Of a stretch of DNA of 64,000 bases, positions 1-64,000 are shown piece after piece. Numbering within the stretch: the first letter of the stretch is position 1; every line of letters starts with the position of its first letter. Below the pieces are notes generated by a model. It saw only the letters and a program-made list of their open reading frames with translations. It did not search any database and was not told the DNA's origin. Location: assembly GCA_035687205.1 (NCBI GenBank), contig DASRYK010000074.1, positions 728-64,727 on the forward strand, in the 5' to 3' direction. The stretch comes from Methylocella sp. Lineage in GTDB: Bacteria > Pseudomonadota > Alphaproteobacteria > Rhizobiales > Beijerinckiaceae. The translations under genes were made by a program, and so were the position numbers.

Positions 1-2
1 CA

Positions 3-734
3 GGCTATGCCATCGGCGTGCTTTCGTCCTCTACACAGGAGGAGGCGCCAGCCCGGCTCGGCGCCTGGCTGAGGCAGCGGCGGCGCTGGTCGAAGGGATG
101 GATGCAAACTCTGCTCACCTTGACCCGCACTCCCCGGCGCCTTGCGGGGGAGCTCGGCTCCGCCAGCACCGTGGCTACCGGCCTGATGCTGACGAGCCTC
201 GTGGCTGCTCCTCTGCTCTGGCCTTTCTTCACCGCGCTCCTTCTCTACGATCTTCGCTCAGGCCTGCCCGCGCCTGGCGGCTGGCTTGCGCTCACGATCG
301 CTGTGCTTTGGCTGTCGACGCTGCTGTTCGGCGCGGCTTCGATCGCCTGGCTCGCATTGCTTGGCATGCAGCGGCGAAAATTAACTTCTCTCTGGCCCTG
401 GCTGCCTCTTCTACCCGTTTATTATCTTCTGACATCCGCCGCCTCATGGCTTGCGCTTTACGATCTCAATGTGCGGCCATTCCATTGGCATAAGACCGAG
501 CATGGGCTTGCACGGACATCGCGGCAAGAGGCCCGCGCGGCCTTGGCCCGTGAGGATTTGGCGGGCGGCCACCCGGAGAAACCGGAATTCCGGCGCTGGC
601 TCGCATCCGGAGCTGCAAGCGCGGCGAAACTTGGCCGCGAAGCGCGGCGCCATCTCCTCCTTTTTCTGATGATCGCAAGGCGGCGTCACTTCAAAGCGGC
701 TGGTCAGCGCAGGAAAAGCCGCAGAAGCCCTTGA
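3..734 (+). CDS. GT2-family glycosyltransferase, C-terminal part (5' end outside the window)
   Basis: Frame is open from the window edge. Contains EEAP...WLRQRRRWSKGWMQT (QxxRW motif), several TM segments and the C-terminal PFHWHKTEHGL signature. Confidence 0.85.
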   Translation, partial: GYAIGVLSSSTQEEAPARLGAWLRQRRRWSKGWMQTLLTLTRTPRRLAGELGSASTVATGLMLTSLVAAPLLWPFFTALLLYDLRSGLPAPGGWLALTIAVLWLSTLLFGAASIAWLALLGMQRRKLTSLWPWLPLLPVYYLLTSAASWLALYDLNVRPFHWHKTEHGLARTSRQEARAALAREDLAGGHPEKPEFRRWLASGAASAAKLGREARRHLLLFLMIARRRHFKAAGQRRKSRRSP

Positions 735-888
735 ACGTTCGCAGCTGCTCCCCGTTGCCGCGCATTATTTTTGTGACCGCCAGCGAAGCCGTCTGGCAAT
801 CAACGATTTCGGCGGTGCAGCGCGCTCAATTGCCACAATCCTATGTGCAAAAGAGAGAACTACCTTAAGCCAAAAGGAGGCCGGGATC

Positions 889-1170
889 ATGTCGTCACCA
901 TGGCCGGGCGCCCTGCTTGGCGCTCTCGCTGGCGCTGTGGCGGGGGCAGCGGGCGCCGCGCTTTTCGGCCCGCAGATCATGCGCCATGCGCGCCCCGCCG
1001 CCAAGGCGGCCCTGAAGGCCGCGCTCATTGCCGCCCACGAAGCAAGGGTTCGCGGAGCTGAATTTGTCGAAGCGGCCGAGGATCTCTATGCCGAGGCAAA
1101 AGCCGAGGTTGCGGCGGAAACGGCGGCTCAGGCCGCAGAGAGCGGAGAAACCTCCCCAGCCGCGCCCTGA
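889..1170 (+). CDS. DUF5132-like small membrane-associated protein
   Basis: AAGGAGG RBS upstream. Gly/Ala-rich hydrophobic N-terminus, then RPAAKAALKAA...EDLYAEAKAEV helix typical of DUF5132 (recognised by eye). Confidence 0.7.
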   Translation: MSSPWPGALLGALAGAVAGAAGAALFGPQIMRHARPAAKAALKAALIAAHEARVRGAEFVEAAEDLYAEAKAEVAAETAAQAAESGETSPAAP

Positions 1171-1197
1171 CCTTCCCTTTTCTAAAGCAGGTTTCCG

Positions 1198-1662
1198 ATG
1201 GATGCGCCCATGAATAATGCGCTGCCCATGGCCGAGACCGCCCATGTGATTCCCGGCCGGACGCGCTTGCGCATAGCCGCGCAGCGCGGCAATGCAGCAT
1301 TTTTCGAGTCGGCCGCAGCCATTCTAAGAGCCATCCCGGGCGTGTCCAAAGCCGAAGGCCGGCCTTTGACCGGCAGCCTCGTGATTCACCACGATGCTCC
1401 CCTCTCCCTCATAGTCGCGGCCGCGCTTGAAAAGCGGCTTTTCGCTGTTGCGGAAAAAAACCCTGCCCCGGCACCCGAATGGCCTGAGCTTCCGCTTGAC
1501 TTGCGCAGCGCGGCCCGAATTGCCTTGGGCCTTTTGGCTTTTTGGCAGTTCATTGAGGGCCGCGTTCTGCCGCCCGCTTTGACCCTCGCGTGGTATGCCG
1601 CACGGCTTGCCCCTTTGCCGGCAGAGACGGATGAAGGGGATGCAGGGAACGGCAGCGATTGA
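1198..1662 (+). CDS. HMA2-like domain protein with C-terminal hydrophobic segment
   Basis: HVIPGRTRLR...GVSKAEGRPLTGSLVIHH matches the HMA2 pattern (PGRxR ... xxTGSxxx). C-terminal LGLLAFWQ...LPPALTLAWYA. Confidence 0.75.
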   Translation: MDAPMNNALPMAETAHVIPGRTRLRIAAQRGNAAFFESAAAILRAIPGVSKAEGRPLTGSLVIHHDAPLSLIVAAALEKRLFAVAEKNPAPAPEWPELPLDLRSAARIALGLLAFWQFIEGRVLPPALTLAWYAARLAPLPAETDEGDAGNGSD

Positions 1663-1705
1663 GTCTCCCGGAGAAGGGAGCAGCGCGGCGCAGACGCCGC
1701 TGTTT

Positions 1706-1747
1706 AATCTTACCAAAATGTTTCACGTGAAACATTTTGGTAAGATT
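1706..1747. repeat. 42-bp perfect palindrome centred on parS
   Basis: AATCTTACCAAAATGTTTCAC followed by GTGAAACATTTTGGTAAGATT: 21-bp arms, no spacer, no mismatch. Confidence 0.97.
1719..1734. promoter_or_regulatory. parS centromere-like site (ParB binding)
   Basis: Exact TGTTTCACGTGAAACA consensus in intergenic DNA, in a window that also contains the probable oriC. Confidence 0.85.
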
Positions 1748-1880
1748 GGCGCCTGGGGGGCAAAATCCTTCCGGCCGCGCCTCCGCAAGCGGTCATGCGT
1801 CCGCGCGGAGCGCTGATCTCCGGGCAATGCGGGATGGGCTCAGATTCTGATCCTTCCCCTGCGGTTTTTGAGCTGGAGCC

Positions 1881-2609
1881 ATGACCTCAGACACCAAGAC
1901 CGCTGCCAGCGCTTTCCGTTTGGTATTCTTGGCTCACTCTCATTCCGGGCGTGCTTGCGGTTCTTGCGTTTTTGGTGCTCGTCCGCGACCCGGAGCAGTC
2001 GCCGAATCCGGCGATGAACTTCCTTTCAGCGCTGCGCGATCTGCCCGCCTGCTTTAAGCGTTACCTTGCAGCCGCCGGCATCTTTGGAACCGGTGACTTC
2101 TCGCACAGCCTCCTCATTCTCACAGCCACCCAGCTGCTGACGCCATCCTTGGGCCTCGTCGAGGCGTCCCAAGCCGCGGCCTTCTCTATGTCTTCCGCAA
2201 TATCGTCCAGGCCGCCGCGCCCTATCCAGCCGGTGCTGTGGCGGACCGCTACGGCCAGAGAAACATCCTTGCCGCTGGTTATGCGCTGGGCGTGCTCGCT
2301 GCAACACTGACCGCCCTCGCTTTCGCATCTGGCGCTGGCAGCCTTGCTCTGCTGGCACCCGTCTTCTTCGTTGCAGGCCTCTGCGCTGCGGTTCAAGAGG
2401 CTCTTGAGTCAACCGTGACTGCCGAGATGGTCAGCCCCAGCATGCTTGCGATGAGCTATGGAGCGCTTGGCACCGTGAATGGCGCAACAAAATTTGTTTC
2501 GAGCACGGCCGTCGGCCTCCTCTGGTCCGCAATGTCACCAGCATTCAGCTTTGCCGCTGCGGCAATCCTGATGGCGGCGGGCACCATTGCGCTCATCCGT
2601 CTGCGTTAG
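1881..2609 (+). pseudogene. MFS transporter remnant (C-terminal half, two frameshifts)
   Basis: FRLVF / WLTLIPGVLAVL frame change near 1929. EASQAA / GLLYVFRNIVQ...GAVADRYGQRNIL frame change near 2177. N-terminal MFS half is absent. Confidence 0.8.
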
Positions 2610-2708
2610 AAAGGGGACGCCACCCAAATTCCCGTTGGAGCGAAAGTGCCGCTCTGCCCCGGCTCGGGGGCCCTGATCGCGGGAATCCCAAGGTAAAAGA
2701 GCGCCGGC

Positions 2709-3677
2709 TCATGAATGTCGGCGCTCAAGCGCCGCAAAAAGCGCATCGTCCTTGTCCACGGCCACATTGGGCGTGGTCAGCAATGCCTCCCCGTAAAAGA
2801 TCGAGTTCGCGCCTGCGACCAAGCAGAGAATTTGCGCCTCACGGCTGAGATGAGACCGGCCCGCCGAGAGACGCACCCGTGCGGCAGGAAGCACGATTCG
2901 CGCCGCCGCGATCATCCGCACGAAGTCGAGAGGATCAATGGGCTCTTGCTCCCCGAGCGGCGTTCCCTCGACGGGGACGAGCGCATTGATGGGCACGCTT
3001 TCTGGATGGGGATCGAAGGAAGCAAGCACTTGAAGCATCGAGGCGCGGTCTCTCACGCTCTCTCCCATGCCGATGATTCCGCCGCAGCACATTTGCAGCC
3101 CGGCCTCGCGGACGGCGCGAAGAGTCGCGAGCCGGTCATCGTAGCTTCGCGTCGTGATTATTTTTGCGTAGAATTCGGGGCTCGTGTCGATATTGTGGTT
3201 GTAGGCGGTGAGCCCCGCTTCCTTCAGCCGCTTCGCTTGGGCCGCGTTCAGCATGCCCAGGGTCGCGCAGGCTTCCAAGCCCGTCTCGCGCACGCCACGG
3301 ATCATGTCGAGGACGCGGTCGAAAGCTTCGCCGTCCCGCACGCTCCGCCAAGCCGCGCCCATGCAGAAACGGTCGGCGCCTGCCGCCTTGGCGCGGCAGG
3401 CTGCAGCCAGAACGGCCTCTGTCTCCATCATCTCGATCTTGCCGAGATGCACCTCGCGGTGATGCGCCGACTGGGGGCAGTAGGCGCAGTCTTCCGGGCA
3501 GCCGCCTGTCTTGATGCTGAGAAGAGACGCTTTTTGCACATCGCTCACTTCATGGAACTGCTGGTGAATGCGGTTCGCCTCGGCGATGAGATCGAGCAAA
3601 GGCAGCCAGAAGAGAGCGGCGATTTCGTCTGTGCTCCAGTCGTGCCGGATGAGCGGGCGCGCTTTTGGCTGTTTCAT
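2709..3677 (-). CDS. bioB: Biotin synthase
   Basis: [17 protein letters not shown] radical SAM motif, [28 protein letters not shown]. Confidence 0.97.
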
Positions 3678-3770
3678 GCGGAGCCCTTTCGGCGCAAATC
3701 GGGGAGCGATTCATGGACCGGGCGGGAGCATTTTGCAACCGCAGGGATTCCGGAAAAGCCGTTCCAGAGG

Positions 3771-4991
3771 TCAGCCTTTCGTTAAGGTCCATTGCACGAT
3801 CGGCCGGGCGGGCGACCAGGCTTGAAATGTGCCAAGGGCATCGGCCCGCGAAATTGCGATCCGTGTCAGCTCGCCGCCCTGCGCGTTAAACCGGCGCATG
3901 AGTTCAGCCTCGGTTTCAAGCGTCACCGCATTGACGACGAGCCTACCGCCGGGCGCAAGCGCGGCAAGGGCCGCGTCGATGAGACCCGCATCGCTTGCGC
4001 CGCCGCCAATGAAGACGGCTTGAGGCTGAGGCAGGCCCGAGAGCGCCTCTGGCGCCCGGCCGGTGACAACTTCGATCTGCGGGACGCCGAGCCGGTCTGC
4101 ATTGCGGGCAATGAGACGCGCCCTGTCTTGCCGCATCTCGATCGCTATGGCGCGGTTGGCGGGGCTTCTCAGCAGCCACTCAATCGAGATCGACCCAGAA
4201 CCCGCGCCAATATCCCATAAGAGCTCGCCGCGCCGCGGGGCGAGCGACGAAATGGTGATCGCCCGCACCTCCCGCTTGGTGAGCTGCCCATCCGTCTCGA
4301 ACCAAAAATCCGGAAGCCCGCTCGCCCAAGGCAGCGTGCGTGATTGCGCCCCTGCGGCAATTTCGAGCGCAACGAGATTGAGAGGATCGATACCCGCAAG
4401 CGCAAAAGAGGAAGCCCGCGCCTCTCGCACGCGCTCCCGCGGCCCGCCCATGGCTTCGAGCACCACGATCCGGGAATCCTCAAGCTTCATCTCGCAAAGG
4501 AGCCTTGCAAGGCGCGCAGGCGTCGCCCCATCGCAGGAAAGGCACAGAATTCTTGCCGCAGGCTGGAGAAAGGGAATGATCTGCGCGAGATCGCGGCCGT
4601 GGACCGAGACGAGGCAGCAATCCTGAAGGCTCCACTTGAGCCTGGCCGCCGCGAGGCTGAAAGCGGAAGGGGCCGGGAAGCACTCCATTTCCTCCGGCGC
4701 GACATGAGCGCTGAGCAGGCTTCCCACGCCATAGAAAAAGGGATCGCCCGACGCGAGGATGCAAACCGGAAATCCGCGGTAGGCAAGAATGGCGGGGATG
4801 GCATCGGTCAAAGGCGAAGGCCAGCTCAGCATCTTGGCGGCAAGCGGGCCTGCAAGCTTAAGGTGGCGCTTGCCGCCAACAACAAGCCAGGCTTGCATCA
4901 GCCTCGCCCGCGCGGCAGGAGAAAGCGCGGCGGCGCCCTCCTCGCCAATACCGATGAGCGTCAGCCATTTCCCCGGTGTTTCCCTTGTCAT
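3771..4991 (-). CDS. cobL: Precorrin-6B C5,15-methyltransferase (CbiE/CbiT fusion)
   Basis: LIGIGEEG, LASGDPFFYGVG, GQLTKREVR, LWDIGAGSGSI, GGRLVVNAVTLET. Confidence 0.95.
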   Translation of the reverse strand: MTRETPGKWLTLIGIGEEGAAALSPAARARLMQAWLVVGGKRHLKLAGPLAAKMLSWPSPLTDAIPAILAYRGFPVCILASGDPFFYGVGSLLSAHVAPEEMECFPAPSAFSLAAARLKWSLQDCCLVSVHGRDLAQIIPFLQPAARILCLSCDGATPARLARLLCEMKLEDSRIVVLEAMGGPRERVREARASSFALAGIDPLNLVALEIAAGAQSRTLPWASGLPDFWFETDGQLTKREVRAITISSLAPRRGELLWDIGAGSGSISIEWLLRSPANRAIAIEMRQDRARLIARNADRLGVPQIEVVTGRAPEALSGLPQPQAVFIGGGASDAGLIDAALAALAPGGRLVVNAVTLETEAELMRRFNAQGGELTRIAISRADALGTFQAWSPARPIVQWTLTKG

Positions 4992-5023
4992 CGCGGCAGA
5001 TGCATGTTTTTCGGGCGGAAGCC

Positions 5024-5785
5024 ATGCGGGTTCTGATTCTTGGCGGGACGTCGGAAGCCAGCAAGCTTGCGGAACTCCTTGCCGCAGAGACCGGCATCAT
5101 GGCCGTTTTGTCTTATGCTGGCCGCACCACCGCCTTGCGTGCGCCGCCCATCCCCTATCGCACCGGAGGCTTTGGCGGCATCGAGGGGCTTGAGCATTAT
5201 CTGCGCTCCGGAAGAATCGATGTGCTTGTCGATGCCACGCATCCTTTTGCAGAACAAATTTCGCGCCATGCGCAAGCCGCTGCAGCGAGGGCGGGCATCC
5301 CCCTTGTTGTCCTGTCGCGCCCGCCCTGGGTGCCAGAGGCAGGGGACCGCTGGATCGAAGCTTCCACCATGGCGGAAGCAGCGCGCGCGCTCGGCGAGGC
5401 GCCGAAGCGGGTTTTTTTGACGATCGGGCGGCTGCAGATTTCTGCTTTTGCCGCGGCGCCGCAGCATTATTATCTGATCCGGACCATTGAGCCGCCAGGG
5501 CCGTTGCAGGACCTGCCGCGCGCCAAGGTCATCCAGGGCCGGGGCCCCTTCGAGGCCTCTGCGGAAGCGGAGATCCTGCGCGCTGAATCGATTGATGTGA
5601 TTGTGACCAAGAACAGCGGAGGAGAGGCGGCTTATGCCAAGATTCTCGCCGCCCGGCAGCTCGGCTTGCCGGTCATCATGGTCGCAAGGCCGCAAGAGGC
5701 TGCGGCTGCCGCCTTCCATGATCCCGCGGATGTCTTGGATTTCCTCTGCCGTCATAAAACGGCCTTGGCGCCGCGCGGCGTATAA
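5024..5785 (+). CDS. cobK: Precorrin-6A reductase
   Basis: MRVLILGGTSEA, GGFGGIEGL, VDATHPFAEQIS, VTKNSGG. Start moved to ATG 5024. Confidence 0.95.
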   Translation: MRVLILGGTSEASKLAELLAAETGIMAVLSYAGRTTALRAPPIPYRTGGFGGIEGLEHYLRSGRIDVLVDATHPFAEQISRHAQAAAARAGIPLVVLSRPPWVPEAGDRWIEASTMAEAARALGEAPKRVFLTIGRLQISAFAAAPQHYYLIRTIEPPGPLQDLPRAKVIQGRGPFEASAEAEILRAESIDVIVTKNSGGEAAYAKILAARQLGLPVIMVARPQEAAAAAFHDPADVLDFLCRHKTALAPRGV

Positions 5786-6516
5786 ACAAAAGGCGGGCCG
5801 TTTTCGCGGGGAATGATCCGTGTCTCGCTCGAGCCGATGATGATCAGCGTGCTCATATCGGCCCGGGAGGGATCGGCGGCCCCCAAAACCGTCACAGACA
5901 CGTCTTCGTCCGCTCGGCCGAGCGCGCGGGCAAAAACCACCGGGGTCGCAGCGTCTTTCATGCTGCGCAGCAATGCGAAGGCGTCGCAGATCCGGCCCGG
6001 CCGCGCCTCGGAAGCAGGATTGTAGAGCGCGATCACGAAATCGGCGGCGGATGCAGCCGCAAGCCTCCTTTCGATGACTCCCCATGGCTTGAGATTATCC
6101 GACAAGGAAATTGCGCAGAAATCATGCCCCAAAGGCGCGCCCGCTCTCGCCGCTGCCGCCTGCATTGCCGTAATCCCGGGGCTCACCGCAACGTCAATAC
6201 TGCGCCAGCGCGGCTCGCCAGCGATGGCTTCGAAAACTGCCGCGGCCATGGCAAAGACGCCAGGGTCGCCGCCCGAGACGAGGACAGCGCGGCGGCCGCT
6301 CTCCGCAAGATGCAACGCGTGCCGCGCACGGGCGAGCTCTTGCCCATTGCCGGTCGCGTGGCGCGCTTGGCCTTCTGCGGGAGGAATTCTTTCAAGATAG
6401 GAGGAGTAGCCGACCAGGTCCGTTGCTCCAGCAATGAGCTCGGCGGCCTCGGGCGTCATCCATTGGGCCCCCCCAGGGCCAAGACCAACGATCCGCAGGG
6501 ATCCGCGCGTGCTCAA
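5752..6516 (-). CDS. cobJ: Precorrin-3B C17-methyltransferase
   Basis: VGLGPG, VSGGDPGVFAMA, PGITAMQAAAARAGAPLGHDFCAISLSDNLKPW, LYNPAS, YTPRG. Confidence 0.95.
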   Translation of the reverse strand: MSTRGSLRIVGLGPGGAQWMTPEAAELIAGATDLVGYSSYLERIPPAEGQARHATGNGQELARARHALHLAESGRRAVLVSGGDPGVFAMAAAVFEAIAGEPRWRSIDVAVSPGITAMQAAAARAGAPLGHDFCAISLSDNLKPWGVIERRLAAASAADFVIALYNPASEARPGRICDAFALLRSMKDAATPVVFARALGRADEDVSVTVLGAADPSRADMSTLIIIGSSETRIIPRENGPPFVYTPRGAKAVL

Positions 6517-7256
6517 GGGCGCCTTCCCCGGCCGGGGATGAGGATCGACGAAAAATAAGGGGCATGGCCATCGGTCTTGGCGGCAAGAGGAATAACCGCC
6601 TCTGCTTCTGCCGTGCCATGCTCGACATAGACCGCCTGGGCGAGGCGGCCTGATTCGGCGATCGCATCGCGAATCTTAGCAAGATTGCTGCCTATCTTGA
6701 TGATCACCAAGGCGTCGCTGCGTGCGAGATGGCTGAGGAGCGCTGCCCGTTCAAGCGTGCCAGGCAGGACGCTCAAGACATCATCGCCCCAGGCGATGGG
6801 CGCTTGGGCGGCGCTCCAGCAGCCAGACATCCCCGTAACCCCTGGGATAATCTCCACATCGAAACGGCCTTTAACCCGCAGGAAAATATGGATGAAGGAG
6901 CCGTAGAACAGGGGATCGCCTTCGCAGACAAGAGCGACGTCCCTGCCTTCCGAAAGATGCGCAGTGAGCGCATTTTCAGACTGAGCATAAAAGCGGTCGA
7001 GAGCCTCTGCATAGGCGGGGCCGCTGAAAGGCTCCTCCGTGGTCAAAGGAAAATGCAAGGGCAGGAGGCAGCACGCAGCCCCCGCCCAGCGCTCGAGGAT
7101 CGGATGAGCCCGGCCGCAAGCGCCTTTCTTCGCGAAATAAGCAGCAACGGGGACTGCGGCGAGAAGCTTCGCGGCCTTCACCGTCACGAGGCCGGGATCG
7201 CCTGGGCCGAGGCCAACGCCGAAGAGACGGCCCTTTGATGGCGGTTGGCTGCTCAT
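6513..7256 (-). CDS. cobI: Precorrin-2 C20-methyltransferase
   Basis: GVGLGPGDPGLVTVKA, CEGDPLFYGSF, IPGVTGM, APYFS. Overlaps the cobJ start. Confidence 0.95.
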   Translation of the reverse strand: MSSQPPSKGRLFGVGLGPGDPGLVTVKAAKLLAAVPVAAYFAKKGACGRAHPILERWAGAACCLLPLHFPLTTEEPFSGPAYAEALDRFYAQSENALTAHLSEGRDVALVCEGDPLFYGSFIHIFLRVKGRFDVEIIPGVTGMSGCWSAAQAPIAWGDDVLSVLPGTLERAALLSHLARSDALVIIKIGSNLAKIRDAIAESGRLAQAVYVEHGTAEAEAVIPLAAKTDGHAPYFSSILIPGRGRRP

Positions 7257-7900
7257 AGGGCCTCGCTGGCGATTGCATTTAAGGCCGCTGCGGCGACTGC
7301 GCTTCCGCCCCTGCGCCCGCGGAGTGTTATGAAAGGCACAGGGGAGCCAGCAATCAAAGCGTCTTTCGATTCGGCGGCGCCAACAAAGCCGACGGGCATT
7401 CCCACGATGCAGGCGGGCCTTTCCTCCGTGCCGGGCAGCATCTCCAGCAAATGGAACAATGCGGTTGGCGCATTGCCGATCACGGCAATGGCGCCGTCAA
7501 GCTTGCCGCGCCAGAGCTCAACGGCGGCTGCGCTGCGGGTCGTGCCAAGATCTTGCGCAAGCGTTGCGGCTGCCGGATCGCCGAGAGTGCAAAGGACTTC
7601 GTTTCCGCGCGGCAGCCGCGCGGCGATTATGCCGCTTGCCAGCATTCTCGAATCACAGAGAACCGGCGCCCCTTGCCGGAGAGCTTGGCGCGCCCGCTCG
7701 ACGGCCCCTTTTGAAAAAACGATGTCGGGCGCAATATCCACCATCCCGCAGGCATGGATCATGCGCACGGCGACATGCTCTTCGTCCGGCGCAAAACGCG
7801 AAAGCTCGGCTTCGCTGCGGATCGTTGCAAAGGAGCGGCGGTAGATTTCCGCGCCGGCGCGCAGGTAATTGTAGCGGCGCAAAGCCGGGCTTTGGATCAT
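7253..7900 (-). CDS. cobH: Precorrin-8X methylmutase
   Basis: EIYRRSFATI, RMIHACG, TTRSAAAV, IGNAPTALF, GMPVGFVGAAESK, GRRGGS. Start set at ATG 7900 (ATGA overlap with the cobG stop). Confidence 0.93.
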   Translation of the reverse strand: MIQSPALRRYNYLRAGAEIYRRSFATIRSEAELSRFAPDEEHVAVRMIHACGMVDIAPDIVFSKGAVERARQALRQGAPVLCDSRMLASGIIAARLPRGNEVLCTLGDPAAATLAQDLGTTRSAAAVELWRGKLDGAIAVIGNAPTALFHLLEMLPGTEERPACIVGMPVGFVGAAESKDALIAGSPVPFITLRGRRGGSAVAAAALNAIASEAL

Positions 7901-9210
7901 GACGGAGCCGGCTTGCCCCGCCGTCCAGCGCGGCGCGCGATTTCTTCGAGTTTCTCCCGCACTGCCGCCAGAGTGAGCCCGGCAGCATTGCCAATATCTT
8001 GACCGAGCCTCTTTGGATTTGCTGCCAGATCGTAAAGCCCCGCCCGCGCGACGAGCATCAAAGGAGCATCCGGCTTCCGGCCGCAGGACTTTTCGCAGCC
8101 CGACACATGGAGCGGGATCCCGATGCTCCAGAGCTGCTCCACGGCTGGCTGCAAAGCCAACGCATCGGCATGGGTGTTGGTCGTGCCTGATTCGCAAGCG
8201 CCTGAGCCGCCGCAGGCCGAGATCGCGGCTCGCGCGTCGCTGCAATCGGTGATGAAGCCCTGGGCGCAAAGCTCTTCCTCAAGGGATTTGGCATGGCCTT
8301 CCTGCACATGAGGAAAGAGCAGCGCGCGCCAGGGCGTGAGCCTAATCTCGCCGGAAGCGAACTTCGCGGCAGCGCAGGCGGCAGCCTCAAGCATGCGGGT
8401 ATCGAGACGCCCGAGCGTGGCTCCGGCCCCAAAGCAGGCGGTGCCATTGACACGGAAAAGCCCAATGGGACAGGGCTCTTTGGCGAGACCTGCTGCGCGC
8501 GGCTTATGAAGGTGAAGCCTCGCCCGCGCCGCAACGGCCCCCGCCCCGAGCCGCTCGACAAGGCTGCGCATTCTTCGCGGCGGGTCTTTCAGTTGCGATG
8601 CAAGGCTCAGAAATGCCCAAGCAAGCCGCCGCGCCACAAACGGGATCTGGCGCGGCGGGCAATGTCCCAGGAAACTGGCATCATCCGCGCAGCCGCCAAT
8701 GCCTATGGCGAACGACTGGCTCTCCTCATCCCAGTCGAAACGCACATCGGCGCTGATGCGCGCAAGCGAAAGCGCGCTTCCGCCGTCAATAAGAAAGCAG
8801 AACTTCGCTGGCAAGGCGTGAAGGCCGCTTGAGCCTGAGAGCAGGGCCTCGAGATCCTTGGCCGCAGCTAGCGCATCTTCCCGTCCGTCGAGACCGGCTA
8901 ACGGGTCAACAAGGACGTTGCGGACGGACTCTGCTGCGGCGGAGGGATCCATCATCCCAAGGCGGGCGATCACTTCCGTAAGGCGGGGAAGAGCGTCTCT
9001 GTGAAGGCCGCGGATTTGCAGATTGGCGCGGCTTGTGAGGTCGAAGAGCCCGTTGCCGAAGGTGCGCCCGGCCGTGGCGATCTCGCGCAGAGCGGAGGAG
9101 GAAATGCTGCTTCCGCTGATCTTCAGCCGAACAAGCAGCCCGTCTTTCGCGGGCATGGGCCGGAGAACACCAGGGCACCAGCCTTTAAGGGCATAGGCTT
9201 TTCCGGTCAT
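7897..9210 (-). CDS. cobG: Precorrin-3B synthase
   Basis: KGWCPGVLRPMPAKDGLLVR, DLTSRANLQIRG, LPAKF, LTPWR, CGGSGACESG, HVSGCEKSCG. Start ATG 9210 overlaps the cobN stop. Confidence 0.92.
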   Translation of the reverse strand: MTGKAYALKGWCPGVLRPMPAKDGLLVRLKISGSSISSSALREIATAGRTFGNGLFDLTSRANLQIRGLHRDALPRLTEVIARLGMMDPSAAAESVRNVLVDPLAGLDGREDALAAAKDLEALLSGSSGLHALPAKFCFLIDGGSALSLARISADVRFDWDEESQSFAIGIGGCADDASFLGHCPPRQIPFVARRLAWAFLSLASQLKDPPRRMRSLVERLGAGAVAARARLHLHKPRAAGLAKEPCPIGLFRVNGTACFGAGATLGRLDTRMLEAAACAAAKFASGEIRLTPWRALLFPHVQEGHAKSLEEELCAQGFITDCSDARAAISACGGSGACESGTTNTHADALALQPAVEQLWSIGIPLHVSGCEKSCGRKPDAPLMLVARAGLYDLAANPKRLGQDIGNAAGLTLAAVREKLEEIARRAGRRGKPAPS

Positions 9211-12200
9211 GCCTGCTCCCCCTGGGTGAAGGCGGCAAGAACGGCAAGCGCCGAGTTGCTCCGGGTTTGCCAAAAGCCGCGGGCACGGGCGTTCTCAAAG
9301 CATTTCGCAAGAGCGCGGGCAGCCCTCGGATTGGCGCTCATAAGAAATTCCCTCACTTCAGGTTTCCCAAGCGTCGCCCCGAACAAAAGATCGAAATGCT
9401 GGCTCCCCACCGCTTCGCTCAGCACCGCGAAAGCATAAAGATTGTCGGCCGCTGCCGCAATTTCCGCCGCGCCGCGATGGCCGTGCCGCATCTGGCCTGC
9501 GATCCAGCGCGGATTGGCGGCCCGGCCGCGCACCACTCTTGCGATTTCCTCCTTCAAAGTGCGCACCTTGACCGAAGCCGGCCTCGCGGTATTGGCATGA
9601 TAAAGCGTCACTTCGTTTCCGAGCAGACGCGCGGCCGCCGCAAAACCGCCCTCATGATCGGCGGTTTCGCTCGAATCGAGCACATCTCCTTCGTCCTGGT
9701 CCTGGCTGTGCACAAAGGCATCGGCAGTGGCAACCCGCCCAGCAAAATTTCTTGACGGAATGCCTTCGGCCAAAGCGCCGCAATAGGCATGGGACGCGGA
9801 AGCAAGGTAACGCGCTGCCAACGCCTCAGCAGGCAGCATCGGGTTCGCATCGATTGCCTCTGCCAGACCGATGCCGTAGACACCGGGCGCTGTGCCGAAA
9901 ATCCGCAAGGGCGCTTCCCCGGAGCACCGCTGCGCCGCGGCAAGCGGGTTGTGCTCATCGTCTTCGTCCAATGCGCCAACGGCTCGCACGGCTTGGCCGA
10001 AAAGCGTGACCTGCGCCGGAAAGACATCGCGGAAAAGGCCGGAGATCCGCAAAGTCACATCGACCCTCGGGCGCCCGAGGCTCGCGCAGGGGATGATCTC
10101 GAAGCCCGTCACGCGGGCGGAGGCATTATCCCAAAGCGGCCTGACGCCAAGAAGGGCAAGCGCTTGGGCAAGGTCTTCGCCCCCTGTGCGCATGGCGGCG
10201 CTTGCCCAAAGATCCATGACAATCCGCTTTGGCCACTCGCCATGATCTTGAAGATAGCGGGTCAGGACTTCTTGCGCAGCAGCGCGCCCCGTCTCCCAGG
10301 CGGTTCGAGAAGGCACGGCGCGCGGATCGGTTCCATAGAGATTGCGCCCTGTCGGCAGCACATCGATCCTGCCGCGGGACGGCGCTCCGCCAGGCCCCGG
10401 CGGGACAAAGCCGCCATCAAGCGCCTCGAGAAGCGCGGCGCGCTCGGCAGGCCCGCACGACCCCATGAGGCGGCCGATTCTCTGAACCGCTTCCTCGCCG
10501 CCATCCGCCGCCCCGGCTGCGCCCAGAATGGCAGCGGCCGCAGCCGCGAGACCGCCTTCCGGCGGCCGCCCGAAAATATGCAAACCGTCGGCGATCCGCA
10601 TTTCCTTCACATCGCAGAGCCAGCCGTCGAGTTGGCGCAGCGCGTCGGCAGGAGCCGCATCCTCATTGAGGCCGCATTCGTGAAAGAGCCCCGTCTCGCG
10701 GGCGCGCGTAAGGATGGCCTTTGCCAGACGCTTGGCGCGCTTGGGATCGAGCGCCTCGGCCGCGGCATATTCATCAAACAGGGTTTCAAGCTCGAGCGCT
10801 GCGCCATGATGGCCGGCATGGATGAGGGGCGGAGTCAGATGGCTGATGGTTAGGGCGCAGATGCGCCGTTTTGCCTGCGCCGCCTCGCCCGGGTTATTGA
10901 CGATGAAGGGATAGATGACGGGCAGCGGGCCGAGAACCGCCTCTGGAGCGCAGCTTCTGTCCAGCGCCACCGCCTTGCCGGGCAGCCATTCGAGCGTGCC
11001 ATGGGTGCCGCAATGGATGATGGCATGGACCTTTTCGCATTCGCGCAGCCAAGCGTAGAAAGCGATATAAGCATGGCAGGGCGCAAGCGCGGCATCGTGA
11101 TAATCCGCCTTGCGGGTTTCGCGATTGCCGCGATCGGGCTGGAGCGCAATGAGCAAATTTCCGGCGCGGATCACTGGAAAAACAAATGCGCCGCCCTCCG
11201 CGGCATCCCGGGGATCACCCCACTGCGCGCGCACTTGCCCGGCAAATGCTGCGGGCATGTCATCGAATGCGCGGAGATAACTCGAAAGAGGAAAGAGCGC
11301 TGCTCCGGCGCCCTCTTCGAGGCGGCGCATCATACTTTCCGCGCGCGGCAGCGGCGTAACGCTGTAGCCGGCTTCTTGAAGGATCCTGGCGATCTCCGCC
11401 GCGCTGCCTGCGGTGTCGAGGCCAACGGCATAGCCGCCGCGGCCTTGCCTTCCCGGATAGTCTGGCAGGATACAGGCGATCTTGCGCCGGGCGCGCGGGG
11501 TCCTGCGCAGGATCACCCATGAAGCGGCCAGGCTCGCCACAAATTCCGTGCGTGACGGCAGCGGAGCATGAACCCGCGGGGCGAATTCGAGATCGGCACG
11601 GCGGCTTGCTTCCTCTTTGAAAGCAAAGGCGCGGGTTATCAGCCGCCCGTCGAGCTCCGGGAGGACGGCATTCATTGCAAGATCCGCAGCGCCCAGGCCG
11701 CGGGGATTATTCCGCCACTGCGCCTCTTCAGCGCTTGAGAGGATTGCCTGCAGCACCGGCACGCGGGCCTCATCGAGAACGCTAGATTCATCTTCGAGGC
11801 GCGCTGAAAAGCCTGTTGTGTTGACGATGATGTCAGGCCTGCAGCGGGAAAGCTCCTCGCGAAGCCAAGCAATGGCCTCCGTCTCCTTGAGACTGGCCAC
11901 AAAGACCGCCGTCACGGAAAGACCGCGCGCGGCAAGCACATCCGCCAGAGCCTCAATCGCCGCCGTGTCGCCCGCTAATAAGTAGGAGCGGTAGAATACA
12001 ATGAGAGCTTTGCCCAAGCAGGGCTCTGCCCTGCGGCAGCCGCCCTCGTAGCGCCCAGCGGAGGGAGCCGCTGAGGCAGGCGGCAGCGCCCGCCAAACCG
12101 GAGCTTCGCGCTCAAAGCTTTCGGCAAAAGCCAGCACCGCACCCACATGTTCGACCCCGCCCATCTGGAAAGCAGCGTGAATGCGCCGGAGATCAGCAAT

Positions 12201-12593
12201 GGGCACCGTCGAAGCCGCATCGAGCCTCTCGTCTTCCGTCGAGTCGCCCGGCACGGCGGCAAAGGCAAACCCTTTGCTGCGCGCCGCGCGCGCGAGCTCC
12301 TCGATACCATAGCGCCAATAATCGAGCCCGCCCAAGAGGCGGACCAGAACGAAGCGCGCATGGCCCACGGTTTTCTCAAGATAAAGATCAACCGAATAAG
12401 GGTGCTTGAGCCAGGCAAGATTGGCTAGCCTGAGGCTCATGGCGCCGGGGGGGCGCTGCCGCGCGGTTTCCGCCACAAGGCTCAGATCGCTGTCCGAATA
12501 GGAAAGAAACAAAATGCCAGCGGGAGTCTGGCCAAGGTCGGCGGCCGCTTCGGCCTCGTCCAGAGATCGCGAATCGATCCGCAAGAGATGCAT
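9207..12593 (-). CDS. cobN: Cobaltochelatase subunit CobN
   Basis: MHLL N-terminus, HCGTHGTLEWLPGK, YPFIVNNPGEAAQAKRR, LPTGRN, RVDVTLRISGLFRDVFP. Confidence 0.96.
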   Translation of the reverse strand: MHLLRIDSRSLDEAEAAADLGQTPAGILFLSYSDSDLSLVAETARQRPPGAMSLRLANLAWLKHPYSVDLYLEKTVGHARFVLVRLLGGLDYWRYGIEELARAARSKGFAFAAVPGDSTEDERLDAASTVPIADLRRIHAAFQMGGVEHVGAVLAFAESFEREAPVWRALPPASAAPSAGRYEGGCRRAEPCLGKALIVFYRSYLLAGDTAAIEALADVLAARGLSVTAVFVASLKETEAIAWLREELSRCRPDIIVNTTGFSARLEDESSVLDEARVPVLQAILSSAEEAQWRNNPRGLGAADLAMNAVLPELDGRLITRAFAFKEEASRRADLEFAPRVHAPLPSRTEFVASLAASWVILRRTPRARRKIACILPDYPGRQGRGGYAVGLDTAGSAAEIARILQEAGYSVTPLPRAESMMRRLEEGAGAALFPLSSYLRAFDDMPAAFAGQVRAQWGDPRDAAEGGAFVFPVIRAGNLLIALQPDRGNRETRKADYHDAALAPCHAYIAFYAWLRECEKVHAIIHCGTHGTLEWLPGKAVALDRSCAPEAVLGPLPVIYPFIVNNPGEAAQAKRRICALTISHLTPPLIHAGHHGAALELETLFDEYAAAEALDPKRAKRLAKAILTRARETGLFHECGLNEDAAPADALRQLDGWLCDVKEMRIADGLHIFGRPPEGGLAAAAAAILGAAGAADGGEEAVQRIGRLMGSCGPAERAALLEALDGGFVPPGPGGAPSRGRIDVLPTGRNLYGTDPRAVPSRTAWETGRAAAQEVLTRYLQDHGEWPKRIVMDLWASAAMRTGGEDLAQALALLGVRPLWDNASARVTGFEIIPCASLGRPRVDVTLRISGLFRDVFPAQVTLFGQAVRAVGALDEDDEHNPLAAAQRCSGEAPLRIFGTAPGVYGIGLAEAIDANPMLPAEALAARYLASASHAYCGALAEGIPSRNFAGRVATADAFVHSQDQDEGDVLDSSETADHEGGFAAAARLLGNEVTLYHANTARPASVKVRTLKEEIARVVRGRAANPRWIAGQMRHGHRGAAEIAAAADNLYAFAVLSEAVGSQHFDLLFGATLGKPEVREFLMSANPRAARALAKCFENARARGFWQTRSNSALAVLAAFTQGEQA

Positions 12594-12596
12594 GGC

Positions 12597-13640
12597 CTAA
12601 AGCTGCCCGCTCGCTAGCTCATTCGCAACCGACACTTTGTCAAATCCCTTCTGCCCGATGATCACGAGCTGCCCCTGCCGCGGCTCGCCTTCCTCCCAGG
12701 GGCGGCCGAACGACTTCTGAAAACGCTTTCCGACGCCCTGGACGAGAAGACGCGCAGGCTTTCCTTGCACCTCGACAAATCCCTTGATCCTGAGAACGCC
12801 AAAGCGCTCCGCAATCCCTGCCAGCTTGCACAACAAGGCATCGCCATCGCCGACGGCGCCAGTCTCAACGACGGCGCTTTCGAAATCATCGTGATCATGC
12901 TCCCCCGCTGCATCGTGATGCGATGGCCTTGCGGCGAGATCGTCCTCAGCCGCCGCGCCGAGTCCGAGCAGCACCGCCGGATTGAGCCTGCCCTCGCGCG
13001 CTGGGACGATCTTGACCGCGCGGGGAACGCGCTCCGCAAGATCCGCAGCGATGCTCTGCAGCGTTTCCTGACTGATGAGGTCGGCCTTGTTGAGGACGAT
13101 GAGATCGGCGCAAAGAAGCTGATCTTCAAAGACTTCCTCGAGAGGATTGTCATGCGCGATGGAGGGGTCTGCCTCCCGCTGCTGGGCAAGCTTTGCCGGA
13201 TCGGCCGCAAAGCGGCCATCTGCCACCGCCTCGCCATCAACAACCGCGATCACGCCATCAACGGTGAGCCGGGCACGGATGAGGGGCCAGTCAAATGCCT
13301 TGACCAAGGGCTTCGGCAAAGCAAGGCCTGAAGTTTCGATGACGATATGACTGGGGAGCGGCTGAAGTGAGAGAAGCTGCTCAATCGCAGGAAGAAAATC
13401 ATCGGCAACCGTGCAGCAGAGGCAGCCATTGGCAAGCTCGATGATCCTGTCCGCCGGGCAGGCGGGATCGCCGCAGCCGTTCACGATCTGAGCATCGACT
13501 CCGATATCGCCGAACTCGTTGATGAGAAGCGCAAGGCGGCGGCCCTGGCTGCTTTCCAGAAGATGCCGGATGAGCGTTGTTTTACCCGCGCCGAGAAATC
13601 CGGTGATGATTGTGACGGGGATTTTGGAAAGGGGCATCAT
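12597..13640 (-). CDS. cobW: Cobalamin biosynthesis GTPase CobW
   Basis: KIPVTIITGFLGAGKTT, NEFGD, ELANGCLCC, IETSGLALPKPLV, NKAD, QGVG. Confidence 0.95.
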   Translation of the reverse strand: MMPLSKIPVTIITGFLGAGKTTLIRHLLESSQGRRLALLINEFGDIGVDAQIVNGCGDPACPADRIIELANGCLCCTVADDFLPAIEQLLSLQPLPSHIVIETSGLALPKPLVKAFDWPLIRARLTVDGVIAVVDGEAVADGRFAADPAKLAQQREADPSIAHDNPLEEVFEDQLLCADLIVLNKADLISQETLQSIAADLAERVPRAVKIVPAREGRLNPAVLLGLGAAAEDDLAARPSHHDAAGEHDHDDFESAVVETGAVGDGDALLCKLAGIAERFGVLRIKGFVEVQGKPARLLVQGVGKRFQKSFGRPWEEGEPRQGQLVIIGQKGFDKVSVANELASGQL

Positions 13641-13740
13641 GGGCGGTTACCCGGTTCTTTGGCGCATGCGGGTGCCGCGGAGCTGTGGAAGCGGAAAGAA
13701 CCAGTCTTCCGCGCCGGGCGCAGACCAGCCCGGCCCCGGC

Positions 13741-13769
13741 GAAATTCCGGAGCACCCCGCCGGAATTTC
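13741..13769 (-). promoter_or_regulatory. 10-bp stem-loop in the riboswitch expression platform
   Basis: GAAATTCCGG-N9-CCGGAATTTC between the aptamer and the cobW start. No U-tract, so not a classical intrinsic terminator. Confidence 0.55.
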
Positions 13770-13774
13770 CCGGT

Positions 13775-13972
13775 CGAACGGCAGGTTTCCTGGCTCGCGG
13801 ATCATGGCCTTGCGCCGCCTTCCCAGAGGATGGCTGATCATCCTCCAGTGGCACCGTTGGCGCGCGGCGATCCGCCGACAGTTGCGGGGGCAGCCGTGGC
13901 TTGAGCGGCTTGCCTTGCGAGGCAAGCCCCGGACCACATTCCCTTTTACCCCCCGGAGGGGACCGTTGCAGT
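13775..13972 (-). ncRNA. Cobalamin (AdoCbl) riboswitch
   Basis: Minus strand reads AAAGGGAA...GGCTGCCCCCGCAACTGT...GCCACTGG...GGGAAGG...GAGCCAGGAAACCTGCC, the conserved B12-element boxes, in the cobW leader. Confidence 0.93.
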
Positions 13973-14000
13973 TTCAAGAGTAGCCGGAACCGCAGGCGTG

Positions 14001-14654
14001 TCAATCCGCGCGGCGCAGGCCGGCCATCTGCTGCTCGACCGCGAGCCGGATGAGATCGGCAGTCCTGGCAAGACCGAGCTTGCTTTTGATGCGGCTGCAA
14101 TTGTTCGCTACTGTCTTGTAGCTGAGCCCAGCCGCCGCAGCGATCTCGTGCAAGCTGTAGCCTTCGCCAAGGAGGCGCAGAATTTCGAGATCACGGGGGC
14201 CAAGATCCTTAAAGGGATGCGCGGGGGATGCTCTCCCTGGCGAGCGGACAGCGAGCAAGGCAAGCTCCTGCGCAATCTCCTGCTCGATATAGGCCTGCCC
14301 GCCGCCGACGCGCTCAATCGCCTCGATGATTTCCTGAGGCGGCGCGTTCTTCGTCACATAGCCGAGCGCCCCGGCCTCGAGCGCCCGCGCGGCGTGTACG
14401 GGGTCGCCGTGCACGCTGAAAACAAGAATGCGGGCGGAAGCGTCGATGCGCAAGAGCTGGCGGATCGTCTCCAAGCCGCCTATCCCCGGCAGATTGAGAT
14501 CCATGATGACGAGACCGGGGCGGTCTTCCTCGAAGCTTGCCAGGGCCTCCTTTGCTGTGGCCGCCTCGCGGATATTGCTGTCGTGATCCTTGTGGATCAG
14601 GCGCCTGAGCCCCGCGCGGACGATTGGATGATCGTCAACGATCAATACCTTCAT
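14001..14654 (-). CDS. NarL/FixJ-family response regulator (MxcE/MxaB-like)
   Basis: VLIVDDHPIVRAG receiver domain, MDLNLPG phosphoacceptor, LuxR HTH with SYKTVANNCSRIKSKLG. Confidence 0.9.
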   Translation of the reverse strand: MKVLIVDDHPIVRAGLRRLIHKDHDSNIREAATAKEALASFEEDRPGLVIMDLNLPGIGGLETIRQLLRIDASARILVFSVHGDPVHAARALEAGALGYVTKNAPPQEIIEAIERVGGGQAYIEQEIAQELALLAVRSPGRASPAHPFKDLGPRDLEILRLLGEGYSLHEIAAAAGLSYKTVANNCSRIKSKLGLARTADLIRLAVEQQMAGLRRAD

Positions 14655-16027
14655 GCGCTGCCGCCATTTGAAGCGCCGCGGACCGGCTTGCCTTTGGCCG
14701 GGCAGGGAAAGGTCGCCATGACCGCAACGCCAAGCCCTTCCCCCCGCGCGAGGACAAGCTGCCCGCCAAGCGCATGAACACGCTCCCGCATCCCCTTCAG
14801 GCCCAAGCCGTGGCCGGGCTCATCGGCCATGCGATGCCCATCGTTAGCGACCTCCACAGTGACAGAGCCGGACTCCGGGCCGTCCGGCACAGAGCGTGTC
14901 ACGGACACGGAAATCTCTGCCGGATCGCCATGCCTGATGGCATTGCTCAAGGATTCCTGCACTATCCGGTAGATCGCGACATCAATCAACGGCCCGAAAC
15001 TCGCCTCGTCCGGCGGCAGATGGACGAGAATCCGTATGCCGGGCCGGCGTCTGCGCCAGAACTCGACAAGGCTCATGATGCCCGCAGCCAAGCCGAAATC
15101 ATCGAGGACAGCCGGGCGCAGCCTGTTGAGCATCACGCGGATTTGGCGCTGCATATGGCTTACGGCGTCAAGCGTGGACTGGATTTGCCCCGCGATCTCT
15201 CCGCCGCGGCCCTGGCTGGAGAGCTGAGCGATCGCGGCAAGATCAGCATTAACGGAGAAGAGAAAAGGGCTGATCTCGTCGTGAAGATCGCGCGCGATCT
15301 CCTTGCGCTCCTCTTCCTGTAAAGTAAGAAGCCTTTCTGTAAGGCAGCGCTGCTCACGGTCCAGATCGGCGAGTTTGCAAGCCATGCGATTAAAGCTTTG
15401 CTGAAGCCGCAGCAGCTCTGGGACAGGATTCTTTCCTGTAATCATTGCGTAGTCCCCGTGGCTCACCTGCACAAGCGCGCCCGAGAGACGCTCCAAGGGC
15501 TGCAAGGCCCGCCCAATGAAGTAATAGATCAGAAAAATGCTCGCTCCAAAGAATAAGCCGAGAACTGCAAGACTGTCACCGAGCGCATTCCAGACTTCGA
15601 CAATCTCATTGCCGGGGTCGGTTTCTATGAGGATGCTTCCATAGTCCTGTCCAGCGATGGTAACTGGAACCCGTTCGGAAAGGGGTGCGATGCCGAGGAG
15701 TCTTACGAACCATTGCGGGACTTTTCCGAAATAGGGCGATTCGGAAGGCGGCTTGACAGCGGAGGCCGCATTCCCGGTTAGCGAAACGCGAAGATGCCTG
15801 CTGCCCTCAAAGGAAGCCACAAGCTCTTGGAGGCGACGCCGCCCTTCAGGAGATTCGGGAATGCGCTTTAACGCGCTTTCGGCAACTTGCCTTCCGACTT
15901 GCAGAGCCGACTTCATTTCGGTTTGGACCGAGCGCGCGGCATGAAGAACCACGGCCGCTCCCTCTACAGCGAGGCTGAGAGCGAGGACAAGCGCAATGAG
16001 GCAAATCAGACGCAGCCGGAGAGACAT
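14651..16027 (-). CDS. HisKA_3 sensor kinase, MoxY/MxcQ-like
   Basis: MSLRLRL TM1, periplasmic domain, TM2 and HAMP, QEEERKEIARDLHDE, QESLSNAIRH, GLGLKGMRERV. ATGA overlap with the regulator. Confidence 0.88.
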   Translation of the reverse strand: MSLRLRLICLIALVLALSLAVEGAAVVLHAARSVQTEMKSALQVGRQVAESALKRIPESPEGRRRLQELVASFEGSRHLRVSLTGNAASAVKPPSESPYFGKVPQWFVRLLGIAPLSERVPVTIAGQDYGSILIETDPGNEIVEVWNALGDSLAVLGLFFGASIFLIYYFIGRALQPLERLSGALVQVSHGDYAMITGKNPVPELLRLQQSFNRMACKLADLDREQRCLTERLLTLQEEERKEIARDLHDEISPFLFSVNADLAAIAQLSSQGRGGEIAGQIQSTLDAVSHMQRQIRVMLNRLRPAVLDDFGLAAGIMSLVEFWRRRRPGIRILVHLPPDEASFGPLIDVAIYRIVQESLSNAIRHGDPAEISVSVTRSVPDGPESGSVTVEVANDGHRMADEPGHGLGLKGMRERVHALGGQLVLARGEGLGVAVMATFPCPAKGKPVRGASNGGSA

Positions 16028-16268
16028 GAGACCCGTTAACTGAGCCGGCAGCTTCGCCGGAGAGAAAGAGCCAAGGGAGCATGCCACGGCGCGGGGCGCA
16101 ATGACTTCCCTCGCATGCGCATGTCTTCCCTGGCCATGAAAGCGCTTTGCACGCAGGCAAGCCTTGTCTCCCGCCCTTCGGGCAGGCTGGCAGACACAGC
16201 AGGATGACTCCTGCCGGCCGGGGCCAGGCGCGCCGATAAACAGCGCCGCTCAAGAAGAAGACCGGAAA

Positions 16269-16371
16269 TCAGGAATATTTCCTAAATAAGGCGGGATTTT
16301 TTCCCGGTGTTCTTAGGATTTCATGTAATAGTATCCTACAAGCTGGACAATCGCTATCGCCATTTAGGAAA
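16269..16371. promoter_or_regulatory. Cluster of TAGGA/TCCTA half-sites in the divergent kinase/TBDR promoter
   Basis: AGGAATATTTCCTA (16271-16284); TAGGAT-N13-ATCCTA (16314-16338); TTTCCTAAAT (16278-16287) inverted relative to ATTTAGGAAA (16362-16371). Confidence 0.45.
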
Positions 16372-16501
16372 ACTTCCTCTGTTAAAAATGAATTATTTCC
16401 AAACGATGCTTCATGGGCAGGATGCATTGTTGCAACAGTCCCCAAATATTTCACATAGACTTACAAAGCTCGTCTTGTCACGTTAAGCCCAGGGCTTTTA
16501 A

Positions 16502-18961
16502 TTGACGGCAATGAAGATCTTGCCGGATATGGGGCGAAACGACATGCGGTGCAGTGCGGGCGTATACAAATCTATTGGATTCTGGGCAGCCAGCCTCGGC
16601 GCAGCGGTCACATCAGGAGCCCCCGCTATTGCAGAAACCGCATCGCCACAATTGGCGATCAAGCTTCCCGAAGTCGAGGTGGTCTCGACCTCGCCTTTGC
16701 CGGGAGAAGGCGAAAACCGCGACAAGATCCCGGCGATGGTGCAAACCGTCCCCGCTGCTGAATTCTCGCGCATAAATTCGCAAAATATCACCGACACGCT
16801 GCAGCAGCAGATTCCAGCGGCAGTCTCGATTGACGTCAATGGAAACCCTTTCTCGCAGGATCTGCGCTACCGCGGCTTTGTCGCTTCGCCGCTGCAGGGC
16901 CAGCCGCAGGGTCTTGCTGTCTATCAGAACGGAATCCGCGTCAATGAGGCCTTCGGGGACACGGTGAACTGGGATCTCATCCCGCCACAAGCTATCTACC
17001 GCGCCGACATTTTCACCAATAATCCCGTTTTTGGGCTGAACGCGCTCGGCGGCGCAATTAGCCTGCAAATGAAGAACGGCTTTCTCTGGCAAGGGCTTGA
17101 GACGCAAGGATTGGGCGGCTCTTTCGGGCGCGTCAGCGGATACTTCGAATATGGTAAACAATCAGGCGACTACAGCGTTTACGTCACAGGCGATGCGACG
17201 CGCGACGGAGGCTGGCGGTACTTCTCGCCTTCAACCCTTTTCAGGGTTTACGGTGATGCAGGTTACCGCGCGCCGGGCAATGAGCTTCATTTCACCGCCT
17301 CAGGAGCAAGAAATATGCTCGGCGTCGTCGGCCCGACGCCCGTGGGCTTGCTTCTCGTCAACGACAGCGCGGTGTTCACATCGCCGCAGAAGACCATCAA
17401 CAGCGTTGGCACTCTCGCCTTAAACGGCAGGTTCGAGATTGATCCCAAATGGTCGGTCGTGAGCAATTTCTATATGCGCAGCTTCATGCAGCACCATACG
17501 GATGGAAACGATTCCGACATCCAGAACTGCGCAGAAAACGATCAGCCAAACAATTTCGGCGGATTCCTCTGCCTGGCGGACGAAAACTTCTCCGGCCTTG
17601 GAAATGGCAATGCCTTCGTCATCCTAGGCGGCAACGGTAAACCCATTCCTTTTGCAGAAGGCGCCGTTTACGGGACCATCGACCGCACTTTCGTGCATGC
17701 GACAACCTTTGGAACTGCTCTGCAAGCAACAAACAACGATATATTCTTTGAGCATCAAAACTATCTGACATTTGGCGCAAGCGTGGACCGCAGCCTATTC
17801 AGTTTCGGAGCGAACAGCCAGATTGGCGACATCTTTCCCAATCTCGTTGTCGGCACGGCGCCTTTCCCAGGCTTGGGCTCCTTCATCGCGACCGCAGGCG
17901 AGATCGGCTATGTGCCCACCTATCTTACCGGCAACACAACGTATTACGGCGTCTACACGCTCGATACCTTCAACATTACGCCGGAGCTTGCATTGACCGC
18001 GGGAGCGCGGCTCAACATCGCCCAAATCTTGACGCAGGATATCACCGGCCATGGCCCTGAGCTCAACATCAGCGACACATTCTCGCGCATCAATCCCGTC
18101 GCGGGCCTGACTTACAAACTGCTTCCCACCGTGACGGCCTATGGAGGCTATTCGGAGGCCAACCGCGCGCCAACGCCGCTGGAGCTCGATTGCGCGAACC
18201 CCAACCGCCCCTGTCTTCTTGAGAACTCCCTTGTGTCTGATCCTCCGCTTCAGCAAGTCGTCGCACATACTTTCGAAGCCGGCCTGCGCGGAGGGCAGCC
18301 GGTCTTCGAGAGCGGCAGCATCGAATGGAAGGCAGGTTTTTTCCGCACCGAGAGCACGAACGATATTGTTGCCCTCGCAAGCACAATCCCTGGGCGCGGC
18401 TATTTCGCAAATGTCCCATCAACTCTGCGCCAGGGGGTCGAAGCCGAAGCAAGGGTCCAATATGGGAATCTCTCAGCCTATCTGAATTATGCTTTCGTCG
18501 ATGCAACCTACCAGTTCACGGGAACTCTGGCGTCTCCGAATAATCCCTTTGCCAACGAGCAAGGAAACATCCTTGTCACGCCAGGAGACCATATTCCGGG
18601 AATTCCGCGGAATTTGTTCAAGGCCGGCTGCGACATTGCGCTAACCCCCGAGTTCAAGATCGGGACGGATGTGCTGCTCGCCGGCGCGCAATATTTCGTT
18701 GGTGACGATTCCAATCAAAACCCAAAGCTGCCACTTTACTGGATCGCTAATATTTTTGCTTTCTACCAGATGGATGAGAACATCCAGTTTTTCGGACGCG
18801 TCAACAATATCTTCAACAACAGAAACGCGACCTACGGCACCTTTTTCGAGACGGACACAAATGCCCAGCTCGCCACCGCAACCCCCTTTTCTTTCGATCC
18901 GCGAACGGTCACGCCGCTGCAGCCTGTCTCTTTGTACGGCGGGGTGAAAGTCACATTTTAG
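16502..18961 (+). CDS. TonB-dependent outer-membrane receptor
   Basis: Signal peptide, LPEVEVVST TonB box, plug GNPFSQDLRYRGFVASPLQG...NEAFGDTVNWDLIP, C-terminal YGGVKVTF. Start could be ATG 16511 or later. Confidence 0.93.
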   Translation: MTAMKILPDMGRNDMRCSAGVYKSIGFWAASLGAAVTSGAPAIAETASPQLAIKLPEVEVVSTSPLPGEGENRDKIPAMVQTVPAAEFSRINSQNITDTLQQQIPAAVSIDVNGNPFSQDLRYRGFVASPLQGQPQGLAVYQNGIRVNEAFGDTVNWDLIPPQAIYRADIFTNNPVFGLNALGGAISLQMKNGFLWQGLETQGLGGSFGRVSGYFEYGKQSGDYSVYVTGDATRDGGWRYFSPSTLFRVYGDAGYRAPGNELHFTASGARNMLGVVGPTPVGLLLVNDSAVFTSPQKTINSVGTLALNGRFEIDPKWSVVSNFYMRSFMQHHTDGNDSDIQNCAENDQPNNFGGFLCLADENFSGLGNGNAFVILGGNGKPIPFAEGAVYGTIDRTFVHATTFGTALQATNNDIFFEHQNYLTFGASVDRSLFSFGANSQIGDIFPNLVVGTAPFPGLGSFIATAGEIGYVPTYLTGNTTYYGVYTLDTFNITPELALTAGARLNIAQILTQDITGHGPELNISDTFSRINPVAGLTYKLLPTVTAYGGYSEANRAPTPLELDCANPNRPCLLENSLVSDPPLQQVVAHTFEAGLRGGQPVFESGSIEWKAGFFRTESTNDIVALASTIPGRGYFANVPSTLRQGVEAEARVQYGNLSAYLNYAFVDATYQFTGTLASPNNPFANEQGNILVTPGDHIPGIPRNLFKAGCDIALTPEFKIGTDVLLAGAQYFVGDDSNQNPKLPLYWIANIFAFYQMDENIQFFGRVNNIFNNRNATYGTFFETDTNAQLATATPFSFDPRTVTPLQPVSLYGGVKVTF

Positions 18962-19044
18962 CTGCGACCGGGCCTGGCCTTTCTTTCCCCTTCATCATGA
19001 AGTAAAGCTGGCTAGGCTTTCGCGCAGCGCAAGGCAGGGGACTT

Positions 19045-19662
19045 ATGAGCGGTCAGGCGGACACAACGGCCCCGGATCTTCCGGGAAAAAAAGGCGAAGA
19101 GCCGCCTGGCGGTGAGGCCGGGGGCGCAGGAGCCGCCGGAGAACCAGCAGCACAGCTAACCGCGGGCATGAAAAGCTCGCTAGGGCTTGGCTTGGAGACC
19201 AGTAACGTCGCGGCGCTGCCCGACGCGGACGGCTATGCGGCCCATGAATTCTATGCCGCCAATTTCACCGCAGCGGAAATCGCCCGCTGCACCGCGCAGC
19301 CCGCGCCAAAACCCGCCTTCCAAAATCTTCTAACCCTAAAGCGCGCCATCGTGAAGTCGGGCGCGGCAAACGCGCCCGCAATAGGATTTAAGGGGATCGA
19401 GATCGGATTCGACGGCGAAGGCAGGCCAGCTTACCAAGGATGCCTCTTGTCTGTGAGCAGCACGGGCACAACCTGCGTAGCCGTGTGCTTGTGGCTCGAG
19501 GGCATCGAATGGCCCCATGCCCGTGCGGCCGCAGGACAGGTGCTTAGGAAAACCATGCACTTCAAGATGCGGACGCGCATTTTTGCGTTCCTGGTTCTCC
19601 TCTCACTGCTCACGATCTTCGGATTTGGCATATGGAAGGCCCTCGAATTCTTGCCTCGCTGA
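19045..19662 (+). CDS. AcpS-like phosphopantetheinyl transferase homolog, divergent, with C-terminal TM helix
   Basis: LGLGLE..NFTAAEI..LKRAIVK..IEIGFDGEGRP..LSVSS aligns by eye with the AcpS fold. Catalytic residues differ. C-terminal IFAFLVLLSLLTIFGFGIW. Confidence 0.6.
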   Translation: MSGQADTTAPDLPGKKGEEPPGGEAGGAGAAGEPAAQLTAGMKSSLGLGLETSNVAALPDADGYAAHEFYAANFTAAEIARCTAQPAPKPAFQNLLTLKRAIVKSGAANAPAIGFKGIEIGFDGEGRPAYQGCLLSVSSTGTTCVAVCLWLEGIEWPHARAAAGQVLRKTMHFKMRTRIFAFLVLLSLLTIFGFGIWKALEFLPR

Positions 19663-19798
19663 GGGAGCTTATGCCATCCTCGCAGCCATAGCGCTTGGCG
19701 AGCGGGCTTCACATCCCAGCCCGCCGCCAAGGCATCGCGGTGCAATTTGCTCACGGGTGTAAAAACACCTGTGATGACCAAGTCATTTTGTTTGAGGC

Positions 19799-20314
19799 TT
19801 ATTGTTTAATGAGCGTTCCGCTATAAGGCACAATCTCCAAGCCGATGCTCCCGTCCCGCGATGTGTATTTGCCGACGACATCGAGGTCCGGCTGGAACTT
19901 TGCTCCGGACGGCAATGAGACCGGCGGGACCTGCAGCACAATGAAACCGTCTATGTGCGTTCCAGCAGCAATTCCCGTGACCTTATAAATCAGCGGGCAA
20001 TCGACATAGTCGGCAGCGTCGGGGGGAAGAGCGTCTCTCTTAAGAACAGGCTCTTTAAAGCCCTGGCCTTCCTGATTTGCCACCACGAATTTCTTCAGGA
20101 AGGAAACCTGGAGCTTAGCCATAGGATTATGAATGTTAATCGACGTCGCATAGACTCCGATGACGTCGTCGGCATCTTGCTTGAGCGTCCCGCAGGTGAA
20201 TTTTGCGGCGTAATTCTTATAAGGCGGCGGCAGCCCCGCCGCCGCCGCCAAAGATATTGCACTCAGGCTCACACAGCCTGCCAAGGCAAAGGTCCTCGCG
20301 CAATGAAACACCAT
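19799..20314 (-). CDS. Exported hypothetical protein
   Basis: AGGAGG RBS before ATG 20314, signal-peptide-like N-terminus, YAAKFTCG...YATSINIHNP...DYVDC. Confidence 0.7.
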   Translation of the reverse strand: MVFHCARTFALAGCVSLSAISLAAAAGLPPPYKNYAAKFTCGTLKQDADDVIGVYATSINIHNPMAKLQVSFLKKFVVANQEGQGFKEPVLKRDALPPDAADYVDCPLIYKVTGIAAGTHIDGFIVLQVPPVSLPSGAKFQPDLDVVGKYTSRDGSIGLEIVPYSGTLIKQ

Positions 20315-20689
20315 TTCTATCCTCCTGAGGTTTGCGGGGCCGGAGACTGGCTTATTCCGTGAGAAATCTTCCGCCAAGCGGATCCTCCCCGGAATCATTG
20401 CTATCTGCGCATGACATGCATATAACAAATACCCTAAAGCGTCAGCTTTTACAAATCTGTCCGCCGCGAGCCATGCGTCGAGAGTGCTGGCGCGCCGCAT
20501 AAAACTAATTTTTCATTTGAAAGGGAATGCTCTGACTCTTGCGCCGGGCCGCCAGCCGCAAATTTTTTAAACCGGCAGCAGGAATTCTGGTTGCACGCGC
20601 CCGGGAGGGGATAGAAAAGAAATTTCCCGGCAATCGAACCGCCCTTCAAATCCATAACCCTTCAAATCCATAAATAATCGAGGAACGCA

Positions 20690-22051
20690 TTGAGCGGCTC
20701 GTTGAGAAAAGGGGCGCTTGGGTTTCTCGACGCGCTGACCATGGCCGTCGCGGGCTCCGCGCCTGCTTATTCGATCACTGTGAGCACCGCTGCCCTTGTG
20801 GCCGCTGCCGGAATGGCCGGGCCTGCTGCGCTTTGGATTGCGGCCCTGCCGATGATGGGTATTACCATCGCCTTCGCTCAGCTCAACCGCTGGCGGCCGG
20901 ATGCGGGAGCCGCCTATGTCTGGGTTGGCCGCGCGATTCATCCTGCCCTGGGCTTTCTCGCAGGGTGGTCCCTCCTCAGCCTTTCGACAATCTTCATGGT
21001 TGCCGCCTCGCTGCCAGCGGGGCAGGCAACCCTCGATCTTCTGGTGCCGGAACACAGCCAGGACGTGCTCTGGGCAACCGTTACCGGCACAGCCTGGTTT
21101 CTCGGCGTCCTCCTTATCGTTACGCTCGGCGTGACGGTGAGCGCCCGTGCGCAGATGATCTTCGCTTTGACCGAGGTTGCGGCGCTCATCCTTATCATCC
21201 TGCTTGCGATCTGGAACGCGCGCGCGCAGCCCGCCGCTGAATTTTCGTGGAGCTGGTTTTCCCCTTCAGCCTTCGGATCCTTTGAGACTCTTTCGGCGGG
21301 AATGCTGGTTGCTCTCTTTTACTATTTCGGGTGGGACGTCTCGGCCAATCTCGCTGAAGAGACTGCGGGAGCCGACCGGGTTGCAGGAATTGCCTGCGTT
21401 GTCGGCGTTGTGCTGATTGTCGCACTGATCCTTCTCGCCCAGGTCGCCGCTCAGATGGCTCTCACGCGTGAGGAGATCGAAGCGAATGGAAGCAATCTTC
21501 TGCCCGCGCTTGGAGCTGCGGCGCTTCCCTGGCCCTGGAGCAAGATCGCCGTGCTTGCTGTGCTGATGAGCACGGTTGCAACCATCGAGACCCAGCTCAT
21601 TCAATGCACGAGACTCTTGTTTTCAATGGCCCGCGACCGCGTCATCAGCGAGTGCGCGGGCGAGCTCCATCCACGCTTTCAGACTCCCTGGATCGCAGGT
21701 TTCGCCGTTGGCGGCGTTTCCCTTCTGCTATTTGCTGGGTCGACGGCTGTGCCTTCGATCAACACATTGATGAATGGGCTCATCAGTGCAATCGGCGTGC
21801 AGGTTTCTTGCTATTATTCTTTGGCGGGGATCGCCTGCGCCTGGCATTACAGAAAGACGATGCGGGCCGATGCAAAGACGCTTGTTTTCGCCGTGATCGT
21901 GCCTTTGGTGTCGGCAATCATTGTCGCAAGCGTCGGCCTTTCGCAGCTTCCGCATCTCGGCTGGCAAGTTTCGCTCATCAGCACTGGAAGCATCCTGTTT
22001 GGCGCCGTGCCGTATCTGTATTACCGCTGGCGCTACAAAAGCCATCGATAG
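20690..22051 (+). CDS. APC-family amino acid/polyamine permease
   Basis: About 12 TM segments, GSAPAYS in TM1, PDAGAAYVWV, YFGWDVSANLAEET, HPRFQTPW. Confidence 0.9.
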   Translation: MSGSLRKGALGFLDALTMAVAGSAPAYSITVSTAALVAAAGMAGPAALWIAALPMMGITIAFAQLNRWRPDAGAAYVWVGRAIHPALGFLAGWSLLSLSTIFMVAASLPAGQATLDLLVPEHSQDVLWATVTGTAWFLGVLLIVTLGVTVSARAQMIFALTEVAALILIILLAIWNARAQPAAEFSWSWFSPSAFGSFETLSAGMLVALFYYFGWDVSANLAEETAGADRVAGIACVVGVVLIVALILLAQVAAQMALTREEIEANGSNLLPALGAAALPWPWSKIAVLAVLMSTVATIETQLIQCTRLLFSMARDRVISECAGELHPRFQTPWIAGFAVGGVSLLLFAGSTAVPSINTLMNGLISAIGVQVSCYYSLAGIACAWHYRKTMRADAKTLVFAVIVPLVSAIIVASVGLSQLPHLGWQVSLISTGSILFGAVPYLYYRWRYKSHR

Positions 22052-22240
22052 CGCCCGGGTGATCCCTCAAGATCACACCGTTTCCTACAGCGAAGGCTCT
22101 TTGACCTTATGCCGTGCGCGCCGCAGCCGCTATCTTGTGTGCTTGAAGGCACAGAGCAGCTGCAACTGCTTTGCCATCGTGGAGGGGCTCCAGGACTGGA
22201 GCCTTTTAAAAAAATCTATTGCGATACCGGAGTTGTTATT

Positions 22241-22840
22241 ATGAGATCCGCTTTCCTCGCAAGCGCCGCTTGCGCGCTTATAACCGTGGCGTCAATCCAT
22301 GCCCAGGCGGCGCCCAAGACCATTCAGTTTCCCCTCAAAGTGGCGGGCGGCGCAGCCAGCTGCCTGCCCTCCGCGACCGGGAATGTCATCGACCACTCCT
22401 TTGGGGAGTTCGAAAATCTTGAAGTTGTCGTGAAAGGCTTGCCGCCGAACACCGCTTTCGACCTCTTCTCGATCCAGGTGCCCAATCCGCCCTTTGGGCT
22501 TGCCTGGTACATTGGCGACATCGTGACGGACGAGAGGGGCGTGGGCGTCGGCAATTTCACCGGCCGCTTCAACATCGAAACTTTTGTTGTCTCCCCTGGG
22601 GCAGCGCCGTCGCCGCAAGTCTTTACGAAGCCTCCCTTTCCGAATGCCGCGACGGGCGTCACGGTCGCTCCCGTGCAACTCTATCACCTTGGGCTTTGGT
22701 TCAATTCGCCCGCTGACGCCGCAAAGGCCGGATGCGCGAGCACGGTGACGCCATTCAATGGCGAGCACAATGCGGGCATACAGGTCCTTAACACCGGCTC
22801 GTTTCCGGATCTGAAGGGCCCCTTGTTTTATTTGAAATAA
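22241..22840 (+). CDS. Exported hypothetical protein
   Basis: Signal peptide MRSAFLASAACALITVASIHAQA, then a beta-rich domain GLPPNTAFDLF...HLGLWFNSP...PFNGEHNAGIQVLNT. Confidence 0.75.
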   Translation: MRSAFLASAACALITVASIHAQAAPKTIQFPLKVAGGAASCLPSATGNVIDHSFGEFENLEVVVKGLPPNTAFDLFSIQVPNPPFGLAWYIGDIVTDERGVGVGNFTGRFNIETFVVSPGAAPSPQVFTKPPFPNAATGVTVAPVQLYHLGLWFNSPADAAKAGCASTVTPFNGEHNAGIQVLNTGSFPDLKGPLFYLK

Positions 22841-22925
22841 TCTGCTGCGCCTGCCTTTCTGTCCTTGAGGAGAGAAAGGCTTCAGCAAGCGGAAAGGGCC
22901 CGTTGGCTCTTTCCGCCGTTGCGCT

Positions 22926-25900
22926 ATGATCGCGCTGATGTTGAAGAGCAATTCCCCGAGGCCCGGCTGGGCAGCGCTTTTTCATCCAGCAGTTGCCGCA
23001 TGGTTTGCACGCGCCTTCGGGGCGCCCACCGCTGCGCAGGCCGAAGCGTGGCCCGCTATTCAGGCCTCCGAGCATGTATTAATCGCCGCCCCCACAGGTT
23101 CGGGCAAGACGCTCGCTGCGTTTCTCGCCGCGATCGATTCACTCGTCCGGCAAGCGCTCGAGGGAAGGCTCAAGGACGAAACGCAAATCATCTATGTCTC
23201 ACCGCTCAAAGCCCTGTCCAACGACATAGAGAAAAACCTGCAAGCTCCCTTGGCCGGAATCCGCGAAATGCTGCGCGCTCAGGGGCTTCCTGATCCCGGA
23301 ATCCGCGCTCTTGTTCGCACGGGAGACACGCCCCAAGGCGGGCGCAGCCATATGCGCCGCCGCCCGCCGCATATCCTCGTCACGACGCCGGAGTCGCTGT
23401 TCATTTTGCTCACATCCGAGTCCGGCCGGGGGATGCTTACGGCCGCGCGGACCGTGATCGTCGATGAGATTCATGCGCTCGCGCCGAACAAGCGCGGAGC
23501 GCACCTTTCGCTCTCGCTAGAGCGGCTTTCTGCGCTTTGCGCGCATCCCTTGCTGCGCGTGGGCCTCTCGGCGACAGCAAAGCCGCTCGAAGACATTGCG
23601 CATTTTCTCACCGGCGCCCGCCCCTCAAGCTCTGGAGAGGCGCCATGCAGGATCATCGACACGGGTCATTGCCGGAAGCGTGATCTTGCCATCGAGCTTC
23701 CTCCTTCTCCGCTCGAATCCGTAATGGCAGGCGAGGTCTGGGAACAGGTTTACGGCCGTCTTGCCGGGTTGATCGAAACCCATCGCAGCACGCTTGTTTT
23801 CGTCAACACCCGCCGCATGGCCGAGCGGGTTGCGCGCGCCCTCTCCGGCCGCTTAGACCCTGATCTGATTGCCGCACACCATGGAAGCCTTGCAAAGGAG
23901 CAGCGGCTTGATGCCGAGCAGCGGCTAAAGAATGGAAAGCTCAAAGCGCTCGTTGCAACCGCCTCGCTTGAGCTCGGAATCGACATCGGCCATGCCGATC
24001 TCGTCTGCCAGCTTGGCTCGCCGCGTGCCATCGCGGCTTTTCTCCAGCGGGTGGGGCGCTCCGGCCACGCCGTCGGCGGGACGCCGAAGGGGCGGCTCTT
24101 CCCGCTTTCCCGCGACGACCTTGCCGAATGCGCGGCGCTGCTTGACGCGGTGCGCCGGGGCGAGCTCGATCGGCTTGCGATCCCCGAGAACCCCCTCGAT
24201 GTCCTTGCGCAGCAGATTGCCGCCGAGGTTTCTGCCCGCGAGTGGGACGAGGATGCTCTTTACCGCCTCTATTGCCGCGCTTGGCCTTACCGCAATCTTG
24301 CGCGGAAAGACTTCGGCGAGGCTGTGGCAATGCTGGCCGAAGGCTTCAGCACCCGGCGGGGCCGGCGCGGTGCCCTCCTTCATTACGACGCTGTGAACCG
24401 TAAACTGCGCGGCCGGCGCGGCGCGCGCCTTACCGCTTTGACGTCGGGCGGGGCAATTCCGGAAAACGCCGACTACCGCGTGCTCCTTGAACCCGAAAAT
24501 CAATTCATTGGCACGGTGCATGAGGACTTTGCCGTCGAAAGCATGGCCGGGGATATTTTCCAGCTCGGCAATCAGTCCTACAGGGTTCTGCGCGTCGAAC
24601 GCGGCTCTATGCGGGTTGCGGATGCCCAGGGCATGCCCCCAACGATCCCGTTCTGGCTGGGTGAAGCGCCAGGGCGCAGCAACGAGCTGTCCTGCTCGGT
24701 CTCGCGCCTCAGGAAAGAAGCTGAAGCGCGCCTGCCGCCAGGGCAAGATATTGAGGCTGCTGTGCATTGGCTCTGCAGGGACGCAGGTCTAGCGGAGCCT
24801 GTCGCGCGGGAGCTGGCCGCTTATCTCGCGGCGGGAAAGGCAGCGCTTGGCTGCTTACCATCACAAGATACGATCGTCTTCGAGCGTTTCTTCGATGAAT
24901 CGGGCGGCATGCAGCTCGTCATCCATTCACCTTACGGCAGCCGGATCAACCGCGCCTGGGGCCTCGCGCTGCGAAAGCGTTTCTGCCGGAAATTCAATTT
25001 TGAGCTCCAAGCGGCAGCAACCGACGATAACATCCTGCTTTCGCTTACCGGCGCGCATAGTTTCGAGCTAGCCGAGGTCAAGCGCTATCTCACCCCGGCA
25101 ACGGTACGGAGCCTTTTGATCCAGGCGCTGATCAATGCGCCGATGTTTGTGACCCGCTGGCGCTGGGTTGCAGGGATTGCGCTTGCGCTTCCGCGGTTCC
25201 GCAGCGGCAGGAAGGTTCCTGCCTATCTTGCCCGGATGGATGCGGAGGACCTGATGGGCGCGGTCTTTCCCGACCAGATCGCCTGTGCCGAGAACATCGT
25301 TGGCGACCGGGAGATTCCAGATCATCCGCTGGTCCGCCAGACCATTGCCGATTGCCTTCATGAGGCCATGGACATTGAGGGTCTCGAAAGACTCCTGGGA
25401 AGAATCGAGTCCGGCGCGGTTGCAGTCGTATGCCGCGATCTTACGGCGCCATCGCCCCTTGCACAGGAAGTGCTTTTAGCGCGGCCTTATGCCTATCTGG
25501 ATGACGCCCCGCTCGAAGAGCGCCGGGCGCAGGCCGTCATGGCGCGGCGATGGCTTTCGCCAGAGTCTGCAGCAAGCCTCGGCCAGCTCGATCCCGAAGC
25601 AATCGCCCGCGTGCGGGACGAGGCCTGGCCTGATGCGGCCAATCCGGACGAATTGCACGACGCGCTTCTTTGGGCGGGATTTCTGAGCGCTGATGAAGCG
25701 GAGGCGCAGCCGGGCTGGCTCAGCTTTCTCAAATGCCTCGCAAATGAACGCCGCGCAGCGCTCCTTTCCTTGGCGAATACCGGGTTATGGGTTGCGGCCG
25801 AGCGGCTGCATCACTTCAAGGCTCTGATGCCTGCGGCAAGGGTCGAGCCGCCGCTTGAACGGCCCGCAAACTGCCGGCCGGAGCTGTTGGCGCCCGAAGC

Positions 25901-27320
25901 TGCTTTGATCGAGATCGTCCGCGGCCGCCTTGAGGCCCTAGGGCCGGTAACAGCAGCGTCTCTTGCGGCGCCTCTCGGGATTGAAGTCAGCGCGGTCCGG
26001 GCAGCGCTCGCAGCTCTGGAGATGGAAGGCTTTGCTATGCGCGGCCGCTTTACGCCAGATGCCCGCGCGGAGGAATGGTGCGAGCGCCGTCTCCTTGCGC
26101 GGATCCACCGGTATACTGTGAAGCGCCTGCGGGCTGAGATCGAGCCCGTGCCGGCGCGGGATTTTCTGCGTTTCCTTCTCACCTGGCAGAAGGTCTTGCC
26201 TGAGGCGCGGATGGCCGGTCCGGAGGCCCTTGCCGCAATCATCGCACAGCTTGAAGGATTCGAAGCGCCTGCTTGCGCCTGGGAGAGTGAAATTCTGCCT
26301 GCCCGCCTCGAAAACTACGATTCATCCTGGCTCGACGATCTGTGCTTTGCCGGACGGATCGCCTGGGCGAGGCTCAGGCCGTGCATGGAACGGCCGGGCA
26401 GCGCGGCTCCCCCCTCCTTGCGCACAACGCCCATTACTTTTCTCTCACGCCGTCATGCTGCTCTATGGGCGTCACTTGCGCCGCCAGCCGAGGGGCCTGC
26501 GCCAAGCGCTCGCGCCGAGGCCATTGCCGCGTTCCTGCGCGAGAATGGCGCATCCTTCTTTGAGGAAATCGCCGAAGGCGCGGGGCAGTTGCGCTCACAG
26601 GCCGAAGAAGCTCTCTCCGAGCTTGCCGCCGCTGGCCAGGTTACATCCGACAGCTTTGCTGGTTTGCGGGCCTTGCTTGTGCCCTTGAGCCAGCGTCGGA
26701 CCGCGGCGCGCGCCAGGCAGAGGAGGCGCATGGTGATGAGCATTGAGCATTCTGGCCGCTGGGCGCTCGTGCGGAAAAGGAATGCCGGGCACTCCGCACG
26801 AGAGAAAAAAGCTGAGGCTGCCGAGCATGCAGCCCGCACACTGCTTCTCCGCTACGGCGTCGTATTCCGGCGCCTTCTCGACCGCGAGGCGGCCTGGCTA
26901 CCGCCTTGGGGGGAGCTGCTGCGCATCTACCGCATGCTTGAAGCGCGCGGCGAAATTCGCGGCGGCCGCTTCATTGCCGGATTTACAGGCGAGCAATTCG
27001 CGCTGCCCGAGGCGGTGGGCAAGCTGCGCGAGACCCGGCGCGAGCCGGAAAAGAGGATGATTGTTTCGCTATCGGCCGCAGATCCTCTAAATCTGACCGG
27101 CATTTTGACCCCCGGCCCCCGGCTCCCCGCTCTTGCCGCCAACCGGCTTCTTTATGAGGACGGCGTTCCCCTGGCCTTCCTTGCGGGCGGCGAAATCAAG
27201 TTTCTTAAGACGCTTGATCCCGCCCGCGCCTGGGAATGTCAAAAAGCTTTGCTGCGTGCCGCTTCCCCTGCGGTGGAGAAGCGCCTTTGCGCCGAAAGCC
27301 CCGGACTCCTTGTCAGGTGA
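22926..27320 (+). CDS. lhr: Lhr-family ATP-dependent helicase (long form with C-terminal winged-helix region)
   Basis: [54 protein letters not shown]. Confidence 0.9.
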
Positions 27321-27513
27321 GAAAAGCTTCTCTCAAGCAAGAAAGCCACGTTCAAGCCATTGTCATCCGTTTTCGAGAAGATTCGTTCACGCCTAATGAT
27401 ACGGCCCCGGCTGGGTTTGTTTCGCCGGTTCGCAAGGCCTGGCCGGCACCGTAAAAGTCTTGTGCTATGCCGTGACATGGGCACAGCCAGAAAGAAACGT
27501 CAAAGCGGCCATA

Positions 27514-30500
27514 ATGATTGATCCGGAAAATCCTGGCGCAGTGCCAAACAAAGCTCCGCAGCAGCCCAATGGCAGGCTAAGACCAGGCCGAGGCGCCAAA
27601 ATCGTCCATGACGCAGTAAAGGGCCGCATCCGCTTCCGGCATAGGGAGCTTACCGGGCGGCCCGGTCTCGCATTGGCTGTCATGGAGTCGCTTCGCCGCT
27701 GCCATGACGTTAAAAGCGTGCGGGCCAGCGCGCTCACAGGCTCCGTGCTTGTCGAATTCGGATCTGCCGTGACGGCTTCGCAGCTCGCGCAAGCCATCGA
27801 CGCAATCGTGAACGGCCACAGCGCTTCGCTTGCGTTGCAGCTTTCTCTCGAGCGCTCCTTGTCCGCTGCTGGAGCTTCCGGGAGCCAGGCCGCCGGTCAG
27901 GCATGGCATGCTTTATCAGCCGCGGAGGCATCCAAACAGCTCGGCGCATGCCTCGAAAGCGGCTTAGCGCCTGAAGAAGCGCAGCGCCGGATCGCGCTTT
28001 ATGGCCGCAACGAGATGCAGAGACTCGAGGCACGCCCGCTGCTTGCGATCTTTACCGAGCAAACGACAAGCCTGCCGATGATCTTGCTTGCTGTTTCTGC
28101 GGGGCTCTCGATTGCCACAGGCGCTTTCGGCGACGCTGTTGTCATCGTTGCCGCCATGCTGCTTAATTCGATGATTGCCACAGCGACGGAGCGCCAGGCT
28201 GAGCGCACCATCGTAGGCCTCTCGAACACGGCGTTGCAACCGGTGCCCGTTTTGCGGGGCGGCCGCCGCCGTCTTATCGATCCGGCCGATCTCTCGCCCG
28301 GAGATCTCGTGCTGCTTGAGCGCGGAGCGCTTGTCCCCGCAGATGCGAGGCTTGTTAAAGCTGCCGACCTCACCGTGAACGAATCCGCTTTGACCGGTGA
28401 AGCGCTTCCTGTCCAGAAGGATGCTGGACTTGTTCTTCCAGCCGATACGCCTCTGCCTGACCGCAAGAATATAGTTTTCCGCGGAACTGCCGTGACCGGA
28501 GGGTCCGCTGCGGCACTTGTCTTTGCCACCGGCAGAGCGACTGAGATCGGAAAGCTTCAGCAGCTCTTAGGCATGGTGCGCCCGCCCGAGACGCCTATGC
28601 AACGCCAGCTCGATGAGGTCGAGCGCGAGCTTGTCGCTGTCAACAGCGTCATTTGCGCCTGTGTTTTTGGCATTGGACTCTTGCACGGCAACGGTCTAAT
28701 CGCGACCATCCGCAGCGCGATCGCTCTTGCAGTCGCTGCCCTTCCGGAGGGGTTGCCCGCGGTGGCGACAACGGCCCTTGCAATCGGTGTCCAGCAGATG
28801 CGCAGACGCCATGTGCTCGTGCGCAAGATCGGCGCTCTCGAAACGCTTGGCTCCATTCAGGTGATTGGCCTCGACAAGACCGGCACGCTCACCGAGAACC
28901 AAATGGCAGCCGTGGCGGTCCATGCCGGAAGCCGTTATCTCGTCCTTCGCGAAAACCGCTTCGTTTGCGAGGGCAATGATCCCGGCGAAATGATCGCTGG
29001 CATCGTGCGGCGCTTATTCGAGGTGACCGCTCTTTGCAGTGAAGCTGCCATCCGCCTGCTGCCCGAAGGCCCTGAGATCGAGGGCACCCCCACAGAAAGC
29101 GCGCTGGTCTCGGCGGCTCTGGCGCTTGGCATCGACGTTGCTGCCCTCCGCGCCTCTGCTCCTATCGTCAAAATGGCGGTGCGCGCGGAAGGGCGTAAAC
29201 GGATGAGCACGCTCCATGAGACCGCTGGCGGCGGGCGCAAGCTCTGTGTCAAGGGCGATCCCGTGGAGGTGCTGTCGCTCTGCACGCATCTGCTCATGCC
29301 AGACGGTCTTGCCGCGCTCGACGAGGCAAGCCGCGCGGCAATCCTCAAGGCCAATGATCGGATGGCTGGCCAAGCCTTGCGCGTGCTCGGCGTGGCTGCG
29401 GCTGAGGGAGAGAGGGATCCTGCAAACGAGAGCGGATTAGTTTGGCTTGGTCTTGTGGGCCTTGCTAACCCAATCCGGCCAAGCGTCGTCCCTGCGCTAG
29501 CAAGGCTCCAGCGCGCTGGCATCCGCACCGTGATGATCACTGGCGATCAGAGCGCGACAGCCTTTGCGATTGCAAAGGATCTGCGCCTCAACGCAGATGG
29601 CGAGCTCGTCGTCCTTGAAGCGGGCCGCATTGCGGGTCTCAAGCCCGAGGTCCTGGCCGCTCTCGTCGCCCGGCCGCATGTTTTCGCCCGGGTGAGCCCT
29701 GTCGAAAAGCTCAACATCGTGAAAGCGCTTCAGGCGCAAGGCCTGATTGTCGCCATGACGGGGGACGGGATCAATGATGGCCCGGCCCTAAGGGCGGCCA
29801 ATGTCGGCATTGCGATGGGCGGCGAGGGCACAGATGTTGCGCGGGAGGCGGCCGACATCGTGCTTGCCCGCGATGATCTCGAGGGCATTATTGAAGCCAT
29901 CCGTCTCGGCCGCTCGACCTATGCCAATATGCGCAAGGTCCTGCGCTACCTTACATCAACGAATACGGCCGAGACATTGATTATGCTCGCGGCCGCTGTT
30001 GTTAACCGCGGCGAGCCTCTCACGCCGATGCAGCTTTTGTGGGCGAACATCGTTGGCGAGGTTGCCCCTGCGCTGGCGCTCGCTCTTGAGCCGCCAGAGC
30101 CGCGCGTTCTCGACCAGCCGCCGCACGACCCCCGCGCGCCTATTCTGACAAGCGCCGATTTCCACAAAATCGTCCGTGAAGGCGTTGTCATCGGAACAAT
30201 GGCTCTTGGCGGATATTTTCTTTCGCTGGGCGCAGGGGAAAGAGGGGCAAAGAGCGTTGCCTTTCACAGCCTTGCCCTTTCACATTTTCTTCAAGCCATC
30301 AGCTGCCGGTCGGAGACCCGCGGCTTTACGGCTGAGTTCTGCCGGCCCTCGAGCACAAAGCTTTATGGCGGGCTTGCAGTTTCGGCTCTCCTCCAAGCCA
30401 TGGCGCAGTTTGTGCCGCCCCTTCGCCGGGTCCTAAATCTTGCTCCTCTCGCTTCCAAGGAGCTTGCTGCCATCGCTGGCAGCGCTCTTGGCGGCGCGGC

Positions 30501-30576
30501 CGTCAATGATATTTTGAGCGCTATCTTTCGCGATTCCAAAACATTGCGAAGCCAAGGCCTTGCAGGAAACCCATGA
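27514..30576 (+). CDS. P2A-type cation-transporting P-type ATPase with N-terminal HMA2-like domain
   Basis: KGRIRFR...ASALTGSVLVEF N-domain, WHALS...GL..EAQRR...GRN, ESALTGEA, ALPEGLP, DKTGTLT, TGD, GDGINDGPAL. Confidence 0.92.
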   Translation: MIDPENPGAVPNKAPQQPNGRLRPGRGAKIVHDAVKGRIRFRHRELTGRPGLALAVMESLRRCHDVKSVRASALTGSVLVEFGSAVTASQLAQAIDAIVNGHSASLALQLSLERSLSAAGASGSQAAGQAWHALSAAEASKQLGACLESGLAPEEAQRRIALYGRNEMQRLEARPLLAIFTEQTTSLPMILLAVSAGLSIATGAFGDAVVIVAAMLLNSMIATATERQAERTIVGLSNTALQPVPVLRGGRRRLIDPADLSPGDLVLLERGALVPADARLVKAADLTVNESALTGEALPVQKDAGLVLPADTPLPDRKNIVFRGTAVTGGSAAALVFATGRATEIGKLQQLLGMVRPPETPMQRQLDEVERELVAVNSVICACVFGIGLLHGNGLIATIRSAIALAVAALPEGLPAVATTALAIGVQQMRRRHVLVRKIGALETLGSIQVIGLDKTGTLTENQMAAVAVHAGSRYLVLRENRFVCEGNDPGEMIAGIVRRLFEVTALCSEAAIRLLPEGPEIEGTPTESALVSAALALGIDVAALRASAPIVKMAVRAEGRKRMSTLHETAGGGRKLCVKGDPVEVLSLCTHLLMPDGLAALDEASRAAILKANDRMAGQALRVLGVAAAEGERDPANESGLVWLGLVGLANPIRPSVVPALARLQRAGIRTVMITGDQSATAFAIAKDLRLNADGELVVLEAGRIAGLKPEVLAALVARPHVFARVSPVEKLNIVKALQAQGLIVAMTGDGINDGPALRAANVGIAMGGEGTDVAREAADIVLARDDLEGIIEAIRLGRSTYANMRKVLRYLTSTNTAETLIMLAAAVVNRGEPLTPMQLLWANIVGEVAPALALALEPPEPRVLDQPPHDPRAPILTSADFHKIVREGVVIGTMALGGYFLSLGAGERGAKSVAFHSLALSHFLQAISCRSETRGFTAEFCRPSSTKLYGGLAVSALLQAMAQFVPPLRRVLNLAPLASKELAAIAGSALGGAAVNDILSAIFRDSKTLRSQGLAGNP

Positions 30577-31754
30577 CACCGGATATGGTCTTCACCTCCG
30601 AGTCGGCCACACCCGGTCATCCGGACAAGCTCTGCGACCAGATCAGCGATGCTGCCATTGATGCTTTTCTGCGCCAGGATCCCGCGGCCCGCGCTGTAGT
30701 TGAATGCGCGGTTGCGACGGGCGTCGTCTTCCTCGCTGCCCGTTTTGCCGCTGAGGCGGCTGTGGATCTGCCTTCGCTGGCGCGCAAGGTGATCGCGGAT
30801 GCCGGCTATCTCAACGGCCATTTCGACGCGCGCAGCTGTGCCATTCTGACGAGCTTTTCCGAGCTTCCGATGAACATGCGTGAGCCGCCGCTTGTCTCCC
30901 TCGATGAGGAGGCGGCCGAACGCTGCGTCGCGCATGACCAGGCCAATGTGTTCGGCTTTGCCTGCCGGGAAACGCCGGAGCTTATGCCGCTGCCGATCAG
31001 CCTCGCTCACCGCCTGGCACGCGCCATCGACCGTGCCCGGCAGTCTTACGCCCCCTGGCTCTCGCCGGACGGCAAGACTCAGGTCTCTGTCGAATACCGG
31101 AACTGGCGCCCGCAGCGCATCAGCGCAATCTCCGTGACGGCAGCTTTCAACGCGGGCACGCCGCCGGGAAAGGCAGACGAATGCCTGCGCGCTCTCGCAC
31201 TGGATTGTTTTGCAGGCGGGGATTTGAAGCCTGACTCGAAGACAGAAATCCACATCAATGCGGCGGGTGTCTACGAAAGCGAGGTTGGCGGCCCCACGCG
31301 GCATGCAGGACTGACCGGCCGGAAGAATGGAATCGACACCTATGGCGAGTTCGCCCGGCAGAGCGGCGCGGCTCTCTCAGGAAAGGATCCCTCGCGGATC
31401 GACCGGATTGGCGCCTATGCTGCCCGCCATGCCGCAAAGAATGTCGTTGCCGCAGGGCTTGCTGAGCGCTGCGAGGTGCACCTCTCCTATGCGATCGGGC
31501 GCGCACGCCCCTTGAGTCTCGCAGTCGAAACATTCGGCAGCGGCAAAGTGCCGGATCGCGAAATTGCAGAGCGCCTCGGGCGGAGCCTCGATTTCCGCCC
31601 TGCCGCCATCTCGCACCGCTTCGGGCTGCGCACGGCGCCCGGGCGCTTGGGCGCTGAAGGCTTTTATCAGCCGCTCGCCGTGTTTGGCCATTTCGGGCGC
31701 ACCGACCGGAACTTGCCCTGGGAGGCAGCCGATGCCGTGGAAGCTCTCTCCTGA
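30573..31754 (+). CDS. Methionine adenosyltransferase-like protein (atypical MetK paralog)
   Basis: FTSES..GHPDK, DGKTQV, GLTGRK..DTYG, SGKD, AAKNVVAAGLA, GHFGR are present, but the Met-binding residues are substituted. ATGA overlap with the ATPase. Confidence 0.88.
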   Translation: MTPDMVFTSESATPGHPDKLCDQISDAAIDAFLRQDPAARAVVECAVATGVVFLAARFAAEAAVDLPSLARKVIADAGYLNGHFDARSCAILTSFSELPMNMREPPLVSLDEEAAERCVAHDQANVFGFACRETPELMPLPISLAHRLARAIDRARQSYAPWLSPDGKTQVSVEYRNWRPQRISAISVTAAFNAGTPPGKADECLRALALDCFAGGDLKPDSKTEIHINAAGVYESEVGGPTRHAGLTGRKNGIDTYGEFARQSGAALSGKDPSRIDRIGAYAARHAAKNVVAAGLAERCEVHLSYAIGRARPLSLAVETFGSGKVPDREIAERLGRSLDFRPAAISHRFGLRTAPGRLGAEGFYQPLAVFGHFGRTDRNLPWEAADAVEALS

Positions 31755-31827
31755 ACTTCCGGGATTGCGATTACACCCATTGAGATCCCCTCGCCAGGAA
31801 GCGCAGCTCAGCACCGAGCGAGATGCG

Positions 31828-32865
31828 GTGACGCCGTCTCATCAGGATGGGACCCCGGCCGAGGAGCCTCCGCGGTTCCGGCAAAGGCCGCCTTGGCTTG
31901 GCGGCGATCTCCAAACCCTGCGCAATGCCCTGCTTCCGGCTCCCCAGGAGCTGCCCGGCGGCGAGCGCCTGCTGCTGCCGCTTGCCGATGGCGAGAAGCT
32001 TGCCGCGCGGCTCGACATTCCGGCAGAGCGCAAGGCAGGACCGCTCCTTGTGCTGGTGCATGGCCTTGCTGGCTCGGAGGCAAGCGCCAATGTCGTGGCG
32101 AGCACCCGGTATTTCTTGCGTCAAGGCTGGGCCGTCCTGCGCCTCAACCTGCGGGGGTCGCTTCCCTCGCTTCCTTCGGCTCCTGGGCATTACCACGCCG
32201 GTAAGACAGAGGACCTCGCGGACGCTCTGCGCGGGCTGCCGGATGCTCTGACGCGGCATGAGATCGTTCTCATCGGTTATTCACTCGGCGGCAATCTCGT
32301 TCTGAAATTTATAGGCGAAGGCGGGCACGGCCTGCCCATTCTGGCTGTTGTTGCAGTCTCGGCCCCGATCGACCTTGCCGCAACCTGCGCCTGCATGATG
32401 ACCCCGCGCAATTTTCTCTATCACCGCTATATGCTTCAGGCGATGAAGCGCGAGGCGCTGGCAGAAGGCGCCAGCGTGAGCAGCGCCGAGCGGGCGGCCA
32501 TCGCTGCCGCGCGGAATGTCTTTGAATTCGATGACCTCTTTATCGCGCCGCGCTTTGGCTACAATGGCGCCCTGGACTATTACGATAGCAATGCTGCCAA
32601 ACATTTTCTCGCCGGCATCGACCGGCCAACGCTCATTCTTCATGCGCTTGACGATCCCTGGATCCCTGGCACCTGTTACACCGCGATCGATTGGCCCCGG
32701 ATGCCCATGATCGAGGCAGTGCTCACGCCTCGCGGCGGGCATCTCGGCTTCCATGGCCAAGGCAGCCGCATCCCCTGGCACGACCGGATGACTGCATGGT
32801 GGCTTGCCAGAACGTTCCTTTCCGCCAAGAGTGGCGGGCGCCCAAACCTGTCTTTGTCAGGCTAA
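31828..32865 (+). CDS. YheT-family alpha/beta hydrolase
   Basis: WLGGDLQT, HGLAGS, GYSLGG nucleophile elbow, DDPWI, GGHLGF. Start GTG 31828 is approximate. Confidence 0.88.
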   Translation: MTPSHQDGTPAEEPPRFRQRPPWLGGDLQTLRNALLPAPQELPGGERLLLPLADGEKLAARLDIPAERKAGPLLVLVHGLAGSEASANVVASTRYFLRQGWAVLRLNLRGSLPSLPSAPGHYHAGKTEDLADALRGLPDALTRHEIVLIGYSLGGNLVLKFIGEGGHGLPILAVVAVSAPIDLAATCACMMTPRNFLYHRYMLQAMKREALAEGASVSSAERAAIAAARNVFEFDDLFIAPRFGYNGALDYYDSNAAKHFLAGIDRPTLILHALDDPWIPGTCYTAIDWPRMPMIEAVLTPRGGHLGFHGQGSRIPWHDRMTAWWLARTFLSAKSGGRPNLSLSG

Positions 32866-32907
32866 TCGGCTTTTTCTTTCCCTGAAAAAGCTCGTCAGCC
32901 GGGCTTC

Positions 32908-33909
32908 TTACATATCGAGGACGATCCGGTACCGTGCTTTTCCGGCCTTCAAATGTGCAATCGCTTCGTTGACGCGATCAAGGGGGAAATGCTCGGTTTG
33001 CGGGAGGATTTTGTGGCGGGCCGCAAATTCGAGCATGTCGGCGATATCGACGGGCGACCCGGTTGGCGATCCGGATATGCTGCGCCCAGCCATGATGAGG
33101 TCGAAGACGTTGACCGGCACCGGCTCCAAAACCGCGCCAAGAAAATGCAGCCGCCCTTTCGGCCGCAATGCCGCGAGCATGGCCGCCCAATTCAAGGGGA
33201 CATTGACCGTCACGAGCAGCAGATCGAGCGACTTTGCGATCTTGCGCAATGCCGCGTCGTCACGCGAGTTGACGACGTGATGCGCGCCAAAAGCGCGGGC
33301 TTCATCTGCCTTGGCATCCGTTGAAGTGAAAGCGGTGACCTCGCAACCCCAAGCCTTGGCGAATTTCAGCGCCAAATGGCCGAGGCCGCCGATCCCGGCG
33401 ACACCGACCCGGTCCAGGGGTTTTACGCCGTAAATCTTGAGCGGCGCGAAGACCGTGATGCCGCCGCAAAGGAGCGGCCCCGCCTCCTTTCCGTCAAGCC
33501 CTTGAGGTAGAGGGATAACCCAGGGCCATTTGGCACGGACCCGGCTGGCGAATCCTCCATAATGGCCGATAATCGTGGGAACAACGCTTTCGCAGAGATT
33601 CTGCCAGCCGCTGAGGCAGCTGCGGCAATGCATGCAGCTCTCAGCACTCCAGCCAAGGCCCACCCGCTGCCCGGGCTCAAGGTTCTTTGCCATTGATCCA
33701 AGCGCCGCGACGCGCCCAATGACTTCATGGCCCGGAACTACGGGATATGTGGACATTCCCCAGTCGTCGTTGATCACCGAGATATCCGAGTGACAAATGC
33801 CGCAATGCTCGACGGCGATCTCGACTTCCTCCGGGCCTAGCGCCCCAGCGTTGTAGCCGAAAGGCTCAAGCGGTTGGCCCGGCCCTTTGGCAGCCCATGC
33901 ACTAATCAT
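32908..33909 (-). CDS. Zn-dependent NADPH aldehyde reductase / cinnamyl-alcohol dehydrogenase family (Ahr-like)
   Basis: CGICHSD, GHE, CMHCRSC...NLC, LLCGGITV, GIGGLGH, RYRIVL. Confidence 0.93.
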   Translation of the reverse strand: MISAWAAKGPGQPLEPFGYNAGALGPEEVEIAVEHCGICHSDISVINDDWGMSTYPVVPGHEVIGRVAALGSMAKNLEPGQRVGLGWSAESCMHCRSCLSGWQNLCESVVPTIIGHYGGFASRVRAKWPWVIPLPQGLDGKEAGPLLCGGITVFAPLKIYGVKPLDRVGVAGIGGLGHLALKFAKAWGCEVTAFTSTDAKADEARAFGAHHVVNSRDDAALRKIAKSLDLLLVTVNVPLNWAAMLAALRPKGRLHFLGAVLEPVPVNVFDLIMAGRSISGSPTGSPVDIADMLEFAARHKILPQTEHFPLDRVNEAIAHLKAGKARYRIVLDM

Positions 33910-34155
33910 CGCCGCTTTCCATTTCTAACGCTAGGAACCCAGCAATCACCCTTTGCGGCATCTCCCAGCAGTGCTGGCCAAGCGCCCGGTATCTGAACAC
34001 GCCCACGGCCGCCCGGCCAACTGTTTCTCTCAAATCAAACTCTTGTGAAACGGCTTTCGTCTCACGCTAATCTTGCGATTGCTTCCAAGCGAGCAGGGGA
34101 GACATTCCGCGCCAGCACCATCCAGTAATTAATTCGGGCTTATAGCCCAGCAGCC

Positions 34156-34389
34156 TTAAACCCGGCGCGCCAAAGAACCCAACAATCCCTGATATTCGTC
34201 GTTTAGCTCCATATCCACGGCGGGAGCCGCCTTCAGGAGCAAATTTGCGATGAAGGGCTGATCGTTCTTTGTGTCTTCGAGCGCCTCGCGCAAAACGGGC
34301 AAATTGTCTTCGATGTGATTGAAAAATGCTACCCCTTTCTCAAGGGTTTCTGTCCGGCGCTCGCGTGTCCACTTCGCCAACGGATACAT
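34156..34389 (-). CDS. Small hypothetical protein or fragment of a longer gene
   Basis: Protein-like helical composition. The frame stays open upstream to the stop at 34531-34533 with no start codon. No family recognised. Confidence 0.35.
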   Translation of the reverse strand: MYPLAKWTRERRTETLEKGVAFFNHIEDNLPVLREALEDTKNDQPFIANLLLKAAPAVDMELNDEYQGLLGSLARRV

Positions 34390-34541
34390 AATTTCATGGA
34401 TGAAATTGGATTGCCGCGCCTTCTCGAAAAAGCGCAGGGCCGTATTCCAATTTTCCCTTGCGCGCAGCGGCGGCGGGGGAATGTCGTCTGGCAGCAGCTT
34501 CCTGCCAGCTTGACCAACGAAGCCGAGCTGTCAATTTGCGC

Positions 34542-34982
34542 TCAGAGCGTCGCGCAGAAGGACTGTCGTGTGCCCGCCCTGCGCCCGCAGCCATGCACGA
34601 TCAGATGGCGGCGCTAAAAGCCATTGGCAATGACCGGCGTGCCGGGGCTCGCGGCGCGCACCGCAGGCAGCAGCGAAAGTTCCGCCATCTGCAGCGAGGC
34701 ATCGTAATGCTCGGATTCGAGCCCGAAGCTGCCCGCCATGCCGCAGCAGCTCGACGCGATGATGCCGTAGGTGAAACCGGGAATTCATTTCAGCGCTTTG
34801 CGCGTCGCCTTCATCACGCCAAACGCTCTTTGATGGCACTGCCCGTGCGGAAGCCCCCTTGGCAGATTGAGCGGCTTCAGATTCAAGCGCAAAGCCTTGC
34901 TGGGATGCTTGCGCGCCCTAAATTCCTCGAACAAGAATAGCTGCTTGCCAAGCTCTTTCACATCCGGCCCGAGACCCAGGCT
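34542..34982 (-). pseudogene. C-terminal CCG domain remnant of a FAD/Fe-S oxidoreductase (YdiJ/GlcF-like)
   Basis: Manual translation gives LFLFEEF...HGQCHQRA...ALK*IPG...SSCCGMAGSFGLESEHY..S..MAELSLLPAVRAA...ANGF*RRH. Stops at 34785-87 and 34614-16; 5' part missing. Confidence 0.85.
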
Positions 34983-34991
34983 GTGCTTTAG

Positions 34992-35159
34992 AGCTCGTCA
35001 CGCTATGTCGTGCTATTCCCGGACATCCCAGGCTGCCTCGGTGTTGGCGATACGCCGGATGAAGCAATCGAGGAGGGCAAACAGGCGCTCTTTGCCTGCC
35101 TCGATGCCCTAAAGGCCGTCGATCGAAAGCCGCCTCTGCCCGCCGCGCCGGCCGGATGA
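34992..35159 (+). pseudogene. HicB-family antitoxin N-terminal fragment
   Basis: RYVVLFPDIPGCLGVGDTPDEAIEEGKQAL HicB signature. Stop at 34989 immediately upstream, no ATG, no hicA. Confidence 0.75.
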
Positions 35160-35243
35160 TGCCAGAGGCCCCCGGTGAGTGAAATCACCTGCCCTTCTGC
35201 CGCTTGCTGCTGCCACTCTGATGGAGGTTCGGGAAAATCCTGC

Positions 35244-35747
35244 CTATATTTCCCGGCTGCTTTCCTGGCCGCTTAAAGCGGCAGAAAAACGATAAAGGAT
35301 GGTTTCTGAACGGATAAATCCATGATGCTTGCAAAATGCAGCGGCGTTTTTGTCTTTTGGCTGAGAAATAAGCGCTAAGGCCTTTGCATCGCTGTTGATA
35401 ACCCGCAAAGCCGTATTGGCAATCAACGAACTTCCCACCCCCTTGCGAGAATAGCCCAGGTCGGCTGCAAGCTTTCTGAGGCTCGCCGCTGGCAAAACCG
35501 GATAACACGCGAGAGAATTGAGAACGTCCGGCAGCAAATTTTTGGCCAGAATGCTGGCCTCCGAAAAGAAATCATAACCAGCAATCTTCCTTGCCCTCAA
35601 CTCCACAGCGACAAAGCAGCTTTCCAGCAGCCGCTTGACATTCTGAGTGGCTTTTTCCCGGAAAAACCGGTCAAGCGCTGCCATTCCGCAAGAAAAGGCC
35701 GGGCGGTCATGATCACCAAGCGGCTCAATGACGAATTCGCCTTTCAC
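35244..35747 (-). CDS. GNAT-family toxin (AtaT/TacT-like), degenerate
   Basis: IEPLGDHDRPAFSCG..LDRF, LAAD..YSRKGVG, AAAFCKHHGF. GTG start overlaps the antitoxin's original TGA. Confidence 0.75.
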   Translation of the reverse strand: MKGEFVIEPLGDHDRPAFSCGMAALDRFFREKATQNVKRLLESCFVAVELRARKIAGYDFFSEASILAKNLLPDVLNSLACYPVLPAASLRKLAADLGYSRKGVGSSLIANTALRVINSDAKALALISQPKDKNAAAFCKHHGFIRSETILYRFSAALSGQESSREI

Positions 35748-36041
35748 CGTGGCTTTGTGATCCGTTGCTGGTATCGGCGAAAGGCCCGGCGAAGCGCTCA
35801 AACCGGTTCAGGGGTATGAGGAATTGCTTTGGCGAGGGCGCGCTGATCCTCGGCCGAGTGGCGGATGATTTGTGCTTCTTCGATCGCCCGTGCGGCTGCA
35901 TCTTGCGCAGCAGCAAAGGCGAAATCACTGACGCTGCGCCCTTCAATCCCGGAGGCTCGCTTGATGATGGCGGACGATTGAGGCACGATGCGCCTCGATC
36001 CAGGCCGTCCTGCTCCGCTGACGCCCATACTGCTTACTCAC
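35744..36041 (-). pseudogene. DUF1778 RHH antitoxin (AtaR/TacA-like) pseudogene
   Basis: GTG SKQYGRQRSRTAWIEA, frameshift near 35990, IIKRASGIEGRSVSDF..IEEAQIIR.., premature TGA at 35798-35800, then ALRRAFRRY..* in the same frame. Confidence 0.85.
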
Positions 36042-36087
36042 TTTCTTGCAGCAATCAACTGGGCGCGCAAAAATATCCTGGGAAGTC

Positions 36088-37365
36088 CTATGGCTGGCGA
36101 GGCGGTCCCATGCCGCCCAAATGATCGGCCACTGTGAAAATATCCTTGTCGCCGCGGCCGGAGATGTTCACCACCATCAGGTGATCCGCAGTCTTGCGTT
36201 CGGCAGCCTCAACGGCTTTGGCAAGCGCATGAGCGGGTTCGAGCGCGGGGATGATGCCTTCGAGCCTGGCGCAAAGCTGAAACGCCGCCAGCGCCTCGGC
36301 GTCGGTTGCCGAGAGATAAATGACCCGCCCGGATTCTTTCAGCCACGCGTGCTCCGGTCCAATGCCCGGATAGTCAAGCCCCGCCGAAATCGAATGGCCC
36401 TCTTCGATTTGCCCATCGGCATTCATCAATAAATAGGTCCGGTTGCCATGCAGCACCCCCGGCCGGCCGCCAGCCAGCGAAGCAGCGTGCTGCTTGTCGA
36501 GGCCGTAGCCGGCCGCTTCGACGCCATAGATTTCTACGGAAGAATCATCGAGAAAAGGGTGAAAAAGCCCAATCGCATTGGACCCGCCGCCAATGCAGGC
36601 AAAAAGCGAATCCGGGAGCCTGCCTTCGGCAGCCTGCATCTGGGCTTTGGTCTCCTCTCCGATCACGCATTGGAAATCGCGCACCATTGCCGGATAGGGG
36701 TGCGGCCCTGCCGCCGTGCCGATACAGTAGAAGGTGTTCTCGACATTGGTTACCCAGTCGCGCAAGGCCTCGTTCATGGCATCCTTGAGCGTCTTGGCTC
36801 CCGACTCGACCGGCACCACTTTTGCCCCAAGCAAGTTCATGCGGAAGACATTGGGCTTTTGCCGCTCGACATCGACCGAGCCCATATAAATCACGCATTC
36901 AAGGCCAAAGCGCGCGCAGGCAGTCGCCGTCGCCACGCCATGCTGGCCCGCGCCAGTTTCGGCAATGATTCGCGTCTTGCCCATCCGCCGGGCGAGAAGA
37001 ATCTGGCCCAAAACATTGTTGATCTTATGCGCGCCGGTATGATTCAGCTCCTCGCGCTTGAAGTAGATTTTTGCTCCCCCGTGCCGGCCCGCTGCCGCAG
37101 CGCGCTCGCGCACATAAGCGGTCATGCGCGCGGCGTAATAAAGCGGGCTGGGGCGCCCGGCATAATGCGCAAGGAGGTGATTGAGCTCTTGCCGGAATGC
37201 CGGGTCGGTCTTGGCGGCATTGTAATGTTTCTCAAGGTCAAGAATGAGCGGCATCAAGGTTTCGGCTACGAACCGGCCGCCAAAGATGCCGAAATGGCCG
37301 TGTTCATCCGGGCCGGTGCGGTAAGAATTCAAGGCCAAGGTCACGTTTGATGGCTCTCCGCCCAA
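36088..37365 (-). CDS. trpB: Tryptophan synthase beta chain
   Basis: [61 protein letters not shown]. Start may be GTG 37344. Confidence 0.97.
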
Positions 37366-37427
37366 GGTTTGGCGCTGTCTTTAGAAACGAGGCTGCGCAT
37401 TCACGTGCCGCTGCCTCTATGCCGCTT

Positions 37428-38102
37428 TTAGCCGTTTGGGGGCGCTGCTCCAAGCCTTGCAGCGGCGGCCCGGGCTTCGGCTATGAAAGCCGCGATCATG
37501 TTTCCGTCCTTGACTCCTGGCGCGCTTTCCACCCCCGACGAGACGTCAACGCCATTCGCCCGGGCCTTAGTGACCGCCTCGGCGACATTGGCGGAATTCA
37601 GGCCGCCCGCCAGCAGCCAAGGCTTCTTGAGCGGAGCCTCTGCGAGCAGGCTCCAATCGAAGCATTGCCCATTTCCTCCTGGCCGTCCGGACTCGGAGGA
37701 CGGCTTGGCATCAAACAGAAGGAGATCAGCCGCGCCTTCGGCGGGAGGGATCATGCCGAGGTCGGCCGCCGTCTCAAGCCCAATCGCCTTCATGACCGGA
37801 AGGCCGAAACGATACCGGACAGCAGCAATCCGTTCCGGCGTTTCGCTGCCGTGAAGCTGAAGAAGGGAAGGCTTCAGCGCGGCAATTGCTGCGGCAAGCT
37901 GCTCATCGGTTGCGTCAGCCGTGAGAAGAACTTTGCAAGCCTTCGTCCCCGCACGCTCGCCAAGCGCAGCGGCTCTTTCGAGAGAAACATGCCGGGGGCT
38001 CTTTTCGAAAAAGACAAAGCCCACCATATCCGCCCCGCATGCGAGCGCCGCATCGAGACCTTCCTCCGTCCGCAGGCCGCAAATTTTTATAATAAAGCTC
38101 AT
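37428..38102 (-). CDS. trpF: Phosphoribosylanthranilate isomerase
   Basis: IKICGL, GFVFFEKSPR, QLHGSE, LLAGGL, VDVSSGVESAPGVKD. Confidence 0.95.
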   Translation of the reverse strand: MSFIIKICGLRTEEGLDAALACGADMVGFVFFEKSPRHVSLERAAALGERAGTKACKVLLTADATDEQLAAAIAALKPSLLQLHGSETPERIAAVRYRFGLPVMKAIGLETAADLGMIPPAEGAADLLLFDAKPSSESGRPGGNGQCFDWSLLAEAPLKKPWLLAGGLNSANVAEAVTKARANGVDVSSGVESAPGVKDGNMIAAFIAEARAAAARLGAAPPNG

Positions 38103-38199
38103 CGGCTCCCGCCCGGACAGAGTTTTGGATGGGGCCCGTGCCAAGCCGCCGTCTCCGCCTAATCCAGGAATTCTGGAAAAACTCTTCGCGCTCGCAGGT

Positions 38200-38526
38200 C
38201 TAGGACGCTTTGCGTTTCTCTCCGCTCTTCGGCACGGATAACCGGGCAAGATCGGAACGCAAGGAGTCGATTTCGGCTCTAGCGAGGCGCGCGGCCCGGC
38301 GATGCTTTCCTTGCTCGAAATAGGTGGCCACGCTGCCAAAGACAACGCCGATCATGACAGAGACGAAGATGACGGCGTAAAGAGGAACCGAAATCTCCGT
38401 CCCTTCGGGACCGGCCCCCGCAAAAGGGTCAAGGTAAATATGGACCAGATGGCGGTTGGCCTCTGCCACGGCAAGCACCACAACGGCAAGCGGTATCAAT
38501 AAGAGGAGCTTCAACAGTCGCTTCAT
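38200..38526 (-). CDS. lapA: LapA (DUF1049) membrane protein
   Basis: Two TM segments, ANRHLV..LDPF, QGKHRRAAR coiled tail. Conserved position after ihfB. Confidence 0.8.
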   Translation of the reverse strand: MKRLLKLLLLIPLAVVVLAVAEANRHLVHIYLDPFAGAGPEGTEISVPLYAVIFVSVMIGVVFGSVATYFEQGKHRRAARLARAEIDSLRSDLARLSVPKSGEKRKAS

Positions 38527-38686
38527 TTGGAACCGCCCGCCGATTCGTGCTTCTGCGTTGCGTGCTTCTAGAGGATTTCCGGCGAATTGATAAGATCCCT
38601 TTGCATTTCGAGGGAGGAGGGCGGGATGCCAAGCAGCGCTGTGCGGCAAGCAGCGGCCCTCCCCCCTGGGGAGCCACGATCTTGCT

Positions 38687-38986
38687 TTACCCCTGGCCGG
38701 GCGGGGGGGGCTGATTGAGGCGCTCGCGCATCTCCTTGCCAGTCTTGAAGAATGGCACGGTCTTCCCGGCCACCGGAACCTGTGCGCCAGTGCGCGGGTT
38801 CCTGCCGACCCTTGCTTCCCTGTGTTTGACAGAAAACGCCCCAAAGCCGCGCAACTCGACGCGGTCGCCGCGGGCCAGCGCCGCGGTAATCTCATCGAAG
38901 ATGGCATTGACGATCTTCTCGACGTCACGGAGATAAAGGTGCGGGTTGCGGTTGGCAATCCGTTGTACAAGCTCGGATTTGATCAT
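38687..38986 (-). CDS. ihfB: Integration host factor beta
   Basis: [39 protein letters not shown]. Confidence 0.97.
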
Positions 38987-39068
38987 CAGCCCCCCGCAAA
39001 TCGTTTTTTGTGGCCGTGCCGGGTCTAAGAAATCCTTGTCTCAGCGCGAATTCAAAAATTGAAAAGCT

Positions 39069-40049
39069 TTAGTTCGCGGCAACGCCCCCTTGCCAAATCG
39101 ACACGAGCCCGTCAAGCACGCGGATTTGCGCAGCCTCGGCAGCCTTGTCGAGCGCCAGGCCCGCTCCTTGAAACCCAAGAAGCCCGGCGCCCTGCGCGAA
39201 AAAGCTCAATATGCCAAGGCGCTCAAGGGTCCGGTCCGGTTTCCAATCGCGCACGGGAAGACCTTTGGCAATGTTGCGCTCCTGCTCCAGCCAAGCAAGG
39301 GCGTCGCGTTCGTCGCCAAGATGATCGACGAGATGCAGATTAATCCCTTGGCGGGCCGTGAAAACGCGGCCATCCGCGACAGCGCTGAGCTCCTCCGCAG
39401 AGAGGTTGCGCCGCTCCTTCACCAGCGACTTGAACCAGGCGAAGCTGTCATCCACGAGGCCGGCAAGGGCGGCCTGAGCCTCAGGCGTCACCGGCTCGAA
39501 GGGGTTCGGCGCGCCTTTGAGCGGCGAAGACTTCACATCCTCGACTTTCACGCCGATCATGTCGAGCAATTTCATGATATTTGGAAATTGAACGAGAACG
39601 CCGATTGACCCTACAAGAGCATTGCCGAGGGCGACGATCCGGTCCGTCCCAAGCGCGGCAATATAGCCGCCCGAGGCCGCCACATTTCCCACAACTGCCA
39701 CGGTTGGCTTACGCTCCGAGAGGCGGCGTATCGCTTGGTAGAGCCGCTCGGCGCCTGCCGTTGTCCCCCCAGGGCTGTCGATTGCAATCAAGACCGCCTT
39801 CACGCTTGCCGCGTCCTGGATTTTCTGAATGAGCTTCAGCGTCTCGCGGTCGCCCGTGATCACGCCCTCGATCGAAAGCCGCGCGATATGCGGGGTCAGA
39901 TTCAGGGGTGAGCCTGCTCCGAGACGGGTAAGCCCTGCAGCGGCGACAGCAAGAATGAACGCCGTGAAGGCCGCGGCGCGCCAATAGGACAACCGGCGTC
40001 GCAAGCCGCGCCGTTCGACTAGATACTCCGGCGGGAGAGCTGCCATCAC
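39069..40049 (-). CDS. sppA: Signal peptide peptidase SppA (36K type)
   Basis: IDSPGG, AASGGYI, GSIGV, KSSPLK, DGRVFT. Usual position upstream of ihfB. Confidence 0.93.
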   Translation of the reverse strand: MMAALPPEYLVERRGLRRRLSYWRAAAFTAFILAVAAAGLTRLGAGSPLNLTPHIARLSIEGVITGDRETLKLIQKIQDAASVKAVLIAIDSPGGTTAGAERLYQAIRRLSERKPTVAVVGNVAASGGYIAALGTDRIVALGNALVGSIGVLVQFPNIMKLLDMIGVKVEDVKSSPLKGAPNPFEPVTPEAQAALAGLVDDSFAWFKSLVKERRNLSAEELSAVADGRVFTARQGINLHLVDHLGDERDALAWLEQERNIAKGLPVRDWKPDRTLERLGILSFFAQGAGLLGFQGAGLALDKAAEAAQIRVLDGLVSIWQGGVAAN

Positions 40050-40315
40050 ATTCCCTTCATTTCCGCGCTATTCACTTCGGCGAATCGCGCCGGGGCTTTG
40101 CCCCAATCGCCATGGATGTCAAGCGCATATGATCATCAAAACAGATCCGCCGCCATACCACAACTGCCCCAGAGGGGCGCGCCGTAAAGAACCTTGAGTG
40201 GCGGTCCGCAGGGGCTTCGTTCTGCAGCCCGGAATGGCTTTAGGCGGTTTTTCCTGGAGAGGACGGTATGGTCAATTCTGAATTTCGTGTTGCCAGAGGG
40301 TATTAATATGACTGA

Positions 40316-40936
40316 GAGCCTGTCTCAAAAGCGCATTGCACGCGTGCTGGTTGCATGATTCACGGTTGCAGTGGGGCTGGAACGGTGATTCGCGATGTGG
40401 ACGGCAGAGCAGCGGGTGATCTACCGGCGTGACGAGGGGCGCTTCCTTGAAGCCGGCGGATAAGGGGGCGGCTTCGACGGCGAGGCAGGCTATGACGCCG
40501 GAAAGAAGGTCAAGGGGCGTAAGATTCACGCCCTTGCCGATACCGAAGGGCTGCCGGTCCGGGCCGCCGTTCACTCCGCCGGCCTCCAGGACCGCGGCGG
40601 CGGCGCCTTCGTCCTCGACAAAATCCGCCATCGCTTCCCCTGGCTCGGCCTGGTCTGGGCGGACAATGGCTGCAATGCCCGGCAAGTCGAGGCTGCCGTC
40701 GCAAAGGCCCCCGTGTTGCGCCTCGAGACCGTCAAGCGTAGCAGCGGCCTGAAGGGCTTCGCCGTCTTGCCGCGCCGTTGGGCCGTCGAGCGAACCTTCT
40801 CCTGGTTCGGCCGCAACCGCCGCATCGCCAAGGGTCACGAGAACCTCACCGAAACCCTCGCTGCCTTCGTCACGCTCACCTGCATCCAAATCGCGATCAG
40901 GCGGCTCGCGCAATAGTTGCCTTTTAAATCAGGCTC
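40316..40936 (+). mobile_element. Internally deleted IS5-family element (IS1031-like)
   Basis: Imperfect TIRs GAGCCTGTCTCAAAA / TTTTAAATCAGGCTC, flanked by TGA on both sides (40313-15, 40937-39). Transposase remnant inside. Confidence 0.85.
40395..40916 (+). pseudogene. IS5-family transposase remnant
   Basis: MWTAEQR..YRRDEGRF joins directly to a stop and GYDAGKKVKGRKIH..WADNG..RRWAVERTFSWFGRNRR. HTH region and first DDE Asp are missing. Confidence 0.85.
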
Positions 40937-41333
40937 TGACGCCTTACCCCTTGAACGCATCATCATAGGGGCTAGTTTGGTGCGTGCACTTAAAAATATA
41001 TATAATTATATGATATACGTATATACTGCCAATGTTTAAGGATAAATCTGACAACGGCCTGAATCCTGCAAAAAGATATAGTGTGAGATACTTTTTTCAA
41101 TTGGGATAAGAACTCGCAATTTGTACTTGTCTCAGCGGTCCACGCCGGATTTTCATCATAGTTGTCGTATATTGATTCCCTCAACCCCGAACTTATTTTG
41201 ACGTGCGTTCTCGCCCCTCCTGGCATAGTGTGTGCTTTTGAATCTTCGGGTTTGGCCAAGACCTTGCGGTTCGCCTTTCCTTGAAGAGTGCCCCTTTTTG
41301 ACCGGTTGAATTCCCGGTTTGTGAAATCGCGCG

Positions 41334-42851
41334 ATGCAGCAGCAATTCTACGGGAATATCGAGATAGGCACGGGCGGCAGCAAGGAGCTTGGCCCCTGGG
41401 CGGCGGGACGGTGCTTTGACGAAATGACCCTCGCCGATGGCGCTATCCGGCTGGCCTATGCCAAGATCGCACGCTGGCTTGCCGCCACGCCAGCCGCTGT
41501 TCTCGCTTCACGCCGCACGCAAGCCGAGCTCCTCTTCCGGCGTATCGGCATCACATTCGCGGTTTACGGGGAAGATCAGAAGGATGGGACCGAAAGACTC
41601 ATCCCCTTCGATATTATTCCGCGGGTGTTGTTGCGCTCGGAATGGGCGAGGCTCGAATCCGGGCTCGTCCAGCGCGTGAAAGCCCTGAATTGTTTCCTCG
41701 CTGACATTTATGGCCCGCAGGAGATCATCAAGGCAGGGCGGATCCCGTCTGATCTAATTGCCCGGAATGCCGAGTACCGCGAAGTGATGGCCCGTTTCCA
41801 GGTGCCCCACGGAATCTATGTTCATATCGCCGGCATCGACCTTGTACGCACCGGCGAAAATGACTTCTACGTGCTCGAGGATAATGTGCGCATACCATCC
41901 GGCGTGTCCTATATGCTGGAGAACCGCGAGGTGATGATGCGCCTGACGCCTGACCTCTTTGCCGAGCATCGTGTGGCGCCTGTCGAGAATTATCCTGACG
42001 CTTTACTGGCAGCGTTGCGCTCGGTTGCCCCGCCTGCTGCTGCAAGGGAGCCCACAATTGTTGTGCTGACCCCTGGGCGTTACAACTCGGCTTATTACGA
42101 GCATTCCTTTCTGGCGGATAAACTTGGCGTCGAGCTTGTCGAAGGCAGCGATCTGCTCGTCAAGGATGATACCGTTTATATGCGCACCACGGAAGGCGCA
42201 AAGCGCGTCGACGTGATCTATCGCAGGGTCGATGACAGCTTCCTTGATCCGCTCGTTTTCAGGCCCGATTCTGTCCTCGGCGCACCAGGCCTGATGAGAG
42301 CCTATTTTGCAGGCAATGTGACCATTTGCAATGCAGTTGGAACCGGAATCGCGGATGACAAGGCCATCTACACCTATATGCCCGAGATCATTGAGTTCTA
42401 TCTCGGCGAAAAAGCAATTTTGAAGAACGTGCCCACTTGGCGATGCCGGGAGCCAAGTGCTTTGCGTTACGTGCTCGACAACTTGGCTGAGCTCGTCGTT
42501 AAAGAAGTTAACGGCTCAGGCGGGTATGGAATGCTCGTCGGCCCGCATGCCACAAAGGCTGAACGGGAGACTTTCGCAGCGAAGCTATCCGACAATCCGG
42601 AAAATTTCATAGCCCAGCCAACGCTAGCGCTCTCCACAGTCCCCACCTACTTTGATGCCGGCATAGCACCACGCCATGTCGATCTGCGGCCCTTTGTGCT
42701 GACCGGCACGGCCGGGATCCGGGTGGTTCCAGGCGGGCTGACCCGTGTAGCGTTGAAAGAGAAATCCCTTGTGGTCAATTCGAGCCAGGGTGGAGGAACC
42801 AAGGACACATGGATTGTCGAAGATTCGATCTTCGATGAGGCTTTTCTTTGA
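41334..42851 (+). CDS. Circularly permuted ATP-grasp type 2 protein (DUF404/407)
   Basis: GITFAVYG, PFDIIPR, GIDLVR, LEDNVRIPSGVSY, NSAYYEH, VIYRRVDD, GTGIADDKA, VVNSSQGGGTKDTW. Confidence 0.93.
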   Translation: MQQQFYGNIEIGTGGSKELGPWAAGRCFDEMTLADGAIRLAYAKIARWLAATPAAVLASRRTQAELLFRRIGITFAVYGEDQKDGTERLIPFDIIPRVLLRSEWARLESGLVQRVKALNCFLADIYGPQEIIKAGRIPSDLIARNAEYREVMARFQVPHGIYVHIAGIDLVRTGENDFYVLEDNVRIPSGVSYMLENREVMMRLTPDLFAEHRVAPVENYPDALLAALRSVAPPAAAREPTIVVLTPGRYNSAYYEHSFLADKLGVELVEGSDLLVKDDTVYMRTTEGAKRVDVIYRRVDDSFLDPLVFRPDSVLGAPGLMRAYFAGNVTICNAVGTGIADDKAIYTYMPEIIEFYLGEKAILKNVPTWRCREPSALRYVLDNLAELVVKEVNGSGGYGMLVGPHATKAERETFAAKLSDNPENFIAQPTLALSTVPTYFDAGIAPRHVDLRPFVLTGTAGIRVVPGGLTRVALKEKSLVVNSSQGGGTKDTWIVEDSIFDEAFL

Positions 42852-42950
42852 GAGAATCTGCATTGTGGCAGAATCCGAGCGGCAGATGCCCGGCCTGCGG
42901 CTCCACCCATACCGGCTCTGTCTCATATGACTGATCCTTAGAGGCATCCA

Positions 42951-43910
42951 ATGCTTTCGCGCACAGCCGACAGTCTTTATTGGCTGGCGCGCTATATCGA
43001 GCGCGCCGATTTTCTTGCCCGCATCATCAAAGCAGCGCAACGCCTCGCAACCCTGCCGACAAGCTATCCCGGAACGGGCACCGAATGGGAAAGCGCACTC
43101 GAATCGTCTGGCGCAGCCCAGGCCTTTCGCGCGACGCGCGGTGCCGCCGAGGAGGCAAGCGTCATTGATTTTCTGGCCTTCGCGCCGGACAATCCATCCT
43201 CTATCCGCAACTGCCTCAAATATGCCCGTTCGAATGCGCGCTCCGTCCGCACGGCTTTGACTTCGGAAATGTGGGAGGCGATCAACGGCGCCTGGATAGA
43301 GCTTGGGCGCTTCGAGGCTGGCGGCGGCGGTTCCAGCCGGTATGATCGCGAGTCACTCTCGCATTTCTTTGAGTTTGTGCAAAAAACCTCGCTTGACTAT
43401 GACGGATCCGTCGAGCGCACGATGCTGCGCAATGATGCTTACTGGTTTTCACGTCTCGGAATCTATATTGAGCGCGCGGACAACACAGCCCGTATCTTAG
43501 ATGTCAAATATCACGTGCTCTTGCCAGAAAACGAAACCGTTGGCGGTTCTGTGGACTATTTCCAGTGGACAGCCATCCTCCGCGCGGTCTCTTCACTCAC
43601 GGCCTACCATTGGGTCTACCGCGAAAGCGTGAAACCCTGGCTCATCGCTGATCTTTTGATTCTCAAGAAAGAAATGCCGCGCTCGCTGATCGCCTGCTAC
43701 GACAGCATTACTTACTTCCTCGATGCGATCGGCAACGCTTACGGCCGCTCCGGCCCGTCGCAACAGCAGGCGCATGATGTGCTTGCCCGCCTTTCCGCGG
43801 CGACAACCGGTGAGGTTTTCAAAACCGGCTTGCACGAGTTCCTCACCGCATTTGTCGAGGATAACGACCGGCTCGGGCATGCCATTAATAAACAATATCT
43901 GCTGCACTGA
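42951..43910 (+). CDS. Alpha-E domain protein (DUF403)
   Basis: MLSRTADSLYWLARYIERA, NARSVR..LTSEMWE, IERADNTARILDVKY, MPRSL (repeated ER motifs). Confidence 0.93.
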   Translation: MLSRTADSLYWLARYIERADFLARIIKAAQRLATLPTSYPGTGTEWESALESSGAAQAFRATRGAAEEASVIDFLAFAPDNPSSIRNCLKYARSNARSVRTALTSEMWEAINGAWIELGRFEAGGGGSSRYDRESLSHFFEFVQKTSLDYDGSVERTMLRNDAYWFSRLGIYIERADNTARILDVKYHVLLPENETVGGSVDYFQWTAILRAVSSLTAYHWVYRESVKPWLIADLLILKKEMPRSLIACYDSITYFLDAIGNAYGRSGPSQQQAHDVLARLSAATTGEVFKTGLHEFLTAFVEDNDRLGHAINKQYLLH

Positions 43911-44481
43911 GAGGCAGCCTCCGCCCGGTGCGCCGCGGGAAAAGCCTGAACCAATCCGCGAGGCTTCTTGCCGGAGAAAAGATTTGGCTCCGCCTCCTTC
44001 AAACCCAAGCACTGTCATTCAAAAGCCGGAGAACGCTGTCATTATCAATATTAATATTAGCTGCGTTTCCGGTCTCTTCCCCGCTCCGGCCAGGCCCCGC
44101 CTTATTCGCTAGACTTGCCGAAGGGTTTTCCAATGCCTAATTGGCGCTTGACGTTTCGCTGCCTCAATATATTGATGTACGATGATTTATATCGTAACAT
44201 TTTCTTAGTTACGGTCAGAGCTTTGCCCGCCGTGAATGCGCATACTGTAATTGCATGTGTAATCATAAAGAAAAAATGTGCTCGGGCTTCTTGCGGCAAT
44301 GATCATATGCGAACCCGCCCGCAGGGGCTTATGACCGCGGCGGGAAGCAATAAAATCTTCTGCAAGAGACTTTCCGTTTTCTTGGGTTATTCAATGCAGC
44401 GTCCTTAGCCTAATGCGCTGCTCGATTTTATGAATTCTTGAATTTGAAAACATATCTTCAAAGCTTCATAAGGACTGCGTT

Positions 44482-45492
44482 ATGACGGTGCTGGTGACTG
44501 GCGGTGCGGGTTATATCGGCGGCCATATGGTTCTGGCGCTCCTCGATGCAGGGAAACGTGTAATTGTTCTTGATGATCTATCGACAGGTTTCCGCTGGGC
44601 AGTGCCTGCAGCCGCCAAGCTCGTTGTGGGCGATGTTGGTGATTCCGGTCTCGTGGACCAGCTCTGTGCCACATACGAAATTGACACCATTGCTCACTTT
44701 GCGGCGAAAATTATAGTCCCAGAATCCACCGCCGCTCCGTTGCCCTATTACCTTACGAATACGGCCAAGGCCCGGAATCTCCTTGATTGCGCGGTGCGCA
44801 ACCGCGTCAGGCACTTCATCTTTTCCTCAACGGCAGCCGTTTATGGCGAACCCGCAGTTGTGCCCATACCCGAAACCGCTTCCCTCGCACCGATCAATCC
44901 TTATGGCCGCTCAAAGCTTGCTGCCGAATGGATGCTCCAGGATACCGCAGCAGCGCATGGGTTGAAATTTGCTATTCTGCGCTATTTCAACGTCGCCGGC
45001 GCCGACCCAAGGGGCCGTCTTGGCCAGTCCACAGCAAAGGCGACGCATCTCTTCAAGATTGCAGCGCAAGCAGCCGTCGGCATCCGCCCTTATGTCGAAG
45101 TCTATGGCTCCGATTATCCGACACCGGACGGCACTTGCATCAGGGACTATGTTCAGGTCACCGATCTTGTTGATGCGCATCTCCTGGCCCTGAACCATTT
45201 GAGGGCTGGAGGAGAAAACATCATTTGCAATTGCGGCTACGGTTTTGGTTTCTCAGTGCTCGAAGTCATCGGCGCAATGAAGCAAGCCTCGGGTGTTGAT
45301 TTCGAGGTTCGCATGGCGCCGCGCCGTCCAGGTGACCCGGCCTCGCTCGTCGCAGCCACGGACCGAATCTCGTCTGTTCTCGGATGGAAGCCAAAATATG
45401 CCGGTCTGGAGGTGATTGCCTCGCAAGCCTTAGCATGGGAGCACAAGCTGAAGAAGAATTCAGGCGTGGACCAGCGGGCTCCTGCCTTCTGA
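44482..45492 (+). CDS. galE: UDP-glucose 4-epimerase
   Basis: LVTGGAGYIG, HFAA, FSSTAAVYG, PYGRSK, LRYFNVAGAD, DGTCIRDY, RRPGDP. Confidence 0.95.
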   Translation: MTVLVTGGAGYIGGHMVLALLDAGKRVIVLDDLSTGFRWAVPAAAKLVVGDVGDSGLVDQLCATYEIDTIAHFAAKIIVPESTAAPLPYYLTNTAKARNLLDCAVRNRVRHFIFSSTAAVYGEPAVVPIPETASLAPINPYGRSKLAAEWMLQDTAAAHGLKFAILRYFNVAGADPRGRLGQSTAKATHLFKIAAQAAVGIRPYVEVYGSDYPTPDGTCIRDYVQVTDLVDAHLLALNHLRAGGENIICNCGYGFGFSVLEVIGAMKQASGVDFEVRMAPRRPGDPASLVAATDRISSVLGWKPKYAGLEVIASQALAWEHKLKKNSGVDQRAPAF

Positions 45493-45503
45493 GAAGCGTT
45501 TTT

Positions 45504-46772
45504 TCAGGTATTCATTGATTCGAAAAATGCGGCGTTGCCTTTGGGGGTCTCTCGCAATTTGCCAAGCAAAAACTCAATTCCGTCCACTGTGCCCATTGGA
45601 TTGAGGATACGCCGCAGAACGTACATTTTCTTCAAAATATCCGGGGGAACAAGCAGCTCCTCCTTACGGGTGCCGGACCGCGCGATATCGATTGCCGGGA
45701 AGGTCCGCTTATCGGCAACCTTGCGGTCAAGGATGATCTCAGAATTGCCGGTGCCTTTGAATTCCTCAAAGATCACTTCATCCATGCGGGATCCGGTATC
45801 GATCAGCGCCGTTGCGATGATTGTCAGGGAGCCGCCTTCCTCAATATTGCGCGCAGCCCCAAAGAACCTTTTCGGGCGCTGCAGCGCATTGGCGTCGACA
45901 CCGCCCGTTAGGACCTTGCCAGAAGAGGGCACCACAGTGTTATAGGCCCGGCCGAGCCGGGTGATGGAATCGAGCAGAATCACGACATCCCGCCCGTGCT
46001 CAACAAGCCGCTTGGCCTTCTCGATGACCATTTCAGCCACCTGAACATGCCGGACGGCTGGCTCGTCAAAGGTCGAGGAAATGACCTCACCGCTTACCGA
46101 TCTTTGCATGTCGGTCACTTCCTCGGGCCGCTCGTCGATCAAGAGAACGATGAGATAGCACTCGGGATGATTGGCGGTTAGCGATTGTGCAATGTTCTGC
46201 AATAAAACGGTCTTGCCTGTGCGCGGGGGGGCAACGATCAAGGCGCGCTGGCCTTTTCCAATTGGCGCGACAATATCAATCACCCGCGCCGATAAATCCT
46301 TCTTCGTTGGATCATCCACTTCGAGCTTGAGCCGCTGATCAGGATAGAGCGGCGTCAAATTGTCGAAATGCACCTTGTGCCGGATCTTATCGGGGTCCTC
46401 GAAATTGATTGAATTAACCTTGAGCAGCGCAAAATAACGCTCCCCTTCTTTCGGACTGCGTATCATCCCCTCGACGGTGTCGCCAGTCCGCAAGCCAAAC
46501 CGGCGAATCTGCGAAGGTGACACATAGATATCGTCTGGCCCGGGAAGGTAATTTGCGTCTGGTGACCGGAGAAAGCCAAAGCCATCTTGCAGCACCTCGA
46601 TGACACCTTCTCCGATGATCTCGACATCGCGGCTTGCCAATTGCTTGAGGATTGCAAACATCAACTCCTGCTTACGCATGATCGAGGCATTCTCGACCTC
46701 GCGCTCCTCCGCAAAGGCAAGCAGCTCGGTAGGCGACTTGCGTTTTAAATCCTGCAGTTTGATTTCCTGCAT
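45504..46772 (-). CDS. rho: Transcription termination factor Rho
   Basis: [47 protein letters not shown]. Confidence 0.98.
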
Positions 46773-46988
46773 CTTAATGATGTCCTTGGACGCTTAATGC
46801 AGATCTGGCGGTGCGGTGAGATTTCGCGAATGCTGCTTCCGGAGCTTTGTCGGCCGGAGCAAACGCTCTGAACAAGGCGCGCAGGCAGCGCCAGAACTTT
46901 GGTGAGTTCATACGTGGGGGATAACAATTAAATAGATCAATTCAATGGCTTTGACAAGCCTCAGGGCGCCAAGGATTTTCAGTCGCGG

Positions 46989-47420
46989 TCAAAATGGCTT
47001 GAAAACGGCCAAAAAGACAATCCCTGCCATGAGAACTGTGGGGACTTCGTTGATGATACGGAAAAAACCCGCGCCGTGGCAGTTTGTCCCATCCTCCAGG
47101 CTTTTCCGTATCCTGGCGAAATAGCCATGGAGTGCACTGAGAAAGATGACCAGAAGAAACTTGGCGTGAAACCATCCTGTGTCCAGGTAGCCCCCTTTGA
47201 CCGCCAGCAAAAGCCCGGTCACCCATGTCACGAGCATCGCCGGCAGCATGATGATGCGCATGAGCCGCCGCTCCATCACAATAAAGGTTCGAGCTTGCCC
47301 CGGCTCCCCTGCTGATAAGACATGATAGACAAACAGCCGCGGCAGGTAGAGCATCCCGGCCATCCAAGAAATGACGGCAAGGATATGGAGGGTTTTGATC
47401 CATAGATAGGGCTCACTCAT
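46989..47420 (-). CDS. hemJ: Protoporphyrinogen oxidase HemJ
   Basis: WIKTLHILAVISWMAGMLYLPRLFVYH, MERRL, NEVPT, KPF. Confidence 0.95.
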   Translation of the reverse strand: MSEPYLWIKTLHILAVISWMAGMLYLPRLFVYHVLSAGEPGQARTFIVMERRLMRIIMLPAMLVTWVTGLLLAVKGGYLDTGWFHAKFLLVIFLSALHGYFARIRKSLEDGTNCHGAGFFRIINEVPTVLMAGIVFLAVFKPF

Positions 47421-48472
47421 GATAAGGAGCCTGACCGCAAGATTTCCAGCATGCGCTCAACGTGACGAACCGGTGTCTCGGGCACAATCCCGTGGCCAAG
47501 ATTGAAAATATGCGCCCGCTCTTTGAAGGCCGAGAGAATATTACGCATCCCAAATTCAAGAGCTTTCCCGCCGGCAGCGAGCGCCAGCGGATCAAGATTT
47601 CCCTGGAGAACGAGTCGATGCTCGAATCCCTTTGCAGCCCGCCAAGGATCGGCCGCGCTGTCAAGCCCAAGGGCATCGATGCCGGCGCAAGCTGCCGTTC
47701 CCGGCACCGCAAAGGCGGCTCCTTTCGGAAAAGCGATGATACGAGCTTTCTTATGGCGCTGCCGCAGTTTTGAGGCAATTGAGGCAAGAGGCGTGAGGCA
47801 CCAGCGCTCAAGCTCTGAAGCGGGGAGCACGCCTGCCCAGGTGTCAAAAATTTGTACAGCATCGGCACCGGCTTCGATCTGCCAGGAGAGGTGATCAATC
47901 GAGGCCTCCACAAGCCGGTCGATCAGCCGCTCAAAGAGGTTAGGATTGCGGTAGGCGAGCAGTCTGGCAGGCGCCTGATCAGGCGTGCTTTTGCCCGCAA
48001 CCATGTAGCAGGCCACCGTCCATGGCGCACCGCAAAAGCCAATTAACGCCGTTTCTTTAGGAAGCTTCTCCTTCACTCTTTCCACGGTCTCGAGGATGGG
48101 GCTTAGGCGGGTTCGGCTAAGCCTCGAATCCAGCTTCGCGAAATCCTCCTCTGTCGAAATGGGGGCGAGCCTTGGCCCTTCCCCGGATTCGAATGAGACT
48201 TTCTGGCCGAGCGCATCGGCCACAACCAGGATGTCGCTGAACAAAATCGCAGCATCGAAGCCAAACCGCCGCACGGGCTGTAGCGTAGCTTCAGCTGCAA
48301 GCTCTGGCGCGTAGCAAAACTCGAGAAAAGTCCCGGCTTTCGCCCTGAGTGCCCGGTATTCCGGAAGATAGCGCCCGGCTTGCCGCATGAGCCAAACGGG
48401 GGGCGGAAACAGCCTTTCCCCGGACAGGACCCTGAGAAATGGCTTTGTCTCGATGCTAGAGGTTTTATCCAA
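47417..48472 (-). CDS. hemE: Uroporphyrinogen decarboxylase
   Basis: PVWLMRQAGRYLPEYR, ILFSDIL, QIFDTWAG, LQGNLDP, FNLGHGI. Start set at TTG 48472 (approximate). Confidence 0.96.
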   Translation of the reverse strand: MDKTSSIETKPFLRVLSGERLFPPPVWLMRQAGRYLPEYRALRAKAGTFLEFCYAPELAAEATLQPVRRFGFDAAILFSDILVVADALGQKVSFESGEGPRLAPISTEEDFAKLDSRLSRTRLSPILETVERVKEKLPKETALIGFCGAPWTVACYMVAGKSTPDQAPARLLAYRNPNLFERLIDRLVEASIDHLSWQIEAGADAVQIFDTWAGVLPASELERWCLTPLASIASKLRQRHKKARIIAFPKGAAFAVPGTAACAGIDALGLDSAADPWRAAKGFEHRLVLQGNLDPLALAAGGKALEFGMRNILSAFKERAHIFNLGHGIVPETPVRHVERMLEILRSGSLS

Positions 48473-48479
48473 TGCGCTT

Positions 48480-48862
48480 AAATCCTCATCAATCAAGAAA
48501 CTTCTCTTAAGAAGATTGTTTTTCTTCTTTGAAGGGCCAGTTAGGCGTATTCGCAGCCATGCACAAGCCCGCAGCCGGAAAATAGGAATCTCCCATTCTC
48601 AACAGGGCAGGCTCTCGGGAACGGCTGAGGCTCATCTTTCCACGATTTCAAGGGGAAGAAACACTTCTCCCGCGCATATATCAACAGCTTGCAGTTGATC
48701 CCATGCATTCACAAGTGCGGCAGATAAATTGTCCAGCTTGTGTTTCCGGTGGAAAGGATAGCGGTGGTTTCGCAAGAAAATTGTTGCTGACAGTCAGCAG
48801 CGGAAGTTATCCACAACCTCACCCGGCTTGCTCTTGAATCATTTCAAAAGGAATCATCGCTC
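48480..48862. other. Probable chromosomal replication origin (oriC)
   Basis: Position between hemE and the PPDK-regulator gene, as in other alphaproteobacteria. Perfect DnaA box TTATCCACA at 48807-48815 plus degenerate boxes at 48636, 48678, 48705, 48748. AT-rich tract 48480-48530. GANTC sites at 48586, 48836, 48851. Confidence 0.8.
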
Positions 48863-49696
48863 TTGGGGCGTCATTACTTTCACCTGCATTTAATCTCCGA
48901 CGCGACGGGGGAGACCCTGATTGCCGTCAGCCGTGCGGCTGCCGCGCAATACGAAGGGGTTGCCTCGATCGAGCATGTCTATCCGCTTGTGCGCAGCAAC
49001 GGCCAAATCGATAAGGCTCTTGCAGAGATCGAGGCGGCGCCGGGGATTGTGCTCTTCACGCTGGTCGATCGGGAATTGGCCAGCCGTCTGGAGGCTGGCT
49101 GCAAAGAGCTAAGTGTGCCTTGTCTCTCGGTCTTACAGCCGATCCTTGACCTTTTTCAGTCCTATATCGGCTCGGTTTCAAGGCCCCGTCCTGGCGCGCA
49201 GCATGTGCTCAATGCCGATTATTTCAAGAGAATTGAAGCCCTGAACTTCACAATGTTGCATGACGATGGCCAGCAAGTCGAGAATTTCGAAGCAGCTGAC
49301 GTAGTTTTGCTCGGGGTGAGCCGCACATCGAAGACACCGACGAGTATTTATCTTGCAAACCGCGGGATCAAGACGGCGAATATTCCAATTGTGCCGGATG
49401 TGCCGCTGCCCTGGCCGGTTCTGTCCTTGAGGAACCCGCTGGTTGTGGGGCTCGTGGCCTCAGTCGAGAGGATTGTTCAAATCCGGGAAAACCGGCTACT
49501 AGCTCTTAATGCTGATCCCGATTCGCCCTATGTGAACCGAAGGCTTGTCGCGGGCGAAGTCGCTCGGGCACGTAAGATTTGTGCCGAGCACGGATGGCCT
49601 GTGATTGACGTGACGCACCGGTCCATCGAGGAAACAGCAGCAGCCGTCATTGATCTCTACAAAGTCCACCAGCTAAAATTCATAACCTCCTCATGA
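48863..49696 (+). CDS. ppsR: Pyruvate,water dikinase regulatory kinase/phosphotransferase (DUF299)
   Basis: HLISDATGETL, RIEALNF...HDDG, GVSRTSKTPTSIYLA, IDVTHRSIEETAA. Confidence 0.93.
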   Translation: MGRHYFHLHLISDATGETLIAVSRAAAAQYEGVASIEHVYPLVRSNGQIDKALAEIEAAPGIVLFTLVDRELASRLEAGCKELSVPCLSVLQPILDLFQSYIGSVSRPRPGAQHVLNADYFKRIEALNFTMLHDDGQQVENFEAADVVLLGVSRTSKTPTSIYLANRGIKTANIPIVPDVPLPWPVLSLRNPLVVGLVASVERIVQIRENRLLALNADPDSPYVNRRLVAGEVARARKICAEHGWPVIDVTHRSIEETAAAVIDLYKVHQLKFITSS

Positions 49697-50304
49697 GCGT
49701 TTTATGGCGCGGCAGGCTGCCGATCATCCTTGCTTCGCAAAGCCAAACGCGCGGCGCGATTCTCTCCGCGGCGGGCATTCCCTTTGAGACATGTCCGGCA
49801 GGGGTTGATGAGAGGGGAATTGAGGCAAAGGTGCTGGGGGGAGGCGGCTCGGCAAGCGATGTCGCGCTTGAGATCTCGCGGGCAAAGGCGCTTGGGATTG
49901 CAAAGTCAAAACCGGGGCGCCTCGTTGTGGGCGCGGATCAAGTGCTCAGCCTCGAGGGCCGCCTGTTTGGTAAGCCTGGCGGGATTGAAAGAGCAAAGGA
50001 ACAGCTAGCGCTCCTTTCGGGCCGGACGCATGAGCTTTATTCGGGCTATTGCGTGGCAAGGGATGATACCGTGCTTTCCAGTGGTGTGGCTATTGCGCGG
50101 CTAAGCTGCAGGCGATTCTCTGCGGAATTTATTGAGGCCTATTTCTCGGAGACGGGAGCCGTGGAGAGCGCCGGGGGATACTGCATCGAGGGGCTGGGGA
50201 TCCATCTTTTTGAAAAAATCGAAGGGGATCACACGACAATTTTAGGCCTCCCCCTCTTGCCACTCCTTAAGTTCCTGCGAGACGAAGGGAGCGTTTTGAC
50301 ATGA
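49693..50304 (+). CDS. maf: Maf-family nucleoside triphosphate pyrophosphatase
   Basis: ILASQS..R, VDER, SRAKA, GADQV, GKP, AGGY.IEG, ILGLPL. Confidence 0.92.
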   Translation: MSVLWRGRLPIILASQSQTRGAILSAAGIPFETCPAGVDERGIEAKVLGGGGSASDVALEISRAKALGIAKSKPGRLVVGADQVLSLEGRLFGKPGGIERAKEQLALLSGRTHELYSGYCVARDDTVLSSGVAIARLSCRRFSAEFIEAYFSETGAVESAGGYCIEGLGIHLFEKIEGDHTTILGLPLLPLLKFLRDEGSVLT

Positions 50305-51155
50305 CAGGCGGCTCTCCGCCGCCGCCGCGGGCATGTGTCATCGGCTGGCCCGCCGCTCATTCGCGCTCGCCGCTGATCCATAGGTTCTGGCTGGAGAAGC
50401 TCAAGATTGCCGGAACTTACGAGCTTGCGGCTATCCCCCCTGGTGAATTTGACCGTTTCATCGAGAATCTTGCTCAGGCAGGGTACAAAGGGGCAAATGT
50501 CACATTGCCGCATAAACGCAGAGCCTTTGAGCTTTGCGCCGGCACGACTGAGACTGCCCGCCGCCTTGGTGCCGTCAACACGCTTTGGCTCGAAGGGGGA
50601 AGGCTTCTCGGGGACAACACCGATGTGCCGGGATTTCTCGCTGCCTTGGACCAAGAGGCGCCAGGGTGGGATGCGGCGGGCGGCAAAGCAGTGATCCTGG
50701 GTGCCGGCGGTGCAGCGCGAGCTGTTCTGTTTGGTCTCATTTCGAGAGGGATAGAAGAAATCGTTCTCGTGAACCGAACCTTGGAACGGGCAGCAGCGCT
50801 TGCCAGAGACTTTGGGCCGCAAGCCCGGGCAGCGGATTTCTCCCGCCTCCCAGAAGCTCTTACTAGCGCCAGTCTCTTGGTCAACACGACACTGCTCGGT
50901 ATGCAGGGCCAGCCGCCGCTCGATATTGATCTATCGCCGCTGCCAAAGGGCGCAGTGGTCAATGACATCGTCTATGTCCCTGCGGAAACGGCATTGCTCA
51001 AAGCTGCAGCGGCGCGAGGACTGCGAACAGTTCGGGGAGTGGGAATGCTCTTGCATCAGGCCGTGCCCGGATTTGAGCGCTGGTTTGGGGTAAAGCCGAG
51101 CGTTACAGCAGAGCTCCGCCGTCTCGTGGAGGCAAATATTTCGTCAGGGCGGTGA
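50301..51155 (+). CDS. aroE: Shikimate dehydrogenase
   Basis: [47 protein letters not shown]. Confidence 0.96.
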
Positions 51156-51751
51156 TGTTCATTCTCGGGCTGACCGGCTCGATTGGCATGGGAAAATCCA
51201 CAACGGCCGCCATGTTTTGCGCCGAAGGGGTCCCTGTGTTTGATGCCGATGCTGCCGTCCATGCTCTTTACAGCGGCGAAGCGGTTCCCGCCATCGAGGC
51301 TGCCTTTCCGGGCACCACGCGGGATGGCGTGGTAGATCGGGCCCGCCTCGCGGCTGCCGTTCTCGAAGATCGAGCGGCTCTGGCGCGGCTCGAATCGATT
51401 GTTCATCCGCTTGTCGCCAAAGATCGCGCGCTTTTTCTGAGTGAAGCTGCAAAAAGCGGCGCTGGGATCGTGGTCCTCGACATTCCTTTGCTGTTTGAGA
51501 CAGGAGGTGAGCTTTTGGTCGATGCCGTGGTTCTCGTGACGGCTCCGGAACCGGTGCAAAGGGAGCGCGTAAGCAAGCGGCCGGGCATGACGCCAGTACG
51601 GCTTGCCGTCATCATGGCAAGGCAGATGCCCGACACCGAAAAGCGGAAGCGCGCCCATTTCCTCATCGACACGGGCCGCGGCTTTGTGGCAGCTGGGCGG
51701 CAGGTGCGGGGGATCTTGCGGGCTCTCGCTGGGGCGAGAAACAAGGTTTGA
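51152..51751 (+). CDS. coaE: Dephospho-CoA kinase
   Basis: [37 protein letters not shown]. Confidence 0.96.
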
Positions 51752-51803
51752 ATGGCCCTGCCAAGCCGCCCTTCATCGAAATAAGGCAAGGGAGTTTCCA
51801 TTA

Positions 51804-51812
51804 TGTGGATCA
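51804..51812 (-). promoter_or_regulatory. DnaA box upstream of dnaQ
   Basis: TGTGGATCA (reverse complement TGATCCACA, the Caulobacter-type G-box), 92 bp before the dnaQ ATG. Confidence 0.5.
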
Positions 51813-51903
51813 CTGCTAAAAAATGACTTTGGCTTATGAGACACTGAGGATCGCGCGAGATCCGGAGGCACAGCCGGGTCTAATTCCACAGCAGTAGGGT
51901 GAG

Positions 51904-52635
51904 ATGCGGGAAATCGTTCTCGACACGGAAACAACCGGGCTTGATCCTGCTGAAGGGCACAGAATCGTCGAAATCGGCTGCGTCGAGCTATTGAATACAA
52001 TTCCAACCGGCGCGTTTTTTCATACCTATATCAACCCCGGCCGGGATATGCCTGAAGAGGCCTTCCGCGTGCATGGGCTCTCCGCGGAATTTCTTGCTGG
52101 CCATCCAAGCTTTGCCAGCATCGCCGCTGATTTCATGAAATTCACCGGCGAAGCTAGGATTGTGGCGCATAATGCGGAGTTCGATTTGCGCTTTCTCAAT
52201 GCGGAGCTTGCCCTTCTCGGAATGGAGCTTATCACAAAAGAACGCGTGGTGGACACTCTTGCTCTGGCCCGGCGGAGGTTCCCCGGGGGGCCGAACAATC
52301 TCGATGCGCTTTGCGCGCGTTTTGGCATCGACACTTCCCGCAGGACCAGGCATGGAGCTTTGCTTGATGCGGAAATTCTTGCCGAAGTCTATGCGGAGCT
52401 CCTTGGCGGGCGGCAGGCTGCGCTCATGCTTGACGAAGCTGGAACTTCTCAGACTGCGAGGGGCGGATCATTGCTTTTAAAACGTCCGCATCCCTTGCCT
52501 TCCCGGCTCAAAGGGGAGGATTTGGAAAGCCACCGCGCCTTTGTGTCCGGGCTCGGGACAGCGCCGCTTTGGAACATCTACTTCGGAAGCGGCGGCGCAA
52601 CGGCTCCCGGCGGAGGCAGCGGTAACGTTATCTAA
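51904..52635 (+). CDS. dnaQ: DNA polymerase III epsilon subunit
   Basis: LDTETTG, HNAEFD, NNLDALC, HGALLDA..LAEVY.EL.GGRQ. Confidence 0.96.
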   Translation: MREIVLDTETTGLDPAEGHRIVEIGCVELLNTIPTGAFFHTYINPGRDMPEEAFRVHGLSAEFLAGHPSFASIAADFMKFTGEARIVAHNAEFDLRFLNAELALLGMELITKERVVDTLALARRRFPGGPNNLDALCARFGIDTSRRTRHGALLDAEILAEVYAELLGGRQAALMLDEAGTSQTARGGSLLLKRPHPLPSRLKGEDLESHRAFVSGLGTAPLWNIYFGSGGATAPGGGSGNVI

Positions 52636-52792
52636 GCTTTTGGCTTTTCAGCAGCGCCAAGCGCGTATTGCCGCTTGCCAGCAGCACCCATGCGCTCCAC
52701 CTGAAGCTCAATGACTGCCTCGCTCAAATTTGTGCTGCTGGCTTTTTGCAGCAAGAGCGAGGCGCGCGGCGCCGCGACCGTCGGGTTTGAGA

Positions 52793-53596
52793 ATGATTCC
52801 GAATGTTCTTTCGATTGCGGGCTTCGACCCGAGCGGTTGTGCCGGCATCGCAGCGGATCTCAAGACCTTTGCCGCGCTTGGTTGCCATGGCATGGCTGTT
52901 GTCACGGCCTTGACAGCACAGAACACGCATGAAGTCCGCTCGGTGCATGTGCCGCTTGCGAGCTTTGCCGCGGAACAGATTGACGCCGTGCTCGACGACG
53001 TCCATGTCGCCGCGGTAAAGATCGGAATGCTGGCCTCGGCAGCGGTTGTCGAGGCCGTGGCCGAAAGGCTTGCTTTTCACAAACCCAGCATCATTGTTCT
53101 CGATCCGGTCCTTTCAGCGACGAGCGGGGAGAGCTTAAGCGCAGAAGGGACTGCCGAGGCAATTCTGAGAAATCTGCTGCCGCTCGTGACGCTGGTCACG
53201 CCGAACGCCGCCGAGGCGGCGCGGCTTTCGGGTCAGGAGATCGCCCCAGACGGCAGCGGGATGCACCGGGCAGCCGGCGTCCTTCAGGCGAGCGGCGCCC
53301 CGGCCGTTCTCATCAAGGGAGGTCATCTCCAGGGGAAAACGTCAGATGATTTTCTCTTTGATCCGGGCGGATGCAAAGTTTTTTCTGCGCCCCGTATTGC
53401 AACCCGCAATACACGTGGCACAGGCTGCACTTTATCATCAGCAATAGCCGCTTATTTGGCAAAGGGCGAGCCGCTTTGTGATGCTATTGGCGCTGCGAAA
53501 TCTTATCTCACTGGCGCGCTCGAAGCCGCCCATGCATTGAGCGCGGGGCATGGCCCAGGCCCAGTAAATCATTTCTATGATCTTTGGAGCCTCTGA
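52793..53596 (+). CDS. thiD: Hydroxymethylpyrimidine/phosphomethylpyrimidine kinase
   Basis: LSIAGFDPSGCAGIAADLK, TAQNT, KIGML, TPNAAEA, KGGH, GTGCTLSSAIA. Confidence 0.93.
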   Translation: MIPNVLSIAGFDPSGCAGIAADLKTFAALGCHGMAVVTALTAQNTHEVRSVHVPLASFAAEQIDAVLDDVHVAAVKIGMLASAAVVEAVAERLAFHKPSIIVLDPVLSATSGESLSAEGTAEAILRNLLPLVTLVTPNAAEAARLSGQEIAPDGSGMHRAAGVLQASGAPAVLIKGGHLQGKTSDDFLFDPGGCKVFSAPRIATRNTRGTGCTLSSAIAAYLAKGEPLCDAIGAAKSYLTGALEAAHALSAGHGPGPVNHFYDLWSL

Positions 53597-53797
53597 CGGG
53601 CCGAGGACCTCTCTCTGCAAATTAGCGGAGCGGTTTTCAAGAGCCAGCCGTTGATATATGGATGCTGCAACTGCGAAGGCGCCACCCCATATCAGGGGAT
53701 GACTGGCGATTTCTCAACGAAATGCCGTGTCTCTGCGGTACGGCTGACGGGCCGTCCCGCGCGGCAATTTTGGCAGGAATTTTATGGGCGAGAGGGG

Positions 53798-55618
53798 ATG
53801 AAGCTTCGCAATATCGCAATCATTGCGCATGTCGATCATGGGAAAACGACGCTTGTCGACCGTCTGCTGCAGCAATCCGGAGCTTTCCGCGAGAACCAGC
53901 GTGTTGGCGAAAGGGTCATGGATTCGAATGACTTAGAGAAAGAGCGCGGCATCACGATCATGGCCAAGGTGACGTCTGTCGCCTGGAAAGGCACAAGGAT
54001 CAATATCGTTGATACGCCTGGGCATGCCGATTTCGGCGGTGAAGTGGAGCGGATTCTCACGATGGTGGATGGCGCGATCGTCCTTGTCGATGCATCCGAG
54101 GGACCGATGCCGCAGACGAAATTCGTTGTCGGCAAAGCGCTCAAGATTGGGTTGAGGCCAGTTGTTGCGCTGAACAAGATCGACAAGCCGGATGCGCGGC
54201 CAAATGAGGTCGTCAATGAAGTGTTCGATCTTTTTGCCGCGCTTGACGCAACCGACGAGCAGCTCGATTTTCCTATTCTTTACGGCTCGGCGAAACAGGG
54301 ATGGATGGCTGCAAGCCCCGATGGCCCGCAAGAAGGCATGGCCCCGCTCTTTGATCTCGTCGTGAGACATGTCCCCCCGCCGCAGACGGGAGAAGGCGGC
54401 TTCCGCATGCTTGGCACATTGCTCGAAGCCAACCCCTATCTTGGCCGGCTGATTACCGGACGGGTCTTTTCTGGTTCGGTCGAGCTCAACCAGAATGTGA
54501 AAGTCCTTGACCGCGCGGGAAATACCGTTGAGCAGGGCAGGGTCTCGAAAATCCTTGCCTTCCGCGGAATCGAGCGCCTGCCTGCCGAAAGAGCAGAGGC
54601 GGGCGACATTGTGGCCATTGCTGGGCTGGAGAAATTCAACGTGGCCGACACCCTCTGCGCCTTGGAGGTGACAGAGCCTTTACAGGCGCAGCCCATCGAC
54701 CCTCCGACCTTGTCGATGACCTTTATGGTCAATGATTCCCCTCTTGCCGGGACCGAGGGTGACAAGGTCACGAGCCGGGTGATCCGGGACCGTCTCTACA
54801 AGGAAGCCGAAGGCAATGTTGCGCTGCGGGTAGAGGACTCGCCTGGCTCCGATTCTTACATCGTCTCAGGTCGCGGCGAACTGCAGCTTGCCATTTTGAT
54901 CGAAACGATGCGCCGTGAGGGGTTTGAACTTGGCGTCTCGCGGCCGAAGGTCGTGCTCCAAAAGGACTCCGCCACGGGCCAGCTGCTTGAGCCCGTCGAG
55001 GAGGTCGTGATCGACGTCGATGAGGAGCATTCGGGCATTGTCGTGCAGAAATTGACCGGGCGAAAAGCTGACATGATCGAAATGCGCCCGTCGGGCGGCG
55101 GCCGCCTGCGCCTTGTTTTTCATGCTCCGACCCGCGGCCTCATCGGCTATCAGGGCGAGCTCATGACTGATACGCGCGGCACTGCAGTCATGAACCGCCT
55201 GTTTCATTCCTATGTGCCATGGAAAGGCGAGATTGCAGGACGCCGCAATGGCGTGCTGATCGCGAGCGAGGATGGCGAGTCCGTCGCTTATGCTTTGTGG
55301 AAGCTCGAAGACCGCGGCCCGATGATGATCGAGCCTGGCTGCAAGGTCTATCGCGGCATGATCGTCGGTGAGCACACGCGCGGCAACGACCTTGAGATTA
55401 ATGTTTTAAGAGGCAAGCAGCTCACTAATATCCGCGCTGCGGGCAAGGACGAGGCGGTCAGGTTGACTCCCCCGCTGAAAATGACGCTCGAAAGGGCACT
55501 CGCCTATATTGCGGATGACGAGCTCGTCGAGATTACGCCAAAATCGATCAGACTTCGTAAGGCGCTCCTTGACCCAAATGAGCGCAAGCGGGCGCAGCGC
55601 GCTAAGGAAAGCGCCTGA
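53798..55618 (+). CDS. typA: Translational GTPase TypA/BipA
   Basis: RNIAIIAHVDHGKTT, EKERGITI, DTPGHADF, NKID, GRGELQL, RLRK. Confidence 0.97.
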   Translation: MKLRNIAIIAHVDHGKTTLVDRLLQQSGAFRENQRVGERVMDSNDLEKERGITIMAKVTSVAWKGTRINIVDTPGHADFGGEVERILTMVDGAIVLVDASEGPMPQTKFVVGKALKIGLRPVVALNKIDKPDARPNEVVNEVFDLFAALDATDEQLDFPILYGSAKQGWMAASPDGPQEGMAPLFDLVVRHVPPPQTGEGGFRMLGTLLEANPYLGRLITGRVFSGSVELNQNVKVLDRAGNTVEQGRVSKILAFRGIERLPAERAEAGDIVAIAGLEKFNVADTLCALEVTEPLQAQPIDPPTLSMTFMVNDSPLAGTEGDKVTSRVIRDRLYKEAEGNVALRVEDSPGSDSYIVSGRGELQLAILIETMRREGFELGVSRPKVVLQKDSATGQLLEPVEEVVIDVDEEHSGIVVQKLTGRKADMIEMRPSGGGRLRLVFHAPTRGLIGYQGELMTDTRGTAVMNRLFHSYVPWKGEIAGRRNGVLIASEDGESVAYALWKLEDRGPMMIEPGCKVYRGMIVGEHTRGNDLEINVLRGKQLTNIRAAGKDEAVRLTPPLKMTLERALAYIADDELVEITPKSIRLRKALLDPNERKRAQRAKESA

Positions 55619-55892
55619 GCATCCGGCCAGCTTTCAGCAGCGCTTCCTGCAAAGCTTTCCGGCATTTGAGGGCTGGGCCGCGGGACAAATGACCCGCCGT
55701 CCTGCGAATGCGAGGGAGCGTTCGCGGGGATCCTTCCTAGCGGCAAAACTTGAATAAGTTCTCAACGCTTGCCCATCTAAACTATAGAAATCAAGTATAA
55801 TTTGGATATGTTTCTTTCTTAAAAGTAATATAAAAAAGTTAAATATTGATATTATTGAGCCGCGTTACAGCAAGAAAAACCCTTCAACCCCT

Positions 55893-57098
55893 TCACAAAA
55901 GGCCAAGCGGGGTTCGCTCCGCCTTTAAGGCCTGCAAGATTTGTGGGGCCATCGCGGCAAGGTCGAAGTTGCCGAGAAACCCCTGCCGCGCGCGCGCGCC
56001 CATGGCCATCTTGTCCGCAGCCGGCAGGGAGAGGAATTCGTTTAGAAGCCGCTTGACTCCCTCAAGATGATCTTGAGCGATCAAGCCTGCGCCGCTGGCC
56101 TCGACCTCCCGCCAGATATTTACTTTGTCCGTCGTAAGCACCGGCGTTCCGCAGGCCATGGCTTCGGCGACCACAGTGCCGAAATTCTCTTGGTGCGACG
56201 GCAGGACAAAAGCCTCGGCCGCGCGGAATGCCCCCCATTTCGAGCTGCCCTTCAGCATGCCAGGCCAATGGATACGGTTCGAGACGCCAAGCTTCGCCGC
56301 CATTTGGCGCAGATCAGTAGCCCAGCCCACGGAATCGGGCCCAGCCATGACAAGATCGAGGCCCGGGTGACGTCCTGCTGCTTCCGCGAAAGCCCGTATC
56401 AGCAGATCGCAGCCCTTTTTTGGATGAATGCGGCTCAAGAACAAGAGAAAGGGGCGGCCGCCGAGCTCCGGCACCGCGGCCCGGAACGATTCGATCTGTG
56501 CGGCGGCATCGCCAGGCGCATCCGCGATCCCATAAGGAATGATGCGCCCTCTGCCGCGGAATGGCCAAAAGGAGCGCTGCGCTAATCTGCACTCCTCCTC
56601 GCTGGTGAAAAAAACATTTTCGGCATGGGCAGCAAGCCGTCCATCGGCAAGCCACCAAAAGATCTGTTTCGCGGCCGCCTTCACGGGATGCGTGCGGATA
56701 AAGTAAGGATCGAGCATGCCATGGGCGAAAACAAAAAAGGGCGTTTGGCTATTGCGGAGGGCTCGCCATGAGCCAAGCGCCGTATATTCCCAGAATCCAT
56801 CAATGATGATGGCGTCGTAGCGGCTTGCATTCTCCTTAAGCCATGGCACGAAATGGGGGGTGTAGCCGTAGCGCGCCCAAGGAATTTTCTTCTGCCATTT
56901 ATGATGGCGGGGATTGCGCAGGCCCATGGGATAGAGCTTCAAGGGGAAACTCTCAATCCATGGCTCAAGGGGCGAATCTAGCGAGAGAACCTCGATGGAG
57001 CAGCCATGCTCTTTGAGAACGGCGCCCCAAATTAAGATACTTTCGACCGGTCCGCCCGCCTCCGGATGGGCCGATCCAATCACGCGCAGCAATTTCAT
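55893..57098 (-). CDS. GT4-family glycosyltransferase (paralog B)
   Basis: GGP, HGMLDPY, FLSRIHPKKGCD, PSHQENFGTVVAEAMACG. Confidence 0.92.
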   Translation of the reverse strand: MKLLRVIGSAHPEAGGPVESILIWGAVLKEHGCSIEVLSLDSPLEPWIESFPLKLYPMGLRNPRHHKWQKKIPWARYGYTPHFVPWLKENASRYDAIIIDGFWEYTALGSWRALRNSQTPFFVFAHGMLDPYFIRTHPVKAAAKQIFWWLADGRLAAHAENVFFTSEEECRLAQRSFWPFRGRGRIIPYGIADAPGDAAAQIESFRAAVPELGGRPFLLFLSRIHPKKGCDLLIRAFAEAAGRHPGLDLVMAGPDSVGWATDLRQMAAKLGVSNRIHWPGMLKGSSKWGAFRAAEAFVLPSHQENFGTVVAEAMACGTPVLTTDKVNIWREVEASGAGLIAQDHLEGVKRLLNEFLSLPAADKMAMGARARQGFLGNFDLAAMAPQILQALKAERTPLGLL

Positions 57099-57186
57099 GA
57101 GAATCTGAGGCCCGGCAAAGCGCCAGCCCTTGGGCCGTTGCGCCCTGACCTCACCGTTATGAAGCAAATGCTCTTCGCGCTGCGGC

Positions 57187-57792
57187 TCACAGCGCCTCCT
57201 CCGGGGTTCCTGCCCCGGGGCTGATGAGGCTTGCCTGAACCGTTCTCTTCCGCAATAGGCGAGCCGGATTCCCAGCGTACACGGTCCATGGCTCGAGATC
57301 GCGGAAGGCGCATCCCCTTGCACCTAGGACGGCTCCCTCGCCGACCGTCACGCCCGGGCCGACAAAGGCTTCCGCCGCCACCCACGCCCTTGGCCCAATC
57401 GTTATGGGCTTGGCGACCGTTGGGAAATAAGGGTCTTCGATGTCATGCCCGGCCGTGCAAAGATGCGCGCCTTGCGAAACGGTCGCGTATTCGCGCAAGG
57501 TGACCTTTGCGACCGAATAGACGGTGACATTGGCGGCGATGCAGGCAAGCTTGCCGATTTCGAGATTCGGCGGATACCAGATCCGGGCGCTGCCATAGAC
57601 AGAAGCGGTAGGCGCCACCTTTGCGCCGAAGAGTCTTAGTAGAAAGCGCCTCCAGCCATGCAGGGGCGGCGGCGTCCAGGACGCGAGCAGAAGCCAAGTG
57701 AGATTCCAAACCGCCCGGAAGACGCGGTGTCTGAGGGGATAAGTGGGCCCGCCCTCGACCGGATTCTTGGCTGTTGCGCCATAGATTTTCAT
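57187..57792 (-). CDS. wcaF: WcaF-like polysaccharide O-acetyltransferase (hexapeptide repeat)
   Basis: LLRLFGAKV, IWYPPNL, VSQGAHLCTAGHD, PITIG..AWVAAEAFVGPGVTVG. Confidence 0.88.
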   Translation of the reverse strand: MKIYGATAKNPVEGGPTYPLRHRVFRAVWNLTWLLLASWTPPPLHGWRRFLLRLFGAKVAPTASVYGSARIWYPPNLEIGKLACIAANVTVYSVAKVTLREYATVSQGAHLCTAGHDIEDPYFPTVAKPITIGPRAWVAAEAFVGPGVTVGEGAVLGARGCAFRDLEPWTVYAGNPARLLRKRTVQASLISPGAGTPEEAL

Positions 57793-58982
57793 GCTGCAGC
57801 ACTCCCGCCGATGGCGCTCAGGAGCTGCGGGCCGAGGGCGGCGAGATCGAATTTTTCGGCAAAACCTTGCCGGGCCCGCCGCGCCATCGCCTGCTGCTCG
57901 GCAGGCGGAAGAGCAAGGAACTGCTCCAAGAGCCCTGTGATGCCCTCGACGCTGTCGTCAGCGACGAGGCCTGCGCCGCACGCTTGCACCTCGCGCCACG
58001 TATTGACCTTGTCCGTTGTCAAGACGGGCGTGCCGCAGGCCATGGCCTCCGCGACCACGATGCCGAAATTCTCTTGATGGGATGGCAAGACGAAAGCCTC
58101 GGCGGCACGGAAGGCCCCCCATTTCAAATCACCTTTCAGCATGCCTGGCCAGTGCACGCGGCCCGCTATTCCAAGGTCTCCGGCCAATTTGCGCAGGGTC
58201 TTCTCCCATCCCTTCTGGTCAGGGCCTGCCATGACGAGATCGATCTCTGGATATTCAGCGGCGATGCTGGCGAATGCATTGAGAAGCAAGTCGCATCCTT
58301 TTTTCGGATGTATGCGGCTCAAGAACAGGAAAAACCTCCGCCCGCCAAGCTGCGGGAGCGCCGAACGGAAGGCCGCGATCTGCGCTTCCGCATCCTGGGG
58401 GATATCCCGTATCCCATAAGCAACGACACGGCCCTTGCCCCGGAAAGGCCAGAAGGATTTGGACGCAAGCCTTTGCTCCTCTTCGGTGGTGAAGAGCACA
58501 TTGCGAGCATTGGCGATGAGCCTTCCTTCGCTGAACCACCAGAGAATTTGCTTGGCCAAACTCTTGAGCGGATGGACACGGTTGAAATAAGGATCGAGCA
58601 TGCCATGGGCGAAAACGAAAAAGGGCGTTTGGCTTTTGCGGAGGGCGCGCCAGGAGCCGAGCGCAACATAATTCCAAAGGCCGTGCACGATGACCGCATC
58701 GTAGCGGCTGGCGTTTTTCTTGAGCCATGGCACGAAATGGGGCGTGTAGCCGTAACGCAGCCAGGGAATCTTCTGCCGCAAGCCGAGGTACCGCGGATTG
58801 CGGATTCCCAAAGGATAAACCGGCAAAGGCGAAGTCTGAACCCAGGGGTCGAGTGGCGAATCGAGAGACACAATCTCCTGATGACATCCCTGCTCCTTTA
58901 AAATCGGAGCAGACATGGCAATCCCTTCGATCGGCCCGCCCGATTCCGGGTTAACCGTTGCGATCACGCGGAGGATATTCAT
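57789..58982 (-). CDS. GT4-family glycosyltransferase (paralog A)
   Basis: GGPIEG, HGMLDPYF, FLSRIHPKKGCD, PSHQENFGIVVAEAMACG. ATGA overlap with wcaF. Confidence 0.92.
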   Translation of the reverse strand: MNILRVIATVNPESGGPIEGIAMSAPILKEQGCHQEIVSLDSPLDPWVQTSPLPVYPLGIRNPRYLGLRQKIPWLRYGYTPHFVPWLKKNASRYDAVIVHGLWNYVALGSWRALRKSQTPFFVFAHGMLDPYFNRVHPLKSLAKQILWWFSEGRLIANARNVLFTTEEEQRLASKSFWPFRGKGRVVAYGIRDIPQDAEAQIAAFRSALPQLGGRRFFLFLSRIHPKKGCDLLLNAFASIAAEYPEIDLVMAGPDQKGWEKTLRKLAGDLGIAGRVHWPGMLKGDLKWGAFRAAEAFVLPSHQENFGIVVAEAMACGTPVLTTDKVNTWREVQACGAGLVADDSVEGITGLLEQFLALPPAEQQAMARRARQGFAEKFDLAALGPQLLSAIGGSAAA

Positions 58983-58983
58983 C

Positions 58984-59031
58984 GTAATAGACGGCTTATC
59001 ATGCGCGGTAATAGACGGCTTGTCATGCGCG
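58984..59031. repeat. 24-bp tandem duplication
   Basis: GTAATAGACGGCTTATCATGCGCG / GTAATAGACGGCTTGTCATGCGCG, one mismatch. Confidence 0.95.
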
Positions 59032-59183
59032 CGGCAGCTCCGTCAAGCTCATGCCCTATGTCCCTTTCTGCACCGGCTTGCGATTACCGCAAGATAAGCC
59101 ATAACGCCGGTCGATGGCAGAGCCAAGACGCCTTTTCTGCCTGAGAGCAGGGGCCCGCCCATCAATCGAACCCGGAATTTTGA

Positions 59184-60116
59184 ATGACTCATGTCGCGAC
59201 GCTGATCTGCAATCCGGCATTTCCCATAGTGACACAAGAGACAATCCGCCGCGTGATGGGAAGCTTGACCTTGCCGTCAGAGGTGCGGTGGCTGAGCCCT
59301 GGCGTAGCGGCGGACATTTCCTTCAAGCCCCGGGCGGGCTTCGATGCTGCCGTAGCGTCGGAAGAGATCCGCGCTCTTCTAGGGGGCGCGGCCGTCGATG
59401 TCATCGTTCAGAGGCAGGAGGGCCGGCGCAAGAAGCTGTTGCTGGCCGATATGGATTCAACCATGATCGGGCAGGAATGTATCGACGAGCTTGCGGCTGA
59501 GACGGGCAAGAGGGCCGAGATCTCGGCCATTACCGGACGCGCCATGCGGGGAGAAATCGCTTTTGAGCCAGCTCTGCGCGAGCGCGTTGCCCTTTTAAAA
59601 GGTCTCGGCCGTTCCGTTGTTTCGCAAGTGCTTGCTAAGAGAGTTACATTGACGCCAGGCGCATGCGCCCTTGTTCAGACAATGCGCGCCAACGGAGCCT
59701 ATACGGCGCTTATCTCAGGGGGATTTTCCATTTTCGCCTCTGCCGTTGCGCAAATTCTTGGCTTTGATGAATATCAGGCAAATGAGCTTCTATTTGACGA
59801 AGATGAGCGAGTGAGCGGCGTTGCAGAACCTGTGCTCGGCGCCGGGGCAAAGCGCGAAGCGCTCCTGCGGCTCTGCGCAGAGCACAGCCTTTCGAGCAGC
59901 GAGACTCTCGCCGTCGGGGATGGCGCCAACGATCTCTCCATGCTCACCGCGGCGGGTCTCGGGGTTGCTTATCACGCCAAGCCGAAAGTTGCCGCCGCCG
60001 CGCAGGCGCGTGTCGATTACAGCGATCTTACGGCGCTGCTTTATGCGCAAGGCTACGAGCGCGCCGAATTTGCTGCTTGCCCAAGCCCTTCTGCCGTGCG
60101 GGCAGGAGCGTCTTGA
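59184..60116 (+). CDS. serB: Phosphoserine phosphatase
   Basis: ADMDSTMIGQECIDELA, TGRAMRGEI.F..ALRERV, ISGGF, GDGANDL.ML, AKPKV. Confidence 0.96.
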   Translation: MTHVATLICNPAFPIVTQETIRRVMGSLTLPSEVRWLSPGVAADISFKPRAGFDAAVASEEIRALLGGAAVDVIVQRQEGRRKKLLLADMDSTMIGQECIDELAAETGKRAEISAITGRAMRGEIAFEPALRERVALLKGLGRSVVSQVLAKRVTLTPGACALVQTMRANGAYTALISGGFSIFASAVAQILGFDEYQANELLFDEDERVSGVAEPVLGAGAKREALLRLCAEHSLSSSETLAVGDGANDLSMLTAAGLGVAYHAKPKVAAAAQARVDYSDLTALLYAQGYERAEFAACPSPSAVRAGAS

Positions 60117-60146
60117 AGCTGAGAGCCGTCCTGAGGTGCCCGCGCG

Positions 60147-60911
60147 ATGCGCCGGATCGATCTGAACTGCGATTGCGGCGAGGGGTTTGGCCCCTACCGG
60201 GCGGGCAATGACGCGGCAATGCTCGAGATCGTGACAAGCGCGAATGTCGCCTGCGGGTTTCACGGCGGCGATCCGGAGATCATGGCGCAGACCTTCAAAA
60301 TGGCAAAGGCGAGGGGGGTTGTTGTTGGCGCGCATCCCGGATTTCCGGACCTTTGGGGCTTCGGCCGCCGGAGGCTTCCCTTTTCGCCGGGCGAGATCGA
60401 GCGGATCGTCGCTTATCAGACTGGCGCGGCGGCCGCTCTTGCCGCTTACTGCGGCACAAGGCTCGCTTATGTGAAGGCGCATGGGGCCCTAAGCAATATC
60501 GCCATGGAGGAGGAAGCGGTCGCCAATGCCGTTGCGCGGGCTGTCAAAGCTGCCGGGCCGGACCTTGCCTTTCTTGCCCCGGCAGGAACGAAGCTTGAGG
60601 CCGCGGGCCTGGCTCAGGGACTGCCGGTTGCCCGCGAGATCTACGCCGATCGCGCCTATACGGAATCTGGCCTTCTTGCGGACCGGTCTTTCCATGGCGC
60701 TGTGCTTCATGACCCTGAGGAAATCGCTGGCCGGGTCCTTGCCATGATCTTGGAAGGAGCAATCATCACGGCGTCGGGCGCGCGCTTGGCCGTAAGTATC
60801 GATTCCGTTTGTGTCCATGGCGACACGCCGGAAGCGGTAAAGATCGCGCGCGCCGTGCGTGCCCGCCTCGAAGAGGCGGGTATGACGCTTGCTCCTTTCG
60901 TGCGGGCATGA
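60147..60911 (+). CDS. pxpA: 5-oxoprolinase subunit A (LamB/YcsF)
   Basis: IDLNCDCGEGFG, SANVACGFHGGD, GAHPGFPD, YVKAHGAL, CVHGD. Confidence 0.93.
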   Translation: MRRIDLNCDCGEGFGPYRAGNDAAMLEIVTSANVACGFHGGDPEIMAQTFKMAKARGVVVGAHPGFPDLWGFGRRRLPFSPGEIERIVAYQTGAAAALAAYCGTRLAYVKAHGALSNIAMEEEAVANAVARAVKAAGPDLAFLAPAGTKLEAAGLAQGLPVAREIYADRAYTESGLLADRSFHGAVLHDPEEIAGRVLAMILEGAIITASGARLAVSIDSVCVHGDTPEAVKIARAVRARLEEAGMTLAPFVRA

Positions 60912-61657
60912 GCGCCGGGCGGGGGATGCCTCTCAAGCCGCGCTATCTGCCCGCAGGCGAATCAGCGCTTACCGTTGAATTCGGAACCCGGATCGATCCT
61001 AGCGTGCATGACTGCGTGCTGGCGCTTGATGCGGCGGTCGCGGCTGCGCAATTGGATGGCGTGATTGAGACGGTGCCAACCTACCGCTCTTTGTTGATTC
61101 ATTTCGATCCCCGCCGTTTGACGACGGAGGCGCTCATCCAAGCTTTGGGTCGGCTTGATATGGCGCAAGCGCCCCCGGCCTCCCAGCGGCGGCGCTGGCG
61201 CATCCCGGTCTGCTACGAAAAGCCGTATGGAGAGGACATAGAAGAAGTCGCGGCACTTCTCGGGATCGATCCGGCGGAGGTCGTCAACCTCCACGCCGGC
61301 GCCAGTTACCGCGTCTACATGTATGGATTTGCGCCGGGATGGACCTTTCTTGGCGGACTGCCCGAGCGCCTTGCGGTTCCGCGCCGGGCGGTGCCCCGTG
61401 CTCCGGCGCAGCCGGGCGCGCTGCTCATCGCGGGCGGCCAGGCGCTGATTGCGGGCTGCGCCATGCCGACAGGCTGGTATGCGGTTGGCCGCACGCCCGT
61501 CAAAATGTTTAACCCCAAGCGTGAGCGTGCTTTCTTCGCGGCGGCGGGCGACGGGATTTGCTTTGAGCGGATCGGCGCGGGCACGTTCGAGGCGCTGAGC
61601 CTTGCGGCGTCTGCGGGAGAGATTGTTGCCTGGGACACTGTCCAGGAGGGGCCGTGA
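60908..61657 (+). CDS. pxpB: 5-oxoprolinase subunit B
   Basis: AGESAL.VEFG, ETVPTYRSL, IPVCY, GFAPG..FLGGL, PTGW..VGRT. Confidence 0.92.
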   Translation: MSAGRGMPLKPRYLPAGESALTVEFGTRIDPSVHDCVLALDAAVAAAQLDGVIETVPTYRSLLIHFDPRRLTTEALIQALGRLDMAQAPPASQRRRWRIPVCYEKPYGEDIEEVAALLGIDPAEVVNLHAGASYRVYMYGFAPGWTFLGGLPERLAVPRRAVPRAPAQPGALLIAGGQALIAGCAMPTGWYAVGRTPVKMFNPKRERAFFAAAGDGICFERIGAGTFEALSLAASAGEIVAWDTVQEGP

Positions 61658-61658
61658 G

Positions 61659-62717
61659 ATGGCGGGCTCGTTACGGGTTTCCTTTGCAGGCCCGGGAGCA
61701 ACGGTCCAGGACGGCGGGCGCCATGGCTATCTGCGCTTTGGGGTGACCCCTGCGGGGCCGATGGACTGGGTTGCGTTCCGGACGGCCAATCTCGCGCTCG
61801 GCAACCTGGCGGATGCAGCGGCCGTCGAGATTGGCGTTGGCGGCATTGATCTCTTTTGCGAAACCGCTCCTGTTGCTGTGGCATTCGCCGGAGGCGCATT
61901 CCTTTGGCGGCGCAATGGCGCCGAGCTTCCTGCAGCGGCGCGGCTTCTCCTTGAGCCTGGAGAAATGCTCACGGCACGGCCGGCTGCCTTTGGCGCCTTC
62001 ACTTATCTCGCTGCGGCAGGCGGCTTCGCCGTTCCTCGCGTCATGGGGAGCCAGGCAACGCATCTGCGCTCGGCCATGGGTGGCATAGAGGGGCGCTGCC
62101 TGCGGGCGGGCGATGCGCTCCCGGTTGCTTCGCAAGCCCCGCCCTGCGCGGGTTTCGAGGCGGAGATCGATGCTCCTTGGCTCGCGCAGGACCCTTCACC
62201 CTTCCGCGTGGTGCTCGGACCGCAGGATGACCATTTCACGCCCGAAGCGCTCAGCATATTTTTTGCGGGCTCTTTCACTCTGACGCCTGCGGCCGACCGC
62301 ATGGCTTACCGCTTCGCAGGGCCGGAGATTGCGCATGCGCGGGGGCATGACATCGTCTCCGACGGTGTTGCGCTTGGGGCGGTTCAGATCCCGGGCGACC
62401 GGCAGCCGCTCATTCTCATGGCCGACCGCCAGCCGACGGGCGGCTATCCAAAACTCGGACATGTCGCCCGCGCCGACATCGGCAGGCTCGCGCAGCTCCG
62501 GCCAGGCGAGAGCTGCCGCTTCCAGGCTGTGAGCCTTGCAAAGGCGCGGGCGGCGCTGTTGGCGCTCGAGGACGAAGCTGCGGGGGTTGCCGGGCATCTG
62601 CGCCCGTTGCGCCGGGCGCTCTCATGCGCGAATTTGCTCAAGGCTAATCTGATTGATGGCATCTGCGATCCTTTCGCAGGAGAAGGAATGGAGGGGAATT
62701 CCAAAAAGCCTGTCTGA
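61659..62717 (+). CDS. pxpC: 5-oxoprolinase subunit C
   Basis: TVQDGGR.GY..FGV..AGPMD, LGPQDD.F, DRMAYR, GAVQIPGD.QP.ILMADRQPTGGYPK. Confidence 0.92.
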   Translation: MAGSLRVSFAGPGATVQDGGRHGYLRFGVTPAGPMDWVAFRTANLALGNLADAAAVEIGVGGIDLFCETAPVAVAFAGGAFLWRRNGAELPAAARLLLEPGEMLTARPAAFGAFTYLAAAGGFAVPRVMGSQATHLRSAMGGIEGRCLRAGDALPVASQAPPCAGFEAEIDAPWLAQDPSPFRVVLGPQDDHFTPEALSIFFAGSFTLTPAADRMAYRFAGPEIAHARGHDIVSDGVALGAVQIPGDRQPLILMADRQPTGGYPKLGHVARADIGRLAQLRPGESCRFQAVSLAKARAALLALEDEAAGVAGHLRPLRRALSCANLLKANLIDGICDPFAGEGMEGNSKKPV

Positions 62718-62781
62718 GAAGCCCCGGCCTTCCATTGTGAGGCGCGCTGTAACGGGAAGGTCAACACGGTTCTTTGCGAAA

Positions 62782-64000
62782 TCATTGGGGTTTGGCGGCG
62801 TCACTCCCGGCAAGGGCCGGATGGACAGGATCCTGAAAGTTTATAGCAAGCGCAGAAGTCTTCGCCGAATAATGCGAAGCATTGCTCCGGCCAGCGCAAG
62901 CATCGCGCGCAAACATGATGAGATGATGGGCGCAAAGCCCAACGCTCAAAACCGGCTCGATCTGCCCGCGCATAAGACGGCGCAGCGTGAATATCCAGAA
63001 ATAATGCTTGTAGTCGCCGCGGATTCCAACGATCCAAATGAGTCTTAGGAGAATTATGAGACCCTTGGCGATGTTGCGCGGCGAAAGGCGCTGCCTGCTC
63101 CAGGGCCGCCTCATTCGATGCGGCCGGGTCGCGCGCATCTGATGCTCATAGCGGGCGAACAAATTGCCTGGTTCATATGCCTTGGCCATGCATCTTTTCC
63201 ACATCGCAAGAACTTCGGCATAGGGAAGCTTGAAATCCACGTTGGACTCACGGCCAGGGTCATCTTCGTGCAGCCGGTTTTCCGTCTTGAGTCTCTCCCA
63301 CAGCGGCGTTCGCGGCAGCGCTTGCAGCAGATTGATCGTGGCCATTGGAATCTTAGACTGCTCAAGGAAATCGAAAATCCGCTCACCCGTGTCTTCCGTG
63401 TCGGTGTCGAGACCTAGAATGATTCCCGAAACGACTTCGATTCCATGCCGGTTGATTGTGCGCACAGCGTCTAGAATGGGAACCATCATATTGTGTGCCT
63501 TGCCGATGATCCTCAAGGCATCTGGCTCTGGCGTCTCGATGCCGCAAAACACTGTGTCGAAAGCCGCCTCGCGCATCATTGCAAGAATGTCCGGGGAGCG
63601 TGCAATATTCAGCGTGGCTTCGCACGAAAGACTGATCGCATAGCCATTGCGTTTCTGCCATGCGATGAGGTGTGGCAGAAGCTCACGGAGCGCGCGCCGG
63701 TTCGCAGCAAAATTGTCATCGACGAAATAGACTGAGCCGTTGACGCCGCAGGCCAGGAGTTTGTCGAGTTCGCCGACAACTTGGTCAGGCGTTTTCAGGC
63801 GCGGAACCCGGCCGTAGAGGCCCGGAATATCGCAGAACTCGCAAGTATAGGGGCAGCCGCTCGAAAACTGAACACTGCCAAGAAAATAGCGGCCGATCTC
63901 GGCGAGCTCATAGGCGGGTGGCGGGAAATCGCGAAGATCGCGGCGGGACCGCGTGTGCAGCACGATTTGCCTAGGAGGCCGCGAGATGTCGCGCTTGAGA
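62782..64000 (-). CDS. hpnP: Cobalamin-dependent radical SAM methyltransferase, HpnP-like (hopanoid C-2 methylase); 5' end outside the window
   Basis: QFSSGCPYTCEFCDIPGLYGR.PRLKTP, YFVDDNF, CEATLN, GIETP, SGIILGLD. Frame is open to the window edge. Confidence 0.75.
   Translation of the reverse strand, partial: LKRDISRPPRQIVLHTRSRRDLRDFPPPAYELAEIGRYFLGSVQFSSGCPYTCEFCDIPGLYGRVPRLKTPDQVVGELDKLLACGVNGSVYFVDDNFAANRRALRELLPHLIAWQKRNGYAISLSCEATLNIARSPDILAMMREAAFDTVFCGIETPEPDALRIIGKAHNMMVPILDAVRTINRHGIEVVSGIILGLDTDTEDTGERIFDFLEQSKIPMATINLLQALPRTPLWERLKTENRLHEDDPGRESNVDFKLPYAEVLAMWKRCMAKAYEPGNLFARYEHQMRATRPHRMRRPWSRQRLSPRNIAKGLIILLRLIWIVGIRGDYKHYFWIFTLRRLMRGQIEPVLSVGLCAHHLIMFARDACAGRSNASHYSAKTSALAINFQDPVHPALAGSDAAKPQ

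Follow-up and report, generated by a model that had tools for sequence, protein, structure and literature searches.

The roles of the active-site residues of MAT are described, including the binding of methionine by Glu55, Gln98 and Asp238 (PMC1282579). The hallmarks of the CoBaHMA domain are a conserved histidine preceding strand 1, basic residues within the first two strands, and no CxxC (PMC8890360). This domain has been proposed to be regulatory and to bind anionic partners (10.1101/2024.07.07.602159, 10.64898/2025.12.07.689555, both citing Gaschignard 2024). In the neighbourhood of the Microcystis ccyA (calcyanin) gene, a protein with a CoBaHMA domain and a C-terminal helical hairpin is encoded together with DUF5132 proteins beside a calcium transporter (PMC8890360; 10.1101/2024.07.07.602159). 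For the ferrosome (fez) clusters, an N-terminal R-rich (RxRxR) motif has been defined in the P1B-6 pump (FezB) and an accessory membrane protein, and a GxxxG motif in a further small membrane protein (10.1101/2020.01.10.902569).

We analysed a stretch of 64,000 nucleotides from Methylocella sp., below called the window. Its plus strand encodes a P-type ATPase followed by a MetK-like protein, and a YheT-like hydrolase gene comes next. A preliminary description had proposed these three genes as a candidate module. The part concerning the ATPase and the atypical MetK held, and the part concerning the hydrolase did not. As in the ccyA neighbourhood, the window encodes a DUF5132-like protein and a CoBaHMA protein that ends in a hydrophobic hairpin. 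However, there is no calcyanin or cax gene in the window, and the role of transporter falls to a P-type ATPase with a CoBaHMA domain of its own. As for a MetK-like gene, the word 'adenosyl' does not occur in the two preprints searched for it. By motif description the locus is also similar to the fez clusters: RxRxR is present in both the pump (GRIRFRH) and a small protein (GRTRLRI), and the transmembrane helix of the protein encoded at 889-1170 contains G-x3-G repeats. However, all profile and PDB matches place the pump in the P2 type (P2A-like) and not in P1B-6, it lacks the D[Y/F]SCA and HNxxT motifs, no iron genes are present, and a MetK-like gene does not belong to the fez clusters. No published description of a calcium-type ATPase/MetK-like pair was found in a literature search.

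Conservation of the ATPase/MetK-like pair

The ATPase gene (27514..30576, plus strand) and the MetK-like gene (30573..31754, plus strand) overlap by the tetranucleotide ATGA at 30573..30576, as noted in the preliminary description. TGA ends the ATPase ORF, ATG starts the MetK-like ORF, and AGGA is located about 6 nt upstream of this ATG. Neither terminator-like sites nor riboswitches were found between the ATPase, the MetK-like gene and the hydrolase. Overlaps of four nucleotides are frequent in operons, and thus a single ATGA proves little by itself. What carries weight is the conservation of the overlap across phyla: elsewhere the two genes overlap at 65 of 105 junctions, 43 of them at -4 (ATGA). 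One metagenome-assembled genome (MAG L041) may even contain an in-frame fusion of the two genes, which depends on one indel in a short-read MAG.

Linkage holds almost without exception whichever of the two genes is taken as the starting point. An ATPase orthologue is located directly upstream of all 54 MetK-like genes that carry the His signature and have at least 1.5 kb of upstream sequence, and canonical metK was found directly behind such an ATPase in 0 of 15 cases. Conversely, among 47 P2A-like ATPases fused to CoBaHMA (HMA_2), 44 are directly followed by the MetK-like gene. The carriers span at least nine bacterial phyla and include Alpha-, Beta- and Gammaproteobacteria, Desulfobacterota, Myxococcota, Acidobacteriota, Chloroflexota, Planctomycetota, Cyanobacteriota, Nitrospirota and Binatia; the adjacency is therefore not confined to one strain. 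The two proteins co-evolve, as pairwise ATPase distances correlate with those of the MetK-like proteins (r 0.84, Mantel p 0.001). In the tree all 62 atypical MetK proteins form one clade excluding the 16 canonical sequences, with weak local support (0.62). The pair is thus a real and widely conserved module, the translationally coupled core of an accessory system that is sporadically distributed and conserved across phyla. The earlier proposal of a dedicated unit in which a repurposed protein of the MetK family is joined to a cation pump is strongly supported by this linkage, by the conserved junction overlaps and co-evolution, and by a uniformly remodelled methionine pocket.

The pump and the small membrane proteins

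The ATPase consists of the Pfam domains Cation_ATPase_N, E1-E2_ATPase, Hydrolase, Cation_ATPase and Cation_ATPase_C, preceded by a CoBaHMA (Pfam HMA_2) domain at approximately residues 28-95. For HMA_2 (PF19991), with its cut-off of 30 bits, hmmscan gives 28.1 bits and a six-frame scan of the genome 31.1 bits. The start of the gene is ambiguous (TTG 27460, ATG 27514 or GTG at about 27541); the gene call in a relative with approximately 90% nucleotide identity (L178) uses the start equivalent to the GTG. The signature residues of CoBaHMA are H32, R38, R40 and R42, the RxRxR strand reading GRIRFRH. The histidine is conserved in 76 and the arginine in 81 of 85 family members, and CxxC is absent from residues 1-130, in agreement with the Cys-free HMA-like domain, conserved histidine and basic residues of the CoBaHMA family.

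The closest sequence matches in PDB are Listeria LMCA1, SPCA1 and SERCA (434-368 bits). The ATPase shares with the P2A Ca2+ pumps (LMCA1, SPCA1/PMR1, SERCA) the domain order, the core motifs DKTGT, TGE (here TGEA) and GDGxND (GDGIND), the PEGLP glutamate of M4, the asparagine and glutamate of M5, and the asparagine and carboxylate of M6. On the other hand, none of the NCBIfam Ca-ATPase equivalog cut-offs is reached, the scores being 525.9 vs 798.3 bits for the PMR1-type (TIGR01522) and 464.8 vs 703.4 bits for the SERCA-type (TIGR01116) pumps. Further differences are the N-terminal CoBaHMA domain and the obligate MetK-like partner. By its sequence the protein is a P2A-like pump of the calcium type, the transported ion being predicted.

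We take the Ca2+ site of SERCA to comprise E309, N768, E771, N796, T799, D800 and E908. Within the ATPase family E309, N768, E771 and N796 are invariant, T799 is S or T, D800 is D in 84 of 85 proteins, and E908 is replaced by Q. The predicted residues of the window protein are E412, N817, E820, N845, G848, E849 and H924. Hence M6 has Gly-Glu in the window lineage vs Ser/Thr-Asp in the family, and the M8 position is His in the window and Gln in the family, compared with Glu in SERCA and Arg in LMCA1. The [G/A]E variant was observed in 16 of 120 alphaproteobacterial homologues. Because of this unusual ion site (G848, E849, H924), calcium is less certain for the pump of the window lineage.

Two small membrane proteins, one DUF5132-like and one with a CoBaHMA domain, are the other usual members of the system: their genes adjoin the pair in 84 of 106 loci. 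In the window these genes are located 26 kb upstream of the pair, and the co-occurrence with DUF5132 and HMA2 genes suggested in the preliminary description proved to reflect a third and a fourth conserved member. The first (889..1170, plus strand) encodes an N-terminal glycine-zipper transmembrane helix followed by an A/E/K-rich helix. Its top Pfam match is DUF5132 (PF17195, residues 35-77) at 16.1 bits, under the cut-off of 25, which is reached by Desulfobacterota orthologues (37.7 and 30.4 bits); the protein clusters with the products of partner genes found beside the pair elsewhere. The second (1198..1662, plus strand) encodes the small CoBaHMA protein with the hydrophobic hairpin, which scores 37.4 bits with HMA_2 (cut-off 30) and contains the sequence HVIPGRTRLRI. 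It is 54% identical to the product of the M. aurea partner gene directly beside the pair, and it and the ATPase are the only two HMA_2 matches in the genome of the window.

Other recurrent neighbours of the pair are Na/Ca exchangers (9 loci), PstB or PstS (12 loci from several classes) and CoBaHMA-fused P1B ATPases (12 loci). No calcium or phosphate genes were found beside the module in the window, where it is split across 26 kb, and no Pho-box-like sites were observed near the module genes within the window.

The MetK-like protein

The MetK-like protein marginally passes TIGR01034 (322.3 bits vs the cut-off of 309.4), whereas canonical MetK proteins of the genus score 465-475 bits. The Pfam S-AdoMet_synt N, M and C domains are recognized with E-values 4e-29, 1e-26 and 3e-50. 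The AF2 model (pLDDT 88.9) matches MAT structures in Foldseek with TM 0.84-0.94 at 36-43% identity, and by this model the protein is predicted to retain the three-domain MAT fold. It shares with MetK (TIGR01034; E. coli 1FUG and 1RG9, L. plantarum 7R3B) the motifs GHPDK, PDGK, GLTGRK and SGKD..D. The family retains H14, D16, E42, D163, K165, R244, K245, K265 and D271; all of the Mg2+, K+ and triphosphate ligands (H14, D16, E42, K165, R244, K245, K265, D271) are conserved in 50-62 of 62 proteins and in the protein of the window.

The alignments show a different situation in the methionine site. E55 is replaced by R or K in 56 of 62 proteins, Q98 mostly by L or M, and D238 by H in all 62; K269 is R in all 62. 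The protein of the window has R, L, H244 and R275, respectively, at these positions. Thus the residues predicted to hold methionine have been swapped for a conserved basic and hydrophobic set. The GAGDQG loop is altered to V/A-x-[NDE]-Q-[VA], the GGGAF loop is also altered, and the region of the gating loop is longer and acidic. Among the adenosine-site residues D163 is conserved in 62 of 62 proteins, P replaces S99 in 38 of 62, and F230 is F, L, V, Y or I; R229 is variable, and it is likewise not conserved in the canonical set. These replacements suggest that the protein is not a SAM synthetase.

Retention of His14 and Asp163 is equally compatible with adenosyl transfer to a new acceptor and with a phosphate-only role.

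Comparison of the window with L178, which has the same order of ATPase, MetK-like gene and hydrolase, yielded dN/dS of 0.18, 0.06 and 0.25, respectively.

Possible roles of the system

The MetK-like protein may be a new adenosyltransferase that cleaves the C5'-O5' bond of ATP and uses a non-methionine, probably anionic, acceptor, giving a product that the pump system would use or export. Such a role would agree with the retention of His14 (61 of 62), Asp163 (62 of 62), all ligands of the triphosphate and the metals, and a hydrophobic side chain at position Phe230, with the conservation of the new R, H, R pocket itself, as for a defined substrate, and with strong purifying selection. However, the adenosine contacts are eroded at S99, F230 and the GAGDQG loop, and no recurring biosynthetic or SAM-using neighbours were observed in the surveyed loci. 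Moreover, organic substrates are not known for P2-type pumps. We thus consider this role unlikely.

Another possibility is a non-catalytic or sensing subunit that binds the pump, perhaps via the basic CoBaHMA domain, and gates it by ATP, PPPi or polyphosphate. The obligate gene order and the overlapping junctions favour equimolar synthesis, and the co-evolution and the possible fusion in L041 point in the same direction, as does the proposed regulatory, anion-binding role of CoBaHMA (10.1101/2024.07.07.602159, 10.64898/2025.12.07.689555). On the other hand, conservation of all catalytic metal and phosphate ligands is unusual in a pure scaffold, and the sole fusion depends on the indel described above. 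This role seems doubtful.

The hydrolase gene (31732..32865, plus strand) encodes an alpha/beta hydrolase similar to YheT/PRK10985, with a score of 137.9 bits where 267 are required. Two starts can be considered. From the in-frame ATG 31732, to which the L178 gene call corresponds, the gene would share 23 nt with the MetK-like gene, and the gap of about 70 bp given in the preliminary description exists only with the alternative start GTG 31829; the strand had been given correctly. The common strand, the close or overlapping junction, the lack of a terminator-like site and the identical order in L178 could indicate a functional module of three genes. However, hydrolase homologues are absent from all of the approximately 120 other module loci, including that of the congener M. 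aurea, the gene adjoins the pair only in L178, and its constraint is the weakest of the three genes. The hydrolase was therefore rejected as part of the module. It is a local neighbour without relation to the pair, and a three-gene module is very improbable.

The 95%-complete assembly of the window yielded no second MAT gene of either the bacterial or the archaeal type. Together with the passing TIGR01034 score, this would allow a residual MAT role in this particular genome. However, the sequences flanking metK in a congener locus (L015), 1.2-1.5 kb on each side, likewise lack a counterpart in the assembly, which points to an assembly gap. Where checked, the MetK-like gene is always additional to canonical metK: the latter is present in all 10 other carrier genomes (476-629 bits with TIGR01034) and is retained by M. 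aurea, and 23 of 25 congeners have canonical metK alone or no gene of the atypical type. With three methionine ligands replaced family-wide, a divergent true SAM synthetase isozyme in a pump operon, maybe the only MetK of this genome, is hardly credible.

The best overall explanation, to which we assign a probability of approximately three in four, is that the pump and the altered MetK form a dedicated accessory system, with the hydrolase as a bystander. As for its mechanism, we tentatively suggest that a calcium-type pump is combined with a MAT-fold partner handling tri- or polyphosphate or ATP, or in broader terms with a MAT-fold enzyme repurposed in some other way. The pump would move Ca2+ or a similar divalent cation, and the partner at the cytoplasmic face would bind or hydrolyse tri- or polyphosphate, or ATP. 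Cation transport would thereby be coupled to phosphate or polyphosphate turnover. For example, cations freed by mobilisation of polyphosphate may be exported or sequestered, or a store of calcium phosphate or calcium carbonate may be loaded. The two small membrane proteins would serve to organise the pump or to regulate it. To our knowledge, those bacterial P2A pumps whose location has been established export from the cell across the plasma membrane, and a role in an organelle is thus disfavoured. As the pair is kept together in at least nine phyla, the calcium-pump-like ATPase and the MetK-like protein almost certainly act jointly in a cation or phosphate role.

Linkage and distribution of the ATPase and MetK-like genes

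The gene of a P2A-like ATPase (27514-30576, plus strand, 1020 aa; other possible starts at 27460 and approximately 27541) is followed by a gene encoding a MetK-like protein of 393 aa (30573-31754, plus strand) and by an alpha/beta hydrolase gene with two candidate starts (31732 or 31829 to 32865, plus strand). The ATGA overlap of the ATPase stop and the MetK-like start, noted in the preliminary description, is confirmed at 30573-30576, and an AGGA motif lies about 6 nt 5' of it. An Lhr helicase gene is situated upstream of the trio, and a convergent gene of an Ahr-type aldehyde reductase downstream of the hydrolase. No terminator-like hairpins were found between the ATPase, MetK-like and hydrolase genes, no sigma-70-like promoter site was found, and no Rfam elements, including the SAM riboswitch, were observed around the three genes at E-values up to 0.1. 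The assembly comprises 2.99 Mb in 165 contigs and is 95% complete; the relatives of the contig are from Methylocapsa, Methylocystis and other Beijerinckiaceae.

When one genome of each GTDB species was scanned with the MetK-like protein, 80 loci were obtained. By tblastn, all 54 loci that carry the atypical motif H.GLTGRK and have at least 1.5 kb of upstream sequence contain an ATPase orthologue directly upstream on the same strand (38-62% identity), and none of 15 canonical metK genes (D.GLTGRK) is preceded by such an ATPase. In the reverse scan, the MetK-like gene was found directly downstream of 44 of the 47 ATPases bearing a CoBaHMA (HMA_2) domain, and downstream of four or five of the 20 ATPases with no detectable CoBaHMA domain, several of those being truncated. 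CoBaHMA-ATPases of the same family with no MetK-like gene downstream, despite available sequence, occur at three loci of Rokubacteria, Solibacteraceae and Methylomirabilota (L146, L150, L153); at L150 the position of the MetK-like gene is occupied by a small CoBaHMA gene. The ATPase and MetK-like genes overlap in 65 of 105 junctions, and 43 of the 105 have the identical 4-nt ATGA. The pairwise distances of the two proteins are correlated (r = 0.84, Mantel p = 0.001), and a single long-stemmed clade, whose local support is only 0.62, unites the atypical MetKs. Thus linkage, junctions and co-evolution support the earlier interpretation of a dedicated pump-MetK system as far as these two genes are concerned.

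The pair is carried by Alpha-, Beta- and Gammaproteobacteria (including Methylococcus capsulatus Texas and Nitrosospira sp. Nsp14), Desulfobacterota, Myxococcota, Acidobacteriota, Chloroflexota, Planctomycetota, Cyanobacteriota (including Chlorogloeopsis fritschii PCC 6912), Nitrospirota and Binatia. The three named strains are cultured, as are the carriers Methylocapsa aurea, Methylocystis and Methylosinus spp., and Methyloceanibacter, and the module is therefore directly testable. Distribution is sporadic, with the MetK-like gene present in 2 of 25 genus members and 2 of 301 genomes from the order; this points to an accessory module, and from this pattern we infer lateral spread. M. aurea, a congener and the nearest relative outside the lineage, has the pair (identities of 60% and 73%) in other genomic surroundings, with no hydrolase gene.

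In a Desulfobacterales MAG (L041:7-2613, plus strand) the ATPase and MetK-like sequences form a single open frame, where an indel relative to locus L040 shifts the TGA out of frame; this could reflect a genuine gene fusion or an artefact of short-read assembly. As Rosetta-stone evidence the candidate fusions are too weak: L024 reads through because of a frameshift, L160 is incomplete, and L041 rests on one indel in one MAG.

Active site of the MetK-like protein and ion site of the ATPase

The MetK-like protein scores 322 bits on TIGR01034 against a cut-off of 309, as compared to 454-476 bits for canonical MetK of 23 congeners. Its AF2 model is confident (pLDDT 88.9) and has TM-scores of 0.84-0.94 to MAT structures. 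Pocket residues, numbered as in E. coli (NC_000913), were compared in an alignment of 62 members of the MetK-like family with 16 canonical MetKs. The family retains H14, D16, K17, E42, D163, K165, R244, K245, K265 and D271. In canonical MetK, methionine is bound by Q98, D238 and E55, and adenosine by D163, R229, F230 and S99 (PMC1282579). In the MetK-like family E55 is replaced by R or K in 56 of 62 sequences, D238 by H and K269 by R in all 62, and Q98 mostly by L or M; S99 is mostly P, and the F230 position accepts any hydrophobic residue. The GAGDQG and GGGAF loops are changed, and T43C, G258S, F262L, V270I and A274G are further diagnostic substitutions. Judged from these alignments, the triphosphate/metal half of the predicted active site is intact, a basic/hydrophobic pocket, itself conserved, has taken the place of the methionine half, and the adenosine half has become looser. 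A dN/dS of 0.06 relative to L178, a close relative of the locus, indicates strong purifying selection on the gene. Databases label the protein as a methionine adenosyltransferase; given the lost methionine site, this annotation is almost certainly wrong, in hundreds of genomes.

All ten other carrier genomes considered hold a canonical metK (476-629 bits) in addition to the atypical copy (325-404 bits). No second MAT gene was found in the Methylocella assembly by TIGR01034, the archaeal family PF01941, tblastn with E. coli MetK, or blastn and tblastx with the metK locus of a congener. Nor does the assembly contain any counterpart of the 1.2-1.5 kb that flank metK on both sides in the congener locus L015, and thus the absence is probably due to a gap in the assembly. 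If not, this genome would have no MAT-fold gene other than the atypical one.

Two other genomes contain additional genes of the MetK family. A third, far more divergent gene from a genome of the same genus (L017:5537-7105, minus strand; 522 aa, 170 bits on TIGR01034) encodes a protein with an N-terminal extension of about 148 aa; it has no P-type ATPase beside it and an AAA_5-like ORF nearby. Chlorogloeopsis fritschii PCC 6912 (locus L100) has two atypical MetKs (404 and 386 bits) alongside its canonical metK, and one or more pump/MetK-like pairs; this strain is named in the calcyanin paper for its Ca/H exchanger (PMC8890360).

The ATPase contains the Pfam domains Cation_ATPase_N, E1-E2_ATPase, HAD/P domain, Cation_ATPase and Cation_ATPase_C, preceded by an N-terminal match to HMA_2 (residues 31-91, above the cut-off in the genome scan). 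HMA_2 corresponds to the CoBaHMA domain described by Benzerara et al., which adopts an HMA-like fold that lacks Cys and has a conserved His as well as basic residues (PMC8890360). Its signature in the window protein consists of H32, R38, R40 and R42, with no CxxC. The best NCBIfam models are PMR1-type and SERCA-type calcium pumps, both far below cut-off, and the closest solved relatives are Listeria LMCA1, SPCA1 and SERCA.

The ion site of the pump is predicted to be of the calcium type. In SERCA numbering, positions E309, N768, E771 and N796 are invariant across 85 non-redundant members of the family, the T799 position is S or T, D800 is D, and E908 is Q. The window protein departs from the family at G848, E849 and H924 (codons within 30052-30060 for residues 847-849, and 30283-30285 for residue 924): Gly-Glu replaces Ser/Thr-Asp in M6, and His replaces Gln in M8. 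The equivalents of all three residues are present in L178, an independent contig about 90% identical at the nucleotide level, and the [G/A]E variant was observed in 16 of 120 alphaproteobacterial homologues, where the M8 position is H, R, A, G or Q. Hence the altered site is not unique to the window pump, and represents a real trait of a subclade rather than an error. It may correspond to a changed ion preference or stoichiometry.

Additional partners and neighbouring genes

Clustering of the ORFs flanking 106 pair loci identified two small genes that adjoin the pair in 84 of them, on the same strand upstream or convergent downstream. The first encodes a CoBaHMA protein that has a hydrophobic hairpin at its C-terminus; the product of the second is of the DUF5132 type and has a glycine-zipper transmembrane helix. 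In the window, both are situated 26 kb upstream of the pair (DUF5132-type gene at 889-1170, small CoBaHMA gene at 1198-1662, both on the plus strand). Apart from the ATPase, the genome has an HMA_2 match in this region alone. The hydrolase, assigned to the module in the preliminary description, recurs at none of the surveyed loci except L178 and is rejected as a member. Of the three genes originally proposed the pair is thus retained, and the two distant small genes must be added.

The small genes and the pair are separated by biotin, cobalamin, sensor-kinase, TonB-receptor and Lhr genes. A biotin synthase gene and an aerobic-type cobalamin block (cobL-like CbiE/CbiT fusion, cobI, cobG, cobN, cobW) occupy 2709-13640 on the minus strand, and appear to be unrelated to the module.

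Several other neighbours are recurrent, although not universal: a 230-aa repeat protein (28 loci), a Zn-ribbon protein (15 loci), PstB or PstS (12 loci in several classes) and a Na/Ca exchanger (9 loci). Twelve loci, drawn from several phyla, have a second pump beside the module, namely a P1B ATPase of the CPC type that is fused to a CoBaHMA domain. At L032:1501-3759 (minus strand) its N-terminal CoBaHMA/HMA_2 domain scores 41.9 bits; the other 11 loci are L020, L021, L028, L039, L087, L092, L106, L111, L120, L127 and L142.

A link to calcium and phosphate is hinted at by the recurrent Na/Ca exchanger and Pst genes. We searched the whole 64-kb window for Pho boxes (CTGTCAT-N4-CTGTCAT, at most three mismatches) and found four sites against 2.6 expected. 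None of them is near the module genes, and thus phosphate control of the module in this window is unsupported by this crude search.

Possible function of the module

The pair is conserved, co-inherited and overlapping, and its two small membrane partners are conserved as well. The pump would move a divalent cation, and its MAT-fold partner would act on ATP, tripolyphosphate or polyphosphate; with R/K and H in place of E55 and D238 the charge is reversed, as would befit an anionic ligand that reaches out of the triphosphate site. There are two parallels in architecture. In the ferrosome fez clusters an R-rich pump is accompanied by a membrane protein that is likewise R-rich and by a GxxxG protein (10.1101/2020.01.10.902569), and the ccyA neighbourhood of Microcystis contains CoBaHMA-DUF454, DUF5132 and cax (10.1101/2024.07.07.602159). 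The four genes might constitute an as yet unrecognised device for handling cations and phosphate that is widespread among bacterial phyla, e.g. a ferrosome-like membrane-associated store of calcium or divalent-metal phosphate, polyphosphate or carbonate, with the MAT fold recruited for processing of tri- or polyphosphate or for adenosyl transfer to a new acceptor. This specific reading is a long shot, and we would assign it a probability of roughly 15%.

That the MetK-like protein is a new adenosyltransferase in its own right is also in play, as the family retains H14 and D163; set against this is the loosened adenosine half of the site. Another possibility is that it serves as a regulatory subunit.

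The finding combines known kinds, an accessory cluster of a P-type ATPase and a MAT-fold paralog. We found no description of the pair in the open literature, and no described precedent for an obligate partnership of a P-type ATPase and a MAT fold; the main CoBaHMA paper, which was outside this search, could mention the pair. Such a partnership would mean either a new activity for a highly conserved enzyme fold or a new kind of pump accessory subunit. CoBaHMA and DUF5132 accessory proteins also adjoin the cyanobacterial marker gene for intracellular calcium carbonate. Given these ccyA-type neighbours and the ferrosome parallel, the module may bear on the storage or detoxification of divalent cations and phosphate in bacteria.

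Follow-up and report, generated by a model that had tools for sequence, protein, structure and literature searches.

A CoBaHMA-fused P2A-type ATPase of Methylocella sp. with a rare, altered ion-binding site

A 64,000-nucleotide stretch of DNA from Methylocella sp. (the window) encodes a P-type ATPase that is best explained, with moderate confidence and judging from its sequence, as a functional P2A-type cation exporter of the CoBaHMA family, with a rebuilt ion site that would probably carry one hard divalent cation (Table 1). An earlier note on this DNA had described the gene as a hybrid between a heavy-metal-type N-domain and a Ca2+-ATPase-type core with an altered ion site, and all the sequence features that it listed were found at 27514..30576 when the translation was verified.

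Table 1 Coordinates of the ATPase gene, its motifs and its module partners
Feature	Position	Strand	Evidence and remarks
CoBaHMA-fused P2A-type P-type ATPase	27514..30576	+	1020-aa ORF; Pfam domains, PDB matches, AF2, Foldseek
CoBaHMA (Pfam HMA_2) domain, residues 29-100	27598..27813	+	beta0 His32; basic Arg38/Arg40/Arg42; no CxxC
A-domain dephosphorylation motif TGEA, TGES variant	28393..28404	+	residues 294-297, by translation
M4 PEGL; Glu412 = SERCA Glu309, site II	28744..28755	+	residues 411-414; P411, E412 and L414 invariant
DKTGT phosphorylation motif, Asp454	28873..28887	+	residues 454-458; invariant in relatives
M5 Asn817..Glu820 = SERCA Asn768 and Glu771, site I	29962..29973	+	alignment, translation
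M6 NIVGE: Asn845 (= Asn796), Gly848 (= Thr799), Glu849 (= Asp800, bridging carboxylate)	30046..30060	+	residues 845-849
M8 His924..Gln927, family consensus Gln..His	30283..30294	+	His924 = LMCA1 Arg795 / SERCA Glu908
MetK-like paralogue	30573..31754	+	three S-AdoMet_synt Pfam domains; ATG overlaps ATPase stop
DUF5132-like small membrane protein, displaced module partner	889..1170	+	Pfam DUF5132 E=0.012, below threshold
Free-standing CoBaHMA (HMA_2) protein, hydrophobic C-terminal hairpin, displaced module partner	1198..1662	+	HMA_2 37.4 bits

Architecture and fold of the ATPase

The ORF, for which an alternative TTG start is available at 27460, encodes Pfam domains in the order HMA_2 (residues 31-91), Cation_ATPase_N, E1-E2_ATPase, Hydrolase/Cation_ATPase and Cation_ATPase_C. 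Pfam, AF2 and Foldseek together show ten TM helices, the Cation_ATPase_N and Cation_ATPase_C domains, and a P2A fold. The top match among PDB sequences in the HMMER search was LMCA1 (Listeria monocytogenes Ca2+-ATPase 1; 6zhf, 9euq; 9e-129), with SPCA1 and SERCA next, and the AF2 model (pLDDT 86, pTM 0.76) was grouped by Foldseek with SPCA1, SERCA and LMCA1 (TM 0.65-0.75 for SERCA1a/SPCA1). The core is P2A-like, in agreement with the earlier note. The scores of the ATPase were far below the NCBIfam equivalog cut-offs for PMR1-type (525.9 vs 798.3), SERCA-type (464.8 vs 703.4) and PMCA-type (373.2 vs 507.05) pumps. Features of P1B heavy-metal ATPases were absent, as M4 reads PEGL and not a CPx/SPC-type motif, and the TIGR01525 score was 236.6 against a cut-off of 346.

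The P-domain motifs MITGD (residues 674-678) and TGDGIND (749-755) were present, and the catalytic machinery is intact, with Asp454 in DKTGT, Glu296 in TGEA and the TGD/GDGxND motifs. TGEA had been listed among the departures that hinted at another ion. The motif itself is there, but Ala297 was found in 112 of the 121 close relatives, that is, in the alphaproteobacterial clade, with TGES in the wider family; TGEA also occurs in cyanobacterial pumps without CoBaHMA. Since it is the norm of this clade and present in CoBaHMA-less pumps, TGEA is uninformative on ion specificity.

The N-terminal domain and the family

The score of the N-domain against HMA_2 (PF19991) was 28.1 bits in the protein scan, short of the cut-off of 30, and reached 31.1 bits in the six-frame genome scan, which exceeds it, and most close relatives carry a precomputed PF19991 annotation. 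The AF2 model of the domain (pLDDT >90) contained beta0 (29-32), beta1 (38-42), alpha1 (50-61), beta2 (66-72), beta3 (77-82) and alpha2 (88-99). Among 16 relatives, His32, Gly37, Arg38 and Arg40 were invariant and Arg42 was nearly so. There was no match to classical HMA (PF00403) at E<=0.1, CxxC was absent, and Cys63 was the only Cys in the N-domain.

The first description of CoBaHMA was in calcyanin (Benzerara et al. 2022, PMC8890360), and a later study treats HMA_2 and CoBaHMA as the same domain (10.1101/2024.07.07.602159). Its hallmarks are a conserved His borne by an additional beta0 strand, basic positions in beta1/beta2 and the lack of CxxC (PMC8890360). The N-domain of the ATPase likewise combines a ferredoxin-like HMA fold with an extra His-bearing beta0 strand, basic beta1/beta2 strands and no CxxC, and is assigned by these sequence traits to CoBaHMA, not to classical metal-binding HMA. 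CoBaHMA domains are reported to occur either joined to membrane transport proteins or alone in small proteins, and the window has both forms; the partner of the fused domain here is an ATPase instead of a (GlyZip)3 domain. The CoBaHMA domain family has reportedly been surveyed by Gaschignard et al. 2024 (Proteins). An anionic-lipid-binding or regulatory role has been hypothesised in the literature, and the thiol-free basic patch of the ATPase domain may likewise mark a regulatory or anchoring domain rather than a metal sensor. The earlier description of an HMA2-like domain without CxxC therefore holds as to HMA_2, but the label heavy-metal-type does not, given the lack of CxxC, the conserved basic patch and the role proposed in the literature. 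No link of CoBaHMA to carbonate biomineralisation was found within the window.

The combination of CoBaHMA and a P2 ATPase, which the earlier note had called a hybrid, is not a one-off and turned out to characterise a huge family. No fewer than 150 clusters at 50% identity were found, with alignments that start near residue 30 and extend to the C-terminus; this CoBaHMA and P2A-type ATPase family is bacterial, spans several phyla and has no characterised member. Its consensus ion site is Ca-pump-like, with PEGL in M4, N..E in M5, N..(S/T)D in M6 and Q..H in M8, and the same residues occur in CoBaHMA-less P2A-type pumps of Bacillus, Paenibacillus and Streptococcus. The outgroup was obtained by a motif scan of the genome collection with VMITGDQS and MTGDG[IV]ND, which are generic, and 76 of the 80 loci were CoBaHMA-less P2A pumps.

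Mycobacterial CtpH/CtpI (FUPA24, TC 3.A.3.24) are uncharacterised P2-like pumps in an isolated tree position (PMC10654040, PMC3573892). Compared by description, these proteins, Rv0425c and Rv0107c, are P2-like and have a long N-terminal extension, at ca. 1500-1600 aa against the 1020 aa of the ATPase, whose distant relatives include proteins of 1400-1700 aa with a GRxR-like signature. Kinship with CtpH/CtpI was considered and set aside. These long distant matches, which may be CtpH/CtpI, clustered with CoBaHMA-less pumps outside the ATPase clade.

The altered ion site

The ATPase has the same fold as SERCA1a and SPCA1 (eukaryotic Ca2+ and Ca2+/Mn2+ P2A pumps) and shares their M4 PEGL, M5 Asn..Glu and first M6 Asn, so that the likeness of M4 and M5 to SERCA claimed earlier was borne out; it differs in the replacement of Thr799 by Gly, Asp800 by Glu and Glu908 by His, and in its N-terminal CoBaHMA. 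M6 reads NLVTD in SERCA and NLVND in LMCA1, and the NIVGE of the earlier note was found in its place. The M8 His had also been placed correctly, as the HMMER alignment with LMCA1 (native numbering) set E820 on Ala691 and H924 on Arg795, which correspond to SERCA Glu771 and Glu908 (PMC11468904). The site-II ligands kept in all Ca2+-ATPases are the M4 Glu of PEGL, the M6 Asn and the M6 Asp (PMC11468904). This set is incomplete in the ATPase, in which Glu412 and Asn845 are kept and the M6 Asp is replaced by Glu849, preceded by Gly848. The changes affect the site-I ligands of SERCA as well as the bridging Asp. Together with the alternation of His and Arg at position 924, which recalls LMCA1 Arg795, this speaks for a pump that is reshaped or has a single site rather than for a transition-metal site.

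LMCA1, which is ca. 32% identical to the ATPase in the Foldseek alignment, shares the 10-TM P2A core and the site-II Glu/Asn. At the position of SERCA Glu908, a positively chargeable residue is found in LMCA1 (Arg795), in the ATPase (His924) and in its sister variant P0006 (Arg). Arg795 of LMCA1 fills site I, resulting in one Ca2+ per cycle (PMC11468904). LMCA1 has no CoBaHMA, an M6 Asp, Ala at the Glu771 position, TGES and no MetK-like link, and the ATPase differs in all of these. The signature of an LMCA1-type single site, a basic residue at Glu908 together with Ala at Glu771, is incomplete here: His924 is present, but Glu820 is retained. As Glu820 is kept, unlike LMCA1 Ala691, site I is not demonstrably abolished.

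Based on these comparisons, it was hypothesised that the variant works as described below. The loss of the Thr799 hydroxyl and the pairing of His/Arg with Glu820 would remove or fill site I, and the shared M6 carboxylate would be repositioned. A modified site II would then bind one divalent cation, for which Ca2+ or another hard ion like it is the likeliest candidate, with His924 supplying a built-in charge or carrying protons, by analogy with LMCA1 Arg795. The outcome would not be a heavy-metal pump but one whose stoichiometry, affinity or pH dependence has shifted. Compared with ordinary calcium pumps, either the cargo or the number of ions moved in each cycle is probably different.

Pumping of monovalent ions or protons (Na+, K+, H+) by the family or the variant appears improbable. 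An M8 Gln with a polar residue three positions on recalls the Gln923/Asp926 arrangement of the Na,K-ATPase; the Foldseek TM of Na,K-ATPase E1 states (0.73-0.74) was as high as that of SERCA, and MetK enzymes, to which the downstream protein is related, are K+-activated. However, the residue at the Asn796 position of M6 is Asn, not Asp, M4 PEGL is as in Ca pumps, the bit scores for LMCA1/SPCA/SERCA (434-368) contrast with ca. 260 for Na,K-/H,K-ATPases, and no beta-subunit-like gene is present.

Distribution and origin of the variant

The earlier claim that M6 and M8 depart from verified Ca pumps also stands. The GE variant is rare: it was found in 16 of ca. 340 family sequences sampled, and the full state, (G/A)E with (H/R)..Q, in only five sequence clusters. 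The M6 Glu was preceded by Gly or Ala in 16/16 sequences, whereas Asp was preceded by Ser or Thr in all 105 other close relatives, and (H/R)..Q occurred only on the Glu background (5/5). Ten diagnostic columns were identified, all in TM5-TM10; about six are additional to the M6/M8 changes, and one is Thr814, three residues upstream of Asn817. The dN/dS against a 91% orthologue was 0.18 overall and 0.135 for TM5-10, and the variant TM5-10 is under purifying selection. That Arg takes the place of His at position 924 in P0006 argues against a metal-ligating role of the His and for a positive charge built into the site, as with LMCA1 Arg795. P0006, which carries the Arg, adjoins a truncated MetK-like gene and may therefore be decaying, which weakens the argument from the equivalence of His and Arg.

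The variant was found joined to three or more distinct N-terminal backgrounds, and P0003, a variant, shares 90% identity over residues 131-450 with P0004, which has the consensus, but differs from it in the pocket. A single clade of variants was rejected in the N-part tree (AU p = 2.7e-5), whereas the five variants came together in the C-part tree from which the diagnostic columns had been removed (UFBoot 93, SH-aLRT 84), with the alternative not rejected on the short C-part (AU p = 0.28); as the groups were set post hoc, both p values are indicative only. A search with the C-terminal region returned the four other variant relatives as its exact top ranks. The tree was first read as pure convergence with three independent origins; windowed identities and the C-terminal tree, however, group TM5-10 of the five variants. 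This grouping makes a recombined cassette at least as likely as convergence, and the spread of the variant fits either a recombined TM5-10 cassette or convergence.

A four-gene module

The ATPase gene and the MetK-like gene share an ATGA overlap at 30573-30576 and are thereby coupled in translation. In all the complete loci that were examined (L010, L013, L015-17, L096-100, L104-108), a MetK-like gene lay directly 3' of the ATPase gene, either overlapping it or separated from it by <=12 nt, and L010 had the same synteny and ATGA coupling as the window. A 1285-aa stop-free frame in L015 was considered as an ATPase-MetK fusion and dismissed: an alternative frame happens to be open in this GC-rich DNA, and the actual genes have the ATGA overlap seen in the window. 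The MetK-like protein retains GHPDK, GLTGRK and SGKD, the canonical EQSPDI loop is gone, and Asp238 is replaced by His in 18/18 linked copies. Judged by these residues, it is a paralogue with an altered (rebuilt) methionine pocket.

In tblastn searches, the DUF5132-like gene showed 57-72% identity to a small gene beside the CoBaHMA membrane protein in L104, L106, L107, L108 and L011/12, and weaker matches (39-66%) in L013-L016 and L101. The free-standing CoBaHMA protein was 48-54% identical to small HMA_2 genes flanking the ATPase/MetK-like pair in L013/14, L104, L106, L107 and L108. The ATPase thus appears to be part of a conserved four-gene module consisting of the ATPase, the MetK-like protein, the CoBaHMA membrane protein and the DUF5132-like protein, of which no published description was found. 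In relatives the small partners flank the ATPase/MetK-like pair; here a distance of 26 kb separates the two pairs of the split module, with the small pair upstream, and the ATPase has GE/H..Q where the consensus is (S/T)D/Q..H. No Pho-box-like sites were found near either gene pair, and no promoter, terminator, riboswitch or metal-regulator site was found upstream of the ATPase. The sole Rfam match was a cobalamin riboswitch 13.5 kb away.

The split module, the truncated MetK-like gene next to the variant relative P0006 and the long branch of the query lineage (0.68) would suit a decaying or non-transporting pseudo-pump that serves the module as a scaffold or regulator. This is very improbable, as the ORF is intact, the catalytic motifs are all conserved, the dN/dS values given above are low, and L010 preserves both the synteny and the ATGA link with the MetK-like gene.

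Which ion is transported

A specificity switch, in which the GE / H..Q pocket is retuned to a smaller divalent cation (Mn2+, Mg2+ or Fe2+) with His924 as a ligand and the longer Glu849 shrinking the cavity, is rather unlikely. The Asp that is lost here was present without exception in the other family members and outgroup pumps sampled, and a His enters the pocket; such replacement of the universally conserved site-II Asp by Glu could equally signal a different ion. The coordinated and selected ten-residue change resembles adaptation to a new substrate, and the module neighbours of relatives include MntP (group-B copy), VIT1 (P0006), MgtE twice and TerC. These neighbours differ by locus, however, and none is near the ATPase in the window, which also has no riboswitch or metal-regulator site upstream of the gene. 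Moreover, the Arg of P0006 at the His position cannot ligate metals, no Cys or Met ligands are gained, the remaining ligands are all hard oxygen donors, and nothing points to trivalent cations. A non-Ca ion, as put forward in the earlier note, may yet be carried by this ATPase, and one hard divalent cation at a rebuilt site is still the reading that we prefer.

Implications

Reviews of P-type ATPases indicate that prokaryotic diversity is still undescribed (PMC10654040), and the CoBaHMA-pump family is a case with fixed partner genes and no assigned ion. For annotators, the N-domain should not be read as a metal sensor nor TGEA as diagnostic, and the downstream "SAM synthetase" is a paralogue with an altered methionine pocket. 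It is a more doubtful, speculative proposal that the family has at least two discrete, interchangeable pockets, the rare one of which moves between lineages as a TM5-TM10 cassette or is re-invented repeatedly, changing the ion or the ion:ATP:H+ stoichiometry. If this were true, it would be a natural P-type ATPase specificity switch legible from sequence, within a four-gene cation-handling module that is otherwise unchanged. The P0003/P0004 pair could reveal how ion choice, stoichiometry or pH dependence follow from the site-I/site-II residues in Ca-type pumps.

Domain organisation and family of the ATPase

The ATPase gene encodes a protein of 1020 residues (hereafter, the query), in which Pfam recognised HMA_2 (residues 31-91), Cation_ATPase_N, E1-E2_ATPase, Hydrolase/Cation_ATPase, and Cation_ATPase_C, and translation recovered every motif named in the earlier note (Table). 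The closest solved structures by sequence were LMCA1 (9e-129), SPCA1, and SERCA, and SPCA1, SERCA, and LMCA1 were also matched in Foldseek with the AF2 model (pLDDT 86, pTM 0.76). The cut-off of every Ca-ATPase NCBIfam equivalog was far above the score of the query. Which start codon is used is uncertain: translation from a TTG at 27460 (window 27460-27513) would lengthen the protein by 18 residues, the call for the orthologue of 91% identity (locus L010) begins where query residue 10 lies, and residues 1-24 had a pLDDT below 50 in the AF2 model.

Features of the query and of the window
Feature	Position	Strand	Remark
ATPase gene	27514..30576	plus	
A-domain TGEA	residues 294-297		query translation
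M4 PEGL	residues 411-414		query translation
DKTGT	residues 454-458		query translation
M5 N..E	N817..E820		query translation
M6 NIVGE	residues 845-849		query translation
M8 His, in HFLQ	H924		query translation
MetK-like gene	30573-31754		start overlaps ATPase stop (ATGA)
Small CoBaHMA membrane protein gene	1198..1662		26 kb upstream of ATPase
DUF5132-like protein gene	889..1170		26 kb upstream of ATPase
Cluster cobW / cobN / sulfite-reductase-like (CobG-type?) / precorrin-methylase	12597..13640, 9207..12593, 7897..9273, 6513..7256, 3771..4991	minus	
Cobalamin riboswitch	13763-13982	minus	104 bits; upstream of the cobW / cobN cluster
TonB-dependent receptor	16502..18961		

A word-indexed search with the query returned 120 relatives (54-91% identity), the majority of which had PF19991; the genera and families named among them were mostly Methylocystis, Methylosinus, Methylocapsa, Rhodoplanes, Pseudolabrys, or Xanthobacteraceae. 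When 1.84 billion representatives were searched exhaustively with HMMER, at least 150 clusters matched, and most of these aligned from around residue 30 to the C-terminus and therefore include the N-terminal domain. Thus, the protein described as a hybrid P-type ATPase does carry an N-terminal domain on a P2A core, but this layout is standard for a very large bacterial family. The pump was patchy in the order to which the organism belongs (present in 8 of 301 genomes, absent from all eight sampled within the organism's family); the best match from this order was just 52% identical to the query, and metagenome proteins were 62-91% identical. This pattern suggests that the pump was laterally acquired.

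The domain HMA_2 of Pfam is the CoBaHMA domain (10.1101/2024.07.07.602159), whose defining features are a His on an added β0 strand, conserved basic residues on β1/β2, and the lack of CxxC (PMC8890360). A regulatory role and binding to anionic lipids have been hypothesised for it (Gaschignard 2024, as cited elsewhere). In the query, His32, Arg38, Arg40, and Arg42 were invariant or nearly so among the relatives, and the AF2 topology of the domain was β0-β1-α1-β2-β3-α2 (pLDDT >90). CxxC was absent from the query, and the Pfam scan gave no match to the classical HMA domain. The domain is not a sensor of the heavy-metal type; it is thiol-free, with the basic CoBaHMA residues instead. The CoBaHMA domain is already known from publications and has a Pfam entry, and its fusion to transport proteins was reportedly noted in the abstract of Gaschignard.

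Ion-binding pocket of the query and its relatives

TGEA, which had been singled out as an altered motif, is present in the query but is the norm among its close relatives (112 of 121), hence ordinary. TGES took its place in the wider CoBaHMA-pump family, and TGEA also occurred in CoBaHMA-less cyanobacterial pumps (loci L019 and L092). The consensus pocket of the family consisted of M4 AIPEGLPAV, M5 STN(A/L)SE(T/I), M6 WLNLx(S/T)D, and M8 F..L..QLLH. Since N..E, NTD, and the M8 Q..H were also found in CoBaHMA-less P2A-type pumps of Bacillus, Paenibacillus, and Streptococcus, this consensus reads as a common bacterial Ca-pump-type site. The CoBaHMA-less pumps compared, the cyanobacterial ones included, came from the genome scan (loci L032, L033, L093, L040, L044, L019, and L092).

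The departure of M6 from Thr-Asp to Gly-Glu, by contrast with TGEA, is unusual: Glu replaced the M6 Asp in only 16 of about 340 sampled family members, and the residue before it was Gly or Ala in all 16, whereas the others had Ser or Thr there. Two variant groups were defined post hoc. Group B comprised 11 clusters, including Methylosinus, with M5 Asn changed to Ser, M6 NIAGE, and M8 as in the consensus. Group A comprised the query and four homologous ATPases (P0002, P0003, P0006, and P0007), which retained M5 N..E and had (G/A)E in M6; in M8, the Glu908 position was occupied by His or Arg, and Gln followed three residues on, reversing the consensus Gln..His. Ten columns (814, 826, 844, 848, 849, 887, 919, 924, 927, and 963), all within TM5-TM10, separated group A from 105 Asp-type relatives. 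When residues 800-1010 were used for a second database search, the top matches were precisely P0002, P0006, P0007, and P0003, and no further group A members came up.

Five distant matches of 1400-1700 aa (P0245, P0258, P0262, P0267, and P0270), which have the ATPase core at the C-terminal end, clustered with CoBaHMA-less pumps in the tree and may be CtpH/CtpI-like. Their M6 was N..GD in four and N..TE in P0258, the sole further protein with Glu at the M6 Asp position.

In the HMMER alignment (native LMCA1 numbering), E820 of the query was opposite LMCA1 Ala691 and H924 opposite Arg795; these LMCA1 residues correspond to SERCA Glu771 and Glu908 (PMC11468904), so that the M8 His suspected of being an ion-site residue does fall at that position. 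The altered positions were the SERCA site-I ligands Thr799 and Glu908 (and Asn768 in group B), together with Asp800, which links the two sites; Glu309 and Asn796 of site II were unchanged. Arg795 of LMCA1 fills site I, leaving one Ca2+ site (PMC11468904), and the alternation of His and Arg at position 924 in group A parallels it. A switch of the variant pump to Mn, Mg, or Fe is unlikely though worth considering, and the pumping of monovalent ions or protons instead is very improbable.

Evolution of the variant pocket

In a tree built without TM5/6/8, group B was sister to the query pair (SH-aLRT 97), P0003 was sister to the Asp-type P0004 (SH-aLRT 99; 80% identity), and P0006/P0007 were placed elsewhere. 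AU tests rejected a single group A clade (p = 0.0009; p = 2.7e-5 with residues 131-800 alone) and one clade of all Glu-bearers (p = 0.00035). P0003 and P0004 were approximately 90% identical over residues 131-450; over residues 871-940 their identity fell to 47-66%, and P0003 was nearer to P0006/P0007 there. In a tree of residues 801-1005, from which the twelve trait columns had been removed, all five group A proteins came together (UFBoot 93, SH-aLRT 84, 95% of bootstrap trees); this short region did not formally reject the topology of the N-terminal part (p = 0.28). Since the N-terminal part splits the variants and the C-terminal part groups them, the pocket occurs on at least three N-terminal backgrounds. 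The simplest reading of these trees would be a recombined TM5-10 cassette, to which extensive convergence would be the alternative.

The dN/dS between the query and its 91% orthologue was 0.18 overall and 0.135 in TM5-10, and the variant is therefore under purifying selection. That the query is a decaying pseudo-pump, as a changed ion site might be read, is accordingly the least probable account, with hardly any weight. The catalytic core is P2A-type, intact, and under selection, and its transmembrane pocket has been rebuilt.

Gene partners and neighbourhood

The partners of the query gene are fixed. In each of the complete loci examined, which came from Alphaproteobacteria, Desulfovibrio, Syntrophobacteraceae, and Binatia, the ATPase and MetK-like genes overlapped or were separated by no more than 12 nt; most loci also had the small CoBaHMA membrane protein and the DUF5132-like protein, which complete a four-gene module. 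Of six relatives with a CoBaHMA pump, five had both a canonical metK and the linked paralogue, with two canonical-scoring copies in one of the five, and the sixth (genome G263) had the canonical copy only. The other relatives searched, three without the pump and one (G183) whose pump lacks the CoBaHMA domain, had one metK each. The linked copies retained GHPDK, GLTGRK, and SGKD and lost the canonical EQSPDI loop, and Asp238 was changed to His in all 18. In the 95%-complete assembly of the organism (G000), the sole match to S-AdoMet_synt_C was the ATPase-linked paralogue, whose methionine pocket is changed, and a canonical metK was present in all ten relatives checked. Either the canonical gene of G000 lies in the unassembled 5%, or the linked paralogue still makes SAM.

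At L011 and L012, metagenome contigs carrying the variant P0006, only an N-domain fragment of 144 aa was left of the MetK-like gene, after which came a second P-type ATPase of 854 aa, one that lacks CoBaHMA, and a VIT1 gene lay upstream; the module there may be decaying or rearranged. Other neighbours varied among the relatives' loci, namely the divalent-metal transporter genes MgtE (L104 and L106), MntP (L105), and TerC (L107), HSP20 genes (L013, L106, and L108), and pstSCA-like genes (L106). In the window, no MgtE, MntP, TerC, HSP20, or pstSCA-like gene adjoined the ATPase, and the ATPase/MetK-like pair was flanked by an Lhr-type helicase and an alpha/beta hydrolase. Upstream, searches for Pho-box-like sites, riboswitches, and a sigma-70 consensus gave nothing.

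Proposed function

The new findings are the rare GE / (H/R)..Q pocket, the ten columns that mark it, the selection acting on it, and a distribution that is mosaic or convergent. Judged from its sequence, the query would be an outward cation pump, with Ca2+ or a comparable hard divalent ion as its probable cargo. In the variant, site I would be suppressed or given a new shape and the bridging carboxylate would be displaced, and these changes would alter the stoichiometry, affinity, or pH behaviour of the pump. The CoBaHMA domain would regulate or anchor the pump, perhaps jointly with the free CoBaHMA protein.

Follow-up and report, generated by a model that had tools for sequence, protein, structure and literature searches.

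Background

Methionine adenosyltransferase (MetK) is among the most conserved enzymes. The locus described here, in which a MetK-like gene follows the gene of a P-type ATPase, lies in a 64,000-nucleotide stretch of DNA (hereafter the window). With MetK (EC 2.5.1.6; TIGR01034; PF00438, PF02772, PF02773; E. coli 1RG9/7LL3, L. plantarum 7R3B) the encoded protein shares the three-domain fold (TM 0.88) and ~40% identity. The two clades have 71 identically conserved positions in common, and the catalytic His is retained along with the ligands of Mg2+, K+ (E42) and triphosphate. Unlike MetK, the MetK-like clade is linked to a pump and coexists with true MetK, and the residues E55, Q98, D238 and K269, which in the E. 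coli enzyme grip the amino and carboxyl groups of methionine (PMC3853416, PMC1282579), are replaced. The M. capsulatus genome paper describes two divergent metK genes, MCA0450 and MCA0139; apart from that paper, nothing relevant to a pairing of MetK-like and P-type ATPase genes was found in the literature searched, nor does this literature include a characterised family of functionally divergent bacterial MetK paralogues. The MetK-like family is widespread, separate and unstudied.

By structure, the P2A Ca2+-ATPases (LMCA1 6ZHF, SPCA1, SERCA) are the family nearest to the pump, which differs from them by its N-terminal CoBaHMA domain and its translationally coupled MetK-like gene; we know of no solved or studied P2A pump with a MetK-like partner. 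Ferrosome (fez) clusters are similar in general logic, as there too small membrane proteins and a P-type ATPase make up a conserved but patchily distributed accessory cluster. FezB is a P1B-6 ATPase, unlike the pump at this locus, which is assigned to P2A from its own features (PEGL, no CPx motif, best structures LMCA1, SPCA and SERCA); to our knowledge, no MetK-like gene has been described in fez clusters.

The neighbourhood of the calcyanin gene (ccyA) in Microcystis aeruginosa PCC 7806 resembles the locus in that members of the CoBaHMA (Pfam HMA_2) and DUF5132 families occur beside a calcium transporter. This neighbourhood has been tied to intracellular amorphous CaCO3 (bioRxiv 10.1101/2024.07.07.602159; PMC8890360). 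In contrast to the module described here, however, calcium transport there falls to a Ca2+/H+ exchanger and calcyanin serves as the marker, and neither a P-type ATPase nor a MetK-like gene is mentioned in the paper on the ccyA neighbourhood (bioRxiv 10.1101/2024.07.07.602159).

A MetK-like protein with a changed methionine pocket

The open frame was confirmed, and three features of it are used below:

30573..31754, + strand: pump-linked MetK-like protein (393 aa); three MetK Pfam domains, AF2 model, clade membership and signature C45/R57/H244/L268/R275
30864..30947, + strand: residues 98-125 (...ELPMNMREPP...CVAHDQAN), the region matching the gating loop and GAGDQG motif of canonical MetK; from the conservation comparison of the clades
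31290..31403, + strand: active-site loops GGPTRHAGLTGRK ... SGAALSGKDPSRID, residues 240-277, with H244, R250, K251, K271, R275 and D277; (near-)invariant in 63 family members

All three S-AdoMet synthetase Pfam domains are found in the frame (N, M and C domains with E values of 4e-29, 1e-26 and 3e-50). On TIGR01034, whose curated equivalog cut-off is 309.4 bits, the protein scores 322.3 bits, a marginal pass by 13 bits, compared with 465-475 bits for canonical MetKs of the same genus and a span of 454-633 bits for canonical copies. The AF2 monomer model (pLDDT 89, pTM 0.90) has MetK 7r3b as its best PDB match in Foldseek (TM 0.88). Residues ~231-270, which include active-site loops, reach a pLDDT of only 49-65, and the pocket geometry of the monomer is therefore unusable; in MetK this segment belongs to the dimer interface.

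Alignment to E. coli MetK (reference sequence 100% identical to PDB 7ll3_A) confirmed the residue assignments of the earlier sequence-only reading of this DNA. Of the residues named there for ATP, Mg, K and triphosphate, the alignment bears out H16, D18, K19, E44, D122, D166, K168, R250, K251, K271 and D277 as kept; among them are the counterparts of the E. coli catalytic His and of its ligands for Mg2+ and triphosphate (H14, D16, K17, K165, R244, K245, K265, D271). All four methionine-binding positions are changed (E55 to R57, Q98 to L98, D238 to H244 and K269 to R275), and the codon coordinates given for them (30741, 30864, 31302 and 31395, respectively) are arithmetically correct. VAHDQA stands for GAGDQG and SGAALSGKD for GGGAFSGKD, as had been read, and the gating loop QSxDIAxG of canonical MetK is represented by ELPMNMRE. 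In all 38 canonical sequences aligned, the methionine-binding positions hold E, Q, D and K, none of which is retained in the window protein.

Conservation across the family

Conservation was analysed in a family set of 63 homologues from at least eight phyla (window numbering is used throughout). H16, D18, E44, D166, H244, R250, K251, K271 and R275 are present in all 63 members, K19 in 59 and D277 in 61. A basic residue occupies position 57 in 61 members (50 Arg, 8 Lys, 3 His), and C45, which adjoins the former K+ ligand E44, and L268 occur in 60 and 61 members, respectively. The alignment contains 59 invariant positions, changed pocket residues among them. The recurrence of the pocket substitutions across the 63 homologues is not due to chance, and the expectation that homologues would carry conserved rather than random residues at these sites holds for positions 57, 244 and 275. 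The sequence-only reading had proposed a concerted change of four residues; family-wide constraint upholds this for the same three positions but not for position 98, which is variable across the family. Similarly, the retention of D122 is true of the window protein but cannot be generalized, as this position (E. coli D118) is Asn in 30 of the 63 members, Glu in 11 and Asp in 14 only.

Other parts of the active site are less constrained. K168 (E. coli K165, a phosphate contact) is Lys in 51 members and replaced in 12, and position 234, the adenine-stacking Phe230 of the E. coli enzyme, is mainly Phe (19), Leu (16), Tyr (11) or Val (11). In canonical MetK the conservation of Q98, D101, I102, A103, G105, G115, G117, D118 and G120 (E. 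coli numbering) is 90% or more, but these positions stay below 60% in the paralogue clade, in which the STQH motif of canonical MetK is likewise not conserved. A signature of C45, a basic residue 57, H244, L268 and R275 together with an intact Mg-triphosphate site characterizes the clade and is present in the window protein. With D122 retained and an aromatic residue at position 234, the window copy is among the less diverged members.

A separate clade that coexists with canonical MetK

The pump-linked MetK-like proteins form a single clade, split from the 38 canonical sequences by a branch of 0.63 (SH-aLRT 100). Members of this monophyletic clade are found in genomes that have canonical MetK as well: 38 of the 40 other carrier genomes also encode a canonical metK, and within carriers the canonical proteins score 390-633 bits as opposed to 313-387 bits for the paralogue. 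Carriers include methanotrophs, sulfate reducers, Geobacter, Chloroflexota, Acidobacteriota, Planctomycetota and cyanobacteria.

In the draft assembly studied here, ORF 30573-31754 is the sole metK-like sequence, and an enzyme that is the only MetK of its genome had been named beforehand as evidence against a new specificity. This is formally the case in the assembly. However, synteny places the canonical metK locus in a gap of ~5.9 kb between the ends of contigs C13 and C74, where both flanking genes are truncated at the contig ends, and the lone status of the metK-like gene is therefore an assembly artefact. Canonical metK is present in every other Methylocapsa genome of at least 76% completeness. 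An archaeal-type methionine adenosyltransferase (PF01941) was considered as the missing housekeeping enzyme, but the genome contains no match to this family. Relatives of the MetK-like gene are annotated in public databases as methionine adenosyltransferase, a name that is probably wrong.

Coupling to a P-type ATPase

The gene directly upstream encodes the pump:

27460..30576, + strand: CoBaHMA-headed P2A-type P-type ATPase; Pfam HMA_2, Cation_ATPase_N, E1-E2, Hydrolase and Cation_ATPase_C
27604..27786, + strand: N-terminal CoBaHMA domain of the pump (Pfam HMA_2, PF19991), residues 49-109 of the 1038-aa ORF; 28.1 bits, just below the 30-bit cut-off

The coordinates refer to the longest ORF, starting from TTG at 27460, with an alternative ATG at 27514; HMA_2 corresponds to CoBaHMA (bioRxiv 10.1101/2024.07.07.602159). 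The pump shows the motifs PEGL, DKTGT and TGDGINDGPAL, and among solved structures it is nearest to Listeria LMCA1 (6zhf), SPCA1 and SERCA. Across 54 orthologues the Glu of PEGL in TM4, an Asn and a Glu in TM5 and Asn-x-x-Thr/Ser-Asp in TM6 are conserved, sites which we take to be equivalent to E309, N768, E771, N796, T799 and D800 of SERCA. The window pump has Gly-Glu in place of the Thr/Ser-Asp of the family in TM6.

The TGA of the pump gene and the ATG of the MetK-like gene overlap as ATGA (30573-30576). The pump lies directly upstream of the MetK-like gene in all loci that extend far enough, and the stop and start codons usually overlap; 26 of 58 loci share the ATGA junction, and in most of the remaining ones the spacing ranges from -29 to +15 nt. 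A pump orthologue was found only alongside the MetK-like gene among the Methylocapsa genomes (2 of 25) and among the genomes of the order (2 of 251). In both order matches the MetK-like gene follows the pump; the locus of the other genome (G182) is compact, whereas in the window two small genes of the module are 26 kb away. Pairwise identities of pump and MetK-like protein are correlated (r = 0.89; Mantel test, 0 of 999 permutations), with means of 55% for the MetK-like protein and 50% for the pump core. The two genes are thus co-inherited as a unit. Methylosinus sp. Sm6 encodes the pump without a MetK-like gene, but the reverse was never found, which is why we consider the MetK-like protein to serve the pump module.

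An apparent fusion of pump and MetK-like protein in Methyloceanibacter superfactus (locus L031), a 1379-codon open frame, was rejected as an effect of high G+C content and a frameshift; the C-terminal part of this pump is encoded in another frame, which closes with a separate stop 13 nt ahead of the MetK-like ATG. A Pho box in front of the window pump was also discarded, as there is a single match with three mismatches (27350-27366) and the window holds 18 such matches compared to 21.7 expected by chance.

Accessory genes

Besides the pump and the MetK-like gene, the usual module comprises a DUF5132 membrane protein and a small CoBaHMA protein. The window contains all four genes, the latter two as a pair (889-1662) 26 kb from the pump and the MetK-like gene; in M. 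aurea, Methylocystis and G182 the module genes are adjacent. These two genes and the downstream neighbour of the MetK-like gene are:

889..1170, + strand: DUF5132-like small membrane protein (93 aa); tblastn with module members of Methylocapsa aurea and other loci, 71% identity
1198..1662, + strand: stand-alone small CoBaHMA (HMA_2) protein (154 aa); Pfam HMA_2, 37.4 bits, E 3e-9
31765..32865, + strand: YheT-like alpha/beta hydrolase; Pfam Abhydrolase_1, NCBIfam PRK10985; start uncertain (TTG 31765, TTG 31780 or GTG 31828)

The Pfam DUF5132 match of the first product is weak (E 0.012), and its protein cluster was found in 43 of 66 loci. Homologues of the small CoBaHMA protein adjoin the MetK-like gene in most loci. 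The YheT-like hydrolase was considered as a third member of the module and dismissed, as tblastn detected no homologue in any other paralogue locus.

Possible functions of the MetK-like protein

The best explanation for these data is that the pump-linked proteins represent a distinct, ancient clade of MetK-like proteins which are not SAM synthetases. Family-wide conservation, the separate clade and strict adjacency to and co-inheritance with the pump support the earlier proposal that a partner of the neighbouring pump has gained a new specificity and is not decaying. With moderate confidence, we regard the protein as a neofunctionalised pump partner whose ligand, to judge by the conserved residues, would be a Mg-triphosphate compound that is bound or hydrolysed. 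The protein would keep the MetK-type dimer and with it a composite site for a Mg2+-triphosphate moiety, candidates for which are ATP, tripolyphosphate and a polyphosphate chain end. The acquired basic residues R/K/H57, H244 and R275 would convert the old methionine/ribose pocket to an extra anion site, and the protein would bind, and probably hydrolyse, the Mg2+-triphosphate ligand. It would serve the module formed by the pump, the DUF5132 protein and the small CoBaHMA protein as a soluble accessory in stoichiometric amount, and it may provide a link between the pump and phosphate-anhydride chemistry or a read-out of such chemistry; gene order suggests that MetK-like protein and pump may be in physical contact. 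The replacement of K168 in 12 of the 63 members counts against this reading, as do the invariance of H16 and D166 and, in the window copy, the retention of D122 and of an aromatic residue 234.

Sequence cannot distinguish between a new adenosyl acceptor, a tripolyphosphatase and a nucleotide sensor, the roles considered so far. The family pattern leans away from adenosyl transfer and towards binding or hydrolysis of triphosphate or polyphosphate, because the Mg-triphosphate site is kept while the adenine stack and the gating loop are lost. An adenosyltransferase for another, anionic nucleophile, in which a carboxylate, thiolate or oxyanion substrate held by R57, H244 and R275 would attack C5' of ATP with release of PPPi as in MetK, is unlikely in our view. 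The invariant H16 (the catalytic acid in C5'-O5' cleavage) and D166 (a ribose ligand) would also fit retained adenosyl transfer, the PPPi site is kept apart from the variable K168, and three conserved basic residues are located where the amino and carboxyl groups of methionine sat (PMC3853416). However, the adenine-stacking residue is not conserved, His replaces D238, the binder of the ribose hydroxyls, throughout the family, the loop closing over the substrate likewise lacks conservation, and most members have Asn, Glu or Gln at the position of E. coli D118; in addition, the family loci lack conserved nearby genes for biosynthesis or salvage of an adenosylated product. The loss of canonical substrate-recognition elements and the strict gene coupling with the pump would also suit a catalytically dead scaffold docking on the pump or its CoBaHMA domains, and CoBaHMA has been proposed to bind anionic partners (PMC8890360; bioRxiv 10.1101/2024.07.07.602159). 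We give such a pseudoenzyme only a small chance, as invariance of the Mg2+/triphosphate ligands and the catalytic His across at least eight phyla is not what one would expect of a scaffold; in addition, conservation of the MetK-like protein slightly exceeds that of the pump core.

That the gene encodes a true second isozyme of SAM synthetase whose kinetics are altered, or even the only SAM synthetase of the organism, is very improbable. This reading is consistent with the score above the TIGR01034 cut-off, with the lack of another metK-like sequence in the draft and with the public annotation of relatives, but it conflicts with the change of all four methionine-binding residues, the degenerate gating loop and GAGDQG motif, the position outside the canonical clade, the canonical MetK of 38 of 40 carriers and of the other sufficiently complete Methylocapsa genomes, and the location of the canonical locus exactly in the gap between C13 and C74 with a gene cut off on either side. 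The low scores on MetK models could be taken as signs of a decaying duplicate, a pseudogene in the making; this is already refuted by the conservation data, as the frame is intact, the changed residues are among the 59 positions invariant in 63 sequences, and translational coupling is conserved.

The family matters for genome annotation: as the paralogue passes the NCBI equivalog cut-off and is systematically labelled methionine adenosyltransferase, it inflates metK counts, and in draft genomes it can mask the real absence of metK, as in the present assembly. The rebuilt pocket offers a direct and cheap experimental handle. Coupling to a calcium-type P-type ATPase would make the protein the first MAT-fold partner of such a pump, and CoBaHMA and DUF5132, which are otherwise discussed only near cyanobacterial ccyA, link the family to the question of intracellular mineral stores in bacteria. 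It is conceivable, if rather doubtful, that the MAT fold was recruited to bind or hydrolyse tripolyphosphate or polyphosphate ends, with R57, H244 and R275 as an extra phosphate site in the former methionine/ribose pocket, in a stoichiometric complex with a CoBaHMA-gated Ca2+-type pump that together with the DUF5132 and CoBaHMA membrane proteins would load or manage a store of Ca-(poly)phosphate or Ca-carbonate inside the cell. If true, this store would be a bacterial storage body that has not been recognised before.

A MetK fold with a rebuilt substrate site

The gene directly downstream of the P-type ATPase encodes a protein of the S-adenosylmethionine (SAM) synthetase superfamily; its start codon and the stop codon of the preceding 1038-codon ORF overlap in an ATGA junction (ATG and TGA). 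The features of the window considered here are listed below.

3-734: first ORF, 5'-open; the contig start truncates this 649-aa gene and leaves its C-terminal part
889-1170, + strand: DUF5132-like small membrane protein, 26 kb from the pump/MetK-like pair
1198-1662, + strand: small CoBaHMA (HMA_2) protein, 26 kb from the pump/MetK-like pair
22926-27320, + strand: large DEAD/H helicase of Lhr type, 1464 aa, that includes an AlkZ-like region; directly precedes the pump
27460-30576, + strand: CoBaHMA-headed P2A P-type ATPase (the pump)
30573-31754, + strand: intact MetK-like ORF (393 aa) with three S-AdoMet synthetase Pfam domains
41334-42851, + strand: circularly permuted ATP-grasp protein (CP_ATPgrasp_1/2, E 5e-169)

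On NCBIfam model TIGR01034 (cut-off 309.4 bits) the MetK-like protein scores 322 bits, against 465-475 bits for canonical MetKs from its own genus. Its AlphaFold2 model, computed with the family alignment as input, has good overall confidence (pLDDT 89, pTM 0.90) and top PDB matches that are all MetK/MAT structures (TM 0.88 to 7r3b); the low-confidence stretch, residues ~231-270, comprises the active-site loops, which in MetK lie at the dimer interface. We aligned the protein to E. coli MetK, whose sequence was checked to be identical to PDB 7ll3_A. The ATP and triphosphate residues listed by an earlier, sequence-only reading are indeed kept (H16, D18, K19, E44, D122, D166, K168, R250, K251, K271, D277), and so are its four described changes in the methionine pocket borne out: E55 to R57 (codon 30741), Q98 to L98 (30864), D238 to H244 (31302) and K269 to R275 (31395), together with the replacement of GAGDQG by VAHDQA and of GGGAFSGKD by SGAALSGKD. 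In the E. coli enzyme (EcMAT), acid catalysis falls to His14 and stacking against the adenine to Phe230; the ribose hydroxyls are bound by Asp163 and Asp238, the amino group of methionine by Asp238 and Glu55*, and its carboxylate by Gln98* and Lys269* (PMC3853416, PMC1282579).

Sequence searches recovered hundreds of relatives at 50-75% identity, carried by Alpha-, Beta- and Gammaproteobacteria (Methylocapsa, Methylocystis, Methyloceanibacter, Methylococcus capsulatus) as well as Desulfobacterota, Geobacter, Myxococcota, Chloroflexota, Acidobacteriota, Planctomycetota and one cyanobacterium. A single branch (length 0.63, SH-aLRT 100) separates 64 pump-linked sequences from 38 canonical MetKs. 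Across a 63-member alignment of this clade H16, D18, E44, D166, H244, R250, K251, K271 and R275 are invariant, K19, C45, L268 and D277 are nearly so, and position 57 is Arg in 50, Lys in 8 and His in 3 members. Of the positions with 90% conservation or more in canonical MetK, those no longer so conserved in the pump-linked clade include Q98, D101, I102, A103 and G105 of the gating loop (canonical numbering), G115, G117, D118 and G120 of GAGDQG, the STQH motif, T227, F230, V231, H257 and G260; 30 of 63 members have Asn at the position of E. coli D118, and F, L, Y or V stands at that of F230. Judged from this alignment, the Mg2+-triphosphate half of the site is strongly constrained, basic residues have remade the methionine pocket, and the adenosine-recognising elements are partly relaxed. 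This pattern argues for a new function of the MetK-like protein, as the sequence-only reading had proposed from one copy; it speaks against decay and also against a SAM synthetase of the ordinary kind.

Is this the only metK of the genome?

A specialised paralogue, as that reading had also reasoned, should not be the only metK of its genome. At face value it is the only MetK-like sequence in the assembly (95% complete, 165 contigs), where no archaeal-type MAT was found either, but by synteny with G004, a complete genome of the same genus, the canonical gene falls into a contig gap. In the reference stretch, contigs C50 and C13 can be aligned as far as position 6699, and the alignment of C74, which carries the window, starts at position 12561, from C74 base 22; the contig ends truncate the genes on either side of the break between C13 and C74, whose alignments cover 519 of 584 and 415 of 649 aa. 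The unassembled gap spans ~5.9 kb by synteny and would hold canonical metK and three other genes; these four reference genes, including canonical metK (reference 9268-10434), have no counterpart anywhere in the window genome's assembly. In 38 of 40 other carrier genomes the paralogue (313-387 bits) is accompanied by a canonical MetK (390-633 bits); the remaining two are MAGs of 1.9-2.0 Mb. Gap synteny and co-occurrence thus indicate that canonical metK is almost certainly present but unassembled.

Coupling to a calcium-type pump

A P-type ATPase lies directly upstream in all paralogue loci reaching far enough; Bacillota matches lacking one were rejected as members, being canonical MetKs. The ATGA junction recurs in 26 of 58 loci, and most others have overlaps of 1-29 nt or gaps of at most 15 nt. 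The pump core and the MetK-like protein show correlated pairwise identities (r = 0.89; Mantel, 0 of 999 permutations), the MetK-like protein being slightly more conserved (mean 55% versus 50%). Only two of 25 genomes of the genus, the window genome and that of Methylocapsa aurea (G022, NZ_JQKO01000013.1), carry the paralogue, and the same two alone carry the pump orthologue; in the order, two of 251 genomes have the pump (the window genome and G182, which holds the full module). Sampling from the pump side yielded the full module in 2 of 4 loci. At one locus (L110) the pump is followed by a 108-aa MetK-M (S-AdoMet_synt_M) fragment and no intact MetK-like gene, and in Methylosinus sp. Sm6 (L113, JAINDZ010000013.1) pump, small CoBaHMA protein and small partner are present, with no MetK-like gene at the locus or anywhere in the genome. 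Some lineages can thus dispense with the MetK-like protein. Since the pump accompanies every paralogue in loci of sufficient length and yet can occur without it, the dependency is one-way.

At its N-terminus the pump has a Pfam HMA_2 domain, equivalent to CoBaHMA, which is known from work on intracellular CaCO3 in cyanobacteria (PMC8890360; bioRxiv 10.1101/2024.07.07.602159). Among solved structures, the pump comes closest to Listeria LMCA1, SPCA1 and SERCA. The Glu of PEGL in TM4, Asn/Glu in TM5 and Asn-x-x-Thr/Ser-Asp in TM6 are invariant or nearly so across 54 orthologues; these residues form the SERCA Ca2+-ligand set, which makes a Ca2+-type (or Mn2+/Mg2+) substrate likely. In the TM6 motif of the window pump (LLWANIVGEVAP), Gly-Glu replaces the Thr/Ser-Asp of 52-53 of the 54 orthologues, the equivalents of SERCA T799/D800, and this copy may have an altered ion site.

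When the flanking ORFs were clustered, 43 of 66 loci proved to encode a DUF5132 small membrane protein, and most of them a small CoBaHMA protein that stands alone. In Methylocapsa aurea both genes directly follow the MetK-like gene on the opposite strand. The genomic context of the module differs between the two Methylocapsa genomes, which fits an accessory, mobile gene set. The YheT-like hydrolase downstream of the MetK-like gene was rejected as a member because tblastn located no homologue of it in the other paralogue loci, and the Lhr-type helicase has no conserved association with the module elsewhere. Some delta-, beta- and gammaproteobacterial loci (L035, L037, L038, L040, L042, L044, L045, L054, L060, L069) include a phasin-like protein of ~200-270 aa with Gly/Val/Ala-rich helical repeats (weak Phasin_2 match, E 0.013), absent from the window. 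In several alphaproteobacterial loci of Methylocystis and relatives (L022, L023, L111, L112) an MgtE-family Mg2+ transporter gene is located within 1-2 kb of the module, and PHA synthase or DUF3141 genes are nearby in some of these.

Possible function

The family combines a MetK fold, an invariant catalytic His and Mg/triphosphate ligands with basic replacement of the methionine pocket, a lost gating loop and obligate pump linkage. We envisage a MetK-type dimer whose composite site would bind a Mg2+-triphosphate ligand (ATP, PPPi or a polyphosphate end) and probably hydrolyse it, the new basic residues providing an extra anion site; the pump module would employ the protein as a soluble, stoichiometric accessory. 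Mutagenesis in the Markham laboratory reportedly showed that K165 is required for SAM formation and not for tripolyphosphatase activity, and that D118 and D238 substitutions cripple SAM synthesis. Such effects would fit the clade, in which the K165 position is variable in 12 of 63 members, that of D238 is always His and that of D118 mostly Asn. A rival reading, an adenosyltransferase acting on an anionic acceptor, draws support from the invariance of H16 and D166. Invariant metal and phosphate ligands would hardly be expected of a dead scaffold, and a true SAM synthetase isozyme is contradicted by the evidence.

The protein thus belongs to the MetK superfamily by fold, but lacks the defining substrate-binding features of methionine adenosyltransferase and falls outside the canonical clade. 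We found no paper treating the pump-linked family in the literature searched; the M. capsulatus genome paper merely notes two divergent metK genes (PMC517821). We rate it as a MetK-fold family, neofunctionalised and linked to a calcium-type pump, that is systematically mis-annotated and whose function could readily be tested.

Minor observations

A weak Pho-box-like direct repeat upstream of the pump (27350-27366, GTTCAAGCCATTGTCAT, 3 mismatches) is unsupported as a Pho box, 18 such matches in the window against 21.7 expected being at chance level. The ATP-grasp protein appears unrelated to the MetK-like finding. Another genome of the genus (G011, contig C23, locus L114) encodes a third, more divergent MetK-like ORF (4038-5606, - strand; 522 aa; 170 bits on TIGR01034) with an N-terminal extension of ~145 aa; no P-type ATPase adjoins it, and it may belong to another MetK-derived family.
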